Assembly (NCBI GenBank): GCA_965203095.1
Contig: OZ241877.1
Span: 128,001 to 192,000, forward strand
DNA length: 64,000 bases
Direction of reading: 5' to 3'
Origin: Bdellovibrionales bacterium
GTDB lineage: Bacteria; Bdellovibrionota; Bdellovibrionia; Bdellovibrionales; UBA1609
Both the position numbers and the translations under genes were made by a program. Under the pieces are notes generated by a model. That model saw only the letters and a program-made list of their open reading frames with translations, ran no database searches and was not told where the DNA came from. Below are positions 1 to 64,000 of the stretch, one piece after another (positions within the stretch are counted from its first letter, which is position 1; each line of letters begins with the position of its first letter).

Positions 1-36
1 ATGCCGATAATATGTATACTGATGAGTTATTTTAAT

Positions 37-1404
37 ATGAAAACCCTTTTCTTTTGTCTGCTTTTCTTTTTATTGAGTTGTATGCAGGGTTCTTCCCCAA
101 CTACTCCTACTGGTCTCACAGATGCTCCTCCACCCATTGAGAGGAAGTTCCCTAAACGACCAGACCCCATAAAACAAGCAGAATGCAATAAAAAAAGCCG
201 TAGCAATGTATGTGAGGATAAGAAGGATTGTAAAGATATTTGCGATGATGTGTTTCGCTCTCGTGCGGACAAGAAGGACTGCTACAGGCTTCCGGAAAGC
301 ATAGTTGCTGAATTTGAAAAATTATTGGAGTTTGTAGAGGATGGGGATGTCCAGGATATAGACCCAGAGATTTTAGATTGTATGTTGGACATTGATGAGA
401 GGGAGTTTGCCCGTTCGGTTAAAAAGATGAATCGGAGTGAGGCTAAGAGGTTTTTGGTAGCGGTTGCAGACGATGAGTCTTTAGCTGATGTGTTGGAGGG
501 GGAAGATGATGAGTTTATGATTCTCAAGCAGGTTTTGAATAAGGGGACAGGGAGTAATGATTTGATTGTTCATTTGACTAAGGAGATTGATGATGACAAG
601 AGTTTTTTTTGGCTATCGGCCGCTGGCAGTGAGAAGGCTTGGGAGTATTTTGATAATTATGTTGGGGATGAATGTGATAGTTCTCCGCCCGATATATGTT
701 CTTCGGGGGATAATATTCAGGCTTATTGCAATGCCCTTGACGATGACCATATAAACAAGAGGGATTTAGAGGATTTTTTAACTGAGGCGGATCTTTTTGC
801 TGAGGAATATGAAGAGGATGTGGATGATGCGGATTATTTGTATGAGGTGGATGATACTCCTGGCGACAATTATACAGGAGATTTCCGGGATTGGTGTGAG
901 GATACAGTTTTATCTCCTAATCGCCCCACCCCTTGCCCTGCTGCTGGGGCAGATCTTCCAGAAAACAAAAAAATAGCAATCACCCTTGTTTCTGCAGGAG
1001 GTGGCTATCCATTGTATCTTAAGAATCATGATCCTTTTTGTGAAATGCAGGGGACCAGCCAATCTCTTTTAGATTTTACTCAAACTTACGGAAGTAGCGA
1101 TCCTTCTAATCAAGACCTTATTTTGATGTTAAGAGATGAAGGTTCTGAAGACGGAAAGATAATAATATTTGATGACGAGTTAAATTACGATTCCAGTAGA
1201 ACCTATTATCTCTACATTGGAAGTGTAAAATATAATTTAAATAATCCAAAGAAATACACTGAAAGTTGTGCTGGTGTCAGCACCACCAGAGATTTTGTCC
1301 AGTGGGACGATTTTATAGAAACAGGATCACTTTCAATTTCAGATAATAATGTTTGGCTGGCCAGTGACAAAAATGCTGATGATTGCAAATATCACAGCCC
1401 TTAA
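37..1404 (+). CDS. Cys-rich acidic hypothetical lipoprotein
   Basis: Start re-assigned to ATG 37 (MKTLFFCLLFFLLSC, lipobox-like). Many Cys and Asp/Glu residues. GCCGATAA at 3-10. Confidence 0.6.
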   Translation: MKTLFFCLLFFLLSCMQGSSPTTPTGLTDAPPPIERKFPKRPDPIKQAECNKKSRSNVCEDKKDCKDICDDVFRSRADKKDCYRLPESIVAEFEKLLEFVEDGDVQDIDPEILDCMLDIDEREFARSVKKMNRSEAKRFLVAVADDESLADVLEGEDDEFMILKQVLNKGTGSNDLIVHLTKEIDDDKSFFWLSAAGSEKAWEYFDNYVGDECDSSPPDICSSGDNIQAYCNALDDDHINKRDLEDFLTEADLFAEEYEEDVDDADYLYEVDDTPGDNYTGDFRDWCEDTVLSPNRPTPCPAAGADLPENKKIAITLVSAGGGYPLYLKNHDPFCEMQGTSQSLLDFTQTYGSSDPSNQDLILMLRDEGSEDGKIIIFDDELNYDSSRTYYLYIGSVKYNLNNPKKYTESCAGVSTTRDFVQWDDFIETGSLSISDNNVWLASDKNADDCKYHSP

Positions 1405-1553
1405 ATAGCCATAAATCTCTTTTTTTGTCCCGTGTAGGCTTTTCGCTTTTAAAAAGCATATTTTTCTCAATCGATTTTGAGTTTTCAAAAAAACCAAATA
1501 AATTTATGGACTTTTTGCCTCAGTCAGCTATAATAAAGCTTTAGGAGGATAAA

Positions 1554-2369
1554 ATGAATTCATCTGATAGGCAAAAAATAGACGAGATTTGGAGCATACT
1601 CAGAGAAACTGCTCGTCGTCAAAAAGAGCGTCAGGAAGAACTGGCCCGAGAGGATAAAAAGCGTCAGGAGGAGATGGCTCAACAAGAGAAAAAACGAAGG
1701 GAAGAGATGGCTCAACAAGAGAAACTGCGTGCTCAACAAGAGAAACTGCGTGCTCAACAAGAGAAACTGCGTGCTCAACAAGAGAAAAAGCAAAGGGAAG
1801 AGATGGCTCAACAAGAGAAAAAACAAAGGGAAGAGATGGCTCAACAAGAGAAAAAACAAAGGGAAGAGATGGCTCAACAAGAGAAAAAACGAAGGGAAGA
1901 GTTTGATCGGCACAGAAGAGAAACTGACCGGCGGATAAGGAAGTTAGATGAGCTTTTCACTTCTCAATGGGGTCGCCTTATGGAAAGCCTTGTGGAAGGG
2001 GATTTGATTAAGGTTTTAGGAGAAAGAGGCGTTAAGATAGAAAATACCTATACCAATCTCAAAAAAGAATATGGGGAAGACCGATACGAATATGACATTA
2101 TCGCGGCCAATGGGGAGGAAGTGGTGGTGATTGAGGTTAAAACCACTTTGAGGGTCAAATATGTCAAGGCTTTTTTAGAGGATGTGCGAAAATTCACTAC
2201 TCGGCGAAAGGTTTATAAGGGCCTTACAATTTATGGTGCGGTGGCTTTTTTGAGGACAGAGGAAGAGGCCAGCCGGTATGCTGAGTCTCAAGGTCTATTT
2301 GTGATAAGGGCGACGGGGTCCAGTGCCAGCATAATCAACAAAGCCACTTTTAAACCCAAACTTTTTTAA
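1554..2369 (+). CDS. Coiled-coil repeat protein with C-terminal PD-(D/E)XK nuclease-like domain (DUF3782-like)
   Basis: TATAAT and AGGAGG upstream. EEMAQQEKK/LRAQQEK repeats. YEYDIIA...VIEVK motif. Confidence 0.7.
   Translation: MNSSDRQKIDEIWSILRETARRQKERQEELAREDKKRQEEMAQQEKKRREEMAQQEKLRAQQEKLRAQQEKLRAQQEKKQREEMAQQEKKQREEMAQQEKKQREEMAQQEKKRREEFDRHRRETDRRIRKLDELFTSQWGRLMESLVEGDLIKVLGERGVKIENTYTNLKKEYGEDRYEYDIIAANGEEVVVIEVKTTLRVKYVKAFLEDVRKFTTRRKVYKGLTIYGAVAFLRTEEEASRYAESQGLFVIRATGSSASIINKATFKPKLF
1669..1900 (+). repeat. In-frame tandem repeats (33-nt and 21-nt units)
   Basis: gaagagatggctcaacaagagaaaaaac(a/g)aagg about 5 times and gctcaacaagagaaactgcgt 3 times. Confidence 0.9.
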
Positions 2370-2468
2370 TCTAAAAGCTTGTTTATAAACCATCTTTGAA
2401 AGAGAATATTAAAAAGCCTGTGGAAAAGCAGGAAAAAAACCTTTAAAAACTCCAAAGCAATTTTTATA

Positions 2469-4187
2469 ATGAAAATTCAAATTATGAGCAGGACAAAGAC
2501 AAGTTTTTATTCTTTTTTAAAATTTTACAAAATGCCTCTCCTTTCTGGAGCTCTTTTTGGCTTTAGCTTTATCCCTTTTCCTTTTTTTACTCTATTTGTT
2601 GCTTTGGTTCCGCTATGGCTCTTTATGTATCGGCAAACTTGTTGGAAAAAAATTGTCATAGCCTGTTTTTTATGCCAGATCCTCAGCACTTTTATAGGCT
2701 TTAACTGGATGATTTACACATTCCATAGTTTTGGAGGCATAAATTGGTTTTTAAGCACTATCTTTTTTATCCTCTATTGCTCTGTGAGCAATGTGTTCAT
2801 GATTCTGTCCGGGGCTTTGTGGTTCATTTTGAGCCAAAAATCCAGGCAAAATCTTTCAGCACCTGTAAAGCTTATTTTGCTCCCTTTGATTTTTGCCCTC
2901 TTGCATTCCCTCATCCCCGCTGTTCTCCCTTGGAATATGGGCTATCCATGGCTTTGGGCGGGTCTCCCCGGTGCTCACACTGCGGAGCTTTGGGGTTTTC
3001 GTTTTTTAGGCACTTTATTTTATATCTTCAATCTTTTGTTTTTGATTGCTTATAAGCACTCCCCTTTTTTAAAAATCAAAAAGCCATTCAGAGGCAAAAA
3101 GATCTCACTCCCCTACCCCGACCCTATAGCAAAAAAAGCCTTGTTAGGGATTTTCCTCTTGTTTGCTTTTTTAAACGGATGGGGTTTTTATTTAAAGAAA
3201 AATTTGCCAAAACCAGATCAATCTTTAAATGTTTTGCTGATTCAACCCAATATTGGCTCCATTCCCCTCATAGATCCCAGGCCCTTTAACAGCCCTAAGA
3301 TAAAAGCTTTTCATATTTTAAAAAATCTCACTTACAATGCTCTAAAACAAACAAGGAAGCGATTGCAGAGGGAGGATATTGATTTGGTTATATGGCCCGA
3401 AGGGGCTTATGGCTGGGCTATTGATAAAAACTCAAAAACAGAAAAAAATCTCTCCAAGCTGGCCCAAACCATTAAAATCCCTTTGATCACAGGGGCTATC
3501 ACCAAAGATTATAGACAATACAGCAACTCTCTTGTGCTTTTAGACCGCAAAGGCATTATACTGCCTATTTACGACAAAACAAAACTTTTAGTTTTTGGGG
3601 AGTATTTTCCCCTGATCAATCAATTCCCTTTTTTGAGAAAGCTCTTTCCCTACTTTGGCACCAACCTTAGCCCTGGAAAAAGCCCTCAAGTTCAAGAGAT
3701 AGAATCTGTCCGCTTAGGCTATCAGATCTGCTATGAGTCTCTTTTTGACAGTATCAGTAGGGAATTGGCACAAAAAAAAGCTCAAGTCCTAATCAATATT
3801 ACAAATGACTCCTGGTATGGCCCTTGGCAAGAACCTTACCAACATCTTGTTATGAATTTTGGTAGAGCTATTGAAGTCCGCCGGCCCCTTATTCGTGCCA
3901 CAAATACAGGATATTCCGGGGTCATTCTGGCAGACGGGACAGTGCAAACAAATCAATTGGCCCTTAAGGCTAAGTCCCCCACAACTCAAAAAGTTCAAAA
4001 ACTTTTGCCCATAAACAAGGCTCTTTTTGGCTTGTATCAAGTTCCTTATTACAAAAAACCAAAAAAAACTCTGTTTATGTCCTGGGGTTTTTATTGTAAT
4101 GAGATTTTTTTACTCTTTCTCGCTTTACTTGCTGGGGGGATTCATTTCCTCAAAGTAAAAAGGAAAGGCACAAGCTCTAAGCAATAA
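2469..4187 (+). CDS. lnt: Apolipoprotein N-acyltransferase
   Basis: TM N-terminus. QPNI, IWPEGA, YDKTKLLVFGEY, QICYES, TNDSWY, RATNTGYS motifs. Confidence 0.93.
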   Translation: MKIQIMSRTKTSFYSFLKFYKMPLLSGALFGFSFIPFPFFTLFVALVPLWLFMYRQTCWKKIVIACFLCQILSTFIGFNWMIYTFHSFGGINWFLSTIFFILYCSVSNVFMILSGALWFILSQKSRQNLSAPVKLILLPLIFALLHSLIPAVLPWNMGYPWLWAGLPGAHTAELWGFRFLGTLFYIFNLLFLIAYKHSPFLKIKKPFRGKKISLPYPDPIAKKALLGIFLLFAFLNGWGFYLKKNLPKPDQSLNVLLIQPNIGSIPLIDPRPFNSPKIKAFHILKNLTYNALKQTRKRLQREDIDLVIWPEGAYGWAIDKNSKTEKNLSKLAQTIKIPLITGAITKDYRQYSNSLVLLDRKGIILPIYDKTKLLVFGEYFPLINQFPFLRKLFPYFGTNLSPGKSPQVQEIESVRLGYQICYESLFDSISRELAQKKAQVLINITNDSWYGPWQEPYQHLVMNFGRAIEVRRPLIRATNTGYSGVILADGTVQTNQLALKAKSPTTQKVQKLLPINKALFGLYQVPYYKKPKKTLFMSWGFYCNEIFLLFLALLAGGIHFLKVKRKGTSSKQ

Positions 4188-4205
4188 AAATAAAAAATAG
4201 GTTTT

Positions 4206-5582
4206 TTGATTATGCGATCGATTAAAGACAGGCTTTTCCACAGAGGATTATTTATTTATAAAATTTTTATCTCCTTAAAGCTCGCGGTTTTCTCTATTCT
4301 CACTCTGGCCATTTTAACAGGTATCGGCACTTTTATAGAGTCAAAATACAATCAGGAAATAGCCAACAAACTGATCTATCACTCCCTTTGGATGAAAATG
4401 GCTTTTTTGCTTTTAGCCATCAATTTAACAATGGTTTTAATTGATCGCTATCCTTGGAAAAAACATCAAGTGGGATTTGTTCTGGCCCATATTGGGATTT
4501 TAACTTTAATGCTGGGTTTTGTGTTCACTCAATATTTGGGTTTGGACGGAACTCTTCGTTTAAAAGAGGGGGAAAAAAGCTCTTTGGCCAGCATTTCAGG
4601 GATGGAGATCCAGATCCATTCCTCTTATGATGGAGAAAACTGGAGTTTAATTTATGAAAAACCGGTGGATATGCTCTCTTTTCGTCCCTCTGAGAAAAAA
4701 CCTTATCTCATTCAAACTGCTGGAGAAGCATTTATCATCGATCAACACATTCCCTTTGCCTTAGGCCGAGAGATTTTTAAAAACAGTGAAAAAGGGGGGG
4801 AGCCTGCCATTCGCTTTCATCTGTCTGGCCAAACAGCTCAGCTTGTGGAGTGGATGAAGTTAGATATGGGAGAAACAAGCCTTGACCGATCTTTTGGCCC
4901 TGCACTCATCCGCCTCACGAAAAATAAAAACAAAAAAACAGGCAGTAAAGCTCTCATTTTATTTGTGGAAGAGGATAAAATATTTTACTCCCTCCCACGA
5001 ACAAGGAAAAAAGCATTGCGAAAAGGGCAGTCCTTTCCCACAGGATGGATGGATCTTCAGTTTCGCTTGTTGGAGTTTTTTCCTAAAGCACAGAGGGAGT
5101 TTGTGTTTTCAGCAAAGGATCGGCCCTCTTCTAAAACATTAAAAGCCATTCGTATCTCTCACCAGGGGAAAGTGGTTTGGATAGGCCAAAACTCTTATGT
5201 TCGTTTTTTTAAAGAGGATCGAGTTTATGCTGTGGCTTATCGCAACCAAACACATAATTTAACTTTTGATATTGAGCTTGTGGATTTTAAAATGACAACA
5301 TACCCCGCCAGCAGAAAAGCCAAAAGCTATGAAAGCCAAGTTTTAGTGGAAGGTCAAAAGGCTCTTATCTCCATGAACAAACCCTTAAAGCATAAAGGTT
5401 GGACTTTTTATCAATCCAGCTTTGAGTCCTCTCCTGATGGGGCTGAACCTAATATTTCCATTTTATCTGTTAATCGAGATCCGGGAAGAGCTTTAAAATA
5501 CACCGGCTCATTTTTAATTGTTATGGGTTCAAGCCTTCTGTTTTATCGTCGCCGGAAAAAAATGGGGACCACAGCTATTTAA
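4206..5582 (+). CDS. Cytochrome c biogenesis ResB-like membrane protein
   Basis: SLKLAV..GTFIES, LAHIG, ISMNKPL..GWTFYQSSF, VNRDPG..YTG motifs. Confidence 0.8.
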   Translation: MIMRSIKDRLFHRGLFIYKIFISLKLAVFSILTLAILTGIGTFIESKYNQEIANKLIYHSLWMKMAFLLLAINLTMVLIDRYPWKKHQVGFVLAHIGILTLMLGFVFTQYLGLDGTLRLKEGEKSSLASISGMEIQIHSSYDGENWSLIYEKPVDMLSFRPSEKKPYLIQTAGEAFIIDQHIPFALGREIFKNSEKGGEPAIRFHLSGQTAQLVEWMKLDMGETSLDRSFGPALIRLTKNKNKKTGSKALILFVEEDKIFYSLPRTRKKALRKGQSFPTGWMDLQFRLLEFFPKAQREFVFSAKDRPSSKTLKAIRISHQGKVVWIGQNSYVRFFKEDRVYAVAYRNQTHNLTFDIELVDFKMTTYPASRKAKSYESQVLVEGQKALISMNKPLKHKGWTFYQSSFESSPDGAEPNISILSVNRDPGRALKYTGSFLIVMGSSLLFYRRRKKMGTTAI

Positions 5583-5601
5583 AAATTACTTCCATGGGCA
5601 A

Positions 5602-6606
5602 CTATTTATTGACTTTTACTAATGTTCTTTTCTTGTTGCTCTTAAAAAGGCTATGACAATTAATCATAGTAGCAGAAACAAATAAGGGGAATACAACGAT
5701 TTGTGCTATATTTTCAACAGCAATACTTCTAAACCTCTTGTCATCAAAAAAATTTTCCGTAACGGTAGTGTCTATACCAAAAGATAGAGCGGCAACAATT
5801 TTTGCTATAGCTAATAGAGATGCAATAGATACAAAAGATATACTCACCGTTTTGTAGTCGTCCTTGGTGAAGAGATTTTTTTCATTCACCATTGTTCTAA
5901 GGGCAGAGAGGGCATAAGGGTTTTCCCCTGATTTAGATTTAGCCAGTTGAAGGAGTCGAGAAAGTTTTAAACTATTCGGTAATAACCTTGCCGATGGATT
6001 CCCATAAAGCTCAGGAGTCTGTGAAGGGGACAAATAGTTTTTATCAATATGTTCTATCACCATCCTTGATTTTTTAGTATAAATTCCAGCATAAAGATGG
6101 CGAACAAGATCACGAGCAGAACCTCCTAACAGATCATTAAGAGCTGTTTTCAACTTTTCCCTGTCTTTTAACAAAATGGCCTGGCCAATGGCTGTTTCTT
6201 CCATCTTAGGAATGTTTATCCACTTGCCTCCCAATTCGGGAGTAGAAAAAGGCATATAGCCAGACATTAAAAGCAGTAAAGCCTCTAATTCTCTAGAAAA
6301 CTCTTCTTGATATTTTTTGGTTTTAATTATTTGATGAATAATGCTGTCGCCTCTTTCATCCACATAAGAGATGGCAGTTATAAAATCCTCCACAGGGCCA
6401 TCTAATAGCCAGTTCATCTCTCTGCTGTATTGGCTATAATCTGAATTTTTGACAGCCTCATAAATAAGAGGGGCTTTTGTTAGTTTTTTATGAGCAGTTA
6501 TAGAGTTATATTTATTGAGAAGCTCTTGAAGATCAGCTGGAGACCAGGGGGTCCCCATGCTATGGTAAGAAAAAATCAAAGTTAAAAGTAAAGTTAAAAA
6601 CTTCAT
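5602..6606 (-). CDS. Hypothetical protein (signal peptide, two C-terminal TM segments)
   Basis: 334-aa ORF with hydrophobic N-terminus. TTGACA upstream. Confidence 0.55.
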   Translation of the reverse strand: MKFLTLLLTLIFSYHSMGTPWSPADLQELLNKYNSITAHKKLTKAPLIYEAVKNSDYSQYSREMNWLLDGPVEDFITAISYVDERGDSIIHQIIKTKKYQEEFSRELEALLLLMSGYMPFSTPELGGKWINIPKMEETAIGQAILLKDREKLKTALNDLLGGSARDLVRHLYAGIYTKKSRMVIEHIDKNYLSPSQTPELYGNPSARLLPNSLKLSRLLQLAKSKSGENPYALSALRTMVNEKNLFTKDDYKTVSISFVSIASLLAIAKIVAALSFGIDTTVTENFFDDKRFRSIAVENIAQIVVFPLFVSATMINCHSLFKSNKKRTLVKVNK

Positions 6607-6851
6607 ATTTTGAGCCTATATTAAAAATGATTTTTAATTTGTCAAAATAAAAAAAGAGATTTTGTAAATTTTTCACAAAATTTTAAAAAGCTTGAGTGGC
6701 CTCTTAGATACAAGCAGACTTAAAAAAACTTACGCCAGTTGTTTCCGCTAAACCTTTGCCCAAAAACCCACTTTTTCACGGAGCAAATATTTTATAATTT
6801 TTACAACAAAGAATGAAAAATTTACAAAATTCCTGGATGAAAATAAAGCCT

Positions 6852-8189
6852 TTAGCTGTAAGGCTTTATTTTGATGAAATCCTTGATTTTTTGAGAGATT
6901 CGCCGGCTCTTATTTAAAATCTTTTCTTCATCTAAAGTTTTAAGCTCCCTATCTTCCATTAAAACTTGCCCATCACACATGACAAAACTCACTTCACTTC
7001 CTAAAGCACTATAAATTATGTTGGATACCAAATTATAAAAAGGTTGAAAAGATATATGATCAGAATCCAAAGCGATAAGATCCGCTCGCTTTCCCACTGC
7101 AATATTCCCTATTTCCTCAAAAAGCCCCATGGCCTTAGCTCCCCCAATAGTGGCCATAAATAAGATCTGCTGAGCTGTCGGAGACTGATCCCCATATTTT
7201 AAAGCCTGAAGTTTAGCCCCTGTCCCCATCTCTTCAAAAAAATTCAGATTGTTATTAGAGGCCGAACCATCAGTGCCCAAGCCCACGGTTAAGCCTTTTT
7301 CTAAAGCCTCTCCTATAGGGGCTATGCCATTTCCCAATTTCATATTGCTGGATGGGTTATAGGAAAGTGAGGTTTGGCTTTTAGACATGATTTCTAAATC
7401 CCTTGGGCTGACATGAACACAATGGACAAAAAGAGAAGACTTCCCCGTTAGCCCCAAATGATGTAGATATTGAACAGGGCTTTTCTTATATTTTTTTTGG
7501 ATCTCCTCTTGCTCCCACAAGCTTTCAGAAACATGAATAGTTAAAGGCAGGTTTTCCGATTGGGCAAACTCCCCTATTTCAGTTAAGGTTTTGGTATCTA
7601 CTGTGTAAGGGGAATGAGGGGCCAGGCCCACTTGCACACGAGGATTTTTTTTGAATTGATGGCGGAGGGCTAAAGTCTTTTTTTTCCACTCTCGCCAGTC
7701 CTTTTCTAAACTGGGAATGCCCAAAGCCACAATCCCTCTCACCCCCGACTGATCCAAAGTTTCCGCCAGGGCTTGATTGTAAAAATACATATCATAACAG
7801 GTAGTCACACCAGAGCGAATAAGTTCTATTAGGGAAAGCTCTGTTCCTGTCCGGACAAAATCTTCATTTACAAAACGGCTTTCTAAGGGGAATATATAGT
7901 CCTTAAGCCAAACCATTAAAGGCAAATTATCGGCCAAACCCCGGAACAAAGACATAGGCAAATGGGTATGAGTGTTCACAAAACCCGGACATAAGATCTG
8001 CCGGTCAAAATGATAAACCTGCTTGGCTTTTAAAAGTGGGCTTGGCTTTCCCACATATCGGATTTGCCCCTTACTTATAGCAATGGCTTGATCCGATTCC
8101 AAAACAAACCGACTCCCTTTATAAACTAAAATATATTGGCAAAGTAAAAGGCTATCGTATTCCGCTTGTGAATGAGGTTTTTGGTTCAT
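6852..8189 (-). CDS. Amidohydrolase, MtaD/SAH deaminase-like
   Basis: PGFVNTHTH, APHSPY, IHVSES, VHCVH, GTDGSASNN motifs. Confidence 0.85.
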   Translation of the reverse strand: MNQKPHSQAEYDSLLLCQYILVYKGSRFVLESDQAIAISKGQIRYVGKPSPLLKAKQVYHFDRQILCPGFVNTHTHLPMSLFRGLADNLPLMVWLKDYIFPLESRFVNEDFVRTGTELSLIELIRSGVTTCYDMYFYNQALAETLDQSGVRGIVALGIPSLEKDWREWKKKTLALRHQFKKNPRVQVGLAPHSPYTVDTKTLTEIGEFAQSENLPLTIHVSESLWEQEEIQKKYKKSPVQYLHHLGLTGKSSLFVHCVHVSPRDLEIMSKSQTSLSYNPSSNMKLGNGIAPIGEALEKGLTVGLGTDGSASNNNLNFFEEMGTGAKLQALKYGDQSPTAQQILFMATIGGAKAMGLFEEIGNIAVGKRADLIALDSDHISFQPFYNLVSNIIYSALGSEVSFVMCDGQVLMEDRELKTLDEEKILNKSRRISQKIKDFIKIKPYS

Positions 8190-8313
8190 AGTTTCTCCTT
8201 TATTTTCTTCTTTATATATTGTTCCCTCAACTTATGCAACCAGATATGTTGATGAACATTATAATCATCAAATATTTTTTTCATGATTTACTATTTGCCT
8301 GTGCCATTTATTT

Positions 8314-9123
8314 TTAAGGAGATAATTCCGCTGGAGTTGTCCGTTTTTCTTCCTGAAATCTTTTGATAGATAGGTCTAAAAACGGGAGATGCTTATCAAT
8401 ACCGATAAAGGATCTTTTTAAACGATAAGCTGAAATTCCTGTGCTGGAACTTCCTGTAAAAGGATCCAAAACCAAATCTCCTGGTTTTGTGCTGGCCTGT
8501 AAAATTCGGCTTAAAAGTTTTAGAGGTTTTTGTGTGGGATGTTTGCCAGCTGTTTTTTCAGAAGTAGGAGTAGTGTTAATAGCCCAAACCGATCGCATCT
8601 GTTTTTCTGGCTTTTTGATAAAATCCTTCCCCCAAAAACCAAACTTCATATCTTCATAATTAAAAGTGTATTTGGCTTTTTTATCTGGACAAGCCCATAT
8701 TAAAGTTTCATGGCTGGCCGCAAAGCATCTACAACCAATATTGGGCGGAGCGTTGGGTTTATACCAGGCAATATCATTTAAAATTCTATAACCTGCCTTT
8801 TGCAAAGCAAAGCCACACTGGTAAATGGAGTGATAAGTCCCGCTGATCCAAATCGTTCCTTCTGATTTAAGCACTCGGTGGCAAGCCTTTATCCAACTCA
8901 AATGAAAAGCAAAATCCTCATCCAGCCCAGAACTTTGATCCCAATCCCCTTTATGCACATCCACTCGCCGGCCAGAATGAACAGAAAAACCACCATTAGA
9001 TAAATTATAAGGAGGATCGGCAAAAATCATATCTACAGATTTTTCTGGAAGAGATTTTAATATCTCCAAACAACTGCCCTGATAGAGAGAAAAACCATCT
9101 TCTTGATAATAGGGTTCCATCAT
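8314..9123 (-). CDS. Site-specific DNA adenine methyltransferase, beta class (DpnA-like), orphan
   Basis: FADPPY, HPTQKP, DPFTGS motifs. No adjacent endonuclease. Confidence 0.85.
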   Translation of the reverse strand: MMEPYYQEDGFSLYQGSCLEILKSLPEKSVDMIFADPPYNLSNGGFSVHSGRRVDVHKGDWDQSSGLDEDFAFHLSWIKACHRVLKSEGTIWISGTYHSIYQCGFALQKAGYRILNDIAWYKPNAPPNIGCRCFAASHETLIWACPDKKAKYTFNYEDMKFGFWGKDFIKKPEKQMRSVWAINTTPTSEKTAGKHPTQKPLKLLSRILQASTKPGDLVLDPFTGSSSTGISAYRLKRSFIGIDKHLPFLDLSIKRFQEEKRTTPAELSP

Positions 9124-9422
9124 ATTTTTAATGTTTAAAAATTTTTGTTTTCTTTACCCTGTTTTAACCAAAAGCTTCATAATATGATCATTATACCAGA
9201 CTCTTTTTCTAAAATAAATAAGGCTTTTTACTATTTTTTTATATCACACCTTAAAAAAAGTCTACTTTTCCCCCTCAATGATATAATCATATCGCGAAGT
9301 GTCATTTGTTGTTTGACACATCTCCCTCACAATGAATAAAGAGGGGATTATTTTGTGCTTTGTATAAAATTACCAAAGTCTCATTTTTTTAGAAATCTTC
9401 CCTTTTAAAAAAGTAAGAGAGC

Positions 9423-10547
9423 TTAAAAAACAGAATCTCCTCTTTCAACAGAATCTACTAATTCTCTTAATTTTCTGCAATCTCCTTTTAAATATTCTTT
9501 AAAAAAGTCAATACTTTTAGAAGAATTAATCTCAATTTTATCTGGGCTGATTTTTGTTAAACTGACTATTTCATTCATAGATTTAGATCTTTGAAATTGC
9601 TCAATTTTTTTTATAAAAGTCTTCTTTTCGATTTTATCTGGATCAACAATAAGCATTTTTGTATTTAAATCAGAACTTAAATTTTGTATTAAAATATTGT
9701 TAATATATCTATCTTGAAAACTATAACCTACTGTAATAAATACACTTGCTGTTTTTAAAACTTCATTAAAAGCTCCTAAAAGTGATAAAAAAGGATCATA
9801 AGATTGAATCTTTGAACCAGAACCAAAAATAATTAAAGGTTTTTCTTCAGTTATTTCCTGTTTAATAATTTCTTCTTTTTTATCAAAATGCCAGTCAATA
9901 GAACCATGAAGTTTATAAATTTTTATTTTTTCAGGATTTTGTGGATTGTTAAAATCACCCACCCAAAGCTTTTGAGAAAAACCAGTATATACAAGATGTT
10001 CATTTTCATTATTAAAATTTTTCTCAAACATTATATCATAATTAAGAGAAAATATGTTTATATCAAATTGCTCATCCGATTGAGTTAAATTGTCAAACGG
10101 TTCTAAAATATTTTTAGCTTTCTCTTTATCAAACTGTGTCCACTTATGGACAAGCTGATTATATATAAAATCATAAAAATCTTGAAAAATATTTTTGTTT
10201 TCAGCTTCCCACAAAGTAATTTTATTATTCCAGTTCCCTATTAAAGGAGGGGGAACAATATACTCTCTATCTATTATTTGTTGCAATACTAATACAAAAT
10301 CCTCAATATTTGTCACTTCAGACACTTTCGCTTCTGTATCTTTTAAACCGTATTGATATAGAAGGCTTTGTATTATAAAATTGTATATATCAAGAAAGTA
10401 TTTGCTATTTGGCCAAGAAATTTCAGAATCAGATATAGATTCTTTCAGATCAAAAAGCATTTCTTTTGACAAAAAACATCCGGCACCTTTTGATGCTCCT
10501 GCACCAAAAAGAAACACTACCTTTTCAAATAAGTTTTTTAAACTCAT
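9423..10547 (-). CDS. Stand-alone SIR2-like (putative NADase) effector
   Basis: FLFGAGAS, SLNYD, KLHGSIDW, VGYSFQDRYIN motifs. ATG 10547 overlaps the pAgo stop (ATGA). Confidence 0.88.
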   Translation of the reverse strand: MSLKNLFEKVVFLFGAGASKGAGCFLSKEMLFDLKESISDSEISWPNSKYFLDIYNFIIQSLLYQYGLKDTEAKVSEVTNIEDFVLVLQQIIDREYIVPPPLIGNWNNKITLWEAENKNIFQDFYDFIYNQLVHKWTQFDKEKAKNILEPFDNLTQSDEQFDINIFSLNYDIMFEKNFNNENEHLVYTGFSQKLWVGDFNNPQNPEKIKIYKLHGSIDWHFDKKEEIIKQEITEEKPLIIFGSGSKIQSYDPFLSLLGAFNEVLKTASVFITVGYSFQDRYINNILIQNLSSDLNTKMLIVDPDKIEKKTFIKKIEQFQRSKSMNEIVSLTKISPDKIEINSSKSIDFFKEYLKGDCRKLRELVDSVERGDSVF

Positions 10548-12595
10548 AAAAACCACAATGTTTGTTTTGCAGTCTTTGAATCAGGAAATTTACTGTCACT
10601 AAAATATGGGGTCATTTCAGCTATTTTTTTAGAGTATAAAACTGTTACTGGTTCTGCTTTTTGTTTTACACTAACCCAATACATTCTGGAAAATTGATAA
10701 ATTTGATCTATAAGAAGTTTAATATCTCCTTTTGAGGGCTTTTCCTGACTTGTTTTTGATATTTTTATTTGAATGGGATAAGGGAAATCTCCAATCTTTG
10801 CTCTGGTTATATTTGAGTATCTCTCATTATTACACAGGAGATAGTGCCATTTACTCTTAAGGATAACACAAGTTCCACTGACTGGCATTTTTCCATTATA
10901 AGAAATATCAAACGGGATGTAATCCTTACTTTCTGTAATATGCAAAACAATGTAAGGAATTTTAAGATTTAACTGATTCAGAGTGTTCTCTATTGTTCTG
11001 CTCTCTTTTTTATTCATTTTTTTGTAATAGTGGATAATGATTCTTTTAAAATTATTTATATCTATTTTTGATTTTGATATTTGCAATATAATATCTTTAA
11101 GAAACTTTGAAATATCCTCAATAGAATGAGCTTGTGAAGCATCAAATCGAACAAAAGTTCCATCATTTTTAAATGTCATGGTTGTGCCGATGCAGGTATT
11201 TTGATTCTTTCTAAAGGCTCCTACACCAATAATTAAATCACTTTCTATAGGACGGCTTAACCTCCAAGGGATTCCTCCCAGCTTAGCTAAAACAGCAATC
11301 CCAATATTGGACAAAAAGTAATTAAAGTTTGGTTTGATTATATTATCTCTGTAAATAACTTGAGAAGTGATATTTTCCTTCAATAATAACTCCTTCAATT
11401 TATAATAGATTCCTTTCTTATCGGAATCAAGATCATCTTTTTTGATTCGGGAAATATAAATCCCAACATATTTTATATTTCGATCAAAATCCAATGAAGC
11501 TAATTTCTGTTTGATTTCTGATAAAGGATTCTCTTTTTTAAATTTTATTGTTTTTTCTTTATCAAGATCTATATTTAATTCAACAAATCGAGAAAGCCCG
11601 GGGAAGCCTTTAATTCCTTTTTTAAAGTAAGCATAAAGTTTATTTGCAATATCTTTGTCATCTTCATGAAATATAAAAAAGAAACTATACTGCCTTTGTT
11701 CAACAGGCCGATAGGGGCCATACTCTTTAATTCCATAATAAGGACTAAAGTGAGTTTTGTTCTCACCAAATGTCAACAAATTAGAGTCTCGTTTTGCGTA
11801 TATTATTTGCTCATTGCTAATTGTTTGAAAGCCAGATCTAAAAATGGATATTTTCTCATTTTTATTTATATTAATATTCTTCCCTTTAACATATTTTTCA
11901 TAAAAATCAGAAATCTCATTATAAAACAGAGAATATTTATTTGGTGGTTTATGGAATGGTTTTGACCATCCCTTTTGTGCCAAAAATTCATTACTTACAA
12001 TCGCTTTTGTTTTTTTGGATTCTTTTTCTTCTGGAGTTAATTTATCAAAAGGCTTAACAGTATTTCCCACAAGAGCTTTTTTAATAACACTATGGAAATT
12101 TTTATAAGAACTTAGAGGTTTTTTTGTAGTGTCCTTTTTCCCTAAATAGGAAATGCTGAGATTCCAAAAATTCCCGGCAGAGCAAGCATATTGTTTTTTA
12201 GGGTGGATAATACGGACTTTAAATTTTTTATATGTTATTAAGTCATATCTATTGGATTCATCTTGTTTTTCAAGTAGAACAAGATCACCTATAAAATCCT
12301 TATAAACTATTAATTTTTGTTCTAAAAAATAATTGTAAAAGGATTTTTTTAAAATATATTTAACAACTTTAAAGTTTTCTTTATCAATTTCTATTGGTTC
12401 TGAACCTTTAAATTTTTCTAAAGCCCAATACACTCTCTCATTAAAATCTTTAAATTTATCAGGGTTCAGAAGTTTTTTTGGAATACTGTCATAGTCTTCT
12501 TGATTGTCTTTTGAATAATAAATCATTATCTTTTCAAAAGATAATTCAAAAGGTATCAGGTTAATTGTTAAATTAGAATTCATAGTTTGGCTCAT
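10544..12595 (-). CDS. Long prokaryotic Argonaute, catalytically inactive PIWI
   Basis: GIKEYGPY. MID motif YYKLK..ITSQVI..NIGIAVLAKLGGIPWRL. PIWI segments IIGVGAF, IIHYYK, FSRMYW..EPVTVLYS lack the catalytic Asp residues. Confidence 0.9.
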   Translation of the reverse strand: MSQTMNSNLTINLIPFELSFEKIMIYYSKDNQEDYDSIPKKLLNPDKFKDFNERVYWALEKFKGSEPIEIDKENFKVVKYILKKSFYNYFLEQKLIVYKDFIGDLVLLEKQDESNRYDLITYKKFKVRIIHPKKQYACSAGNFWNLSISYLGKKDTTKKPLSSYKNFHSVIKKALVGNTVKPFDKLTPEEKESKKTKAIVSNEFLAQKGWSKPFHKPPNKYSLFYNEISDFYEKYVKGKNININKNEKISIFRSGFQTISNEQIIYAKRDSNLLTFGENKTHFSPYYGIKEYGPYRPVEQRQYSFFFIFHEDDKDIANKLYAYFKKGIKGFPGLSRFVELNIDLDKEKTIKFKKENPLSEIKQKLASLDFDRNIKYVGIYISRIKKDDLDSDKKGIYYKLKELLLKENITSQVIYRDNIIKPNFNYFLSNIGIAVLAKLGGIPWRLSRPIESDLIIGVGAFRKNQNTCIGTTMTFKNDGTFVRFDASQAHSIEDISKFLKDIILQISKSKIDINNFKRIIIHYYKKMNKKESRTIENTLNQLNLKIPYIVLHITESKDYIPFDISYNGKMPVSGTCVILKSKWHYLLCNNERYSNITRAKIGDFPYPIQIKISKTSQEKPSKGDIKLLIDQIYQFSRMYWVSVKQKAEPVTVLYSKKIAEMTPYFSDSKFPDSKTAKQTLWFL

Positions 12596-12678
12596 TTATT
12601 TTTATTGCCTTTTGTTTTTCATAGTGTCCAACAAGTTATCTATTATAAAATTCAGCATAAGTCTCATAAATTTTATTT

Positions 12679-15330
12679 TTATTGCTTTGTTTTAAAAACT
12701 TTGTTTAGGGAATCTCGCCATTTGTTTTGAAAGATAAGATCAAATGTCATTTTTTTGTCTTGAATTTCAATAGTTCCGGCCCCAAAGGATTTTTGAGAGT
12801 ATTTTGTAAAAAGCTCAAAAAGCTTTCTCTTGTATTCTGTATCAAGGTTTCCCATAAGATGTTGCCCTTTTGTTTCTAAAATGGAAAAAGAGGCATTACC
12901 CTTTTTAGATGACCTGACACAAACTAAAAAATCAGGATAGATTTTATTTTTTTGCCAGCCCTGTAAATACCAATCCTGCTTTTCTATAATCCTATGCCAC
13001 CATTTAATGGCTGAATCCTCGTCCAAATACCAAGCCACTTTTTTTTCCAAATCGTTAAACTTAAACTCCTCTTTGTAAACACTTTCAAACAGAGAAAGTT
13101 GCAAATCCATATTATTTTGCCTTCTCAATACAGGACTTCCTTGGGAAATAAAGAGATTCAAGCTTTCTGCCATTTCCCAATTCAAGTCGGGATCGCCTGC
13201 ACTCACCAGTTTAAATATAATTTCATGATTTTTTAATTTTTCCCTAAAAAGCTTTTCTGTTTTTTGACTGATTTGCTCTTGAATATTATTTCTTAAAAAA
13301 TCCAAAATATAAAATCGGCTCAAATAAACCCGCTCTTTTCCATATTTCCTTTTTAATGAAGAAAGAGCCTTATCCACTATCACACTTGCAGACCAAAGAT
13401 TAGGAACAATGTCAGAAAGCCTTTGACACATAAAACCAAAATCCATATTAAAATCCTCCGGCATATCCTCCTCTTCACTGCCATGGAAAGAAGAGATCAA
13501 TTCCAACTGTTTTTTTATATCCACCTGTGTATGAGATATATCGGGAATTTTCTCATCTAAATTCGGAGTTCGATTTGATTTTAACTTTGAATAATCAATG
13601 TCAAATAGCAAATCTTCCTCATAACTTAACTCCTTTAAGATATTCCCTTTTTTTAAGAGAACTTTTGGCAAAAAGATTTTTAAACCTCTAAAGGGTTTTC
13701 TTCTTCGGATATTCACTTCCCGAACAGGGGGCTTATGATTATCAGGCATTTTTATTTCTCCAGCCAAGCCATCCATTCCTTCGTTTTCTAAGCCTTTTCG
13801 GATTCCCTCCACAGTTTGTTTTGTATCTTGATCCATACAAAGCACATAAGATTGATTTAAAGATTCTATGTTGGTTCTTCTTGTCTCCGGTTGCCTTAAA
13901 ACTCGCCCTATCATTTGCTCAATAGCCAGAGTGGACTTTGTTTTAGATAAAATCGTCAAAATATAAGCAAAGGGGCAATCCCAACCCTCTTTTAAGGCTT
14001 CCTTAGTGATTATGTATTGGACTTTAGAATATTTAGAGAGCAAGTCCTCATTTTTCAACTCGTCCTTTGTGGCAGATTTGACTTTAATTTCCGCAGGATC
14101 CACATTAAAGTTTTTTATCAAATACTCTCGGACATCTTCGGAATGAATAAATTTCTTTTCCCTTTGATCAGCTCCCGTTCTCTCCACCCTGACAAGTAGG
14201 ATAGGACGAATATAGCGACTGTCCTTGGCCTGCAACTTGATGGCATTTTTTGAAAGTTTTTGCAAAATTTCATGACCTTTAGCTAAAGCCTTTTTCCAAT
14301 CCTTATTTTTTAAGTTATAAATGTTAATGGGGAGTTTTATCATTTCCTCTTTTTTTAATTCCCCACCAGATACAGAAACCAAAACATTGCTCTCATGAGA
14401 TTTTTTGTTGGGTGTGGCCGAAAGCTCTAAAATAAACCGAGGATTAAAATCCATTAAGGCTTTTTTTGCCTTTTCTGTATAAGCCCTGTGGCCTTCATCA
14501 ATTACAATTAAAGGTTGAACCAGTTTTAAAACATTGCCCAAACTGTGCTTTAAGGGGATTTTCTTTAAATTTCTGGAAAGGATGGAGGCTTTAAAGCTGT
14601 GAGTGTCAAGGTTAGGACAGATTTCAATCAGTTTTTGACTGCTCTGGTAGTCATCAATTTCCGGAAAAAAATATGGGAATTTTCCGGAATCTTTGAATAT
14701 TCTTAAAGTTTCTTTTGACTGCCTTCCGGCGGATTGAAGCATTAACAACAAGACACATAAATAATTTTCCACATCGGAAGGGTGAAAACTATCGGTTTTT
14801 TGCAGAATTTTAACTTTTCTACCTGAGGCCCGATCCAAAGTCTGCCTGTAAAGGCTTTCTCTGTCAGAAAGAGCTTTTAAAGTTTGTTTGTAAATGGTAT
14901 CACTGGGAACTACCCACAGAACAAGGCCATTGTTTCTTTCAAAAAAATCTGTGTTGATCCTCTCTATACTGCCAGCTCCAAGAATGGTTTTTCCTCCTCC
15001 TGTAGGAACTTTAAGACATATATTAGGGACGGGGCGACAAAGGCCACTCAGTCGATCTTTGTAGAGAGGTGCTGTCTCCCCTATTTTTGTTAAAAAAGAG
15101 GGAAGTCGTTTTTGCCTATTCAGCTCATCCCAGGCTCTCTTGCAAAAATTAAAATCCTCTGAATCCCACTGGACAGGAAGATTATCTTTGTTTCTGATTT
15201 CAGCTAAAGCCAAGGCATTGTGTCGCTTTTCCTTCAAAATATTAAGATAGAACGAAAGCCTTTCAAGAACAGCCTGCTGATAATCTTTTAATTCCACTTT
15301 AAAGTCCTCTGTTTTTTCTAAATTGGTCAC
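12679..15330 (-). CDS. Type III restriction enzyme Res subunit (SF2 helicase + PD-(D/E)XK)
   Basis: VPTGGGKT, IDEGH, LSATP, EGWDCP, QMIGRVLR, YPDF..ETKG motifs. Confidence 0.88.
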   Translation of the reverse strand: MTNLEKTEDFKVELKDYQQAVLERLSFYLNILKEKRHNALALAEIRNKDNLPVQWDSEDFNFCKRAWDELNRQKRLPSFLTKIGETAPLYKDRLSGLCRPVPNICLKVPTGGGKTILGAGSIERINTDFFERNNGLVLWVVPSDTIYKQTLKALSDRESLYRQTLDRASGRKVKILQKTDSFHPSDVENYLCVLLLMLQSAGRQSKETLRIFKDSGKFPYFFPEIDDYQSSQKLIEICPNLDTHSFKASILSRNLKKIPLKHSLGNVLKLVQPLIVIDEGHRAYTEKAKKALMDFNPRFILELSATPNKKSHESNVLVSVSGGELKKEEMIKLPINIYNLKNKDWKKALAKGHEILQKLSKNAIKLQAKDSRYIRPILLVRVERTGADQREKKFIHSEDVREYLIKNFNVDPAEIKVKSATKDELKNEDLLSKYSKVQYIITKEALKEGWDCPFAYILTILSKTKSTLAIEQMIGRVLRQPETRRTNIESLNQSYVLCMDQDTKQTVEGIRKGLENEGMDGLAGEIKMPDNHKPPVREVNIRRRKPFRGLKIFLPKVLLKKGNILKELSYEEDLLFDIDYSKLKSNRTPNLDEKIPDISHTQVDIKKQLELISSFHGSEEEDMPEDFNMDFGFMCQRLSDIVPNLWSASVIVDKALSSLKRKYGKERVYLSRFYILDFLRNNIQEQISQKTEKLFREKLKNHEIIFKLVSAGDPDLNWEMAESLNLFISQGSPVLRRQNNMDLQLSLFESVYKEEFKFNDLEKKVAWYLDEDSAIKWWHRIIEKQDWYLQGWQKNKIYPDFLVCVRSSKKGNASFSILETKGQHLMGNLDTEYKRKLFELFTKYSQKSFGAGTIEIQDKKMTFDLIFQNKWRDSLNKVFKTKQ

Positions 15331-15393
15331 CCATGAACATTATACCATAAACAAAAATTCGGTGGTAAGAGTTCAAGGTATTCTCGTCCTGAA

Positions 15394-15575
15394 CAAGATT
15401 TTCTGGATTCCCGCTATCAAAGGAATGACTGTTCTGCAAGATTTTCTGGATTCCCGCTATCAAAGGAATGACTGTTCTGCAAGATTTTCTGGATTCCCGC
15501 TTTCGCGGGAATGACTGTTCTGCAAGATTTTCTGGATTCCCGTTTTCGCGGAAATGACTATTCTGCAAGTTTTTC
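15394..15575. repeat. Tandem 43-bp REP-like palindrome array (4 units plus partial)
   Basis: caagattttctggattcccgctatcaaaggaatgactgttctg starting at 15394, 15437, 15480, 15523; partial at 15566. Confidence 0.92.
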
Positions 15576-15649
15576 TTGATTTCCATTCGCATGGGAATCA
15601 AAAAGTCTAAGGGCTTTTTGGTAAAATAGAAAAAAACACTACCCATTAC

Positions 15650-17308
15650 TTAAATTCCTATAATTTTATAAATGGCAGTGGGAAGTTGGCAAAATTGAAT
15701 ACCGTATTTTTTCTTAAGATTTTTTTGAGTGATATAGCTTGCCGTAGCATAAACCAAGTTGATTTTTTTGGAATTTTTATTGAATTTTTGAACCGCTTCC
15801 GCAAGATCCAAATGCAAGGCACTTTTTTTGCTCATTAAAAAATCCAAATCAGGTTTATATACAAGATGAAAACTGTAATTTTCCGTTTCACCGATAAACC
15901 AAGATGGGCTAATTTTAGGGACAACATTCAAACTTTTTCCTGTTGCCGTGTAAAAAATATATTCCGCCAGTTGTTTGTAGTCGGGAAGTTTGCCCCTTAG
16001 CATATTCTCCGCATTGATTTCATCCCCCAAAGAACAATAAGTAAGGGAACCACCTAAGCCTTTTTTTAGTTTTTTATCCTTGGCTTTTGGGATGCCCTTA
16101 ATCACACGGCGAACCCGCTCCGTCGTGATTTTATCCGCATAATCCTCACACTCAACCAGAATAAATTTGCGATGGCCTCCGTCCTCTTTATTTAAGTCTA
16201 AAACTGCATGAGCTGTCGTGCCAGAACCGGCAAAAGAATCTAAAATAATAGAGTCTTTATCACTTACAATTTTAAACAAACGGATCAGCAAATTAACAGG
16301 CTTGCTATTATTAAAAATTTTTTTACCGAATATTCCTTTTTGCTCATTTGTAGCATCAGTTGTAGTTGCTAAATCATAAAAAATAGTCCGCTCTTTTATT
16401 GTTTTTGTCTGTCCGTTCAATTCATCAAGGTATTCTACTTCATAAGGGGTCCAGAGGTTTTTTCTTTTTTCCCAATGAATATGCTCTTTATCTAAATTCA
16501 CCGGACGGGTCCGCCAGTTGCCGTCCCTTCCATCAGGTGCTTTAGGATAAAAATCTTTGCCATCAGGATCTTTAATGGAATAAAACATTGTTGGACGATC
16601 CTCACGGTAAGCATTAGATCCCCATTTTTCCAACTTTGTAAAACGGCACTTTCTCCCACTTTTAACTTTGTTAAAATATTTTGAGTTGATCTCAATAGTT
16701 CGAAAAATCATGCGAAAACTGTTACTTTTTCGATAGCATAATATATAATCATGCTCTCTGGCAAAATACTCACTGTCTTGACCACCACCTGCTTTTTTTC
16801 GCCAGACTATCTCATTAACAAAATTTTCTTCCCCAAAAATTTCATCCATTATCATTCTCAATCTATGTTGTTCATTGTCATCAATAGAAATAAAAATCAC
16901 TCCATCTTCAGATAGCAATTCCTTTAATAACTGGAGCCTTGGCCACATCATGCAGAGCCATTTGTCATGTCTTTCCTGATCATCTGTTCCAATGCCGTTT
17001 TGTTTTAGCCATTCCTTTATTATGGGACTGTTGACCCTGTCGTTGTATTTCCAGCCTTCGTTTCCGGTGTTATAGGGTGGATCAATATAAATACATTTGA
17101 CTTTCCCGGAGTATCTGGGCAAAAGGGCTTTTAAGGCATGAAGATTGTCTCCATGGATGACTAAATTATCATTTAGACTTAGTGCTGATTTTCCCGTTTT
17201 TTTGTCTGACGAAAGAGATTTTTTTACATCCACTTTAAGTGTTCGGAAAGGAACTCCAAGATGATGAGAATAGATGATGGATTTTCCCTTAAAATCTAAA
17301 AAAGGCAT
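15650..17308 (-). CDS. Type III R-M Mod DNA methyltransferase
   Basis: HGDNLHALK, YIDPPYNTG, FISIDDNE, LDSFAGSGTT motifs. Confidence 0.9.
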   Translation of the reverse strand: MPFLDFKGKSIIYSHHLGVPFRTLKVDVKKSLSSDKKTGKSALSLNDNLVIHGDNLHALKALLPRYSGKVKCIYIDPPYNTGNEGWKYNDRVNSPIIKEWLKQNGIGTDDQERHDKWLCMMWPRLQLLKELLSEDGVIFISIDDNEQHRLRMIMDEIFGEENFVNEIVWRKKAGGGQDSEYFAREHDYILCYRKSNSFRMIFRTIEINSKYFNKVKSGRKCRFTKLEKWGSNAYREDRPTMFYSIKDPDGKDFYPKAPDGRDGNWRTRPVNLDKEHIHWEKRKNLWTPYEVEYLDELNGQTKTIKERTIFYDLATTTDATNEQKGIFGKKIFNNSKPVNLLIRLFKIVSDKDSIILDSFAGSGTTAHAVLDLNKEDGGHRKFILVECEDYADKITTERVRRVIKGIPKAKDKKLKKGLGGSLTYCSLGDEINAENMLRGKLPDYKQLAEYIFYTATGKSLNVVPKISPSWFIGETENYSFHLVYKPDLDFLMSKKSALHLDLAEAVQKFNKNSKKINLVYATASYITQKNLKKKYGIQFCQLPTAIYKIIGI

Positions 17309-17600
17309 ACTTTTCCTTAATAATTATATCCCGTCCCAAACCAGATGGGATTGTGTTTATGCGATCGGTTAAAGACCAGCTTCACGGGCAATTAAATAAT
17401 AACATAATGAAAAGGTAAAGGCAAACATCTATCCTGGTTTTGTCTAAAGTTGTTCTTAAGTTCTTAAGAAATAATGCAATATGTTAATCGCCTTCTTGCA
17501 TCTAATAGGAAATCATAAGTTAAGGCTATAGACTTGGCCTTTGTTGGTCCGCCGACCGTCAAAAGAAAAAAAAGCACTTTTGTCGCCTCATAATGTTAAG

Positions 17601-17674
17601 TGGAGGTGATGGCCGGATTTGAACCGACGTGAGCGGATTTGCAGTCCGCCGCCTAACCCCTCGGCCACATCACC
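17601..17674 (-). tRNA. tRNA-Cys(GCA)
   Basis: Reverse complement GGTGATGTGGCCGAGGGGTTAGGCGGCGGACTGCAAATCCGC...GGTTCAAATCCGGCCATCACCTCCA folds as a cloverleaf with GCA anticodon and encoded CCA. Confidence 0.95.
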
Positions 17675-17765
17675 TTATTTTTTCATGCATAGCCCTTTTT
17701 GTTTTTAAAAAAGCCTTGCTATTTATAACATAAGCAAAAGTCCTGTGGCAAGGATTTAAGAGAGC

Positions 17766-17952
17766 TGGATTCCCGCTTTCGCGGGAGCTAAAAAGCCTAC
17801 GGGCTTTTTTAACAGGCTGAGGCTTTTTCATGGGCGACTATGGTAGTGGATTCCCGCTCAATGCGGGAGCTAAAAAGCTTGGGGGGCTTTTTGGCAAACT
17901 AAGCCGTTTTTAAATAAGTTTTTTTGGATTCCCGCTCAAGGAGGCGGGAAAG
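17766..17952. repeat. Cluster of REP-like GGATTCCCGC..GCGGGA hairpins
   Basis: Three tggattcccgct copies. gggagctaaaaagcttgggg(g/a)gctttttggcaaact is shared with about 63592. The last copy overlaps the aroA 3' end. Confidence 0.75.
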
Positions 17953-19153
17953 ACTGGCTCGGCGGGAAGGACGGGATTGCAGAATCCACCAAAGAGTGAA
18001 ATCCAGGAAAGCTTTTGCTAACACATTCCTCCCCCTTCACAGTCACAGGAACACCTATAGCCTGAGCTAAAGCCCCTGCCATAGCCATACGATGATCTTT
18101 TGCAGAATCAAAAACAAAGGGAGAGACTTTAGGCCATATCTTCCGGCCATGAATGAGGAAAACCTCTTTTTTGATTAAAGACTCTATCCCACAAAGTTTT
18201 AAAAGCTCTTGAGTTTTTTCTATCCGAGGGGATTCTTTAAAAGCCAGATGAGATATATCTTTAAGCTGGCTTGTGCCTTCCGCCTTAGCACACAAAACAG
18301 AAAGCATGGGGAACAGATCAGGTGTTTCTTTTAAACTTATATTTATGGGCTTTAAATTCTCACATTTAGAAACAATTAGTTTTTTGTTTTCAAAGGAAAT
18401 AATAACTCCCATTTCACTTAAAATTTTAGGAAATATATTGTCCGGCTGAAGGCTCACTTCCTCCCAATCTAAAAAAATAGCTTGCCCCTTAATAACAGCA
18501 AAAACAGCTAAGGCAAATAAACAACTTTTGTCTTGCTCTACGGTGTAAGAGCTTTTTTTTAAAATCTGATTTTTTGGAATAAAAAACTCCTGGCCGTTTT
18601 GTTGAACTTCCATGCCCAATTTTTTAACAAAATTCAAAGTCATTTGAAAATAAGAATGAGACACTGCCCCTCGGCTTAAGGAAAAATACAGGTCTTGATC
18701 TAACTTCCAACTGTTTAAAACCAAAGCAGAACTGTATTGGCTGGAGTTTTGAGAGGGGATATGAAGGCCATCGCCTTGCAGTCTCCAACCCTTTGAAGAG
18801 ATGAAAAAGCCATTGTCTCTTTTTTCTACTCGAACAGAAAGTTGAGGCAAAAGGCTTAAAATTTCCTGAAGGGGTCTTTTTAGAAGAGGGGGATCTGCGG
18901 TAAGTAAAAACTCCCCCTTTTCGCGAGACAGGCGAAAGGCTAAAAAACGAAAAGCCGTCCCGCTCAAACCACAGTGAATTTCTTGTTTTTGCTTAAAATT
19001 TTTTATGGCAGAACTCATAATGCGAATATCATCGCAAAGGCTTGTCCCTTGAACGGAAAAGTGAGAGAACCAACTCTTCACAATCAAAGCTCTATTCAAA
19101 AGAGATTTTGAAAGTGGCCCTCGTCCTAAAAAATAAAAATCATCTTGAGACAT
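17936..19153 (-). CDS. aroA: 3-phosphoshikimate 1-carboxyvinyltransferase
   Basis: SKSLLNR, GLSGTAFRF, SSQYSSAL, KESPRI, DHRMAMA, VSKSFPGF motifs. Confidence 0.9.
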   Translation of the reverse strand: MSQDDFYFLGRGPLSKSLLNRALIVKSWFSHFSVQGTSLCDDIRIMSSAIKNFKQKQEIHCGLSGTAFRFLAFRLSREKGEFLLTADPPLLKRPLQEILSLLPQLSVRVEKRDNGFFISSKGWRLQGDGLHIPSQNSSQYSSALVLNSWKLDQDLYFSLSRGAVSHSYFQMTLNFVKKLGMEVQQNGQEFFIPKNQILKKSSYTVEQDKSCLFALAVFAVIKGQAIFLDWEEVSLQPDNIFPKILSEMGVIISFENKKLIVSKCENLKPINISLKETPDLFPMLSVLCAKAEGTSQLKDISHLAFKESPRIEKTQELLKLCGIESLIKKEVFLIHGRKIWPKVSPFVFDSAKDHRMAMAGALAQAIGVPVTVKGEECVSKSFPGFHSLVDSAIPSFPPSQSFPPP

Positions 19154-19176
19154 TTTATCCTAAAAAAGCTTTGTTC

Positions 19177-20145
19177 TCAAAGAGAGCTGATAAACTTCCT
19201 CCAATCAGAATTTCTCCAGTTGAGATTTCCCGTATTGAAAATATAGGCGGAATCATGGGAAAATTTGTTTATACCTCTAAACTTGATATCCCCTTCAATC
19301 TCTTCTCTCTTTTTTATATCTTTTAAAAAAGAACGGCTATATTTCCCTTGCCATGAGTGGATTGTGTAATGTTTGATTCCTTTTTTCCCTTTATATTTAT
19401 ATTGCTCTGATTGAAAATCCTTTGTTAAGACAAAACCAGCAATATAAGCAGGAATTTTCTCTAAGTTAGGGATAGCATTAAAAAAAGCTCCAGCCTCTTC
19501 TTTTTTAAAATAACCTTTTTCAACCGCTCTTTTTAGCAATTTGTCTTTAAAAACACTTATCTTTTTAAAAAAAGAAAAAATATGACTTTTTTCCAGAATC
19601 AACTGGACCAGAATATGACAATCTGAATGGTGAAATTGAGTTCCCGGAATATCTAACCACATTCCATTTAGGCTTGTCGTTTTTATTCCAATAGTTTTTT
19701 TAGGCTTTCTAAATTTTAAATCTTCCCTCTTTTTAATTTCATAAATATCAGTATGAATAAATTTTTTTAACTCTCCTGCCCTGTGTTCAAGCTTTGATTC
19801 TATATTAAATTTTTCCCATAAAAATTTCTGAAATGCTTTTTCGCCAAGGTAGCCTCTTGTAGTGTCCGCCCATTTTTGATTAAAATCCCTTTGTCTTGAG
19901 CTTCCAAAATCTGTCTCAGCAAAATTCTTTAATGATTTTAATGCATTTAAGCATACCTCCTCATAGTCTGATACTGTTAAAAAAACAGTATTGTTTTTAA
20001 TTCGTTTTTCAATCCATTCCGCACTTTCTTTCTCATTGGCAAATTCTCCTGAAATATAAGATTTTTTATAGAACTTCTCACTATTGAGCTGATTTAAACC
20101 AAGAAGATCAGAAATTTTCTTAACATGATTTTTATTTGGTATCAT
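19177..20145 (-). CDS. Putative Type II restriction endonuclease
   Basis: AT-rich ORF directly downstream of a C5 MTase. GEKAF..TDI..IGIKT PD-(D/E)XK-like pattern. Start re-assigned to ATG 20145. Confidence 0.65.
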   Translation of the reverse strand: MIPNKNHVKKISDLLGLNQLNSEKFYKKSYISGEFANEKESAEWIEKRIKNNTVFLTVSDYEEVCLNALKSLKNFAETDFGSSRQRDFNQKWADTTRGYLGEKAFQKFLWEKFNIESKLEHRAGELKKFIHTDIYEIKKREDLKFRKPKKTIGIKTTSLNGMWLDIPGTQFHHSDCHILVQLILEKSHIFSFFKKISVFKDKLLKRAVEKGYFKKEEAGAFFNAIPNLEKIPAYIAGFVLTKDFQSEQYKYKGKKGIKHYTIHSWQGKYSRSFLKDIKKREEIEGDIKFRGINKFSHDSAYIFNTGNLNWRNSDWRKFISSL

Positions 20146-20146
20146 T

Positions 20147-21274
20147 TTATAAACCCATTTCCATTTGAGTGGAGTCCGCAAAATCTTCCGCAAATGTTCT
20201 TTCTGTAGAGATATAAGGGTAAGGAATTTTAAATAAAGTTTTTATCATAGACTCAAAAAGAAGACAGGACATTTTTGGCGGGACAGCCATCCCAATCTGC
20301 CTTCTAACACTTCCAATATTCCCCTCAAAAACAAAATCATCAGGGAAGGTTTGAAGTCTGGCCCTTTCTCTGTTAGTCAAGGGGCGATCTTCCTTCCAAT
20401 GATAACCATAAGTCCCACCGCCTCCGCTCCCTGTGATCGTATAAGAGGGTTTATTTTCATCTAATCGTCTATATATATGGCTTAATCGAGTAGCAGAGTG
20501 AATCTTCAAATCCTCTGGCATGTCTGAGTTCCATATATTCTGCCATGGTTTTATATATCTCAGCCGCTCAACAACTTTACCAGAAACCTTTATAAAATCA
20601 TGGTTTCTTTCCGTAGGGCTTATTGGAGGTTGTTCCAAAGCAGTCTTTGCACTGACACAATTCCCAATATGGCTTGGCTGGGGAATGTTGAAAACCAAGT
20701 TCAAATCCCGCCTCACACCGGCAATAATAATCCTATGTCTCATTTGAGGGATACCGTATTCCTCAAACCGATATTTGTGAAATGTCAAATGATAGCCTTT
20801 TCCAGCACTTTGAAGATCATTTAGTATTTTGAGAAAAGCTTTTCCTTTATTTGCACTAAGAATACCTCCCACATTTTCTGCAAGAAAAGCTTTGGGGTTC
20901 CACTGCTTTAAAACCTCTATCCCGTATTTGTATAAAGGGCCGAATTTCCCTTTGACGCCTTTATGCTCTCCAACAATGCTGAAATCATTGCAGGGAAAGC
21001 CATAAGAAAAAATGTCAATAGGGCTTAAAGATCCTATATTTAGAGTTCTGACATCCTGATGGAGCACGAGGGCCAAAGAGGATACATTTTTTTTGTAAGT
21101 CAAGCAACTGTCTCTATCGGAGTCACAAGCCCATTCATGCTTGATTTTATAAATGTTCTTTTTGTCCTCCACAAGGGCTTTTTTAGCCCCTAAGCTCATG
21201 CCCCCTGGACCGCAAAACAGCTCCCCATATTTTAACTGAATTGTCTTTTTCATAGCTGGTTTCTTTATACCCAC
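20147..21274 (-). CDS. DNA (cytosine-5) methyltransferase
   Basis: ELFCGPGG, GFPCNDFS, AENV, QMRHR, RERARLQTFPD, QIGMAVPP motifs. Confidence 0.93.
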   Translation of the reverse strand: MGIKKPAMKKTIQLKYGELFCGPGGMSLGAKKALVEDKKNIYKIKHEWACDSDRDSCLTYKKNVSSLALVLHQDVRTLNIGSLSPIDIFSYGFPCNDFSIVGEHKGVKGKFGPLYKYGIEVLKQWNPKAFLAENVGGILSANKGKAFLKILNDLQSAGKGYHLTFHKYRFEEYGIPQMRHRIIIAGVRRDLNLVFNIPQPSHIGNCVSAKTALEQPPISPTERNHDFIKVSGKVVERLRYIKPWQNIWNSDMPEDLKIHSATRLSHIYRRLDENKPSYTITGSGGGGTYGYHWKEDRPLTNRERARLQTFPDDFVFEGNIGSVRRQIGMAVPPKMSCLLFESMIKTLFKIPYPYISTERTFAEDFADSTQMEMGL

Positions 21275-21426
21275 TTGATCTTAAGTTTTCAAGTGAGGGC
21301 TGTCAAATGGGTTTGAGAAGAACCTGATCATCTTCCTGTTTTTTTGGATGGGAGGGCTTTTTTTCAAGACGGGAGGACTGCTTTTCTTATCCTAATCCGA
21401 ATAGAAGTTTTTATAGCTAATACTCT

Positions 21427-22461
21427 TTAAAGCAAAAGGTTCTGCCTTTTTGCTTCCTCTAACAACTCGCTTTCCTTAACCGATTTTATAAAAACATCTC
21501 CTGGTTTTTTTATAAAGACAAAATCCAACCGATGATTTTCCCTATGTTTTTTATCTTGTTCGAGTTGTTTTTTAAATAAAGAGCGATTGATCTTAGGGGT
21601 AGATACTGAGGGGATAAGAGTTCGCATTTCCTCAAAAAATTTTTTGCTTATAAACTTTTTTTGAAAACTCCAATTTAAACTAAAAATAAGCCCTCTTAAA
21701 ACGGCTGAACCGTGGGAGAGCTTAGGGCAAAGGGACTCCAAAACATGACCTACAGTATGCCCCAAGTTGAGTTTAGCCCTCAAACCTTGTTTTTCAAAAG
21801 GATCTTGCCGGACGATTTTCATTTTGGCCTGAATGGCTAAAGGGATAAAATGTTCTATCCCCATAAAAGAATCTGCTTTTAGTTTTTTATAAAATCTCCC
21901 TCCCTCAATAAAAGCTATTTTTAAAAGCTCTGCTCTTGCCGACTCTATAAGATGCGGTGGGTTTTGTTTCAACAAACTTTTAACTATAAAAACCGCTTGA
22001 GGGAAATGCCATCCCCCCAAAAGATTTTTTGTATTTTGAAAGTTAATGGCCGTCTTTCCCCCATGGGCCGAATCTATGGCAGAAAGCCATGTCGTGGGGA
22101 AATGAATTACCGGGAGCCCCCTCTTGTAAATCAAAGCCAAAAAGCCAGTGAGATCTATAATGCTCCCACCACCAAAGCTTATAAAAAGTAGTGAACTTCG
22201 GTCAAAATCCCGATTCAAAGATAAAATTTTTTTGATATGTGAGGGAAGATTCTCTAAACTTTTACTTTTTTCCCCAGGACTCAAATAGTAAAACTTAATT
22301 GAGCTTTGCCTCCATCTGTTGAGTGAGGGGTGAGACTTAAACCTCTTGTCACAAAAAACCAAAGCTTGCTTTATCGGAAGTCCCCCAACACGCAGGACTT
22401 TTTGTAAAGGAGGTATATTATTATAAAAAAAAACAGGGTTTAAGGTTTGAGGCCCTTTCAT
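21427..22461 (-). CDS. aroB: 3-dehydroquinate synthase
   Basis: GEKSKS, GGGSIIDLTGF, PTTWLSAIDSAHGGKT, LNLGHT motifs. Confidence 0.9.
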   Translation of the reverse strand: MKGPQTLNPVFFYNNIPPLQKVLRVGGLPIKQALVFCDKRFKSHPSLNRWRQSSIKFYYLSPGEKSKSLENLPSHIKKILSLNRDFDRSSLLFISFGGGSIIDLTGFLALIYKRGLPVIHFPTTWLSAIDSAHGGKTAINFQNTKNLLGGWHFPQAVFIVKSLLKQNPPHLIESARAELLKIAFIEGGRFYKKLKADSFMGIEHFIPLAIQAKMKIVRQDPFEKQGLRAKLNLGHTVGHVLESLCPKLSHGSAVLRGLIFSLNWSFQKKFISKKFFEEMRTLIPSVSTPKINRSLFKKQLEQDKKHRENHRLDFVFIKKPGDVFIKSVKESELLEEAKRQNLLL

Positions 22462-23708
22462 TCATCAACCCCTATGTCTTTTCTATAGTGCAAACCCTGC
22501 CAAGAGATCTTTTCTGCATGCTGGTAAGCCCTTTTGAGGGCTGATTCTTGAGAATCTCCCACAGCTACAGCACTTAAAACTCTGCCCCCTTTATTCATCC
22601 ATTGGCCCTCTCTTCGAGTTAAAGCACCATGGATAAACCAGCTGTTTTCTGTCTTATAGTAAATTGAACCTTTTATAGGACGGGAGGGAATAGGGCCTTC
22701 AGGGTAATTTTCAGCACACAAAACCACACAGGCAGAGCATAGCTTTTTCCATTTCAGTTGAGGTAAATGATTAGAGGCCACTTGATAAAATAGATCTGCC
22801 CAAGAGCCGTCCAACAAAGGGAGCAAAACTTGAGCTTCTGGATCCCCTAACCGGACATTGTATTCTAAAACCTTAGGAATATTTTTGTTAATCATCAAGC
22901 CCAAATACAAAACACCATTATAGCTTAAGCCTCTTTTTTTTAAACCTTTGAGCGTGGCTTTTATGACTGTGTTTTCAATTCGCTCAACTAAATCAGAAGG
23001 CAAGGCTTGAGGGGCCACTGCCCCCATTCCTCCCGTATTAGGCCCTTTTTGCCCTTCATAAAGCCTTTTATAATCTTTAGCCACAGGGAGAGACTGATAA
23101 GATTCTCCATTACTGATTATAAAAAATGAAAGCTCTTTTCCAGATTGAAAATCCTCTAAAAGAGCTCGTTTTCCGGCAGAACCTAAGCCTTGTTTTTCAA
23201 ACAGGAAATAAGCTCTCTCCTCAAGCTGGGATCGATTTTCACATATAAAAACCCCTTTGCCTCCGGCCAAGCCATCCGCTTTCAAAACGAAAGGGGGAAA
23301 AAAACTTTCCATAGCCTGCAAAGTTTCAGAAACAGAGGACACCACACGATAAGAAGCCGTAGGGATCCCCTGCTCCTTCATAAATTGTTTTGCAAAAATT
23401 TTGCTGGCCTCCAACTGAGCTGACCCAGCCCCAGGGCCAAAAACTTTTAAACCTTTTTTCTTAAGAAAATCAGATAAACCCTCAGCCAAAGGTTTTTCCG
23501 GCCCTATCACTACCAGATCCACTTCTTCCTTTTTTAACCGGAGGGACAAAGCCTCCCGATCATTTAAAAGCTCAGGGGGTAGCCCCACAGTCTCTCGCAA
23601 ACTGCTTCTTTCTGGAAGGCTATAAACTGCACTTACTTTTTTATCCTCTACCAAAGCTTTAACTATGGCGTGCTCCCTCCCTCCCTCTCCTACAACTAAA
23701 ATTTTCAT
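22458..23708 (-). CDS. purD: Phosphoribosylamine-glycine ligase
   Basis: GGREHA, VIGPE, KADGLAGGKGV, GPNTGGMGA, EYNVRLGDPE motifs. Confidence 0.95.
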   Translation of the reverse strand: MKILVVGEGGREHAIVKALVEDKKVSAVYSLPERSSLRETVGLPPELLNDREALSLRLKKEEVDLVVIGPEKPLAEGLSDFLKKKGLKVFGPGAGSAQLEASKIFAKQFMKEQGIPTASYRVVSSVSETLQAMESFFPPFVLKADGLAGGKGVFICENRSQLEERAYFLFEKQGLGSAGKRALLEDFQSGKELSFFIISNGESYQSLPVAKDYKRLYEGQKGPNTGGMGAVAPQALPSDLVERIENTVIKATLKGLKKRGLSYNGVLYLGLMINKNIPKVLEYNVRLGDPEAQVLLPLLDGSWADLFYQVASNHLPQLKWKKLCSACVVLCAENYPEGPIPSRPIKGSIYYKTENSWFIHGALTRREGQWMNKGGRVLSAVAVGDSQESALKRAYQHAEKISWQGLHYRKDIGVDE

Positions 23709-23714
23709 TGTTCA

Positions 23715-23743
23715 ATTATACCTTTATGTTGGATTTTAAGCAA
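23715..23743 (-). promoter_or_regulatory. sigma70-like promoter of purD (leaderless geometry)
   Basis: TTGCTT-N17-TATAAT, then 6 nt to ATG; no SD. Confidence 0.6.
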
Positions 23744-23949
23744 GACTTTTTCCAGCTTGTTCCCGGAAAAGATACCTTGGACCCTCATGGAATGGCTTTG
23801 GGCAAAAGAAGTTTAAAGGATAGTTTTTGGCTATGGCTACACCTGATATTTCAGTTGGTCTGAGTATAACTCTCTATGAAAAAGCTACATTTATATGGAT
23901 GGCATAAACAAAAATCCAACTTGTTCCCGGGGGACTAAAATAGAACCTA

Positions 23950-24354
23950 TCAAGGGAGAAAAAGATCTTTGGGCCTGTGGGAAGGCCAAACAAAATCTTT
24001 TTTCCCAAAAAATATATATCTTCTTTTAGCAATGAATCGATAAAAAACATTAAAAAACCAAGAAGGGATAAAAGATAAAACCCAACCGTAGCGAGGGTAA
24101 AGTGTCTGAAAAATATTTTTTATGGCCAAACTCTCTTTTAAAACAATGCCCTTTTTTAAAAGGATGATGGATTTTAAATCCTCTTGATCCTCTTTTTTTA
24201 AATGGAGTTGGGCCGTCGAGCCTTGTAAAGGGGCATATAAAAAATAGCTTTGCCTATCCCTTTTAAAAACAAAATGAATAAATCGGCCACAAAGGCCACA
24301 CTGGCCATCAAAAAAAATGATATAGGATTCCCTTATCACCAAACTTTTTTCCAC
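23950..24354 (-). CDS. DCC1-like thiol-disulfide oxidoreductase (DUF393)
   Basis: FFDGQCGLC, YRFIAKRRYIFFG motifs. Confidence 0.8.
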   Translation of the reverse strand: MEKSLVIRESYIIFFDGQCGLCGRFIHFVFKRDRQSYFLYAPLQGSTAQLHLKKEDQEDLKSIILLKKGIVLKESLAIKNIFQTLYPRYGWVLSFIPSWFFNVFYRFIAKRRYIFFGKKDFVWPSHRPKDLFLP

Positions 24355-25841
24355 TGGTTTAAAAATCGATTCTGCTTAAAGCCCAAAGAAATCCTTTTTG
24401 TGGCAGGCCACTTTCCCTTTTTAAAAAAATGAATGCAGTCTTCAACAGACAGTGCCTCTGTAGGGGCTGATTTCACTGGAAGAACTTTTTGTGTCATACC
24501 TTTAAAATTAACAAAAGATCCCGTCTTTTCAAAAAAGGATTTCATAGGGATTTGAAAAAAATTCTCCTTAGCTGGCAAAAAAGGATTCCCGGCAAGGCTC
24601 ATCCAAACCAATCGTTCACATTGTGAGAAAAGTTTTGTCTTCTCCTCCATATCTAAGAAAAAATGAAAAAATTCCGGACCCAAAACAAAAAGAAGTGGGA
24701 TATTCTTCTTATTTTTTTCAAACTCTGTAAAAGGCTTTATTTTGGGAAAAATTTTTTTTAAACCCTTAGTGTTGGGGTTTTTATCCCCTCTCAAAAGGAG
24801 GCCATCAAAATCATTCAAAGTTTTTTTATTAGAAATCCAGTGGTAAAAAGAGCTTTTCGGGAAAAAATCCAAAAGAGCCTGATACTCCTCATTGCTGTAT
24901 TGCCCGGTGAGGACAAAGTCTGGACTTAGTTCCTCTAATAAAACTTTAATTTCCTTAAGTGCTCTTTCTGTTTTTAAACGAATCCATCGGGAGTTCTCTC
25001 CCTTTAAAGCCGATCTTATTTTTTTGTTAGCACTTTTATAAAGAGGGCGACCTTTATCACACATCCAATGGCCGTTGATCTCTTTGTTAAAGCGAGGGCG
25101 AACCCGAAAAAGCCCCTCCTCATTGTAATCCACATCAGTATTGCAGGCTGTGGAACAGCCCGGACAGACAGAGGGGGCCGTTTTAAGATACCAAACCCTT
25201 TGCCGGAAACGAAAGTCCTTATGAGTGAGAGCACCCACAGGGCAAATATCCACTGTGTTTATGGAGTAATTATTGTCCAAGGGACGATCTTGAAAAACAC
25301 CAATCTCGCTTCGATCCCCTCGGTTAAAAATTCCTAACTCATGGGTCCGGCTCACCTCATCAGTAAAGCGAACACACCTTGAGCACAAAATGCATCTTTC
25401 TGTATCTAAAACAATTTTAGGGCCTAAATCCACTACTTTTCGTTTTTTGACTTTTGCTTCTGCCATAGAGGAATCATAAGAGCCAAACTTCATATACTGA
25501 TCCTGCAAATCGCACTCGCCAGCCTGATCGCATATAGGGCAATCTAAAGGATGATTGATGAGATGATACTCCAAACCCCAACGAACGGCCTCTTTCACTT
25601 TTTCCGATTGATTGCTAACCCTCATGCCTTCTTGAACTTTGGTGTTGCAGGCAATCGATAGTTTGGAATCCCCTTCAATTTCCACCATACAAAGGCGACA
25701 AACACCCGCTGAACTGAGCCCCGGATGCCAACAGTAGTGACTTATCTCTTGAGCTTGTTTTTTAAAAGCTTCAATGACAAGAGAACCCTCAGGAACTTTT
25801 GTTTCCTGTCCGTTAATTGAGCATTGGATTTGACGAGGCAT
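24336..25841 (-). CDS. nuoG: NADH-quinone oxidoreductase subunit G (short form)
   Basis: HYCWHP..CRLC, NHPLDCPICDQAGECDLQ, RCILCSRC, ICPVGAL motifs. Confidence 0.88.
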   Translation of the reverse strand: MPRQIQCSINGQETKVPEGSLVIEAFKKQAQEISHYCWHPGLSSAGVCRLCMVEIEGDSKLSIACNTKVQEGMRVSNQSEKVKEAVRWGLEYHLINHPLDCPICDQAGECDLQDQYMKFGSYDSSMAEAKVKKRKVVDLGPKIVLDTERCILCSRCVRFTDEVSRTHELGIFNRGDRSEIGVFQDRPLDNNYSINTVDICPVGALTHKDFRFRQRVWYLKTAPSVCPGCSTACNTDVDYNEEGLFRVRPRFNKEINGHWMCDKGRPLYKSANKKIRSALKGENSRWIRLKTERALKEIKVLLEELSPDFVLTGQYSNEEYQALLDFFPKSSFYHWISNKKTLNDFDGLLLRGDKNPNTKGLKKIFPKIKPFTEFEKNKKNIPLLFVLGPEFFHFFLDMEEKTKLFSQCERLVWMSLAGNPFLPAKENFFQIPMKSFFEKTGSFVNFKGMTQKVLPVKSAPTEALSVEDCIHFFKKGKWPATKRISLGFKQNRFLNQWKKVW

Positions 25842-25855
25842 AATATCTCCTTCCC

Positions 25856-27127
25856 TCAAAGCTTACCAACAGCTGAGGAATATTCTCCGTAAAGCCTTTG
25901 TTCAAACTCTTCCCGAAACTTTGTCACAAAACTAATAGCTGGCATGGCCGCGGCGTCAGATAGAGCACATATTGTTCGCCCCATCATATTTTCTGAAATC
26001 CTTTGGATGAGCTTCCAATCCCCCATAGAGCCTTCCCCACTACAAACTTTTTTTAAAATTTTAGCCAACCAGCCCGTCCCCTCCCGACAAGGCGAACACT
26101 GGCCACAAGATTCATGGTGATAAAAATCCAATATGATGGATAAAATATTCATCATATTTCGAGAATCATCCATAACAATTACAGCCCCTGAGCCTAAAAA
26201 AGTCCCTAACTCATTTAAAGATTCATAATCCAATTGGGATTTTTCCGCCTCTTGGGCTGTTAAAACCGGAACTGAAGAACCTCCAGGAATCACTGCTTTT
26301 AAAACCCGGCCTGGGCGAAAACCTCCTCCTAAATTGTAAATCAGATCCATTAAAGGATAACCCAAAGGCAATTCATAATTCCCTGGCTTTAAAATATCCC
26401 CACTGAGAGAAAAAATTTTAGTTCCTGGTGATTTTTCTGTCCCAAGAGATCGGTAAGCCTTGGCACCATCCCGAATAATAGGCACCACTGCCGATAAAGT
26501 CTCCACATTGTTGACAATAGTGGGACAAGACAAATAGCCCTGAACTGCTGGGAAGGGGGGCTTGAGCTTGGGTTGCCCCTTTTTCCCCTCTAAGGAGGAG
26601 ATCATACCCGTTTCCTCCCCACAAATATAAGCCCCAGCCCCTAAGTAAATATCCATTTCATGCGAAAAAGAAGAACCCATAACTCTCTTGCCTATCAGAC
26701 CTTTTTCACGGGCTGTCTTTAAGGCCTTGAGCAAAGTTTTATAGGCGACTTGATACTCCCCTCGGATGTAGATATAAGATTTATGAGACTGGATGGCGTA
26801 AGCGGATATCAACATACCCTCTATGAGCTGGTGGGGGGCCCGTTCCATCATCATGCGGTCTTTAAAAGTCCCCGGTTCCCCTTCATCCGCATTGCAAAGG
26901 AGATAGCGTGGTTCTTTATTGTCCGGCAAAAAAGACCACTTAAGCCCGGTAGGAAAACCAGCACCACCTCGGCCCCTTAAACCGGATTTTTTAACTTCCG
27001 CAACAATTGCTTCTGGTTTTTGAGAGAGAGCTTTTTTTAAAGTCTGATAGCCTCCTCTCTCCTGATAGCCGGAGAGGCTTTTGTATTTGTCACGATGATA
27101 ATGCTCTGTTAAAAGCTTATGCTCCAT
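25856..27127 (-). CDS. nuoF: NADH-quinone oxidoreductase subunit F
   Basis: GRGGAGFPTG, NADEGEPG, GAYICGEET, ESCGQCSPCREG motifs. Confidence 0.95.
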   Translation of the reverse strand: MEHKLLTEHYHRDKYKSLSGYQERGGYQTLKKALSQKPEAIVAEVKKSGLRGRGGAGFPTGLKWSFLPDNKEPRYLLCNADEGEPGTFKDRMMMERAPHQLIEGMLISAYAIQSHKSYIYIRGEYQVAYKTLLKALKTAREKGLIGKRVMGSSFSHEMDIYLGAGAYICGEETGMISSLEGKKGQPKLKPPFPAVQGYLSCPTIVNNVETLSAVVPIIRDGAKAYRSLGTEKSPGTKIFSLSGDILKPGNYELPLGYPLMDLIYNLGGGFRPGRVLKAVIPGGSSVPVLTAQEAEKSQLDYESLNELGTFLGSGAVIVMDDSRNMMNILSIILDFYHHESCGQCSPCREGTGWLAKILKKVCSGEGSMGDWKLIQRISENMMGRTICALSDAAAMPAISFVTKFREEFEQRLYGEYSSAVGKL

Positions 27128-27230
27128 TATTCTTCCTCTCAAGAATTACAAGTAAAAGCTTCCCTTTTAAATAAAATGTTTTGCCCCCGCCATAAACAAA
27201 GTTTCATACCCTTTGCTACCTAACAAATCT

Positions 27231-27758
27231 TTACATGCCGTTTTTAACTGACCTGGCTTTGGATTTTAAAAACTGAATGGCCTTTTCTCCTTTAAGCTTG
27301 CCCACATACTCTTCGTTGATCTGAATCACAGGGGCTTCATCACAAGCTCCTAAACACTCCACTTTAGAGATAGTCCAGTTCCCACAGGGGCTTATCTCCC
27401 CTTCTTTCAGGTGAAAAGCCTTGCAGAGATCTTTTATCAACTGCCGACTCCCTTGCAAAGCACAAGACACATTCCCACAAACCTGAACATGAAACTTCCC
27501 CACTGGCTTTTTATTAAACAAAGTATAAAACATTAAAACCTCGTAAATAGGGGCTGGAGGAATCCCCGTCTCCTCACTTAACCAAAGAACAGCTGTGGGA
27601 GAGATCCAACCCTTCTCCTTTTGAATTTGCCAAAGGCAAGGGATGAGGCAAGAGGCTTTAGTCTCATAACGGTGGATCTCTTTTTTGATAAGCTCCCTCC
27701 CCTCTTGAGAAAGGGAAAAGTCTTTTTTATCAGAAGAGGCCAAAGGCAAGACATTCAC
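27231..27758 (-). CDS. nuoE: NADH-quinone oxidoreductase subunit E
   Basis: VCGNVSC, ECLGACDEAP motifs. Confidence 0.92.
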   Translation of the reverse strand: MNVLPLASSDKKDFSLSQEGRELIKKEIHRYETKASCLIPCLWQIQKEKGWISPTAVLWLSEETGIPPAPIYEVLMFYTLFNKKPVGKFHVQVCGNVSCALQGSRQLIKDLCKAFHLKEGEISPCGNWTISKVECLGACDEAPVIQINEEYVGKLKGEKAIQFLKSKARSVKNGM

Positions 27759-27949
27759 TCCCGTTTTTTTAAGAAACCAGATTTATTTATACAATCCCCT
27801 TTTAAAAATGGCAAGAGAATTAGTCAGTCCTGAAAAAGCCTGCCAAAAAAAACTATTCTTTAGTTTATTTGTCCAAAGGTCACAGCACTTCGCGGGAAAA
27901 ATACCTTGGCCCATCAACACAGGTCTTTGAGTAAAAGTCATTGAAAAGC

Positions 27950-28047
27950 CTACATTTAATGGATCGCACAAGCAAAAGGTCCAGCTTGTTCGGGACGGCA
28001 ATACCTTGGACCCTCACCGCTGGCTTTTGCTTGTGCGATAAAGAACA
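27950..28047 (-). repeat. Dispersed hairpin element (type C arms), inverted copy of 63751-63848
   Basis: 27-nt core at 27989-28015 inside arms atcgcacaagcaaaag / cttttgcttgtgcgat. Confidence 0.85.
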
Positions 28048-28055
28048 AAGCTTTT

Positions 28056-28913
28056 TTAAAAGGCAAAGCCAATCCATCCAGAAACTGTGGGAAAGATCCA
28101 TCCCTTTTGTTTTAAAAATTTTTGAAAACCTTTTTTTTGACTCTCGTTCAATGCCTGGTTAGCAGTGAGTGAGGTTTCAGATAAAATATGACTAAGCAAA
28201 ATTTTAATCAGGCCCACCTCAATATTCAATTTGATTCTCTCAAAAGGAATTTGATAACCAATATGAGCCGTCACATTATAAGTATTGGTTTTTACAGAGT
28301 ATCTTGCTGTTTCGTCAAAACGACCCTGACTTATGATTTTGCTCAGTTGGCCACCAGACAACTCCCCTTTGCCATAGAGAATACGAGAAACCCCTGCCTC
28401 TATATAAGGCCCCCCACCGGATTCTTCTAAATAAGGGGTCCAGGCCAGGCGAAAATCAATATACATAGAATTTTCAAAAGCACTCGCTATAACTTTAGCC
28501 TCCTCCTCACTCAACCAACCCACAGAGGGAGACAGACTCTCAAAAGAATCCAAAAAAAAGTCCGGCATAAAACTAAGCCCTAAACGAGCGTAAAAACTAT
28601 TGGTGAGAAGATATTTTAAATGAAGGCCGAAATTGAGAGGATATTCCAAGCCAAACTCTAAAACACTGTTGTATCTTATGCCTTCTATGGAAGAAATCCT
28701 TTCATTTTCAAAAGAAAAGCCTTCTTCTTCTGATTGATAAGACAATTCCCTATCCTCCTCTTCTTCTAACAATGAAGTCTCAGAGGATGGCGGAACAGGC
28801 CCTTCCGGCCCCTCTTCTGACATCAAGCTTTTCGCAGGCTGAGGCGGAACAAACTCTTCCCCCTCTGCCCAACTCAAAAAACAAAAAATTAAAAAAAATA
28901 AAATAGTCTTCAT
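28056..28913 (-). CDS. Exported protein, probable outer-membrane beta-barrel
   Basis: Signal peptide, amphipathic strands, C-terminal WIGFAF. Confidence 0.6.
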   Translation of the reverse strand: MKTILFFLIFCFLSWAEGEEFVPPQPAKSLMSEEGPEGPVPPSSETSLLEEEEDRELSYQSEEEGFSFENERISSIEGIRYNSVLEFGLEYPLNFGLHLKYLLTNSFYARLGLSFMPDFFLDSFESLSPSVGWLSEEEAKVIASAFENSMYIDFRLAWTPYLEESGGGPYIEAGVSRILYGKGELSGGQLSKIISQGRFDETARYSVKTNTYNVTAHIGYQIPFERIKLNIEVGLIKILLSHILSETSLTANQALNESQKKGFQKFLKQKGWIFPTVSGWIGFAF

Positions 28914-29226
28914 AATTTCTTTCCTTTATTTTACAAAATTAAAGGATTCTCTAAGCCAAGAATCCTTAAGAAAACAAGCCTTTAAAATGAATAGTTTTTA
29001 CTTTTTGTCAATAAAATGCATTTTCAAATAAAATCGCATATTTCTTTAAAAATGGAGTTTTTTTGATAAGAAAAAGCTTTTTTTAAAAAAATGACAAAAA
29101 AAGGCAAGAAAAGGCTAAATTTTTAAGGGTTTTTAGCCTGTTTTAAGCCTCTTCTTTTTCAGCTTTAAGCGAATGAATTTTTTTCTCAAAATTTTTAAAC
29201 AAAAGCCAGGATAAGTCACCATAAAC

Positions 29227-30012
29227 TTAGCCTTTTGTTAAGAAATAAAGCCTGACAAAATCCTCAGGTGCAATTTGTTCTGCACGAATGGACTCCGGAA
29301 GATCCAGTTTTTTGAGAGTTTCCTTAGCCTTCTCTTTAAACCCGGGGAACAGTTGTTTAAAAAACATTTTTCTTCTAAAGGCAAAACACTGCTTGAGGAA
29401 TGGCAAAAACATATCCACTGGCAGGGGCTTTTTTCTTTTTTTAATTTGAAACTCTAAAACTGTTCCATCCACTTGAGGACGAGGATAAAAATTGGTTTGA
29501 GAAACATTCATTACCCGCCGGACATTCCAAAAAACTTGAGACATGACAGAAAGCAGGCCATAGCTTTTACTATAGGGGAGAGATAACAAATTGTCGGCCA
29601 ACTCCTTTTGTGTCATGAAAAGCATAGTGAAAATCCGCTCTTTCTGCCGGCAAGCTTTAATGAGCAATGGGCCTGTGATTTCATAAGGCAAATTACCAAA
29701 AATGGTAAATTTTTGAGGTAGCTGGGCCCAGTTAAATTTTAAAATATCTGCACAAAAAACAGTCCAACCCGCCTCTTTCCAATAACGAGCCAATTTTTTG
29801 TCCCTCTCCACAAGGCTCACCTGCTCTTTTTTAAAATGTCGGGTAAGAGCACCGGCCCCAGGCCCTATCTCTACAAAAGGGAGAGGATGAGTCTGAACTC
29901 TATCCACAATTTTTTGAATGATTCTGGGATTGATTAAAAAATTTTGCCCCATTTTTTTAACAGGGAAAAGCTTCTCCTGCTGTAAAAAAAAATGTGTCTG
30001 TTTTTTATTCAC
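29227..30012 (-). CDS. rsmA: 16S rRNA m6,2A dimethyltransferase
   Basis: GQNFL, EIGPGAGALT, GNLPYEIT, FYPRPQVD, RAEQ motifs. Confidence 0.92.
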   Translation of the reverse strand: MNKKQTHFFLQQEKLFPVKKMGQNFLINPRIIQKIVDRVQTHPLPFVEIGPGAGALTRHFKKEQVSLVERDKKLARYWKEAGWTVFCADILKFNWAQLPQKFTIFGNLPYEITGPLLIKACRQKERIFTMLFMTQKELADNLLSLPYSKSYGLLSVMSQVFWNVRRVMNVSQTNFYPRPQVDGTVLEFQIKKRKKPLPVDMFLPFLKQCFAFRRKMFFKQLFPGFKEKAKETLKKLDLPESIRAEQIAPEDFVRLYFLTKG

Positions 30013-30021
30013 TCCATTATT

Positions 30022-33000
30022 TTATTTCCCAAAGCCTTTTTCAGAAGAATGGCTATTATTTTCCGAAGACAGGCCCTCAAAGAGGCGAGAAGGAGTAGGT
30101 TCTTCATCCCTATCAAAAGCCAAGGGGTATCTATGGTAAGAGGAAAACACCGTTCCTGCGGGAATGAGCCGGCCCATAATTACATTTTCCTTTAAACCCT
30201 CTAATTTATCCATACGAGATTGAACTGCCGCCTCAGTCAAAATGCGAGTGGTCTCTTGAAATGAGGCAGAGGAAAGCCAACTTTTTGTATTCAAAGCGGT
30301 TTTAGTGATCCCTAACAAAATAGGCTTATAACTTATTGTTCGCCCCCCCTCTTGAATGATCTTTTCATTAGCTGTTTTTAAATCCGAAATATCTACCTGC
30401 TCCCCCGCAATGTAATGGCTGTCCCCGGGATCTGTGACTTCAGCTTTTTTTAACATTTGACGAACAATCAACTCAATATGCTTGTCATTGATGGCCACCC
30501 CCTGAAGACGATAAACCTCTTGCACCTCATCCACAAGGTAAGAGGATAGAGCCTTCGGTCCGGACACATTTAAAATATCATGCGGATCCGTAGTTCCATC
30601 CATAAGAGAATCTCCTTTTTTAATAAACTCCCCTTCCCGAACGGAGACAAATTTTCCCTTAGGGAGTAAATACTCCTTTTGCTCCCCCTCTAAAGAGGTG
30701 ACAAGCAGTTTTTGCTTTCCCTTAACATCTTTTCCAAAACTCACATGACCGTCAATCTCTGCAATAATAGAAGGCTCTTTGGGCCGGCGAGCTTCAAACA
30801 ACTCAGCCACACGGGGAAGTCCTCCGGTAATGTCTTTTGTTTTTGTGCTCTCCTTATAAACTTTGGAAATGATATCTCCGGCGTGAATTTTCTCCCCATT
30901 AGAAACCATCAGCTGAGAACCTACCGACATAGCATAAGCCACAGGTAGATCTCTTCCGGGAAAAAGTGCCGGCTGGCCCTTTTCGTCTAAAATGGCCACA
31001 GCACATTTTTGATCCCCTGAGGGAAGTTCTGTAATGACCTTAGTTGTAAATCCCGTCACAGGATCCACCTGATCTATCACATTGGACCCTTCCTCCATAC
31101 CTTGGAATTGAACCACTCCAGACACATCCGCCACAACAATATTAGTGTAAGGATCCCATTCCGCTATCAACTGGCCCTTTTCCACTTTATCTCCCTCATT
31201 AAAATTTAAAACCGCACCGTAGACTAAGGAGAACTTCTCCCTCTCCCGCCCTGTATCATCTAAAAGGACGGCAGAACCGCCACGGTTCATCACTGTCCAT
31301 TTTTTGTCCCGATTTTGAACCCGATGGACATTGTCAAATTTTAAAGTCCCCGGATAGCGGGCCTGATGAACTGACTGCTCTACTGATCGGGATGCCGTTC
31401 CCCCCAAGTGAAAAGTTCTCATAGTGAGCTGAGTGCCCGGTTCACCAATGGACTGAGCGGCAATAATGCCCACAGCTTCGCCAATGTTGACAGTGCGACC
31501 TAAGGCCAAATCTCTTCCATAACATTTCACACAAACACCATTTTTTGTCTGACAGGTGAGGCTGGATCGGATTTTGACTTTATTTATCCCCGCTTGACTG
31601 ATTTTACTAACAGCCTCCTCATCCAGTTCTTGCCCCTGGCAGGCGATGATTTCTGAAGAAAGGGGATCGGTAATTTCCTCCGCAGTGGTCCGGCCCAATA
31701 TTCTTTCAGAAAGAGGCTCTATCACCCCGCCACTCTCCATAAGGGCAGAGATTTCAATAAAATCCTGACTTCCGCAATCCTCTTCTGTGACAATCAAATT
31801 TTGAGAGACATCCACCAGCTTTCTGGTCAGGTATCCGGAGTTGGCTGTCTTTAAGGCAGTGTCTGCCAGCCCTTTCCGGGCACCGTGTGTAGATATAAAA
31901 TATTGAGACACTGTCAAACCCTCACGAAAATTGGCTGTGATAGGTGTTTCAATAATCTCGCCAGAGGGCTTAGCCATTAAACCCCTCATCCCAGAGAGCT
32001 GACGGATCTGTGCTGTGGAACTTCTGGCCCCCGAGTCCGCCATAATAAAAATGGGATTAAAACTGGCCGCTGATATTTTTTTGTCGTTCACCTCAAAAGT
32101 TTCTTTCTCTAAATAGTCCATCATTTCACTGGCCACTTTGTCGCCACAGTGAGTCCAGGTATCAATCACCTTATTGTATCTCTCCCCCTCAGTGATTAAA
32201 CCCTCATCATATTGGTTGCGGATCTCATCGACTTGGGCACGGGCGGATTTTAGCAGTTCCTCTTTTCGGGAGGGGATCTGCAAGTCGTTAATACCGATAG
32301 AAATCCCCGCTTCTGTAGAATATTTAAAACCCGCATTCATCAGTTTATCGGCTAAAATCACAGTTTTTTTACCTCCACATAAACGAAAAGTCTTATTGAT
32401 CAGATCGGCTAAGGAGCTTTTGTTCATCACCCGGTTGTAATATTTAAAAGGGACTTCCTTAGGGACAATCGCACTGAGCAAAACCCGCCCTACGGAACTT
32501 TCCTCTAATTTTCCAGCCACACGGCATTTGATGCCAGCTTGCAAATCTACTCTCCCTGTCTCAAAGGCGTAAATCAGCTCAGACACATTGGCAAAAACCT
32601 TATCAGAACCTTTGGCCCCAGGCCGTATTCGGGTCATCCAATACACTCCAAGGACGACATCCTGAGTAGGGGCAATTATGGGCTGACCACTGGCAGGGCT
32701 TAAAATATTATTTGTAGACATCATTAAAACACGAGCCTCTGTTTGAGCCTCTACAGAAAGGGGCAAGTGCACGGCCATTTGATCGCCGTCAAAATCCGCA
32801 TTAAAGGCTGTGCAAACTAAAGGGTGAAGTTGGATGGCTCTTCCCTCATGCAACACCGGCTCAAAAGCCTGAATACCCAAACGATGCAAAGTGGGAGCAC
32901 GGTTAAGTAAAACAGGGTGCTCTTTTACCACTTCAGATAAAATGCTCCAAACTTCGTCTGTTTTTTCCTCCACTAAAGCTCTCGCCTGTTTGACTGTCAG

Positions 33001-34173
33001 GGCCAAGCCTCTTCTTTCCAACTTATGGTATATAAAAGGCTTAAAAAGCTCTAAAGCCATAGTCTTAGGCAAACCGCATTCATGAAGACGCAAGTGAGGC
33101 CCCACAACAATTACCGATCGCCCGGAGTAATCTACCCTTTTCCCTAAAAGATTGGATCGAAAACGTCCTTGCTTCCCTTTTAAAACATCACTTAAAGAGC
33201 GAAGGGGTCTTTTATTGGGGCCAGTAAAAACCTTGCCCCCCCGACCGTTGTCTAAAAGGGCGTCCACAGCCTCTTGCAACATACGTTTTTCATTCCGAAT
33301 GATAATTTCCGGAGCATTCAATTCTTTAAGTTTTCTTAAACGGTTGTTCCGGTTGATCACACGGCGGTAAAGATCGTTGAGATCAGAAGTGGCAAAACGA
33401 CCCCCATCTAAAGGCACTAAAGGTCTTAAGTCCGGAGGGATTACAGGAAGAACCTCCAGAATCATCCATTCGGGTTTGTTGATGGATTTTTGGAGATCCT
33501 CCATCACTTTAATTCGCTTTCTCATTTTTTTAATTAAAGCTTCAGAAGAGCTTTCTTCTATATTTTTCCTCAATTTTTTTGTCATCCAATCCACATCAAC
33601 AGATTTAATCAGATTTCTAATAGCCGATCCTCCCATATCCACTGTGAAATGAGGGCCATACTCCTCTCTCGCCTTTTCATAATCATCTTCTGAAAGAAGT
33701 TGTCCTTTTTTTAAGCCTGTATCCATAGGGTCCATAACTAAATAATATTCGCAGTAAAGCACTTTTTGGACATCTTTGACGGACATGCCTAAAAAACTCC
33801 CTATTCGGCTGGAGGCCGTGCCAAGGAACCATATATGAGCCACTGGACTTGTCAGCTCAATATGCCCCATCCTCTCCCTTCGCACTTTAGAGCGAGTGAT
33901 CTCGGTCCCGCATTTTTCGCAAATCACAGCCCGATATTTCATCCCTTTGTATTTCCCGCAAAGGCATTCATAATCTTTGTTGGGTCCAAAAATTTTACAG
34001 CAAAAAAGACCTTCCCTTTCGGGCTTAAAAGTCCGGTAGTTGATAGTCTCTGGCTTTTTTACCTCCCCATAACTCCATTTTCGAATAAGCTCTGGAGAGG
34101 CTATAGATATTCTAATGGATTCTAAAGCTAAAGGATCTTTGGGCTTGTCAAAAAAATTTAAAAGATCTCTCAT
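30022..34173 (-). CDS. rpoC: RNA polymerase beta' subunit
   Basis: [34 protein letters not shown] motifs. Confidence 0.99.
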
Positions 34174-37100
34174 TATTTTTTCTCCTTTTTCTTGTGGGGA
34201 TCATCTGTCAAAACATCCGATTCAAACATTTCTATATTTAAGCCTAAGCTTTTCATCTCGTTGACTAATACATTAAAAGACTCTGGGATTCCCGGCTCTA
34301 AAATATTTTCCCCTTTGACAATGCTCTCATACATACGCACTCGTCCGGCCATATCGTCTGATTTCACTGTCAAAAACTCCTGCAAACAGTAAGCCGCCCC
34401 ATAAGCCTCGATAGCCCAAACCTCCATTTCCCCCAATTTTTGCCCTCCAAATTGGGATTTTCCTCCCAGTGGTTGTTGAGAGACTAAAGAATAAGGGCCG
34501 ATGGATCGGGCGTGAATCTTCTCATCCACTAAGTGATGCAATTTTAAAACATACATTATTCCCACAGTGACTGGCATTTCAAAAGGCTCGCCAGTTCGCC
34601 CATCAAATAAAACTGTTTGGCCTGTCTCTGGGAGCCCAGCATGTTTTAAAGCCTCTTTAATGTCCTCCTCTCCAGCACCGTCAAAAACCGGTGTGGCCAC
34701 ATGGGCCCCCTCCCGTGCCTCTTCCAAAAGATTTTTGATAGAGTTCACAGAGGCGGAGTCAATCGCTTTGCCTATTTGAGAGTCATTAAAATAAACATTT
34801 TTTAAGGCTTTGCGAGCCTCTGCTTCTTTAAAATGATCAATATATTTTTGAAGTTGCTCTCCAAGGCTCACCGCCGCCCAACCTAAGTGGGTTTCTAAAA
34901 TTTGCCCAATATTCATACGAGAGGGCACCCCCAGAGGATTTAAAACCATATCCACTGGCCGGCCATCCGCCATATAGGGCATATCCTCCTCAGGAAGGAT
35001 TTTAGAGACAACCACTTTGTTCCCGTGGCGACCGGCAAACTTATCGCCCACCTCTACCTTTCTCTTCATAGCTACATAAACTTTAATTATTTTGACCACA
35101 CCAGGGAGAAGCTCATCTCCGGCATAAAGGCGATTGATCCTCTCTTTATATAGAGTTTCCAGTGCCTCGGACCGGTGCTGATAATCATCAATCAGTTGGC
35201 CCAATTCCCTGGACATGTCTTCTTTTTTTAAAGGGATATAGGGCAAAAGCTCAAAAGGTATCCGCTTAATGTCCTCTTCTGTAATCTGATGATCTTTTTG
35301 CAAAAGCTCCTTGGAACCGTCGTCGTTGAGGAGAATTTCTGCACTTTTTTCTCCCACAATCAGATCCTTAATTTGATCTAAGGTGTTGCTTTTGAGAGCA
35401 TTTTTTTGAATTTCCATGTCTTTTCTCAGGCGATTTTCTTTCCCCTTAATGATTTTTTCCAACCTTTGGCTTTTCTCAATGCCCTCTCTTGTGTAAATTT
35501 GTGTATCAATCACTGTTCCGGAAACACCGGAAGAGACCCTAAGGGAGCTATCCTTTACATCCCCAGCCTTTTCACCAAAGATGGCCAGCACTAACTTTTT
35601 TTCAGGAGAGATTTGATTTTCTGCCTTAGGTGTGACCCGGCCCACAAGAATATCCCCTGTCTTAACCTTAGCTCCTATTCGAACAATGCCGGAGGAGTCC
35701 AAATTTTTAAGAGCTGACTCCCCCACATTGGGAATGTCCGCTGTAATCTCCTCCCGACCCAACTTGGTGTCCCTGGCTAAACACTCAAACTCCTCAATAT
35801 GAACGGAGGTATAGACATCTTTTTTTATTAACTGCTCCGAAATCAATATGGAATCCTCAAAATTATAACCCGCCCAAGGAGTAAAAGCCACTAAAACATT
35901 TCTGCCCAAGGCCAATTCCCCTCGATCTGTGGCCAAGCCATCGGCTATAATGTCCCCCTTGCCCAACCGATCCCCTTTTTTAACTATGGGCTTTTGGTTA
36001 AAGCAGGTGTTTTGATTAGTCCTCTGATATTTGATCAGGTCATAAATATCCACACTGGCCCCCGTCTGACCTTTTTTATTTAACCGGCGAACCATAATCC
36101 TGCTGGCAGAAACATCCTCCACAACACCTGCAAACTTGCTCACTACACTATTGCCGGAGTCTTGTGCTACAAGCTTTTCCATACCTGTTCCCACAAGAGG
36201 AGCTTTAGATATCATTAAAGGGACCGCCTGCCTTTGCATATTGGATCCCATAAGAGCACGGTTCGCGTCGTCATGTTCTAAAAAGGGGATGAGAGCCGCG
36301 GCTATGGACACTAACTGGCCCGGAGAGACATCCATTAGATCCACATCGGATTTTCTCACCGATTTGTATTCGCCATTGATTCGAGCAGTGAGGAAGTTGC
36401 TCTTCTCAATCCCATCAAAGTTAAAACGAGCCTGACTAATGACATGGGACCGCTCCTCTAAAGCAGAAAAATATTTCACTTTGTTAGTGACAGAACCATT
36501 TTTTACTAAACGGTAAGGAGTTTCAATAAAGCCATTTTCATTTATGCGAGCATAAGTGGCCATAGAGGCAATAAGCCCAATGTTAGGCCCTTCAGGAGTT
36601 TCAATAGGGCAGATCCGCCCGTAGTGGGTGGGGTGCACATCACGCACCTCAAAACCCGCTCGCTCTCGGGTCAGCCCTCCTGGCCCAAAAGCAGAAAGCC
36701 TCCGCTTATGAGTGATCTCGGCTAAAGGATTGGTTTGATCCATAAACTGAGACAGCTGGCTGGATCCAAAAAACTCTTTGACAACGGAACTTACAGATTT
36801 GGCATTGATAAGATCTTGGGGCATCATAGTCTCTATATCTTGAAGGCTCATCCTCTCCCGGATCACCCGCTCCATACGCACTAAGCCCACTCGGTATTGA
36901 TTTTCTAAAAGCTCTCCCACAGATCGAACTCTCCTATTGCCCAAGTGATCAATATCGTCTACTTGACCTTTGCCATTTTTCAAATCAATCAAATGTTGCA
37001 AAACCTGGGAAATATCCCTTATAGTTAAAGCCCCTTGATCTTCTGGAATGTCTTTCCAACCAAAACGATGATTGATTTTGACTCGGCCCACTCGGCCCAA

Positions 37101-38348
37101 ACTGTAAGTCGAATCATTAAAAAACAAGTTTTCAAAATAATGTTTCGCGGCCTCTAAAACCAAAGGCTCACCGGGTTTCATCCGCCGGTAAATATCTAAA
37201 AGAGCCTCCTCTTGACTATGGACCGAATCCATCAAAAGAGTTTTAGACAAATAGGGGCCTGAGGCCAAACTTTCAAAAAAGATTATATCTATCTTTTTAA
37301 TTCCCAAAGAGATGGCTTGATTTACAGTTTCCATAGTGGGAGCTTGGTTGGACTCATAGAGAACTTCACCCGTTTGGGGATGAACAAGGGGCCGGGCCAA
37401 AACCCCACTTTCCAAATCCTCCTCTTCCAACTCCATTTCTTTTATGCCAGCTCCTTTAACTTTTCTCAAAACCGATCGAGTCAATCGCCTTCCCGCTCGG
37501 GCCAAAATATTCCCCTTTTTATCTTTAATGTCCCTTTGTGGGCTTTGCCCCTCCATCTGCTCAATGTCAAAAGTTCTGACAAGCTTTCCCTTTTTCAAAA
37601 ACAATTGATCGATATGGTGAAAGCTTTCCAATATGTCATCTTGGTTTAAACCCAAGGCTTTTAAGAAGATAGTCACCGGAAACTTCCTTTTCCGGTCAAT
37701 ACGGGCATTGACAATATCTTTTTGATCAAATTCAAAATCCAACCAAGAACCTCTATAAGGGATAAAACGGGCAGAATAAATGTATTTCCCACTGGTGCTA
37801 CTTTTCCCCCCATCGTGATCAAAAAAGACCCCCGGTGATCGGTGGATTTGAGAAACCACCACTCGCTCTGTCCCGTTAAAAATAAAGGAGGCATGATTGG
37901 TCATCAATGGAATGTCACTCAAATACACCTCCTGCTCTTTAACATCGCGGATGGCTCGCTTTTTTCCCTCTTCTTTGGGTTCAAAAATGATAAGCCGAAA
38001 GGTGACCCTCAAAGGAGAAGCATAAGTCATCCCTCTTTTTTGCAGGCATTCCCGAACATCATACTTAGGATGAGACAAACTATAATGCACAAACTCCAAA
38101 CTGACCGTGTTGTTGTAATCCGAAACGGGAAAAACAGACTTAAAAATGGCTTGCAGACCAATGTTTTTTCGCTTTTCCGGAGGAACATCCTTTTGCAAAA
38201 ACTTTTTATAAGAGTGGCTTTGCAGATGAATCAGATTGGGAACATCTACAAATTTTCTCGTAGAGCCAAAGCTCTTTCGAAAACGCAGATGAGATCCAGT
38301 GAGAAAGCGTTTTTTCATTCCTTTAGAACCAGGATTAGCTTTTTTCAA
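34173..38348 (-). CDS. rpoB: RNA polymerase beta subunit (start may be 38318)
   Basis: [39 protein letters not shown] motifs. Confidence 0.99.
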
Positions 38349-38436
38349 TAGTGCCTTTGGCTGAAATATTCAGCTCCGCTAAAAAACTCCGGCTTAAAAA
38401 AACCAAAGAGAGATGAAAACCACATTTTTTGGAAGT

Positions 38437-38811
38437 TTATTTAATTTCCACTTTGGCTCCTGACTTTTCCAAAGTGGCCTTTATCTTTTCTGCCTCTTCC
38501 TTAGGCAAAGCTTTTTTAATGGGCTTAGGGGCACTTTCCACCAATTCTTTTGCCTCTTTTAAACCCAAACCCGTCACTGATCGAACCTCTTTAATTACCG
38601 CGATTTTATTAGAACCAAAACTGACCAAAGTCACATCAAACTCTGTTTTTTCCTCAACTGTGGCCTCCGCAGAAGGGCCAGCCACCGGTGAAACAGGAAC
38701 AGATGAGGAGACACCCCATTTTTCCTCCAAATCTTTGATGAGGCCCGCCAGCTCTATCACCGGCATCTTAGAAAGGTATTCCATTACCTGCTCTTTATTG
38801 ATTTGCGACAT
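38437..38811 (-). CDS. rplL: 50S ribosomal protein L7/L12
   Basis: [29 protein letters not shown] motifs. Confidence 0.97.
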
Positions 38812-38971
38812 TGTCCCCTCCTCAAAGTCTTGTTTTTAAACTATATCTTGTGACTTTTACCATAAAAGATAATAAAATCAAACATAAAAAAGCATTTTTT
38901 TTAAATATTTCCGGATTAAATTTCCGGCTTAAGCCTTAGAAAGCCCGGATGGCAAAAAAAGGCTTTCCCCA

Positions 38972-39496
38972 TCAAGCTTTCTCTCCTTTTTTGGCCGATA
39001 AGAGCCGGACAAAGCCCCCCGGAACCTCTTGAACTGTAAATAAAAATCGAGACAAAGGGGAAGCCAAAGTTCTCAAAAAAGAAGATCTCAAAACCTCAAT
39101 CGAAGGGAGCTTAGCTAAAGTTTTCACTTCTGCAGGGCTGAGTGCTGAGCCATCTAAAACCGCACTTTTGATTTGAAAGGCCGGATAATCTTCAGAAAAC
39201 TGATCAATGAGCTTGGCCACTTGAGCTGGATCTTCGAAAGCCAAAACAAAACTATTAGGCCCTTCCATAAAAGGGGTATAAGTTTTTTTTAAAATTTCAC
39301 TCCCCGACATGGCCAGTAGGGAAAGAGAGTTTCGTATCACTTGAAGATCCCCTTGGCTTTTTTTTAAGCTCTTCCTCAATTCTGTGATTTGCTGGACTTC
39401 CAAGCCAATGCAATTCACCAAAAAGGAAGCTTTGGCACGAGAAAAATGAGTTTTTAGCCTTTCCACCTGGGCCTTTTTTTTAGCAAGATTCAACAT
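38972..39496 (-). CDS. rplJ: 50S ribosomal protein L10
   Basis: Operon position. GLEV..ITELRK, VIRNSL, LAKLPS motifs. Confidence 0.9.
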   Translation of the reverse strand: MLNLAKKKAQVERLKTHFSRAKASFLVNCIGLEVQQITELRKSLKKSQGDLQVIRNSLSLLAMSGSEILKKTYTPFMEGPNSFVLAFEDPAQVAKLIDQFSEDYPAFQIKSAVLDGSALSPAEVKTLAKLPSIEVLRSSFLRTLASPLSRFLFTVQEVPGGFVRLLSAKKGEKA

Positions 39497-39497
39497 T

Positions 39498-40193
39498 TTA
39501 AATGGCCTCCTGCTCTGTTTGAGAGGACTTGACACGAAGGCCAGGGCTCATGGTGGAAGAAAGGGAAATGGACTTCAAATAAAGCCCTTTGCTGGATTTG
39601 GGCTTGAGCTTAATCAGCTCCCCCATTAAGGCGAGATAGTTTTGTTTTAGCTTTTCAAAACCCATGGATTTTTTGCCAAAAGAGCTTTGGAGAATGCCAT
39701 TCTTATCCGAACGAAAAATAGCCTTCCCTCTTTTTTCATCCTGAACTGCTGGCCCTATCCGGACAGTGACTGAGCCTGTTTTAGGAGAGGGCATCAAGGC
39801 CTTAGGCCCTAAAATTTTAGCCACTGAGGCCACAATGGGCATCATGTCCGGCAAGGCCAAAACACGATCAAAAGCCAACCAGCCCGATTTGATTTTTTTC
39901 ACCATATCCTCCGCACCCACAAAATCGGCTCCCGCCTTCCGGGCCTCTTCCTCTTTTTCCCCTTTGGCAAAAACCAAAACCTTAACTGTTCGGCCCAAAC
40001 CTTGTGGTAAAATCACAGCCCCTCGGACCTGCTCCTCTGGTTTTTTAGGATCAATGCCCAACCGGACAGCAACATCCATGGACTCATCAAAAGAGGCACT
40101 ATTCCAATCCAAAATCAGTTGGAGGGCCTGATCAATGTCATAAATTTGATCTTTTATTTCACTTAAATTTTTTTTATATCTTTTTCCTGCCAT
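39498..40193 (-). CDS. rplA: 50S ribosomal protein L1
   Basis: FDESMDVAVRLGIDP, LGPKALMPSPKTG, SSTMSPG motifs. Confidence 0.95.
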   Translation of the reverse strand: MAGKRYKKNLSEIKDQIYDIDQALQLILDWNSASFDESMDVAVRLGIDPKKPEEQVRGAVILPQGLGRTVKVLVFAKGEKEEEARKAGADFVGAEDMVKKIKSGWLAFDRVLALPDMMPIVASVAKILGPKALMPSPKTGSVTVRIGPAVQDEKRGKAIFRSDKNGILQSSFGKKSMGFEKLKQNYLALMGELIKLKPKSSKGLYLKSISLSSTMSPGLRVKSSQTEQEAI

Positions 40194-40235
40194 TTTTCCT
40201 CCCAATCCAAAATGTTCTCTTTTCCTGAAAAGGCT

Positions 40236-40670
40236 TTATTTTTTAGCCTCCGCAATCTCTAAACCCATACTGCGGGCTGTCCCACGAACTTGAGCCTTAG
40301 CCGACTCTAAACTCAAACAGTTCAGATCGGGCAGTTTGAGTTTAGCAATCTCCTCAATTTGAGCGGGGAGGATTTCTCCCACTTTGTCTTTTTGAGGCAT
40401 TTTAGAACCACTTTTTAAGTTTAAAAGCTTTTTTAAAAGGATAGAGACCGGTGGCGTTTTTGTGATAAAAGAAAAAGACCGATCTGTATAAACAGTGATG
40501 ATCACAGGGACCACAGTATCCCCCAGCTTTTGTGTTTTGGCATTAAACTGCTTGCAAAAATCCATAATGTTCAGGCCATGTTGGCCTAAAGCAGGACCTA
40601 CTGGAGGGGAGGGATTAGCCTTCCCGGCAGGAATTTGAAGTTTAATATAAGCTTGGATCTTTTTAGCCAC
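40236..40670 (-). CDS. rplK: 50S ribosomal protein L11
   Basis: [21 protein letters not shown] motif. Confidence 0.97.
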
Positions 40671-41052
40671 TTTTATCTCCTTTTTTAATAGGAGGATCTT
40701 CCACTAATTCACAACCTATTATATAATATTGAAATAAAGACAACAGGCCACTGAGAATACAACACATTATAACAAGTGACAATATATATCCATAGCCATA
40801 AGCCCAAAACCTAAAAAAAGAGTTCTCATTTCTGACCCCAAAATTAAAAAACAACAAATAAAGACATATTACAGAGATGAAAGATACTGCCATAAAGATT
40901 TGCTTTTTTTTAGGGCTCTCTCTCAGCCCTTTGAATCTCAAAAAAACAGGACAGGACTTGCATTTATACTCGTATCGCCTCAACATGAAAAACCATTTCC
41001 AAAAAGAAATAGAGCTTTTTTGACAAGATGGGCATTTCATTACATTATTCAT
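40663..41052 (-). CDS. Hypothetical CxxC-CxxC (Zn-ribbon) two-TM protein inserted between nusG and rplK
   Basis: CPSC, CKSC, two hydrophobic helices. Abuts the nusG stop and overlaps the rplK start. Confidence 0.65.
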
Positions 41053-41592
41053 TTAACTCTCCCTATGAACCTCAGCAAAGTCAAACTCCACAGGAGTAGG
41101 ACGACCAAAAATACTCACGGAAACTTTTACACGGCCCTTCTCCTGATTCACTTCCTCCACGGTGCCATTAAAGTTTTTAAAAGGGCCATCAATCACCAAA
41201 ACAGCCTCTCCAGTAGAAAAGGATATCTGGGCCTGCGGGCGGGTAGAGCTTTCCTCCATTTTCTGCTCAATGACATTTAACTGCTCTTCAGGCACTTCCA
41301 TAGGCTTAAAACGAGCCCCAACAAAATGACTGATATTAGATACATTTTTAATAACATGGGATAACTGCTCACTCAACTTCAGCTGGATAAAAATATAGCC
41401 GGGATAGATCTTTTTTGCCCGAGTCACTTTTTTACCCTTCACTATCTGAATCACATCTTTTTGAGGGATAAGCACTTCGCCAATTTGGCTTTTAAGCTCT
41501 TTTCTCCTCTCCAATAACTCTTCAATCATTTTTTTAGCCCTCCCCTCACAACTGGTTTTCGTTTTTAAAATATACCATTTAAGATCTGGCAT
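41053..41592 (-). CDS. nusG: Transcription factor NusG
   Basis: YPGYIF, DGPFKNFNG, VSIFGRPTPVE motifs. Confidence 0.96.
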   Translation of the reverse strand: MPDLKWYILKTKTSCEGRAKKMIEELLERRKELKSQIGEVLIPQKDVIQIVKGKKVTRAKKIYPGYIFIQLKLSEQLSHVIKNVSNISHFVGARFKPMEVPEEQLNVIEQKMEESSTRPQAQISFSTGEAVLVIDGPFKNFNGTVEEVNQEKGRVKVSVSIFGRPTPVEFDFAEVHRES

Positions 41593-41611
41593 TGTAGCCT
41601 CCTCAAAAAAA

Positions 41612-41992
41612 TCAATCCATAAAAAAACGAATACTGGAACCGGCCACTAAATCAAAAAGACCCAAAACCAGGCCGGAAACAATCAATATTACACAAACTA
41701 AAATAGTCATAGAGTAAAGCTCTTTTTTACCCGCCCAAACCACTTTTCGCACCTCTGTGACGACCTCATCAGCCAGCTTTTGATAAGGTTTATTCAGCTG
41801 AAAAACAGAAAAAGCCAACAGGCCAAAAAACAAAGGCACGCCATGGCGAAAAATGTCTTTACTGTAAAAATTGGCAAAAAAGCCAAAGGCTACAGAGAGA
41901 GTTTCAAAAATCACCCTGGCCACAAAAGCTGTCAAAAACGACAGCAAAATAAAGCTGACTGTGACAATTTTTACATTTTCCGACTTAACCAA
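41612..41992 (-). CDS. secE: Preprotein translocase SecE
   Basis: EVVTEVRKVVW motif, three TM segments, upstream of nusG. Confidence 0.88.
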   Translation of the reverse strand: MVKSENVKIVTVSFILLSFLTAFVARVIFETLSVAFGFFANFYSKDIFRHGVPLFFGLLAFSVFQLNKPYQKLADEVVTEVRKVVWAGKKELYSMTILVCVILIVSGLVLGLFDLVAGSSIRFFMD

Positions 41993-42301
41993 AACAAACC
42001 CCTCGTGCTTTATCCAGTGCTTATATTAAAGTTTTTTTATAAAATCAACAGAAAGTTTAAGGCCCAGCCATTCTTGACCGAGAACCGGGACTCTATTACA
42101 TCACCCTGCAAATCACAAAACTTAACATATAGCGTCAAAAACCTCAAAGCCTATTTTTTTCAACCTAAAGTTTTTTTGAGCTTTTTACCCGCTATAGTGC
42201 CGGAATACGGATTTCTTGCCAGTTGGGTTTTTTTAAGGCTAAAAAAGCTGGAAAAAACTTTTGCCCTGCCATAAAATCAGCCCCAATCCAATAAGGTTTT
42301 T

Positions 42302-43582
42302 ATGCTCACAAAAAAAATAAGAGAAAAAGCCGGCCCCACTGCCCAAGCCTTTTTGTATTGGGGGCAAAAAGGCTCTATCCATCAAAAGGAGGTGAATGGT
42401 TTTTTGAGCATTGGAAGGGAAAACCAAAACCTTTTGATTCTCAATGACGGTTTTGTCTCCCGCCACCATGCCCGGATTGAAAAACGAGAGAGCCAAGGAA
42501 TGTATTTCTTGAAAGATATGAATAGCCAAAATGGGGTTTTTCTCAATGGTTCTCGTGTAAAAGAGGCTATCCTGAACCACAATGACAATATTCAAATTGG
42601 GAAAACCCTGTTCACCTTTTCCTGTGAGAGATACAACTATAAACAAAAAATGATATCTCAAAGCCAGAACTCCAAATGGAATGAAATTTTAAGCCGGATC
42701 CCTCATATTTCCCTCAGCTCAGCCCCTATCCTGATATTGGGCCCTTCAGGAAGTGGAAAAGAGTTGATAGCCCAGAAGATTCACAACTGCTCTAAGCGGA
42801 ACAAGGGGCCTTTAGTTAGTATCAACTGCGGTGCTTTAACTGAAAGCCTTATAGAGAGTGAGCTTTTTGGGCATAAAAAAGGGAGTTATACCGGTTCCAT
42901 GGATCATCGGAAGGGGGCTTTTTTAACGGCCTCTAACGGTAGCCTCTTTATGGACGAGATTGGGGATCTCCCCTTACAACAACAAGCCAAACTCCTAAGA
43001 GCTATTGAATATAAAGAAATTAAACCTTTAGGAAGTGATTTGCCCTTAAAAACAGATGTGCGAATCATCTCAGCCACACATCAGGATTTAAAATCTCGAA
43101 TAGAAAGGCAAGAATTTAGAAAAGATCTCTATTTCCGGTTAAATGTAATCAGCATTACTGTTCCTGCATTGAAGGACAGAATGGAGGATTTTGAACCTCT
43201 ATTCCGATATTTTTGTTTGATTTATGGAGTCACCTTTTCCTCTCAAGCTCTTGCACTCTTTAAAAATTACCATTGGCCGGGGAATATTAGAGAGCTTAAA
43301 AACACTGTGGAGAGGGCTAAGGCTTTGTTTGCAGGTGAGATTTTAGATAAAGAAAAGGCTTTAAGCCTTATAGACAACTTAGAGGAAGATAACAAAAAAA
43401 GGCGAGAACCCCTTTGGCTTTTAGAAAAAAAGACTATCACCAGAGCCTTATCCCTTTACCGGGGCAATCAAACCAAAGCTTCTCAGTTTTTAGACATCCC
43501 CCGAAGTTCTCTTAACGACAAAATCAAGGTTTACCAAATTAAAGTCTCTCAGTTTAAAAAGAGCAAAGCCAAAAAAACATAG
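42302..43582 (+). CDS. FHA-domain sigma54-dependent transcriptional activator
   Basis: IGR..VSRHHA..SQNG (FHA). GPSGSGKE, ESELFGHKKGSYTGS, DEIGD, WPGNIREL, HTH. Confidence 0.9.
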   Translation: MLTKKIREKAGPTAQAFLYWGQKGSIHQKEVNGFLSIGRENQNLLILNDGFVSRHHARIEKRESQGMYFLKDMNSQNGVFLNGSRVKEAILNHNDNIQIGKTLFTFSCERYNYKQKMISQSQNSKWNEILSRIPHISLSSAPILILGPSGSGKELIAQKIHNCSKRNKGPLVSINCGALTESLIESELFGHKKGSYTGSMDHRKGAFLTASNGSLFMDEIGDLPLQQQAKLLRAIEYKEIKPLGSDLPLKTDVRIISATHQDLKSRIERQEFRKDLYFRLNVISITVPALKDRMEDFEPLFRYFCLIYGVTFSSQALALFKNYHWPGNIRELKNTVERAKALFAGEILDKEKALSLIDNLEEDNKKRREPLWLLEKKTITRALSLYRGNQTKASQFLDIPRSSLNDKIKVYQIKVSQFKKSKAKKT

Positions 43583-43631
43583 AGGAAACTCAGTAATCAC
43601 CCCTGCAAAAACTTACGGATTTACATTGGAT

Positions 43632-44516
43632 TTATCTACGGCTAATTTTAGTCCATATATGGGAAAAATCTTTATCCGCATGGCCCTCTTCAAAATGCTT
43701 TTTATACATTTCAAAAGCCTGAGGGCCCAACTGAAAAGTGCAAGTGCTTTGTTCTATAGATTTTTTTGCCAGCTCCAGATCTTTTAACATGAGCCGGACA
43801 GTAAAACCCCCTTTATAACCTTGGGAAGAGGGAGCTGATTCCATAAGGCCAGGGCAAGGGTTATATTTTTCCAAAGACCAATTATTTCCGGAACTGACTT
43901 TCATAATCTGACTTAAAAGTTCCGGTGAGAGACCCATAGCCTGACCCAAAGCCAAAGCCTCACAAGTGCCTATCATGTGAATAGCTAAAAGCATGTTATT
44001 GCAAATTTTAACAGCTTGTCCGGCCCCTGGGCCCCCAACATAAAAAATAGTTTTCCCCATGGCTTTTAAAAAAGGCTCGGCCTCTTTTAAATCCTCTTTA
44101 TCCCCACCGGCCATAAAGGTTAAAGTCCCCTCTTGAGCACCCTTTGTTCCGCCAGAAACAGGAATGGACAAAAAACGAAGCCCCCTTTCCCTGGCTTCTT
44201 CATAAATACTGAGCACATCCTGCGGATAAGCTGTGGAACAGTCCACAATCAAAGTCCCTTTTTTTAAAAAAGAAAAGAGCTTTTGTTGCTCCAAATAAAG
44301 TTGCCGGATCTCCTCCCCTCCCCTCAGCATGGAGAACACTATATCCGGCTGAGCCGAACGGAGATCACTCAACCACTTTCCCCCAGCTTTTTGAAAAGGC
44401 TCGCGAACCTCAGGCCGAATGTCAAAACCATACAGCTTATAACCCTGGCTCAAAAGCCGGCGGGCCATATTCCCTCCCATATTTCCTAAACCAACAAACA
44501 GAAGTTGTTTTTCCAT
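43632..44516 (-). CDS. mmsB: 3-hydroxyisobutyrate dehydrogenase
   Basis: GLGNMGGNMA, PVSGG, KICNNMLL, WSLEKYNPCPG motifs. Confidence 0.9.
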   Translation of the reverse strand: MEKQLLFVGLGNMGGNMARRLLSQGYKLYGFDIRPEVREPFQKAGGKWLSDLRSAQPDIVFSMLRGGEEIRQLYLEQQKLFSFLKKGTLIVDCSTAYPQDVLSIYEEARERGLRFLSIPVSGGTKGAQEGTLTFMAGGDKEDLKEAEPFLKAMGKTIFYVGGPGAGQAVKICNNMLLAIHMIGTCEALALGQAMGLSPELLSQIMKVSSGNNWSLEKYNPCPGLMESAPSSQGYKGGFTVRLMLKDLELAKKSIEQSTCTFQLGPQAFEMYKKHFEEGHADKDFSHIWTKISRR

Positions 44517-44627
44517 ATTCTTTTAAAGCTATGCCGAATGAGCGGGCTTTTTGTCAATATTTTTAAGTCAAGACTGAACTATTCACCCAAGAAAAAGCCT
44601 TTCCCAAAAACCGAGAAGGGGGCTAAG

Positions 44628-45785
44628 CTAAACTTTTAAACGGCAGTCCCAAGCCTTATCCGCTACAAAATATTTATCCACTTCTGACCAACTTAACTCT
44701 TCCACATGATGGGGTTGCCACTGAGGATTTTTTGTTTTCTCAATTAAAAGGGCACGGACCCCTTCTAAAAAATCCGGCCGGCGGGCCATCTGCATAGATA
44801 GCACAGTCTCCATTTCAAAAAGGGATTTTTGAAGTTTTTGCTTTTGTGAGGAGGATAAAAAAAGCTTTTCCATCTGTTTTGCCCTTTTCAACTGCTCTAA
44901 CAAAACAGCTAAAGAGGAGGGGGAAGCTTTTAAAAAATTCTGCCGGTTCCGCTCCCATTTTTTGTCCTCCCGCTCGGCTTTAGAAAAATAATCATAAAGG
45001 GCGGGCAAGCTTTTACAGCTCATAGCTTTAATAATGTCCGGTTTAAACTTCTCTATCCAACAGGCTGAACCATCTAAAAACGAAGGTTTTTTATAAAAAT
45101 CTTTAAGTTTATCATCCAACTCCTCTTTATTTTTGAAGGAAGAGCTGAGCAAAAAATCCAAAACATTTTGTTTCTCTTTTTGCGGGAAGGCCCACTCACT
45201 CAAATTTAAAAAAAGAGCCTCTTTAACATCCAAGGGGCAAGCTGTTAAAGCCATATACTTGCCCATATCATTTTGAATTTGATTTAAAAAATAAGAGGCC
45301 CCCACATCGGGAAAAAAACCAATCCCTGCTTCTGGCATAGCGAGCCGGCTGTTTTCCGTCAAAATAGGATGAGAGGCCGACATAAAAAGCCCCATCCCCC
45401 CTCCCATGACTATTCCATTACCCCACAAAATAACCGGTTTATGGAATTGACAAAGCCTGTAATCCGTCTCATACTCTGTTTGAAAAAAATGTTGAACCGC
45501 CAGGGCCGGATCCCTTCCCTGTTTTTGGCTTTCCTCAATGATCCGATACACCTGAACCACATCCCCACCGGCACAAAAAGCCCTCTCCCCTGTAGAATGA
45601 ATAAATAGGGCGGAAAGCTCTTTTCTATTCTCCCACTCCCTGACTTTCCTGTTTAAAGCAGAGATCATCTCCCAGTTTAAAACATTTAATTTTTCCGGAT
45701 AATTGAGTTTTATATCCAACAAAACAGATCCATCGCTTTTTACCCGTTCTTTAAACTCAATAAAATCTCTTGGAGTTTTAGACAT
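44628..45785 (-). CDS. 3-hydroxyisobutyryl-CoA hydrolase (crotonase family)
   Basis: AFCAGGD, GIVMGGGMG, MPEAGIGFFPDVG, EGVRALLIEK motifs. Confidence 0.88.
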   Translation of the reverse strand: MSKTPRDFIEFKERVKSDGSVLLDIKLNYPEKLNVLNWEMISALNRKVREWENRKELSALFIHSTGERAFCAGGDVVQVYRIIEESQKQGRDPALAVQHFFQTEYETDYRLCQFHKPVILWGNGIVMGGGMGLFMSASHPILTENSRLAMPEAGIGFFPDVGASYFLNQIQNDMGKYMALTACPLDVKEALFLNLSEWAFPQKEKQNVLDFLLSSSFKNKEELDDKLKDFYKKPSFLDGSACWIEKFKPDIIKAMSCKSLPALYDYFSKAEREDKKWERNRQNFLKASPSSLAVLLEQLKRAKQMEKLFLSSSQKQKLQKSLFEMETVLSMQMARRPDFLEGVRALLIEKTKNPQWQPHHVEELSWSEVDKYFVADKAWDCRLKV

Positions 45786-45993
45786 GTTTTTATTTTATCT
45801 CTTTTGAGCTTATTATGTCCAATAAGAAAGTTAAGAGCAGGACAAAACACAGTATTTAATCGCCTGTGAAAAGGCTAAAAAATGATTCTGTCAGCGAAAT
45901 AATGAACATTTACAATCCCGTGAAAACGGGAATCCAAAAAAGCCTGATAGAATAGGCTTTTATAGGCTTTCTGCACAAAAATTTAAAAAATAT

Positions 45994-46020
45994 TAAAGTT
46001 TTCCGGCCATCAGCCGATAA
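45994..46020 (+). promoter_or_regulatory. sigma28 (FliA)-consensus promoter (second copy 49285-49311)
   Basis: TAAAGTTT-N11-GCCGATAA, 10 nt before the ATG. Confidence 0.8.
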
Positions 46021-46030
46021 GATTGTTGAG

Positions 46031-46990
46031 ATGTTTTATTTACTATTTCCATTGTTCTTAATTTTTAATGCTCATTCTATGGGCCCTGATAGTCATGATC
46101 ATCATGATCACTCCAGCCATCATCCCAATGTTCAAAAAATAAAACTCACTAAACAAATTAAACAAGGGAAAAGAGTGGATTTGCGAGGGAAAAAATTGCA
46201 GGGAGTGAACTGGCAAAATTTGGACTTACGAAAAGTGAACTTGCGGGGGGCGATATTAACAAAAGCCAACTTACAAGGGGCAAATTTGCAAGGAGTGGAC
46301 TTAAGCCATACCAACATAGAACATGCGAATTTATCTCAAGCCAACTTGCAAAAAGCCAATTTGCGAGGGGCAAACTTAATGAAGACCAATTTGCAAGAGG
46401 CAAACTTACAGAATGCGATCCTCTATAGAGCGGATTTGCGATTAGCAAAAATGCGAGAAGCGAATTTAGATAAGGCGGACCTCCGGGAAGCAAAATTGCT
46501 GAAAACAGATTTGATGGAAGCCAACTTAAGCCATGCTGACTTGCGGAAAGCAAAATTATTTAAAGTGAATTTGCCGGGGGCGAAATTGACAGAGGCGGAT
46601 TTGCAGGGGGCGAACTTACAAAAAGCTGACTTGCGATATGCTAATCTGACAAGGACGGGCTTAATGTTTGCAGACCTGAGGCATGCCCAATTGAAGAATG
46701 CGAAATTGATAGAGGCAGTTTTGACGGGGGCGGACTTGCAAAATGCCAACTTGTATGCAAGTGTATTGTATAAAGCCGACTTGAAGTCAGCACTGTTGAA
46801 TAATGCTAACTTGCAGTATGCCAACTTGGAGGAAGCAAAAAACTTGCTGTCTGCGAGCTTTAATACTGCCGACTTGAACCATGCAATTATAAATAAAAGT
46901 TATAAAGATCAATTGCATGGAGCTAAAAACATAGAGCATGTTCAATGGATAGAAGGATTCTGTTATGATTGCGAAGGCCAGAATCCATAA
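46031..46990 (+). CDS. Secreted pentapeptide-repeat protein, His-rich N-terminus (copy 1)
   Basis: Signal peptide, HDHHDHSSHH, A(N/D)Lxx repeats, C-terminal CYDC. Confidence 0.9.
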   Translation: MFYLLFPLFLIFNAHSMGPDSHDHHDHSSHHPNVQKIKLTKQIKQGKRVDLRGKKLQGVNWQNLDLRKVNLRGAILTKANLQGANLQGVDLSHTNIEHANLSQANLQKANLRGANLMKTNLQEANLQNAILYRADLRLAKMREANLDKADLREAKLLKTDLMEANLSHADLRKAKLFKVNLPGAKLTEADLQGANLQKADLRYANLTRTGLMFADLRHAQLKNAKLIEAVLTGADLQNANLYASVLYKADLKSALLNNANLQYANLEEAKNLLSASFNTADLNHAIINKSYKDQLHGAKNIEHVQWIEGFCYDCEGQNP

Positions 46991-47060
46991 AAGCCGGCTC
47001 CTGTGAAAATTCGTCTTTCCCCCCTATAAGCAAGAAGCCACTTCATAAAGCAAAACTATT

Positions 47061-47252
47061 TAGTCATCTGCGAAAAAGCCTCAGTTAGTCCTTCTCATTC
47101 TCTGCTTTTACAGGGGTAGACTTTTCAATCACTTTTGCCTAAAGGCCGTCCCATGAGGGTCCAAGGTATTGCCGTCCCGAAATGGGACGGACCTTTAGGC
47201 AAAGAAACTGAAGAATCCCCTGTGAATTATAGAGGTTTTTCACGAGCGACTA
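47061..47252 (+). repeat. MITE-like element type A (copy at 50352-50543)
   Basis: Imperfect TIRs tagtcatctgcgaaaaa / tttttcacgagcgacta. Hairpin 47134-47203 with 27-nt core at 47155-47181. Confidence 0.75.
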
Positions 47253-47258
47253 TTTAGT

Positions 47259-49179
47259 CCCGACTTCCGCATTTTGTGATCAGGAATCCAGTATTATCAA
47301 GGGTTTGCGAGGAGGCTTGGGTCACTACATTCAAGACTTTAGTTTGTGATATTAGGACATAAATTTAATAGTTCGTGGGAAGGTTTTGTTAAAGGCTTTG
47401 TAGATATTCTTTTGTGTTTCGTTGATTGTAGAAGGCAGGAAGAATTTCTTTCCTGTGGATGTGTCCTCTATATAACTGATTTGGACAAGACTTAATTCTT
47501 GTTTAATGACTTCAAAACTAAGGTTTATATTTTTAGATTTCAAAACATGCCTCACAAAAACCGTCAGACCATAAGCTATAAAACATATTAACACATGAGC
47601 CTTTATCCTTCTCGGTGTCCAATGATAGATAGGTCTCATCTTCAAATCATGTTTGTTCATACGAAAAGCAGATTCTATTTGCCAAAGATTTTTGTATTTT
47701 TCCAATATGTTATGGGCCGTCTCTTTTTTGTTGTTTACAGCTACAGCACTGAATCCGTCCCATAAACGCTCCGCTTGTATCTTGTCTTCATTTAAAACAG
47801 CCCAACCCTTCTGTTTTAACTCCAAATACTTCTTAAGTCCTGTGTTTTTAACCAAATCCTTCACACGAACCCGACCACCTTTCATCTTTTCTTTTATCTT
47901 AACTAAAAGCTTTTCTCTTTCTTTTCTATCCTTATCCGCTCTGGCCCGATCATAACGGACAATGAGACGAAAACCCTCCCACTCATATTCCCTCGTCCAG
48001 CCTCGAACCTTTCTAAAATCCCCTCTTTTAGAAAAAGCAGGAGCTTCCGACAACACCCTCTCCTTCAAAGACTTCTTCATTGACTTCAGCCGGGCCCCAG
48101 CTATAAACTGAACTTTCCTTTTATCCATCTCAAAAAGATTTTTCTTGGAAAACATCCCACGATCAGCAACTAAAAACACATCCCGAATATCATAACTCTT
48201 TGATATATTATCTATCGTCTGGAGCAAAGTATTGCCCTCAAAAGTATTACCAGAAAAAAGCTCATAACCTATAGGCAAACCCCCTTTAGTCGTCATCAAA
48301 GACAGAACAACCTGTGTCTCTTTGATCTTATTGTCCTTGCTAAAACCACAACTCCTCAAATCATCCTCCATAAAACTCTCAAAATACAATGTCGTCACAT
48401 CAAAAAACACAACATCAATACGCTCTTTAAACAAACTCAATGTCCTCTCGGTTAGCTTGCCTTTTAAAATCTCACTATTCTTATAAACCTTGTCCATCAT
48501 CCGATAAACACGATCCAAAGGTATAGAATGAACACCAGCAGACCTTCTGCTTATGTCCAAAACACTACCCCGCTTACTCATTGGACTTTTTAACCGATGT
48601 AAAACCATATCCTTCAACAATTGACTGGCCTCTCTATGCTTATATCCCTCATTAAAACAGGACGATAAACCCAGCTCATCGTAAACCTTGCCAAATATGT
48701 CTGAAATCCCCACAACTTGACGACTCTCCTCTTTCAGACTTGGTGCATGAACCATATCTCCAGGATAAAAACTCCTCGCCTTCTCTCTTGCAGGGTCCTC
48801 CTTGGACTCCTCCTTAAAAAGTGGGGACTGATCTTTTTCTTTTAAGTCCCGAATAACTTTTCTGCCGATCTTGTAAAATAAAGCAATTTTCTCTTTATCG
48901 CTTTGATGGCAATGTCCTACACAGCCAATAGTCTCTTGTCTGACTTTTTTGCCTTCTCTACGGCTTCTGACCACACGGATGGAAACATGGCCATTGGCTT
49001 TTTTAACTTCACGAATAAACATACTGGCAGAATAAGAGAAGACAGAAGGCTTGTCAAGTAAATAAATTAAAAATATTGCTTTATTTTTATCAAGGGCCAC
49101 TACACCCCAACACAACAATAAAAAGCCCATAAACTGGGCCTTTTAAACCCTTACAACCCTACAAAATGCGGAAGTCGGG
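47259..49179 (-). mobile_element. IS1634-family insertion sequence
   Basis: Perfect 19-bp TIR cccgacttccgcattttgt / acaaaatgcggaagtcggg enclosing a single DDE transposase. Confidence 0.92.
47352..49022 (-). CDS. IS1634-family transposase
   Basis: MFIREVK start. FFDVTTLYFES, GFSKD, VADRGM, WQIESAFR, RPIYHW..RIKAHVLICF motifs. Confidence 0.92.
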   Translation of the reverse strand: MFIREVKKANGHVSIRVVRSRREGKKVRQETIGCVGHCHQSDKEKIALFYKIGRKVIRDLKEKDQSPLFKEESKEDPAREKARSFYPGDMVHAPSLKEESRQVVGISDIFGKVYDELGLSSCFNEGYKHREASQLLKDMVLHRLKSPMSKRGSVLDISRRSAGVHSIPLDRVYRMMDKVYKNSEILKGKLTERTLSLFKERIDVVFFDVTTLYFESFMEDDLRSCGFSKDNKIKETQVVLSLMTTKGGLPIGYELFSGNTFEGNTLLQTIDNISKSYDIRDVFLVADRGMFSKKNLFEMDKRKVQFIAGARLKSMKKSLKERVLSEAPAFSKRGDFRKVRGWTREYEWEGFRLIVRYDRARADKDRKEREKLLVKIKEKMKGGRVRVKDLVKNTGLKKYLELKQKGWAVLNEDKIQAERLWDGFSAVAVNNKKETAHNILEKYKNLWQIESAFRMNKHDLKMRPIYHWTPRRIKAHVLICFIAYGLTVFVRHVLKSKNINLSFEVIKQELSLVQISYIEDTSTGKKFFLPSTINETQKNIYKAFNKTFPRTIKFMS

Positions 49180-50549
49180 TGTCAGCGAAATAATGAACAT
49201 TTACAATCCCGTGAAAACGGGAATCCAAAAAAGCCTGATAGAATAGGCTTTTATAGGCTTTCTGCACAAAAATTTAAAAAATATTAAAGTTTTCCGGCCA
49301 TCAGCCGATAAGATTGTTGAGATGTTTTATTTACTATTTCCATTGTTCTTAATTTTTAATGCTCATTCTATGGGCAATGATAGTCATGATCATCATGATC
49401 ACTCCAGCCATCATCCCAATGTTCAAAAAATAAAACTCACTAAACAAATTAAACAAGGGAAAAGAGTGGATTTGCGAGGGAAAAAATTGCAGGGAGTGAA
49501 CTGGCAAAATTTGGACTTACGAAAAGTGAACTTGCGGGGGGCGATATTAACAAAAGCCAACTTACAAGGGGCAAATTTGCAAGGAGTGGACTTAAGCCAT
49601 ACCAACATAGAACATGCGAATTTATCTCAAGCCAACTTGCAAAAAGCCAATTTGCGAGGGGCAAACTTAATGAAGACCAATTTGCAAGAGGCAAACTTAC
49701 AGAATGCGATCCTCTATAGAGCGGATTTGCGATTAGCAAAAATGCGAGAAGCGAATTTAGATAAGGCGGACCTCCGGGAAGCAAAATTGCTGAAAACAGA
49801 TTTGATGGAAGCCAACTTAAGCCATGCTGACTTGCGGAAAGCAAAATTATTTAAAGTGAATTTGCCGGGGGCGAAATTGACAGAGGCGGATTTGCAGGGG
49901 GCGAACTTACAAAAAGCTGACTTGCGATATGCTAATCTGACAAGGACGGGCTTAATGTTTGCAGACCTGAGGCATGCCCAATTGAAGAATGCGAAATTGA
50001 TAGAGGCAGTTTTGACGGGGGCGGACTTGCAAAATGCCAACTTGTATGCAAGTGTATTGTATAAAGCCGACTTGAAGTCAGCACTGTTGAATAATGCTAA
50101 CTTGCAGTATGCCAACTTGGAGGAAGCAAAAAACTTGCTGTCTGCGAGCTTTAATACTGCCGACTTGAACCATGCAATTATAAATAAAAGTTATAAAGAT
50201 CAATTGCATGGAGCTAAAAACATAGAGCATGTTCAATGGATAGAAGGATTCTGTTATGATTGCGAAGGCCAGGATCCATAAAAGCCGGCTCCTGTGAAAA
50301 TTCGTCTTTCCCCCCTATAAGCAAGAAGCCACTTCATAAAGCAAAACTATTTAGTCATCTGCGAAAAAGCCTCAGTTAGTCCTTCTCATTCTCTGCTTTT
50401 ACAGGGGTAGACTTTTCAATCACTTTTGCCTAAAGGCCGTCCCATGAGGGTCCAAGGTATTGCCGTCCCGAAATGAGACGGACCTTTAGGCAAAGAAACT
50501 GAAGAATCCCCTGTGAATTATAGAGGTTTTTCACGAGCGACTATTTAGT
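49180..50549 (+). repeat. Right copy of 1370-bp direct repeat
   Basis: Begins tgtcagcgaaat immediately after the right TIR and ends tatttagt. Confidence 0.95.
49322..50281 (+). CDS. Secreted pentapeptide-repeat protein (copy 2)
   Basis: Identical to 46031-46990 except P19N and N318D. Confidence 0.9.
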   Translation: MFYLLFPLFLIFNAHSMGNDSHDHHDHSSHHPNVQKIKLTKQIKQGKRVDLRGKKLQGVNWQNLDLRKVNLRGAILTKANLQGANLQGVDLSHTNIEHANLSQANLQKANLRGANLMKTNLQEANLQNAILYRADLRLAKMREANLDKADLREAKLLKTDLMEANLSHADLRKAKLFKVNLPGAKLTEADLQGANLQKADLRYANLTRTGLMFADLRHAQLKNAKLIEAVLTGADLQNANLYASVLYKADLKSALLNNANLQYANLEEAKNLLSASFNTADLNHAIINKSYKDQLHGAKNIEHVQWIEGFCYDCEGQDP

Positions 50550-50702
50550 CATCTGCGAAAAAGCTGGCCAAAAAACCTCGTCCTCTTTTTCCTGCTTTTG
50601 TCCAAAGGCCATTCCATGAGGGTCCAAGGTATTGCCGTCCCGAAATGGAATGGTCCTTTGGACAAAAAAAGTTAAAAAACAAAGGTTTTTCACGGACAAC
50701 TA
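50546..50702 (+). repeat. MITE-like element type B (157 bp)
   Basis: TIR-like ends, core at 50618-50644, near reverse complement of 53735-53891. Confidence 0.8.
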
Positions 50703-50754
50703 AATAGCAAAAACAGACTTGAAAATCTTTTTTTTATTGATAATACTGCCCCTT

Positions 50755-53586
50755 ATGACTCCCCTTTTTATAAAAAGACATATCGGCCCTTCAAAAAAGG
50801 AGATGAGGGATATTTTAAAAAGCCTTAAAGTCTCTTCTATGGAAGAGCTGATGGCGGAGGTCCTCCCCAGTGAAATCCATCCTCTTGAAAAAATCTCCCT
50901 CCCCCCTCCCCTCACCGAATCTGAACTTTTAAAAACAGCTCAAGCTCAGGCTGGCAAAAACAAAATTTTTAAATCCTATATTGGCGAATCTTATAAAGCC
51001 TCTTTCCTGCCCGCAGTCATTCAAAGGAATATTTTTGAAAATCCAGCCTGGTATAGCCCTTACACGCCCTATCAGGCCGAGTTGGCACAAGGTCGTTTAG
51101 AGGCCCTTTTGAATTTTCAAACCATGACAGCCGATCTGACAGGGATGGAAATAGCCAATGGTTCCCTTTTAGACGAAGGTAGTGCTTTAGTAGAGGCTCT
51201 GGCTATGGCCAAAAACATCAGTGAGAAAAACACAAAAAAATTTTTTGTGTCTGCCAATATTTTCCCGCATAATCAGGAGGTCTTAAAAACCTACAGCTCA
51301 GCAGTGGGCTGGGATATGATCTTAGGGGAATGGGAGACATTTAAAAAATGGGACGAATGCTTTGCTCTGATTCTCCAATACCCCTCGGCAGATGGTTCTG
51401 TTTTAAATATAGAGCCTCTTTTAAAAAACACAGCTAAAAAACACTGCCTGAGCATTGTCTCCACTGATCTTTTAAGCCTAACACTACTCAAACCGCCAGG
51501 GGAGATGGGGGCTGATATTGTGGTGGGATCCTCTCAAAACTTTGGAATAGCTCATTTTTTTGGAGGGCCTCATGCCGCTTTTTTTGCAACCAGAAAAAAA
51601 TGGATCCGACAGATCCCTGGTCGGCTTGTGGGAGTATCTAAAGACAGGCATGAAAAGCCCGCCTTAAGGCTAACATTGCAAACCAGAGAACAACATATAC
51701 GAAGGGAGAGAGCGACCAGCAATATATGCACCTCTCAAACCCTTTTAGCGGTAATGGCCAGCTTTTATGCCATATATCATGGCCCTAAAGCTTTAAGAGA
51801 AATTGCCTTAAAAATCAACAATTTAACAAAAAAACTTTATAAATTTTTCCAAGGTTTTGAAGGGGTAAAAATCCTCAACAAAAGTTTTTATGATAGCCTC
51901 AGTCTCCAGCTGTCATCTCAAGAACTGACTGTAAAAATTTATAAGGCTTTTCAAAAAAGAGGAATTAATTTGGGCTGTCCAAGGGAGGCTTGCCTGTCCC
52001 TGACCTTAGACGAAACCACAGAGGAAAAAGATCTTCTTGAAATTCAAAGCCTTTTTAAGCAATTTTGCCCTCTTTCGTCAAATTCTAAGGCAAAAAATCA
52101 AAGGGCTTTTGATTCTTTTCCAAAAAATTGCTTGAGGCAAAGCCTTTTTCTCAAACATCCGGTGTTCAACTCCTATCATTCAGAAACAGAGCTTTTGCGA
52201 TATATTCAAAGGCTTGAGGATAAAGAGCTTTCGCTTAATCGCTCTATGATCCCTTTGGGATCTTGCACTATGAAACTCAACTCCTCTGCGGAGTTAGGCC
52301 CTGTGAGCTTTCCCGCCTTCTCACATATCCATCCTTTTGCCCCTTCAAATCAAACTCAAGGTTGGTTAGAGCTACTTAAAGAGTTAGAAGATCAACTTTG
52401 CGAACTCACTGGTTTTAAGGCTTTTTCTTTTCAGCCTAAGGCGGGTTCCCAAGGGGAATATGCTGGGCTTTTGGCTATTAAAAAATATCATGAATCTCAA
52501 GCTGAGGGGCATAGGAATATTTGCCTTATCCCCTCCTCTGCTCATGGAACCAATCCGGCCAGTGCCCTTATGGCGGGTTTAAAAGTTGTGCCTATTGCTT
52601 GCTCTAAAGATGGCCTGATGGACCGGGAGGATTTGGAACAAAAATTAAAAAAACATGCTTCTCATTTATCAGCTTTGATGATCACTTACCCCTCAACTTA
52701 TGGTTTTTTTGAAGAGGCTATTGGGGAAGTTTGCGATAAAGTTCACAAAAGTGGGGGTTTAGTTTATTGGGACGGGGCCAATATGAATGCCCTTTTGGGG
52801 CTTTCAAAGCCTGCAAATTTGGGCTTTGATATTGGTCACTTAAATCTTCATAAAAGTTTTTGTATTCCCCATGGGGGGGGAGGTCCTGGGGCGGGGCCTA
52901 TAGGAGCGAGTGAAAAGCTTACGAATTTTTTGCCGGGTCATATCCAGCTCAAAAAAAAATCAGGAGCCATAAGCACTTCCCCTTATGGAAATGCTGGCAT
53001 ATTGATTATTTCCTGGGCTTATATCAAGCTCATGGGTTTAGAAGGTTTAAAGCAATCGGCTATGACAGCTATTGCCAATGCCAATTATATGGCTGAGCAA
53101 TTAAAAAAGGGCTATTCTATCCTTTTCAAAGGGAAAAATAATCGCGTGGCCCATGAGTGCATTATCGATTTAAGGAAATTTAAGTTTTCTGCCAATATTA
53201 CAGTGGATGATGTGGCCAAACGGCTTATGGATTACAGTTTTCATGCCCCTACTGTATCTTGGCCTACAGCAGGAACTTTGATGATTGAACCTACAGAAAG
53301 CGAAAGCAAAAAAGAGATGGATCGCTTTTGCTCTGCCCTGCTCAGCATTAGAAAAGAAATTGAGGATATTGAAAAAGGCGGAAGTCCTACACTTTTAAAA
53401 TCGGCCCCACACAATATAGAAGATGCTATGTCTGATTGGCCCTTCCCCTACTCCAAACAAAAAGCTTTTTATCCTCTGCCTTGGCTCAAAGGGAGAAAAT
53501 TTTGGCCACCAGTTTCACGAATAGAAAATGCTTTTGGGGATATTCAACCTTTTTGCTCCTGCCCTCCTCTTTTAGATGAGTCATAA
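50755..53586 (+). CDS. gcvP: Glycine dehydrogenase (decarboxylating), P protein
   Basis: RHIGP, YTPYQAELAQGRLE, TSNICT, PLGSCTMKLN, HLNLHKSFCIPHGGGGPG motifs. Confidence 0.96.
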   Translation: MTPLFIKRHIGPSKKEMRDILKSLKVSSMEELMAEVLPSEIHPLEKISLPPPLTESELLKTAQAQAGKNKIFKSYIGESYKASFLPAVIQRNIFENPAWYSPYTPYQAELAQGRLEALLNFQTMTADLTGMEIANGSLLDEGSALVEALAMAKNISEKNTKKFFVSANIFPHNQEVLKTYSSAVGWDMILGEWETFKKWDECFALILQYPSADGSVLNIEPLLKNTAKKHCLSIVSTDLLSLTLLKPPGEMGADIVVGSSQNFGIAHFFGGPHAAFFATRKKWIRQIPGRLVGVSKDRHEKPALRLTLQTREQHIRRERATSNICTSQTLLAVMASFYAIYHGPKALREIALKINNLTKKLYKFFQGFEGVKILNKSFYDSLSLQLSSQELTVKIYKAFQKRGINLGCPREACLSLTLDETTEEKDLLEIQSLFKQFCPLSSNSKAKNQRAFDSFPKNCLRQSLFLKHPVFNSYHSETELLRYIQRLEDKELSLNRSMIPLGSCTMKLNSSAELGPVSFPAFSHIHPFAPSNQTQGWLELLKELEDQLCELTGFKAFSFQPKAGSQGEYAGLLAIKKYHESQAEGHRNICLIPSSAHGTNPASALMAGLKVVPIACSKDGLMDREDLEQKLKKHASHLSALMITYPSTYGFFEEAIGEVCDKVHKSGGLVYWDGANMNALLGLSKPANLGFDIGHLNLHKSFCIPHGGGGPGAGPIGASEKLTNFLPGHIQLKKKSGAISTSPYGNAGILIISWAYIKLMGLEGLKQSAMTAIANANYMAEQLKKGYSILFKGKNNRVAHECIIDLRKFKFSANITVDDVAKRLMDYSFHAPTVSWPTAGTLMIEPTESESKKEMDRFCSALLSIRKEIEDIEKGGSPTLLKSAPHNIEDAMSDWPFPYSKQKAFYPLPWLKGRKFWPPVSRIENAFGDIQPFCSCPPLLDES

Positions 53587-53734
53587 CATTAAGTTATACT
53601 GATTTTGTTTGAAAATTATGCTTTCTGGACTCTGTTTTGACCGGAAATCTCAAATGTAATCAGTATATTTCCGCTAAGATATCAACCAAAAAACTTAGGA
53701 AACCTGTGGATCATAATAAAAACCCACAAGTAAT

Positions 53735-53891
53735 TAGTCGTCTGTGAAAAACCTTTGTTTTTTAACTTTTTTTGTCCAAAGGACCATTCCATTTCGGGAC
53801 GGCAATACCTTGGACCCTCATGGAATGGCCTTTGGACAAAAGCGGGAAAAAGAGGACGAGGCTTTTTGTCCAGCTTTTTCACGAGCGACTA
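53735..53891 (-). repeat. MITE-like element type B, inverted copy (157 bp)
   Basis: tagtcgtctgtgaaaaa ... tttttcacgagcgacta, core at 53793-53819. Confidence 0.8.
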
Positions 53892-54090
53892 ATTATTGAA
53901 AATAACTGGTTTATGCACAGCGTAAAACTACCTGTTTCCTCTAAAGACGATGAACTTTTGGCTTAATTTTCCAACTTGCAATCAAAAGCTTTTTGTAGTT
54001 AAATCTATAGTGGCTAAGGCCATGCTTAAAGGAGATATAACCCATAGTTTGAGCCAATAGTCCAACTCGTATGCACTTGAGAAAAATAAC

Positions 54091-55362
54091 ATGCAAATCA
54101 TAAAATTAAAAACGATAAGTTTTGACAAAATGGCAGTTTCACAAAACAAACTGAATATCACTCATAAAGAACGATCCAATCTGTTGCCTTGGAAGGGGCA
54201 ATTTTCACCCCAGTTAATACAATCTTTATTAGAAACCTATTCTAAAAAATCTGACAAGATACTTGACCCCTTTATGGGAAGTGGAACAGTTTTACATGAA
54301 GCCTCTTTAATGAATCTGGACGCCATTGGCCTTGAATTGAATCCCGCGGCAGTAAAAATGGCCCAAATTTATCTGCTCAGTCATATTACTGTAGCAGAGA
54401 GGAAAAAACATATAAAAAATATTGAAAAGAAAATTGATCCTATTATCTTAGAAGATTTGCCTTTGTTTAAAAACTCTCACAAAGATTTTAACAAAACTTT
54501 AAGCTCTTACGATCTGTTTTACAGCATAAAAAAAATAATGAATAAAACAATACAACAGGAAAGCCGTTTAATTTTAGAGACCTATCTTATTTTGATTGAT
54601 CCAAAAGAGAGACAACTGACTAAAAAGAAAGCAAGAACTATTTGGCAAAAATTAAAGCTCTTAATTATCAGCTTGCCTTGCACAAAATCCAAACTGAGAA
54701 TAATCCATGGCGATTGCCGTAAAACACCTCTTAAAAAAAATTCTATTGATTTGGTAATCACATCCCCGCCATATATAAATGTATTCAACTATCATCAACA
54801 AAAAAGAACCTCTATAGAGGCGATGGGATGGAATATTTTATCAGTCGCAAAATCTGAAATAGGCTCAAACCGAAAACACAGAGGAAATAGATACCTTACA
54901 GTCATTCAATATTGCTTAGATATGGCAATGGTGCTTTATGAGTTAGGCAGGGTTTGTAAGCCCAAAGCCAAGCTAATTTTTGTAATTGGTCGCGAATCCC
55001 AAGTTAAAAAAACAAGTTTTTTTAACAGTGAAATTATAGCCAATATCGCCAAACAAGTTTTTAGTTTTAACATTGATCACCGGCACGAAAGATTTTTTAA
55101 AAATCGCTATGGCCAAATGATAAAAGAGGATATACTGCTATTGGCAAATCCAATAGAATCTTTAAAATACAATACTGCTCCCAATCAAATCGCTTATCAT
55201 GTTTTGACAGAGGCGAGTCACCGTGCACCGCAAGAGGAAAAAGAAGCTCTTACCCTTGCTATTGAATCAATAAACTCAGTAAATCATTCACCAATATATG
55301 AGTCCAAAAGAACTTTAGAAGAGTCTTTGTTCTATAATACTAAAGGGAAAAACAATGATTAA
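54091..55362 (+). CDS. Amino-methyltransferase (probable N4-cytosine DNA MTase)
   Basis: LDPFMGSGT then ITSPPY. Confidence 0.85.
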   Translation: MQIIKLKTISFDKMAVSQNKLNITHKERSNLLPWKGQFSPQLIQSLLETYSKKSDKILDPFMGSGTVLHEASLMNLDAIGLELNPAAVKMAQIYLLSHITVAERKKHIKNIEKKIDPIILEDLPLFKNSHKDFNKTLSSYDLFYSIKKIMNKTIQQESRLILETYLILIDPKERQLTKKKARTIWQKLKLLIISLPCTKSKLRIIHGDCRKTPLKKNSIDLVITSPPYINVFNYHQQKRTSIEAMGWNILSVAKSEIGSNRKHRGNRYLTVIQYCLDMAMVLYELGRVCKPKAKLIFVIGRESQVKKTSFFNSEIIANIAKQVFSFNIDHRHERFFKNRYGQMIKEDILLLANPIESLKYNTAPNQIAYHVLTEASHRAPQEEKEALTLAIESINSVNHSPIYESKRTLEESLFYNTKGKNND

Positions 55363-55566
55363 ATACCCAACTGCCCACAAAGACAAATTAATCGCCGCTA
55401 TAAATAACAGCAAACTGCCTGAGTCTGAAATACAACCCTTAAAAAAAGCTTACACACAATATAAAAAATGGATTATGGAAATTGAAAAAATCTATAGCAT
55501 TGAAAAAAAATCCTCTGATCAAAAAATATGTCTTTTGGTTAAAGAGCTTAATAAATACAAAAACTA
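55355..55566 (+). pseudogene. 5' fragment of restriction endonuclease (Bpu10I-family-like N-terminus) truncated by IS3
   Basis: Overlaps the MTase stop. PTAHKDKL...NSKLP...YKKWI pattern recalled from family members. The frame runs into the IS TIR at 55567. Confidence 0.6.
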
Positions 55567-55594
55567 TGGACTGAGGGAAAAAAGTGGACCAAAG

Positions 55595-56458
55595 TTAAGG
55601 TGTATTTTCCGTCATTTTCTCAAACTCCAGAGGGCTTTTATAGCCCAAAGCGGAATGGAGGCGGTGAGTATTATACCAACCTTCAATCCACTCAAAAATC
55701 TCTTCCTGTGCTGTATTCATACAGGAGTATACCTTGTTCCCTAATTCTTTTTTTAACAAGGAAAACCAACTTTCGCAATAGGCATTATCATAACAATTCC
55801 CTTTCCTTGACATAGATTGAATAAAGCCATATTTTCTAAGGTTTTCTCTGAACTCCTTGGCCATATATTGAACCCCACGATCAGAATGAACTATCAAGCC
55901 CTTTTTCACAGACCTTGTTTCAATAGCTCTATTGAAAGCTCTCAAAACAAGCTCTGAATACAAGCTGTAGCCCAAATTCCACCCCACTACCCGACGAGAG
56001 TAAAAATCCAAAAAAATAGCCAAATAAAGGAATTTTCCACCATAAGCTTTAAGATAAGTGATATCACTCCCCCAAACCTGATTGATAGCTGTCACAGCCA
56101 TTTCCTCTACTTTAAACACTCTTTGGCTAAAAGGGTGTTTGTCCATTGTGCTTGTCGTTTGGGGTTTGAAGGAAGGAGCAGACCTTGCTTTTAGACCCCA
56201 TTGGTTCATAATATAGCGGGCTTGATCCACAGAACAGGAAATGCCAGCATTTGTCAGATGGTGACTGACTTTTCTGTATCCATATAAGCCTTTATGAATA
56301 CGAAAAGCGGACTGAACTGTCTCTTCTCTCAGGTCCAAATTTGCAGGACGCCTTTTAAGGCTTTTGAAATAACCAGAGGGACTAACACCAATAGCTTGAC
56401 AAGCTCTTTTAACAGCTAGATATTTTGGCTTATGTTTAAAGATAAATTTGTGTTTCAT
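55595..56458 (-). CDS. IS3 transposase OrfB (DDE)
   Basis: YGYRK, WGSDITY, HSDRGVQY, SRKGNCYDNA..ESWFSLLKKE motifs. Confidence 0.93.
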   Translation of the reverse strand: MKHKFIFKHKPKYLAVKRACQAIGVSPSGYFKSLKRRPANLDLREETVQSAFRIHKGLYGYRKVSHHLTNAGISCSVDQARYIMNQWGLKARSAPSFKPQTTSTMDKHPFSQRVFKVEEMAVTAINQVWGSDITYLKAYGGKFLYLAIFLDFYSRRVVGWNLGYSLYSELVLRAFNRAIETRSVKKGLIVHSDRGVQYMAKEFRENLRKYGFIQSMSRKGNCYDNAYCESWFSLLKKELGNKVYSCMNTAQEEIFEWIEGWYNTHRLHSALGYKSPLEFEKMTENTP

Positions 56459-56745
56459 TTTGCATTTTCCTTTGAAAAAAAAGCCGTGGCTTTTTTTAAA
56501 AACTCCACTACGGCCTTTTCCTCAGCCAAAGCTTTTTTGAGCCTTTTGACTTCCATTTGAAGACGAAAAACATCTTGTGACTTTTCAACGGGGAAGTTCT
56601 TTTTCGCTTTCCACCGATGAAGACTATTCACATGAATGCCTAATTTTTCGGATGCCGGACCTGCTCCTATCTTCTCCGCTAATTTAACAGCATCAGCCTT
56701 AAAATCCGGGGCAAACCGTCTCCTCCTTATCGTTTTTTTCATCAT
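56455..56745 (-). CDS. IS3 transposase OrfA (HTH)
   Basis: FKADAVKL..LHRW. AAAAAAAG slippery site near 56490 fits a -1 frameshift. Confidence 0.9.
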   Translation of the reverse strand: MMKKTIRRRRFAPDFKADAVKLAEKIGAGPASEKLGIHVNSLHRWKAKKNFPVEKSQDVFRLQMEVKRLKKALAEEKAVVEFLKKATAFFSKENAK

Positions 56746-56849
56746 TCCTCCTTTTTAAAGTTAGTGTTAAATCACACCTTAAAAAGAGTCCACTTTTTTC
56801 CCTCAGTCCACTTTGATATAGATAAAGATTAGATAGAAAAAAAGAGGGT

Positions 56850-57275
56850 TTAGAGCGTATTCACCCATCTAACTAAGTGCAGGCCATTAGCTCCCTTAAA
56901 CAGTTCTCCTCTCCTTTTTTCATTTCTGATCCTATATTTTATACTAATAATAGCCCCCGCCAAGTCCGCTCCAGTAAAGTCTGTCCGCCAAAAATCTGCA
57001 AGTCTCAAGTCCGCCCCTTCTAAATCTGCTTCTGACAAGTTAGCTGATGTAAAATCCGCCCCTATCAAGGTTGCCCCTGTTAAGTCTGCTCTTGTCAAGT
57101 CTGCCCAACACAAGTTCGCCCCTGCTAAGTCTTTTTTTCCTTGTCTGATTTGTTCGATTAGGTCTGCCTGTGTGGGATCACTCTCACAGGGTTTTTGTTC
57201 AGTCTCATAGGATGTTGGACAGTGAGCAAACCCCGGCAAGCTCATTAAAAGGATAATGCTTAATAGTATTTTCAT
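56850..57275 (-). CDS. Secreted pentapeptide-repeat protein
   Basis: Signal peptide, LIEQIRQGKKDL cap, ADL repeats. Confidence 0.85.
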   Translation of the reverse strand: MKILLSIILLMSLPGFAHCPTSYETEQKPCESDPTQADLIEQIRQGKKDLAGANLCWADLTRADLTGATLIGADFTSANLSEADLEGADLRLADFWRTDFTGADLAGAIISIKYRIRNEKRRGELFKGANGLHLVRWVNTL

Positions 57276-57356
57276 TGGTTGTCTTATAGCAGGATTGTCC
57301 GGGAAAGTAAAGAATTAGAGAGTCTTTTGTAAATTTTTCACAAAAAGGGCAAAAGC

Positions 57357-57692
57357 TTAATCCACCCAGTTAATCTTGTCTGTGTTCAATGCTCCCTTCC
57401 ATTTCAGTTTTTGGGGTTTTATCTTTGAGCTTATGTAAGCCCCTGCCAAGTTTGCTCCCTTTAATTTTGTATGTTTCAAGTTTATGATATGCATTCTTGC
57501 CCCTTGCAAGTTTGCCCCCTGGAGATCAAGCCCTTGAAGGTTGGCAAAAGCAAGATTGACCCCTACAAGGTCTTTTTTTCCTTTCTTTATTTGTTTAATA
57601 AGCTTGGCTTGTTTTATTGGATCAAATGGGTTTAGTAAATTCCCCTGGGTTGGGATTGCCATACATAAAAGGATTAAAATCAGAGTTTTCAT
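57357..57692 (-). CDS. Secreted pentapeptide-repeat protein
   Basis: Signal peptide, ANL repeats, GALNTDKINWVD end. Confidence 0.85.
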   Translation of the reverse strand: MKTLILILLCMAIPTQGNLLNPFDPIKQAKLIKQIKKGKKDLVGVNLAFANLQGLDLQGANLQGARMHIINLKHTKLKGANLAGAYISSKIKPQKLKWKGALNTDKINWVD

Positions 57693-57875
57693 ACTTAAAT
57701 TATACCGGCCGGCGACTCCCGAACCTAATTTTTTATGAATTTTGAGTCAAAACTGGCGGGAATGAGACACTTTTGGCCCTTATTTGCTATCAAAACCTAC
57801 CTTTTCATTGCATATTCGGGGAAATAAAGAGTCGGCAACTGTGGCCAGCGGATAAAGTCAAAGGAAATAAAGAGA

Positions 57876-58046
57876 CTATTGCTTTGCTAAAAGTCTATCC
57901 AGCTTAGACTCTATGCTGTCCATTCTTATTTCAAGCTTATCTATTCTCTTAATGATTGGCTTAATCATATATCCAAAGCCAGTCAATAAAAGAGCTAAGA
58001 AACTAATAAGGAATATCCCAGCGGTAAATAAAACTGATAAGTCCAT
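57876..58046 (-). CDS. Small TM + coiled-coil protein (56 aa, not in the ORF track)
   Basis: MDLSVLFTAGIFLISFLALLLTGFGYMIKPIIKRIDKLEIRMDSIESKLDRLLAKQ. TTGACT-N17-GATAAT lies 6 nt upstream. Confidence 0.65.
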   Translation of the reverse strand: MDLSVLFTAGIFLISFLALLLTGFGYMIKPIIKRIDKLEIRMDSIESKLDRLLAKQ

Positions 58047-58186
58047 ACATCCATTATCAGTTCATTGTCCGGGAAAGTCAAGCCTTTGTTTAAAGTGCTC
58101 AAACATCAGCCAGAATAGAGCTTATTTGATAGCTGAGGCTTTGGATATAGATAGAGATTAGAGAGAAAAATAGAGGGTTCTGAGGC

Positions 58187-58852
58187 TTAATCAAAAATAT
58201 CTTCAAAAAAATGGATTATATTAAAATTAGCTTTATTGCACACCATAACTCCTACAACTCCCCCCCCCAGAGCACCCTGTGTCCAATAATTAGTAGAATA
58301 ATACAACCACCTTGCTTTTCCTCCAGTTAAAACTCCGGTCGCCACGGTAGTGAAAAACAATGCAAAGTAGGTTGATAGGAAAGCCAGCTTTGGGATCTCG
58401 TCTCCTTTTGTAAGGTTTCCTATAAGACAACCAATGACTCCGCCACCTAAAATCGATCCTCCCAAGCCAGTAAAAAAGGGAATTAAGGCAGGAATGATGG
58501 CAGTTTGAGTTCCTTCCAAGATAAAATGATCTTTTAAGTAAGAGTAGTTTTCTAATTCTATTCCATTACAGGCCCGGAGATTATGAATAGAGATAGAAGA
58601 CTTAAAGTTTTCTGGGATGGGTTTTGAAAAAGAGGGGAGCAGGTCTGTTTGATTTTCTTTATCAGTAAAATCAATATAACAAACAGCTTGGCCATCTTGA
58701 ATAATAACTGCTTTGCTAATGATAGCTTTTTTTGGATCAAGCTGTTCTATTAGCTCTGTGTTCTGAGATTGAACAATGGGATCAGTGGAGTCTGGCAAGC
58801 TGGCAAAAGCCGGCAAGTTCATTAAAAGAATAAGGCTTAATAGTATTTTCAT
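58187..58852 (-). CDS. Exported protein with Gly-rich hydrophobic C-terminal helices
   Basis: Shares promoter, signal peptide and ELIEQ start with the pentapeptide neighbours; GxxxG-rich segments. Confidence 0.7.
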   Translation of the reverse strand: MKILLSLILLMNLPAFASLPDSTDPIVQSQNTELIEQLDPKKAIISKAVIIQDGQAVCYIDFTDKENQTDLLPSFSKPIPENFKSSISIHNLRACNGIELENYSYLKDHFILEGTQTAIIPALIPFFTGLGGSILGGGVIGCLIGNLTKGDEIPKLAFLSTYFALFFTTVATGVLTGGKARWLYYSTNYWTQGALGGGVVGVMVCNKANFNIIHFFEDIFD

Positions 58853-58924
58853 AGAGTTTGGTTATAGCAGGATTGTCCGGGAAAGTAAAGTCTTTTGTAA
58901 ATTTTTCACACAAAGGGCAAAAGC

Positions 58925-59437
58925 TTAATCCACCCAGTTAATCTTGTCTGTGTTCAATGCTCCGCTGTCCATAATCAGGTCACGATATATTGAGTCTATA
59001 AAAGCATACTTCAAGCTTGTCCCTCTCAAGTCTGCTTTTGTCAAGTCTGTCCCTCTCAAGTCTGCAAATATCAAGTCTGCCCCTCTCAAGTCTGCCTTTG
59101 TCAAGTCTATCTCTCTCAAGTCTATCCCTATCAAGTCTGTCCCTCTTAAGTCTGCCTCTCTCAAGTTCGCCCCTCTAAAGTCTGCAAATATCAAGTCTGT
59201 CCCTCTCAAGTCTGCCTCCCACAAGTTCGCCCCTCTCAAGTCTGCTTTTGTCAAGTCTGTCCCTCTCAAGTCTGTCCCTCTCAAGTCTGCCCCTCTAAAA
59301 TCTCTCCCTCTCAAATCTTTTTTCCCTTGTCTGATTTGTTCGATCAGTTCTGCTTGTTTTGTGGGATCAACTGGCTCTGTGTTTTCAGAAAAAGCCGGCA
59401 AGCTCATTAAAAGGATAAGGCTCAATAGCATTTTCAT
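58925..59437 (-). CDS. Secreted pentapeptide-repeat protein
   Basis: DLRG(A/T) repeats, GALNTDKINWVD end. Confidence 0.88.
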   Translation of the reverse strand: MKMLLSLILLMSLPAFSENTEPVDPTKQAELIEQIRQGKKDLRGRDFRGADLRGTDLRGTDLTKADLRGANLWEADLRGTDLIFADFRGANLREADLRGTDLIGIDLREIDLTKADLRGADLIFADLRGTDLTKADLRGTSLKYAFIDSIYRDLIMDSGALNTDKINWVD

Positions 59438-59518
59438 TGTGTTTGTTATAGCAGGATTGTCCGGGAAAGTAAAGAATTAGAGGGTCTATTGTAATTTTTT
59501 CACAAAAAGGGCAAAAGC

Positions 59519-60121
59519 TTAATCCACCCATTTAATCTTGTCTGTGTTCAATGCTCCGCTGTGCATAATCATGTCACGATATTTTGATTTTATAAAAGCC
59601 CCTTCTAAGTCCGCTCTGTGCAATCTTGTCCCTGTTAAAATCGCCCCCTTCATATTCGCTCCCTGCAAGATCGCCCCTTTCAAGTCTGCCCCTGTTAAAT
59701 TCGCCCGCCCAAAGTCCGCTCTTGTTAGGGTTGCCTCTTGTAAGTTTGCCTCTGTCAGGTTCGCTTTCCATAATTTTGCCTCTGTCAGAATTGCCCGTCT
59801 CATTTTTGCCCGGAATAAGTTTGCCTTTATTAGTTTTGCCCACTTTAAGTTTGCCCACACTAAGATTGCCCCCTCCAAGTCTGCCCCTGACAAAAAAGCA
59901 CTCCTTAAATTCGCCCTTGTCAAGTCTATCCCCTTTAAGTTTCTCTCGCTTAAGTCCACACTCACTAAGTCTTTTTTTCCCTGTTTTATTTTTTCAATGA
60001 GTTGGGTCTTTAAAGTTTCTTTTTTTAAGACAATATCCACCCTTTCAGAGTCTGTTGTCACTGTCAAGTCTGCCTGAGAAGGGATTGCAAAAAATAAAAG
60101 AATTAAAATAATTTGTTTCAT
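59519..60121 (-). CDS. Secreted pentapeptide-repeat protein
   Basis: Signal peptide, repeats, GALNTDKIKWVD end. GGAGG SD. Confidence 0.88.
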   Translation of the reverse strand: MKQIILILLFFAIPSQADLTVTTDSERVDIVLKKETLKTQLIEKIKQGKKDLVSVDLSERNLKGIDLTRANLRSAFLSGADLEGAILVWANLKWAKLIKANLFRAKMRRAILTEAKLWKANLTEANLQEATLTRADFGRANLTGADLKGAILQGANMKGAILTGTRLHRADLEGAFIKSKYRDMIMHSGALNTDKIKWVD

Positions 60122-60151
60122 AGTCCCTCCGTTTTAGGTTTCCTGTTTATC

Positions 60152-60179
60152 TTATCGGCTGATTGTCTATTTTTGTTTA
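60152..60179 (-). promoter_or_regulatory. sigma28-like promoter
   Basis: TAAA-N16-GCCGATAA. Confidence 0.6.
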
Positions 60180-60273
60180 GTCCTTTTTTCTCAAAGCTGG
60201 ACTTTAGTTCTTTTAATTCTGCTGAGGGTTTTTTAGGTATAGAGATTAGAGAAAAAGTAGAAGGTTCTGAGGC

Positions 60274-60801
60274 TTAATCCACCCAGTTAATCTTGTCTGT
60301 GTTCAATGCTCCGCTTTTCATAATCATGTCACGATATTTTGAGTCTATATAAGCAAAACTTAGGTTTGTTCCTTTAAACTTTGCCCCTCTCAAGTCCGCC
60401 TCTCTCAAGTTCGCCCCTGCCATTTTTGCCCCTCTCAAGTCTGCCCCTATTAAAATCGCCGCTTCCAAGTCCGCCCTTAATAAGATCGCTTTATACAAGT
60501 TCGCAAAAGCCAGATTCCCCCCTTCCAAGTCCGTAGCAGTCAAGTCCGCATACTTCAAGTCTGCCCTTCTTAAGTCCGCCTCTCTCAAGTTCGCCCCCGA
60601 TAAGTTCCCCCCTATCAAGTTTACCTTTTGCAAGCTTTTTCTCCCTTGTTTTATTTGTTCAATCAGTTCGCTCGCCCCTCGATAGGCCAACCCTACTTGG
60701 GATTGAGGAGTCCTTTCCCCTTGAGTTTCTTTTTTGGCAAACTTAAGAGACTGGCAAGATAAAATAAAAGACGATATAAAAATATAAAACAGGATTTTCA
60801 T
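60274..60801 (-). CDS. Pentapeptide-repeat lipoprotein
   Basis: ILSC lipobox, repeats, GALNTDKINWVD end. Confidence 0.85.
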   Translation of the reverse strand: MKILFYIFISSFILSCQSLKFAKKETQGERTPQSQVGLAYRGASELIEQIKQGRKSLQKVNLIGGNLSGANLREADLRRADLKYADLTATDLEGGNLAFANLYKAILLRADLEAAILIGADLRGAKMAGANLREADLRGAKFKGTNLSFAYIDSKYRDMIMKSGALNTDKINWVD

Positions 60802-60826
60802 AGTCCCTCCGTTTAAGGTTTCCTGT

Positions 60827-63660
60827 TTATCTTATCGGTTGTTTGTCCGGATCTCTTAGTCCTGTTTTCTCAAAACTGGACTTTAATTCTTTAAGTTCTT
60901 TTGAGAGGCTGTCTATTTTTTCATTGGCTGATTTTAGTTCCTGTTTAGTATTGGCCAACTCTTTATTTGTTCCTGCCAGCTCTTTTTTAAACTGATCGTC
61001 TGTTTTGCTGAGGGCTTTAAATTTTGCCTCTATTGTGGAATTGAGAGTTTTGAATTTTGAATGAAGGGCTTTTATCCCGGCCCACAATGTCCCATAGATA
61101 GAGGGCCAGTCCGGGGCAATAGGCTTTCCTTTAAGCTGTAAGTTTTTTGGCAAGTCCTCCGCTATCACTCCCATTCTTTTCTTTTTAGGAAAATTATTTT
61201 TATCCTTAAAATAATAAGTGAAAAGGGGAGTCTCTAAAATATCCTTCAAAGCCTTTTCCATATCATTAAAGGGACGAATATTCTTTTTATAAACTTTAGA
61301 TGATGCACCAGAAGACGGGACATTCTTTTCATAATAAACCCTAAAATCTCCCCGACATCCCTTCCAAGTTGTGATATTAGAGCTATCGAATTTCCATGAG
61401 ACAAAATCTTCGCAAAGCCCCTGATGGCCGTTCCTGTCATGGGGTGATTCTTGTTTTGTAAGCCTAACTCCCACCACAGTATAACCTGCCCTGCTAATAC
61501 TTGTCCTGACTGTAGTAGTCGATCGCCAATTCGTATGTCCTACATCATCATAATCAGTATAAGTAGCCCCAAAACCGGTTGCTGTATATCCGGAGCAAAT
61601 CCTATTCCCGCTGGAATCAAAACCTCTAAGATATTTCCCGGCAGGACAATAGCCAGAAGATGGCCCAGCCGTCACACAAACTTTATGTCCATCGGGACGG
61701 AAACCTTGAAGGACTTGGCCAGCAGGGCATAACCATCCTTGAGCTTTTATTTTTACATCGGGAGCTTTGATTTCTATCTTCTTATCCGCATTAAGAAAAA
61801 TCCCGTCATGTGTTTGAGAGCGGGGAGATCTGAGATTGATCTGATTGCCCCGGATATAAGTTCCACCACTCCTTGAAAAGGACTGATTGCTCCCCGCATA
61901 ACTCCCTAAAAAAGTATTACCATTTCCTGAGATTGTCGCCCCCTCCCCGGTAGCTGTTCCTAATAAAGTATTGTGGGATCCGGAAACCGTTGCCCTTCTG
62001 CCAGAGGCATGTCCTAAAATAACATTCACATCCCCTGAGATATTCCCGTTTTGAGTTTGGCCAGTCGCTTTCTTTATTCCTGAATGATGCCCTATAAAAA
62101 CATTGCCATCGGCCCCGCTCTGAATATCAGCCTCTTTACCCGCCTCTTTACCAATAAAAGTGTTGCCAGTCCCGGCCACCGTGGCACTATCCCCCGCATG
62201 ATAACCAACAAAATGATTTTGCCCTCCGCTCACTGTGGCTTTATGTCCGGCATTGTCCCCAAAAAAATGATTGCCCCCAGCTGAGATTGTGGCTTCTCTA
62301 CCAGCATTAGTGCCAACAAAAGTGTTGCTTGAGCCTGAAGTCACCGTTGTTTTATATCCCGCTTGATTACCAAAAAAATGACTGGCACTCCCGGCCAAAG
62401 TGGCTTGATGGCCTGTTTGTCTGCCAACAAAATGATTGCCATCCCCGCTAACTGTAGCCTTATTCCCTGCATAATACCCAATAAAAAGATTGTGCCCGCC
62501 TGCCACTGTGGACTCTCTGCCAGCCTGGTTCCCATAAAAATTATTATATGTCCCGTCCACTTTGGCCCTATATCCAGCAAATCCTAAAAAAGTATTGTAG
62601 TGCCCAGCCACTGTGGCACTTCCACCAACTCCTTTACCAAAAAAATTATTTTCAGACCCCGTGATAGTAGCCGACAGGCCCGCATCATTACCAAAAGCCG
62701 TTGTGCCTGTGCCACCAAGTGATTGCGTGCTACCACAACCAGCAAGGGTTCTTTTGCTCCCAGTAGCCTCCGCTTTATAACAGCGGTTTTTCCCGCCGGA
62801 TATTCCTATCTTAGAGCAAGTAAAATTGTCATAAGCACTATTAGGAGCGGCCGGCCAGCTAATATCCAAAGTCAAAAGTTTTCCCCTAATAAAAGTCATC
62901 CCCCTTTGAACCCCAGGGATAAGCATCCAAGTCTTTTTGCAGGGATAAGTCGTCCCGCTGGCCTTGCAATCACAACTCCCGCCATTGTCTGCTGGATTAC
63001 ATCTCAAAACAAAAAAGCGGGGAGTAAAACCATATCGCCTAAAAATGTTTGTAGTGTCATGAACATCTAAAAGATTAGAGCTGGCTGACTTCTTTATGAT
63101 TTTGATTTCTATCTCATTGCCTTCAGTCCCCTCTGCTAACTTAGCTTTTTGAGCACTTGTAGGGGCCGGATAGTTAGGAGCTGTATTCTGATTAAGCCAG
63201 CCTTTTATTGTTTCCTTACAATTAGTTTCAGTCCCAAACTGTTCCCAAAAAGCATTCAATTCCCTTTCTTTATTTATTTGCCTTTGCTGTTGGGCTATCA
63301 AAGCCGCATGTTTAGCCATGCCCGTCATGGCTATAACCCCAATAGTGGAGGCCACCATAACACCGGTAATAGAAAAGCCTTTATTATTTAAAAGAAAAGC
63401 TTTTTTGTGTTTAAAATGCTTTAAACTATTGAATTTACAGCGTTTTTCGGGGGGGGGGGGGGGGGGGGGGTAAATTTACCGTCCCGAAATGAAATGGCCT
63501 TTGGGCAAAAAGCTAAGGAATAAGACTTTTCAATAAGTTTTTGCGGAAAAGATTTCTGGATTCCCGTTTTCACGGGAATGACTGGTTTTGCGGGAGCTAA
63601 AAAGCTTGGGGAGCTTTTTGGCAAACTTTCCAAAGGTCTATTTTTAATATTTTTCTTCAT
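60827..63660 (-). CDS. Trimeric fibre/adhesin (prepilin-like N-terminus, Gly-rich repeats, peptidase S74 chaperone, coiled coil), frameshifted at a poly-G tract as assembled
   Basis: The frame of 60827-63358 extends upstream as ..NNKG|FSITGVMVAS with no start codon. N(T/H)FxG repeats, SSKVYKKNI..GVIAED..AGIKAL motif. ATG 63660 is in another frame. Confidence 0.75.
60832..60858 (-). promoter_or_regulatory. sigma28-like promoter
   Basis: TAAG-N15-ACCGATAA. Confidence 0.55.
63449..63470 (+). repeat. G22 homopolymer tract
   Basis: 22 consecutive G. Confidence 0.9.
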
Positions 63661-63669
63661 TATAAAGAC

Positions 63670-63697
63670 CTATCGGTTTTTTGTTTAAAAAACTTTA
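63670..63697 (-). promoter_or_regulatory. sigma28-like promoter upstream of ATG 63660
   Basis: TAAAGTTT...ACCGATAG (TAAA-N16), 9 nt before the ATG. Confidence 0.6.
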
Positions 63698-63750
63698 GAA
63701 AAAAAGCCAGATCAGGCAAAAAAACTAAAAAATTGCCTATAAAAAATCTC

Positions 63751-63848
63751 TGTTCTTTATCGCACAAGCAAAAGCCAGCGGTGAGGGTCCAAGGTATTGC
63801 CGTCCCGAACAAGCTGGACTTTTTGCTTGTGCGATCCATTAAATGTAG
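63751..63848 (+). repeat. Dispersed hairpin element (type C arms)
   Basis: Core gagggtccaaggtattgccgtcccgaa at 63783-63809; reverse complement of 27950-28047. Confidence 0.85.
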
Positions 63849-64000
63849 ATTTTTTGCGAGAAAAACCCCTGTTTTTACGAGGACAGGCTTTTCTGGATTC
63901 CCGTTTTCACGGGAGCCAGAAAGCCTGAGGAGCTTTCTGGCAAGGTTCGGCTGGAATGACTGAGTTGTCTGGAATGACAGAGCTTTTTCACGGGCGATTA

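Follow-up and report, generated by a model that had tools for sequence, protein, structure and literature searches.

The stretch of DNA analysed here (64,000 nucleotides; hereafter the window) carries a two-gene cassette that very probably encodes a defence system of the BPAS type, in which a predicted slicer-dead long-B prokaryotic Argonaute (pAgo) would act as the sensor and a stand-alone SIR2 protein would act as the effector of guide-directed NAD+ depletion (Table 1). Homology, gene order and conserved residues support both the pairing and the guide-directed NAD+-depletion defence that had been proposed in an initial annotation of this DNA, the latter as a predicted function. This kind of system has already been described (BPAS, Song et al. 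2023, PMC10620215), and the locus is an ordinary member of it. Our results therefore change little for the field; the BPAS family gains a clean, intact example in a Bdellovibrionales-like host.

Table 1. Features of the Argonaute-SIR2 cassette and of the genes upstream of it
Feature	Position	Strand	Basis
Stand-alone SIR2_2 effector (bAgaS type), predicted NADase	9423-10547	-	374 aa from ATG; Pfam, PADLOC, AF2
ATGA stop/start overlap, translational coupling	10544-10547	-	Read directly in the sequence
Catalytically inactive (predicted) long-B Argonaute, putative sensor	10544-12595	-	683 aa from first ATG; Pfam, PADLOC, AF2, Foldseek
Type III restriction Res subunit	12679-15330	-	883 aa; PADLOC REase_III 7.5e-242; Pfam ResIII; syntenic in L001
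Type III Mod methyltransferase	15650-17308	-	552 aa; Pfam N6_N4_Mtase 2e-39; 60% identical to L001 copy
tRNA-Cys bordering the island	17601-17674	-	ARAGORN

Architecture and conserved residues of the two proteins

The pAgo, for which a public gene call (P0003) uses the alternative start M5 to give 679 aa, contains a Piwi domain (Pfam E 1e-13) and is covered end to end by the PADLOC pAgo model PDLC02385 (E 1.8e-160; residues 7-683 against model positions 2-674 of 674). Its AF2 model (pLDDT 84.2, pTM 0.78) is folded along the entire length, and a Foldseek search with this model gave RsAgo as the top match (E 1e-27), with a full-length Ago fold. Residues 6-683 of the model align with RsAgo 19-777 (Z 28.9, 586 residues aligned, rmsd 4.4), and the MID-PIWI-only AfAgo aligns with residues 262-683 (Z 33.5, 381 residues aligned, rmsd 3.4, 23% identity), the latter part being preceded by ~260 folded residues. 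In the AF2 model, the protein thus has the long architecture of long-B pAgos (PMC6299218), with its own N-L1-PAZ-L2 half before MID-PIWI. Because chains of the PIWI clade and of long-A reach Z scores of 29-33, near the RsAgo value, and Z scores are tied across the Ago clades, structure comparison alone cannot assign the protein to long-A or long-B. When a profile of 30 homologues was compared with PDB sequences, the long-B proteins AfAgo (7.5e-34), EcAgo (2.7e-26) and RsAgo (6e-21) scored above long-A CbAgo (8.9e-11) and AaAgo (4.5e-9) and above a short SPARSA pAgo (2.2e-8); with these profile scores as a proxy for a reference tree, the protein falls in long-B (PMC6299218).

The PIWI tetrad was examined in a MAFFT alignment of the window pAgo with 29 homologues and TtAgo (from NC_005838), in which G459, E493, Y524 and K656 lie opposite TtAgo D478, E512, D546 and D660. 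Among the 30 family rows, the first position is Gly throughout (30/30), the third is Tyr in 27 and Phe in 3, and the fourth is Glu (21), Lys (4), Gln (3), Val (1) or Asp (1). A phmmer alignment to EcAgo, whose tetrad residues are given as G492, E532, Q568 and D700 in PMC13535254, agrees on G459, E493 and K656 and places a gap between Y523 and Y524. Both alignments uphold the initial reading of the catalytic positions as G (IIGVGAF), Y (IIHYYK) and K (LYSKK); the intact DEDX tetrad that would have spoken against it was looked for, and these residues were found in its place. With both catalytic aspartates lost, the pAgo is predicted from its sequence to be slicer-dead, an active slicer being rejected on the same ground, and the lack of a DEDX tetrad in its PIWI* domain is as described for long-B pAgos (PMC6299218). 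The finger position, which is variable in the family and is occupied by Glu in the window pAgo, had gone unmentioned in the first reading.

The MID 5'-phosphate pocket, by comparison, is intact and of the canonical YK type, again as in long-B pAgos (PMC6299218). Y397, K401, Q412 and K438 lie opposite RsAgo Y463, K467, Q478 and K506 (numbering as given in PMC6299218), K438 also lies opposite EcAgo K469, and N430 lies opposite the Asn of the RsAgo YKQTNK motif. All five residues are invariant in 30 homologues, in line with the intact Y-K-Q-N-K pocket first noticed, and the C-terminal ...WFL is kept.

In the SIR2 protein, SIR2_2 is the sole Pfam domain (E 2.2e-12), and two PADLOC Aga_SIR2 models (313 and 343 positions; E 6e-67 and 2.5e-59) cover residues 8-355. 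An APAZ domain was sought in the 374 residues with Pfam and PADLOC, and none was found, as had been anticipated from the length of the protein. Together with the full-length pAgo, this APAZ-free SIR2 led us to reject a short-pAgo SPARSA system, as the initial annotation had done. Across 31 homologues, the GAGxS motif, N169, D171 and H214 show little or no variation, and no substitution occurs at N169 (SLNYD) or H214 (KLHGS); the NAD-site residues of BPAS effectors (PMC10620215), namely the Asn equivalent to GbbAgaS N155 and the catalytic His, are thus retained. Among solved structures, SIR2 subunits from SIR2-HerA defence systems come closest in fold to the AF2 model (pLDDT 86.2), at 16-21% identity, and the SIR2-APAZ chain of SPARSA matches its fold less well (E 1.8e-7). 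This distance from solved SIR2 enzymes, and the earlier listing of such SIR2 proteins as putative nucleases in PMC6299218, would allow the same sensor-effector coupling to end in ADP-ribosylation of a target or in a signalling nucleotide rather than in bulk NAD+ depletion. We give this alternative a very small probability, as GbbAgaS, a member of the same family with collinear motifs, is reported to lower cellular NAD+ in an N155-dependent manner (PMC10620215), and the equivalent N169 and the catalytic H214 do not vary among the homologues. At E <= 1e-5, 281 pAgo and 315 SIR2 homologues were found; the clade provides a large and varied set of orthologue pairs for structural studies, which is of modest practical value.

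Genomic setting and the upstream restriction-modification genes

GC content is 0.265-0.293 over positions 9001-13000 and 0.422-0.474 over 30001-38000, where rpoBC lies; the initial observation that both genes are AT-richer than rpoBC therefore stands (26-29% versus 42-47% GC). The operon has a lower GC content than both flanks in 8/8 relatives measured, and a search for the pAgo in 40 related genomes found it in none. The cassette belongs to the accessory part of the genome, is low in GC and was acquired horizontally. Among 120 RpoB matches listed, all five that carry an organism name are of Bdellovibrio type, and from its sequence the host is best described as Bdellovibrionales-like. The cassette follows a type III restriction-modification operon that lies next to tRNA-Cys; a direct repeat of the tRNA end was sought as an island border and was not found. 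The flanking genes, for an amidohydrolase and EPSP synthase, have homologues in 4/5 related genomes, where these are hundreds of kb apart, and an empty insertion site is therefore not definable. No close plasmid-borne copy was found: of 11 matching records in a plasmid collection, the best show 22-28% identity across <=60% of the protein. Useful descriptive points are the consistently low GC content of the cassette, the conservation of the ATGA coupling in all copies examined and the repeated landing of the cassette behind restriction-modification genes.

The Res gene lies 83 nt upstream of the pAgo gene, and Mod, Res, pAgo and SIR2 are collinear on one strand. The whole block (window ~17343 to 9429) is common to a second Bdellovibrionales genome (L001) in which the flanks differ, with 78% identity for pAgo and 79% for SIR2 compared with 73% for an RpoB core segment that apparently comes from the same genome. 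In addition, related type III Res/Mod genes lie directly upstream of the pAgos of two loci (L070 and L077) in another clade, which lacks SIR2. These observations would suit a four-gene composite defence in which, for instance, the Argonaute might be supplied by restriction products or set off by Res complexes that have stalled. We consider such a system highly improbable, because the other BPAS loci differ in what lies upstream of them: L003 has a type I restriction-modification system on the opposite strand, L013 has methyltransferases, L005 a KilA-N protein and L011 an integrase, and L004, L006 and L008 have housekeeping genes. A full Res homologue lies upstream in only 3/80 loci, and GbBPAS is reported to function as a two-gene system in E. 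coli (PMC10620215). Similarly, it is very unlikely that the ~8-kb block moves as a unit between distant Bdellovibrionales lineages as an integrated two-layer system, consisting of restriction and an Argonaute-SIR2 suicide module, with the recurrence in L070 and L077 reflecting cooperation rather than mere clustering in islands. As the upstream neighbours vary, the conserved unit consists of pAgo and SIR2, and Res, despite its place in the block common to L001, is outside it.

Linkage of the pair and its place in the pAgo tree

On the minus strand, the pAgo gene ends in ...TGG TTT TTA TGA, with ATG AGT TTA in the +1 register; direct reading of the sequence thus confirms that its TGA overlaps the ATG of SIR2. 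The ATGA overlap recurs in 10/10 SIR2-linked relatives (11/11 with the window). A SIR2 homologue was present at 10 of 80 related loci, always downstream and on the same strand, and in a pAgo tree of 78 rows the window and these ten loci fall within one 12-row clade (SH-aLRT 100). As the sequence of the twelfth row (L053) ends ~60 nt past the pAgo, the linkage count refers to 11 assessable members, all of which (11/11, window counted) have SIR2 directly downstream; no SIR2 was found in the fetched flanks of the 66 tree rows outside the clade (0/66). Linkage to SIR2 requires 2 label changes on the tree, compared with a mean of 10.6 after shuffling, and 0/500 shuffles were as low. The gene-neighbourhood survey that had been suggested as a check of the pairing thus found SIR2 throughout the assessable clade, and a pAgo with an adjacent APAZ-free SIR2_2 protein in a simple operon is the arrangement described for BPAS (PMC10620215). 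In one relative (L008), the copy is interrupted by an IS element.

Promoter-like sites were not enriched (27 compared with 21.2 +/- 5.1 in shuffles), and no terminator signal stood out, the single terminator-like site lying inside the SIR2 gene. Prediction of the complex from pAgo residues 58-683, with the N-terminus trimmed, and full SIR2 gave scores of 0.24, 0.60 and 0.01 relative to a mark of 0.32.

The island contains several other defence genes, and long-B RsAgo is reported to lower plasmid transcription (PMC6299218), but it is barely credible that the pAgo acts alone in plasmid silencing as RsAgo does and that SIR2 is an independent neighbour serving another system, given the overlap in every copy, the linkage that tracks the pAgo clade and the finding with Pfam and PADLOC that neither a HerA nor a ThsB partner adjoins SIR2. 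The initial annotation had also raised the possibility of a distinct pAgo clade. This part of it did not hold, and a new clade was rejected, because the pair is nested in a SIR2-linked clade that PADLOC models cover end to end and corresponds to the BPAS type already in the literature (PMC10620215).

Proposed mechanism and comparison with known systems

The steps proposed for the Argonaute-SIR2 pair are carried over from two characterised systems, GbBPAS and EcBPAN. In this scheme, the pAgo would load short 5'-phosphorylated guide RNAs and would keep the otherwise toxic SIR2 inactive in a complex. By this analogy, the pAgo probably senses invading DNA: pairing of the guide with single-stranded DNA of the invader would release or activate SIR2, which would then hydrolyse NAD+. 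We propose that the infected cell would consequently stop growing or die, and that the population would thereby be rid of the invader. Because of the 4-nt overlap, translation of SIR2 follows that of the pAgo, which fits the need for the inhibitor-sensor to be present before or with the toxin.

In both sequence and fold, the window pAgo is matched best by RsAgo and AfAgo, two long-B pAgos of solved structure. In contrast to the window pAgo with its adjacent SIR2, neither has a dedicated SIR2 partner described in the accounts drawn on here, and AfAgo is a split form whereas the window pAgo is full length. SPARSA, which consists of a short pAgo and SIR2-APAZ, shares the SIR2 NADase output class and the logic of abortive infection. 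However, its pAgo comprises MID-PIWI only, unlike the full-length protein of 683 aa found here, and its APAZ is fused to SIR2, whereas the window SIR2 has none.

EcBPAN (EcAgo with the nuclease EcbAgaN; PMC13535254, PDB 23wq) likewise contains a long-B pAgo, and EcAgo and the window pAgo share Gly at the first tetrad position, the Y-K-Q-K pocket and the C-terminal Leu, although EcAgo keeps D700 where the window pAgo has K656. The EcBPAN effector differs in being a PD-(D/E)XK nuclease, which is reported to be recruited only after target binding, when an N-terminal domain, stated to be missing from SIR2 effectors, brings it into an 8:8 assembly. The authors of PMC13535254 note that other long-B systems may be activated differently, and their discussion describes the activation mechanism of BPAS as still open. 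As of that report, BPAS activity had been demonstrated against a plasmid but not yet against phage, and our literature search by title or abstract start found no BPAS structure paper.

GbBPAS (GbAgo HAG96803 and GbbAgaS HAG96802; Song et al., Nat Commun 2023, PMC10620215) and the window pair have the gene order pAgo to SIR2 in common, together with a long inactive pAgo and an APAZ-free SIR2_2 effector of ~355-375 aa. They differ in the length of the pAgo (640 aa in GbAgo) and in their hosts, a gammaproteobacterial MAG for GbBPAS and a Bdellovibrionales-like bacterium for the window, and the proteins are clearly diverged as judged by eye from the supplement sequences. No GbBPAS copy was found among the 80 loci with two short motifs from its N-termini. 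The motifs of the two SIR2 proteins, compared by eye only, are collinear: GAGAS, (T/S)LNYD with the essential Asn, YKLHGSIDW and GYSF.D.YIN, with SLNYD (N169) of the window being the counterpart of TLNYD (N155; Supplementary Data 1) of GbbAgaS. According to the report on GbBPAS (PMC10620215), GbbAgaS is toxic alone, GbAgo suppresses this toxicity, the two proteins co-purify, N155A abolishes both NAD+ loss and killing, and the two genes are functional in E. coli.

Argonaute fold, family and active sites

The predicted structure of the Argonaute (AlphaFold2 with 30 homologues as input; pLDDT 84.2, pTM 0.78, confident) is that of a full-length Argonaute. The protein carries a Piwi domain (Pfam, 1e-13), and its residues 7-683 match positions 2-674 of 674 in the PADLOC pAgo model PDLC02385 (E 1.8e-160). 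RsAgo, a solved long-B pAgo, was the top Foldseek match (E 1e-27, TM 0.64-0.68); model residues 6-683 aligned with RsAgo 19-777 (Z 28.9, 586 residues aligned, rmsd 4.4; VIA) and residues 262-683 with the MID-PIWI protein AfAgo (Z 33.5, 381 aligned, rmsd 3.4, 23% identity; VIA). Because Z scores were tied across Ago clades, the fold alone decides neither long-A nor long-B. Sequence profile scores do separate the two: the 30-homologue profile scored 7.5e-34 against AfAgo, 2.7e-26 against EcAgo and 6e-21 against RsAgo among solved long-B proteins, versus 8.9e-11 for CbAgo and 4.5e-9 for AaAgo among long-A proteins and 2.2e-8 for the short pAgo of SPARSA, the short pAgo and SIR2-APAZ system.

The initial annotation had described a slicer-dead PIWI domain together with an intact MID pocket, and both observations held. 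When TtAgo (plasmid pTT27), the window protein and 29 homologues were aligned, the TtAgo tetrad D478/E512/D546/D660 corresponded to G459/E493/Y524/K656; across the 30 family members, the first column is G throughout, the second is variable, the third is Y in 27 and F in 3, and the fourth is E in 21, K in 4, Q in 3, V in 1 and D in 1. A phmmer alignment to EcAgo, for which PMC13535254 gives G492, E532, Q568 and D700 at the tetrad positions, had the same outcome. Because both catalytic aspartates are gone, the protein is predicted to be unable to slice. The 5′-phosphate pocket is intact: RsAgo Y463, K467, Q478 and K506 (numbering from PMC6299218) align to Y397, K401, Q412 and K438, which, together with N430, are invariant across the family. 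Also invariant is the C-terminus, W681-F682-L683; in EcAgo, the carboxylate of the C-terminal Leu is described as helping to keep in place the Mg2+ ion by which the guide 5′ phosphate is bound (PMC13535254). As judged from its sequence, this long Argonaute would bind guides without cutting.

The SIR2 partner and translational coupling

SIR2_2 is the sole Pfam domain in the 374-aa SIR2 (2.2e-12), and two PADLOC Argonaute-associated SIR2 models (6e-67 and 2.5e-59) cover residues 8-355; these searches left neither sign of nor room for an APAZ domain, as the initial annotation had held. N169 and D171 (SLNYD) and H214 (KLHGS) are invariant in 31 homologues, in which the N-terminal motif G15-A16-G17-x-S19 is nearly so, and by sequence the NAD site is intact. 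The closest folds to the AF2 model (pLDDT 86.2, pTM 0.87) come from SIR2-HerA defence complexes, whose SIR2 subunits match at E about 1e-11 to 1e-10; SPARSA SIR2-APAZ (1.8e-7) and ThsA (6.6e-6) rank next.

The ATGA in which the Argonaute gene ends and the SIR2 gene begins, noted earlier, was read directly on the minus strand (...TGG TTT TTA TGA, and ATG AGT in the overlapping frame); by sequence, the order of co-translation is obligatory. In a public gene call (P0003), the identical Argonaute protein starts four codons later and has 679 aa; no obvious Shine-Dalgarno sequence precedes either the 683-aa or the 679-aa start.

Features of the locus and its surroundings
Feature	Position	Strand	Basis or context
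pAgo ORF, 683 aa	10544-12595	-	ORF reading
SIR2 ORF, 374 aa	9423-10547	-	ORF reading
Type III Res	12679-15330	-	PADLOC 7.5e-242; upstream of pAgo
Type III Mod	15650-17308	-	upstream of pAgo
tRNA-Cys	17601-17674	-	upstream, beyond Mod
N6/N4 methyltransferase	8314-9123		downstream of SIR2
43-nt unit, 4.4 tandem copies	15394-15581 (within 15351-15608)		between Mod and Res
115-aa ORF	15299-15646		over the repeat; no Pfam match; probably not a gene
338-aa ORF	19177-20193		no Pfam match
C-5 cytosine DNA methylase	20147-21274		Pfam 7e-63; adjoins the 338-aa ORF
271-aa ORF	1554-2369		weak similarity to Hjc, an archaeal Holliday-junction resolvase-like nuclease (Pfam 5.8e-5, slightly above cut-off)

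Linkage, spread and genomic setting

Searches returned 281 Argonaute homologues at E <= 1e-5 (nearly all 660-700 aa among the 120 matches listed) and 315 SIR2 homologues. Scanning one genome per species turned up 551 relatives; among the best 80 loci, 10 have a SIR2 homologue, always downstream on the same strand, and PADLOC called Aga_SIR2 for those same 10 among 73 downstream ORFs scanned. In a 78-row tree (the window and 77 loci; L032, L054 and L080 were left out as truncated), one 12-row clade (SH-aLRT 100) takes in the window and these 10 loci; the contig of the remaining member, L053, stops about 60 nt past pAgo. No SIR2 was found outside the clade (0/66 rows, within fetched flanks), and the ATGA overlap is kept in all 10 linked loci. 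In one of the loci gathered (L008 7995-10451, Anaerolineales MAG), an IS3-type element (HTH_Tnp_1 and rve ORFs) interrupts the SIR2 gene, leaving 162-aa N-terminal and 219-aa C-terminal pieces, so that the toxic effector is naturally knocked out.

The pair is indeed AT-richer than rpoBC: GC is 0.265-0.293 over 9001-13000, rising to 0.35-0.37 in the restriction genes upstream and to 0.42-0.47 in rpoBC. Because the clade spans Bdellovibrionota, Pseudomonadota, Bacteroidota, Chloroflexota, Ignavibacteriota and Planctomycetota and operon GC lies below both flanks in 8/8 measured loci, the pair appears to have spread horizontally; by sequence it is accessory and mobile. No pAgo was found in 40 related genomes (9 from its genus, 15 more from the family and 16 from the order; completeness 80-100%). 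Among the 120 RpoB matches listed, the five that carry an organism name are all from Bdellovibrionales, Bdellovibrio or Bdellovibrionaceae. Mod, Res, pAgo and SIR2 (about 17343 to 9429) are collinear with L001, a Bdellovibrionales MAG, with unmatched flanks and identities of 78% for pAgo, 79% for SIR2 and 74% for Res; an RpoB core segment apparently from the same genome (P0336) is only 73% identical. Genes upstream of other loci of the published long-B pAgo and SIR2 type (BPAS) vary, and therefore the conserved unit is the two-gene pair.

In L070 (1711-5924) and L077 (940-5879), too, pAgo directly follows homologues of type III Mod and Res (33-50% identity to the window genes), placed as in the window and L001; these two pAgos belong to the other, SIR2-less clade. 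Mod-like methyltransferases are likewise upstream in L015, L018, L019, L020 and L046. Each 43-nt unit between Mod and Res has a palindrome-like core, GGATTCCCGC...GGGAAT. The window contains 14 copies of the 10-mer at <=1 mismatch versus 2.64 expected, mostly at intergenic sites such as 17767, 17848 and 17926; it resembles a host repeat of the REP type that has colonised the island. The Mod-Res gap in L001 is only about 46 nt. Just past tRNA-Cys and an EPSP synthase gene, 19177-21274 may hold another type II restriction-modification pair.

Comparison with known Argonaute systems

At 15 loci of the Bacteroidota pAgo clade that lacks SIR2 (L026, L031, L033, L038, L040, L041, L047-L050, L052, L054, L058, L074 and L077), a 138-141-aa ORF starts at the pAgo stop in the same register; none of these ORFs matched PADLOC, and Pfam placed all four that were tested in the Fur family of regulators (E 4.5e-7 to 1.2e-11, above cut-off). 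The BPAN, BPAS and BPAM layouts named in PMC10620215 include no pAgo that is translationally coupled to a Fur-like metal-sensing regulator. Small DUF6660 proteins, rich in Cys and with a hydrophobic stretch at the N-terminus, follow the pAgo in L009 (7758-8129) and L010 (7896-8228), both on the SIR2-less side.

By eye, window N169 in SLNYD corresponds to N155 in TLNYD of GbbAgaS (printed in Song et al., Supplementary Data 1), and KLHGS and GYSF.D.YIN are common to both proteins in the same order. The remainder of the working mechanism would be carried over by analogy from GbBPAS (GbAgo plus GbbAgaS). According to that study (PMC10620215), GbbAgaS alone kills E. coli, GbAgo co-purifies with it and suppresses its killing, a CloDF13-origin plasmid leads to NAD+ depletion and death, both abolished by N155A, and all characterised inactive pAgos use 5′-phosphorylated RNA guides against ssDNA. 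The recruitment mechanism of EcBPAN (EcAgo plus a nuclease effector) is stated to depend on a domain absent from SIR2 effectors (PMC13535254). The initial annotation was right in its main reading of an inactive long pAgo with a stand-alone SIR2, but the pair is BPAS as already published, and a 2023 defence-gene library models it end to end.
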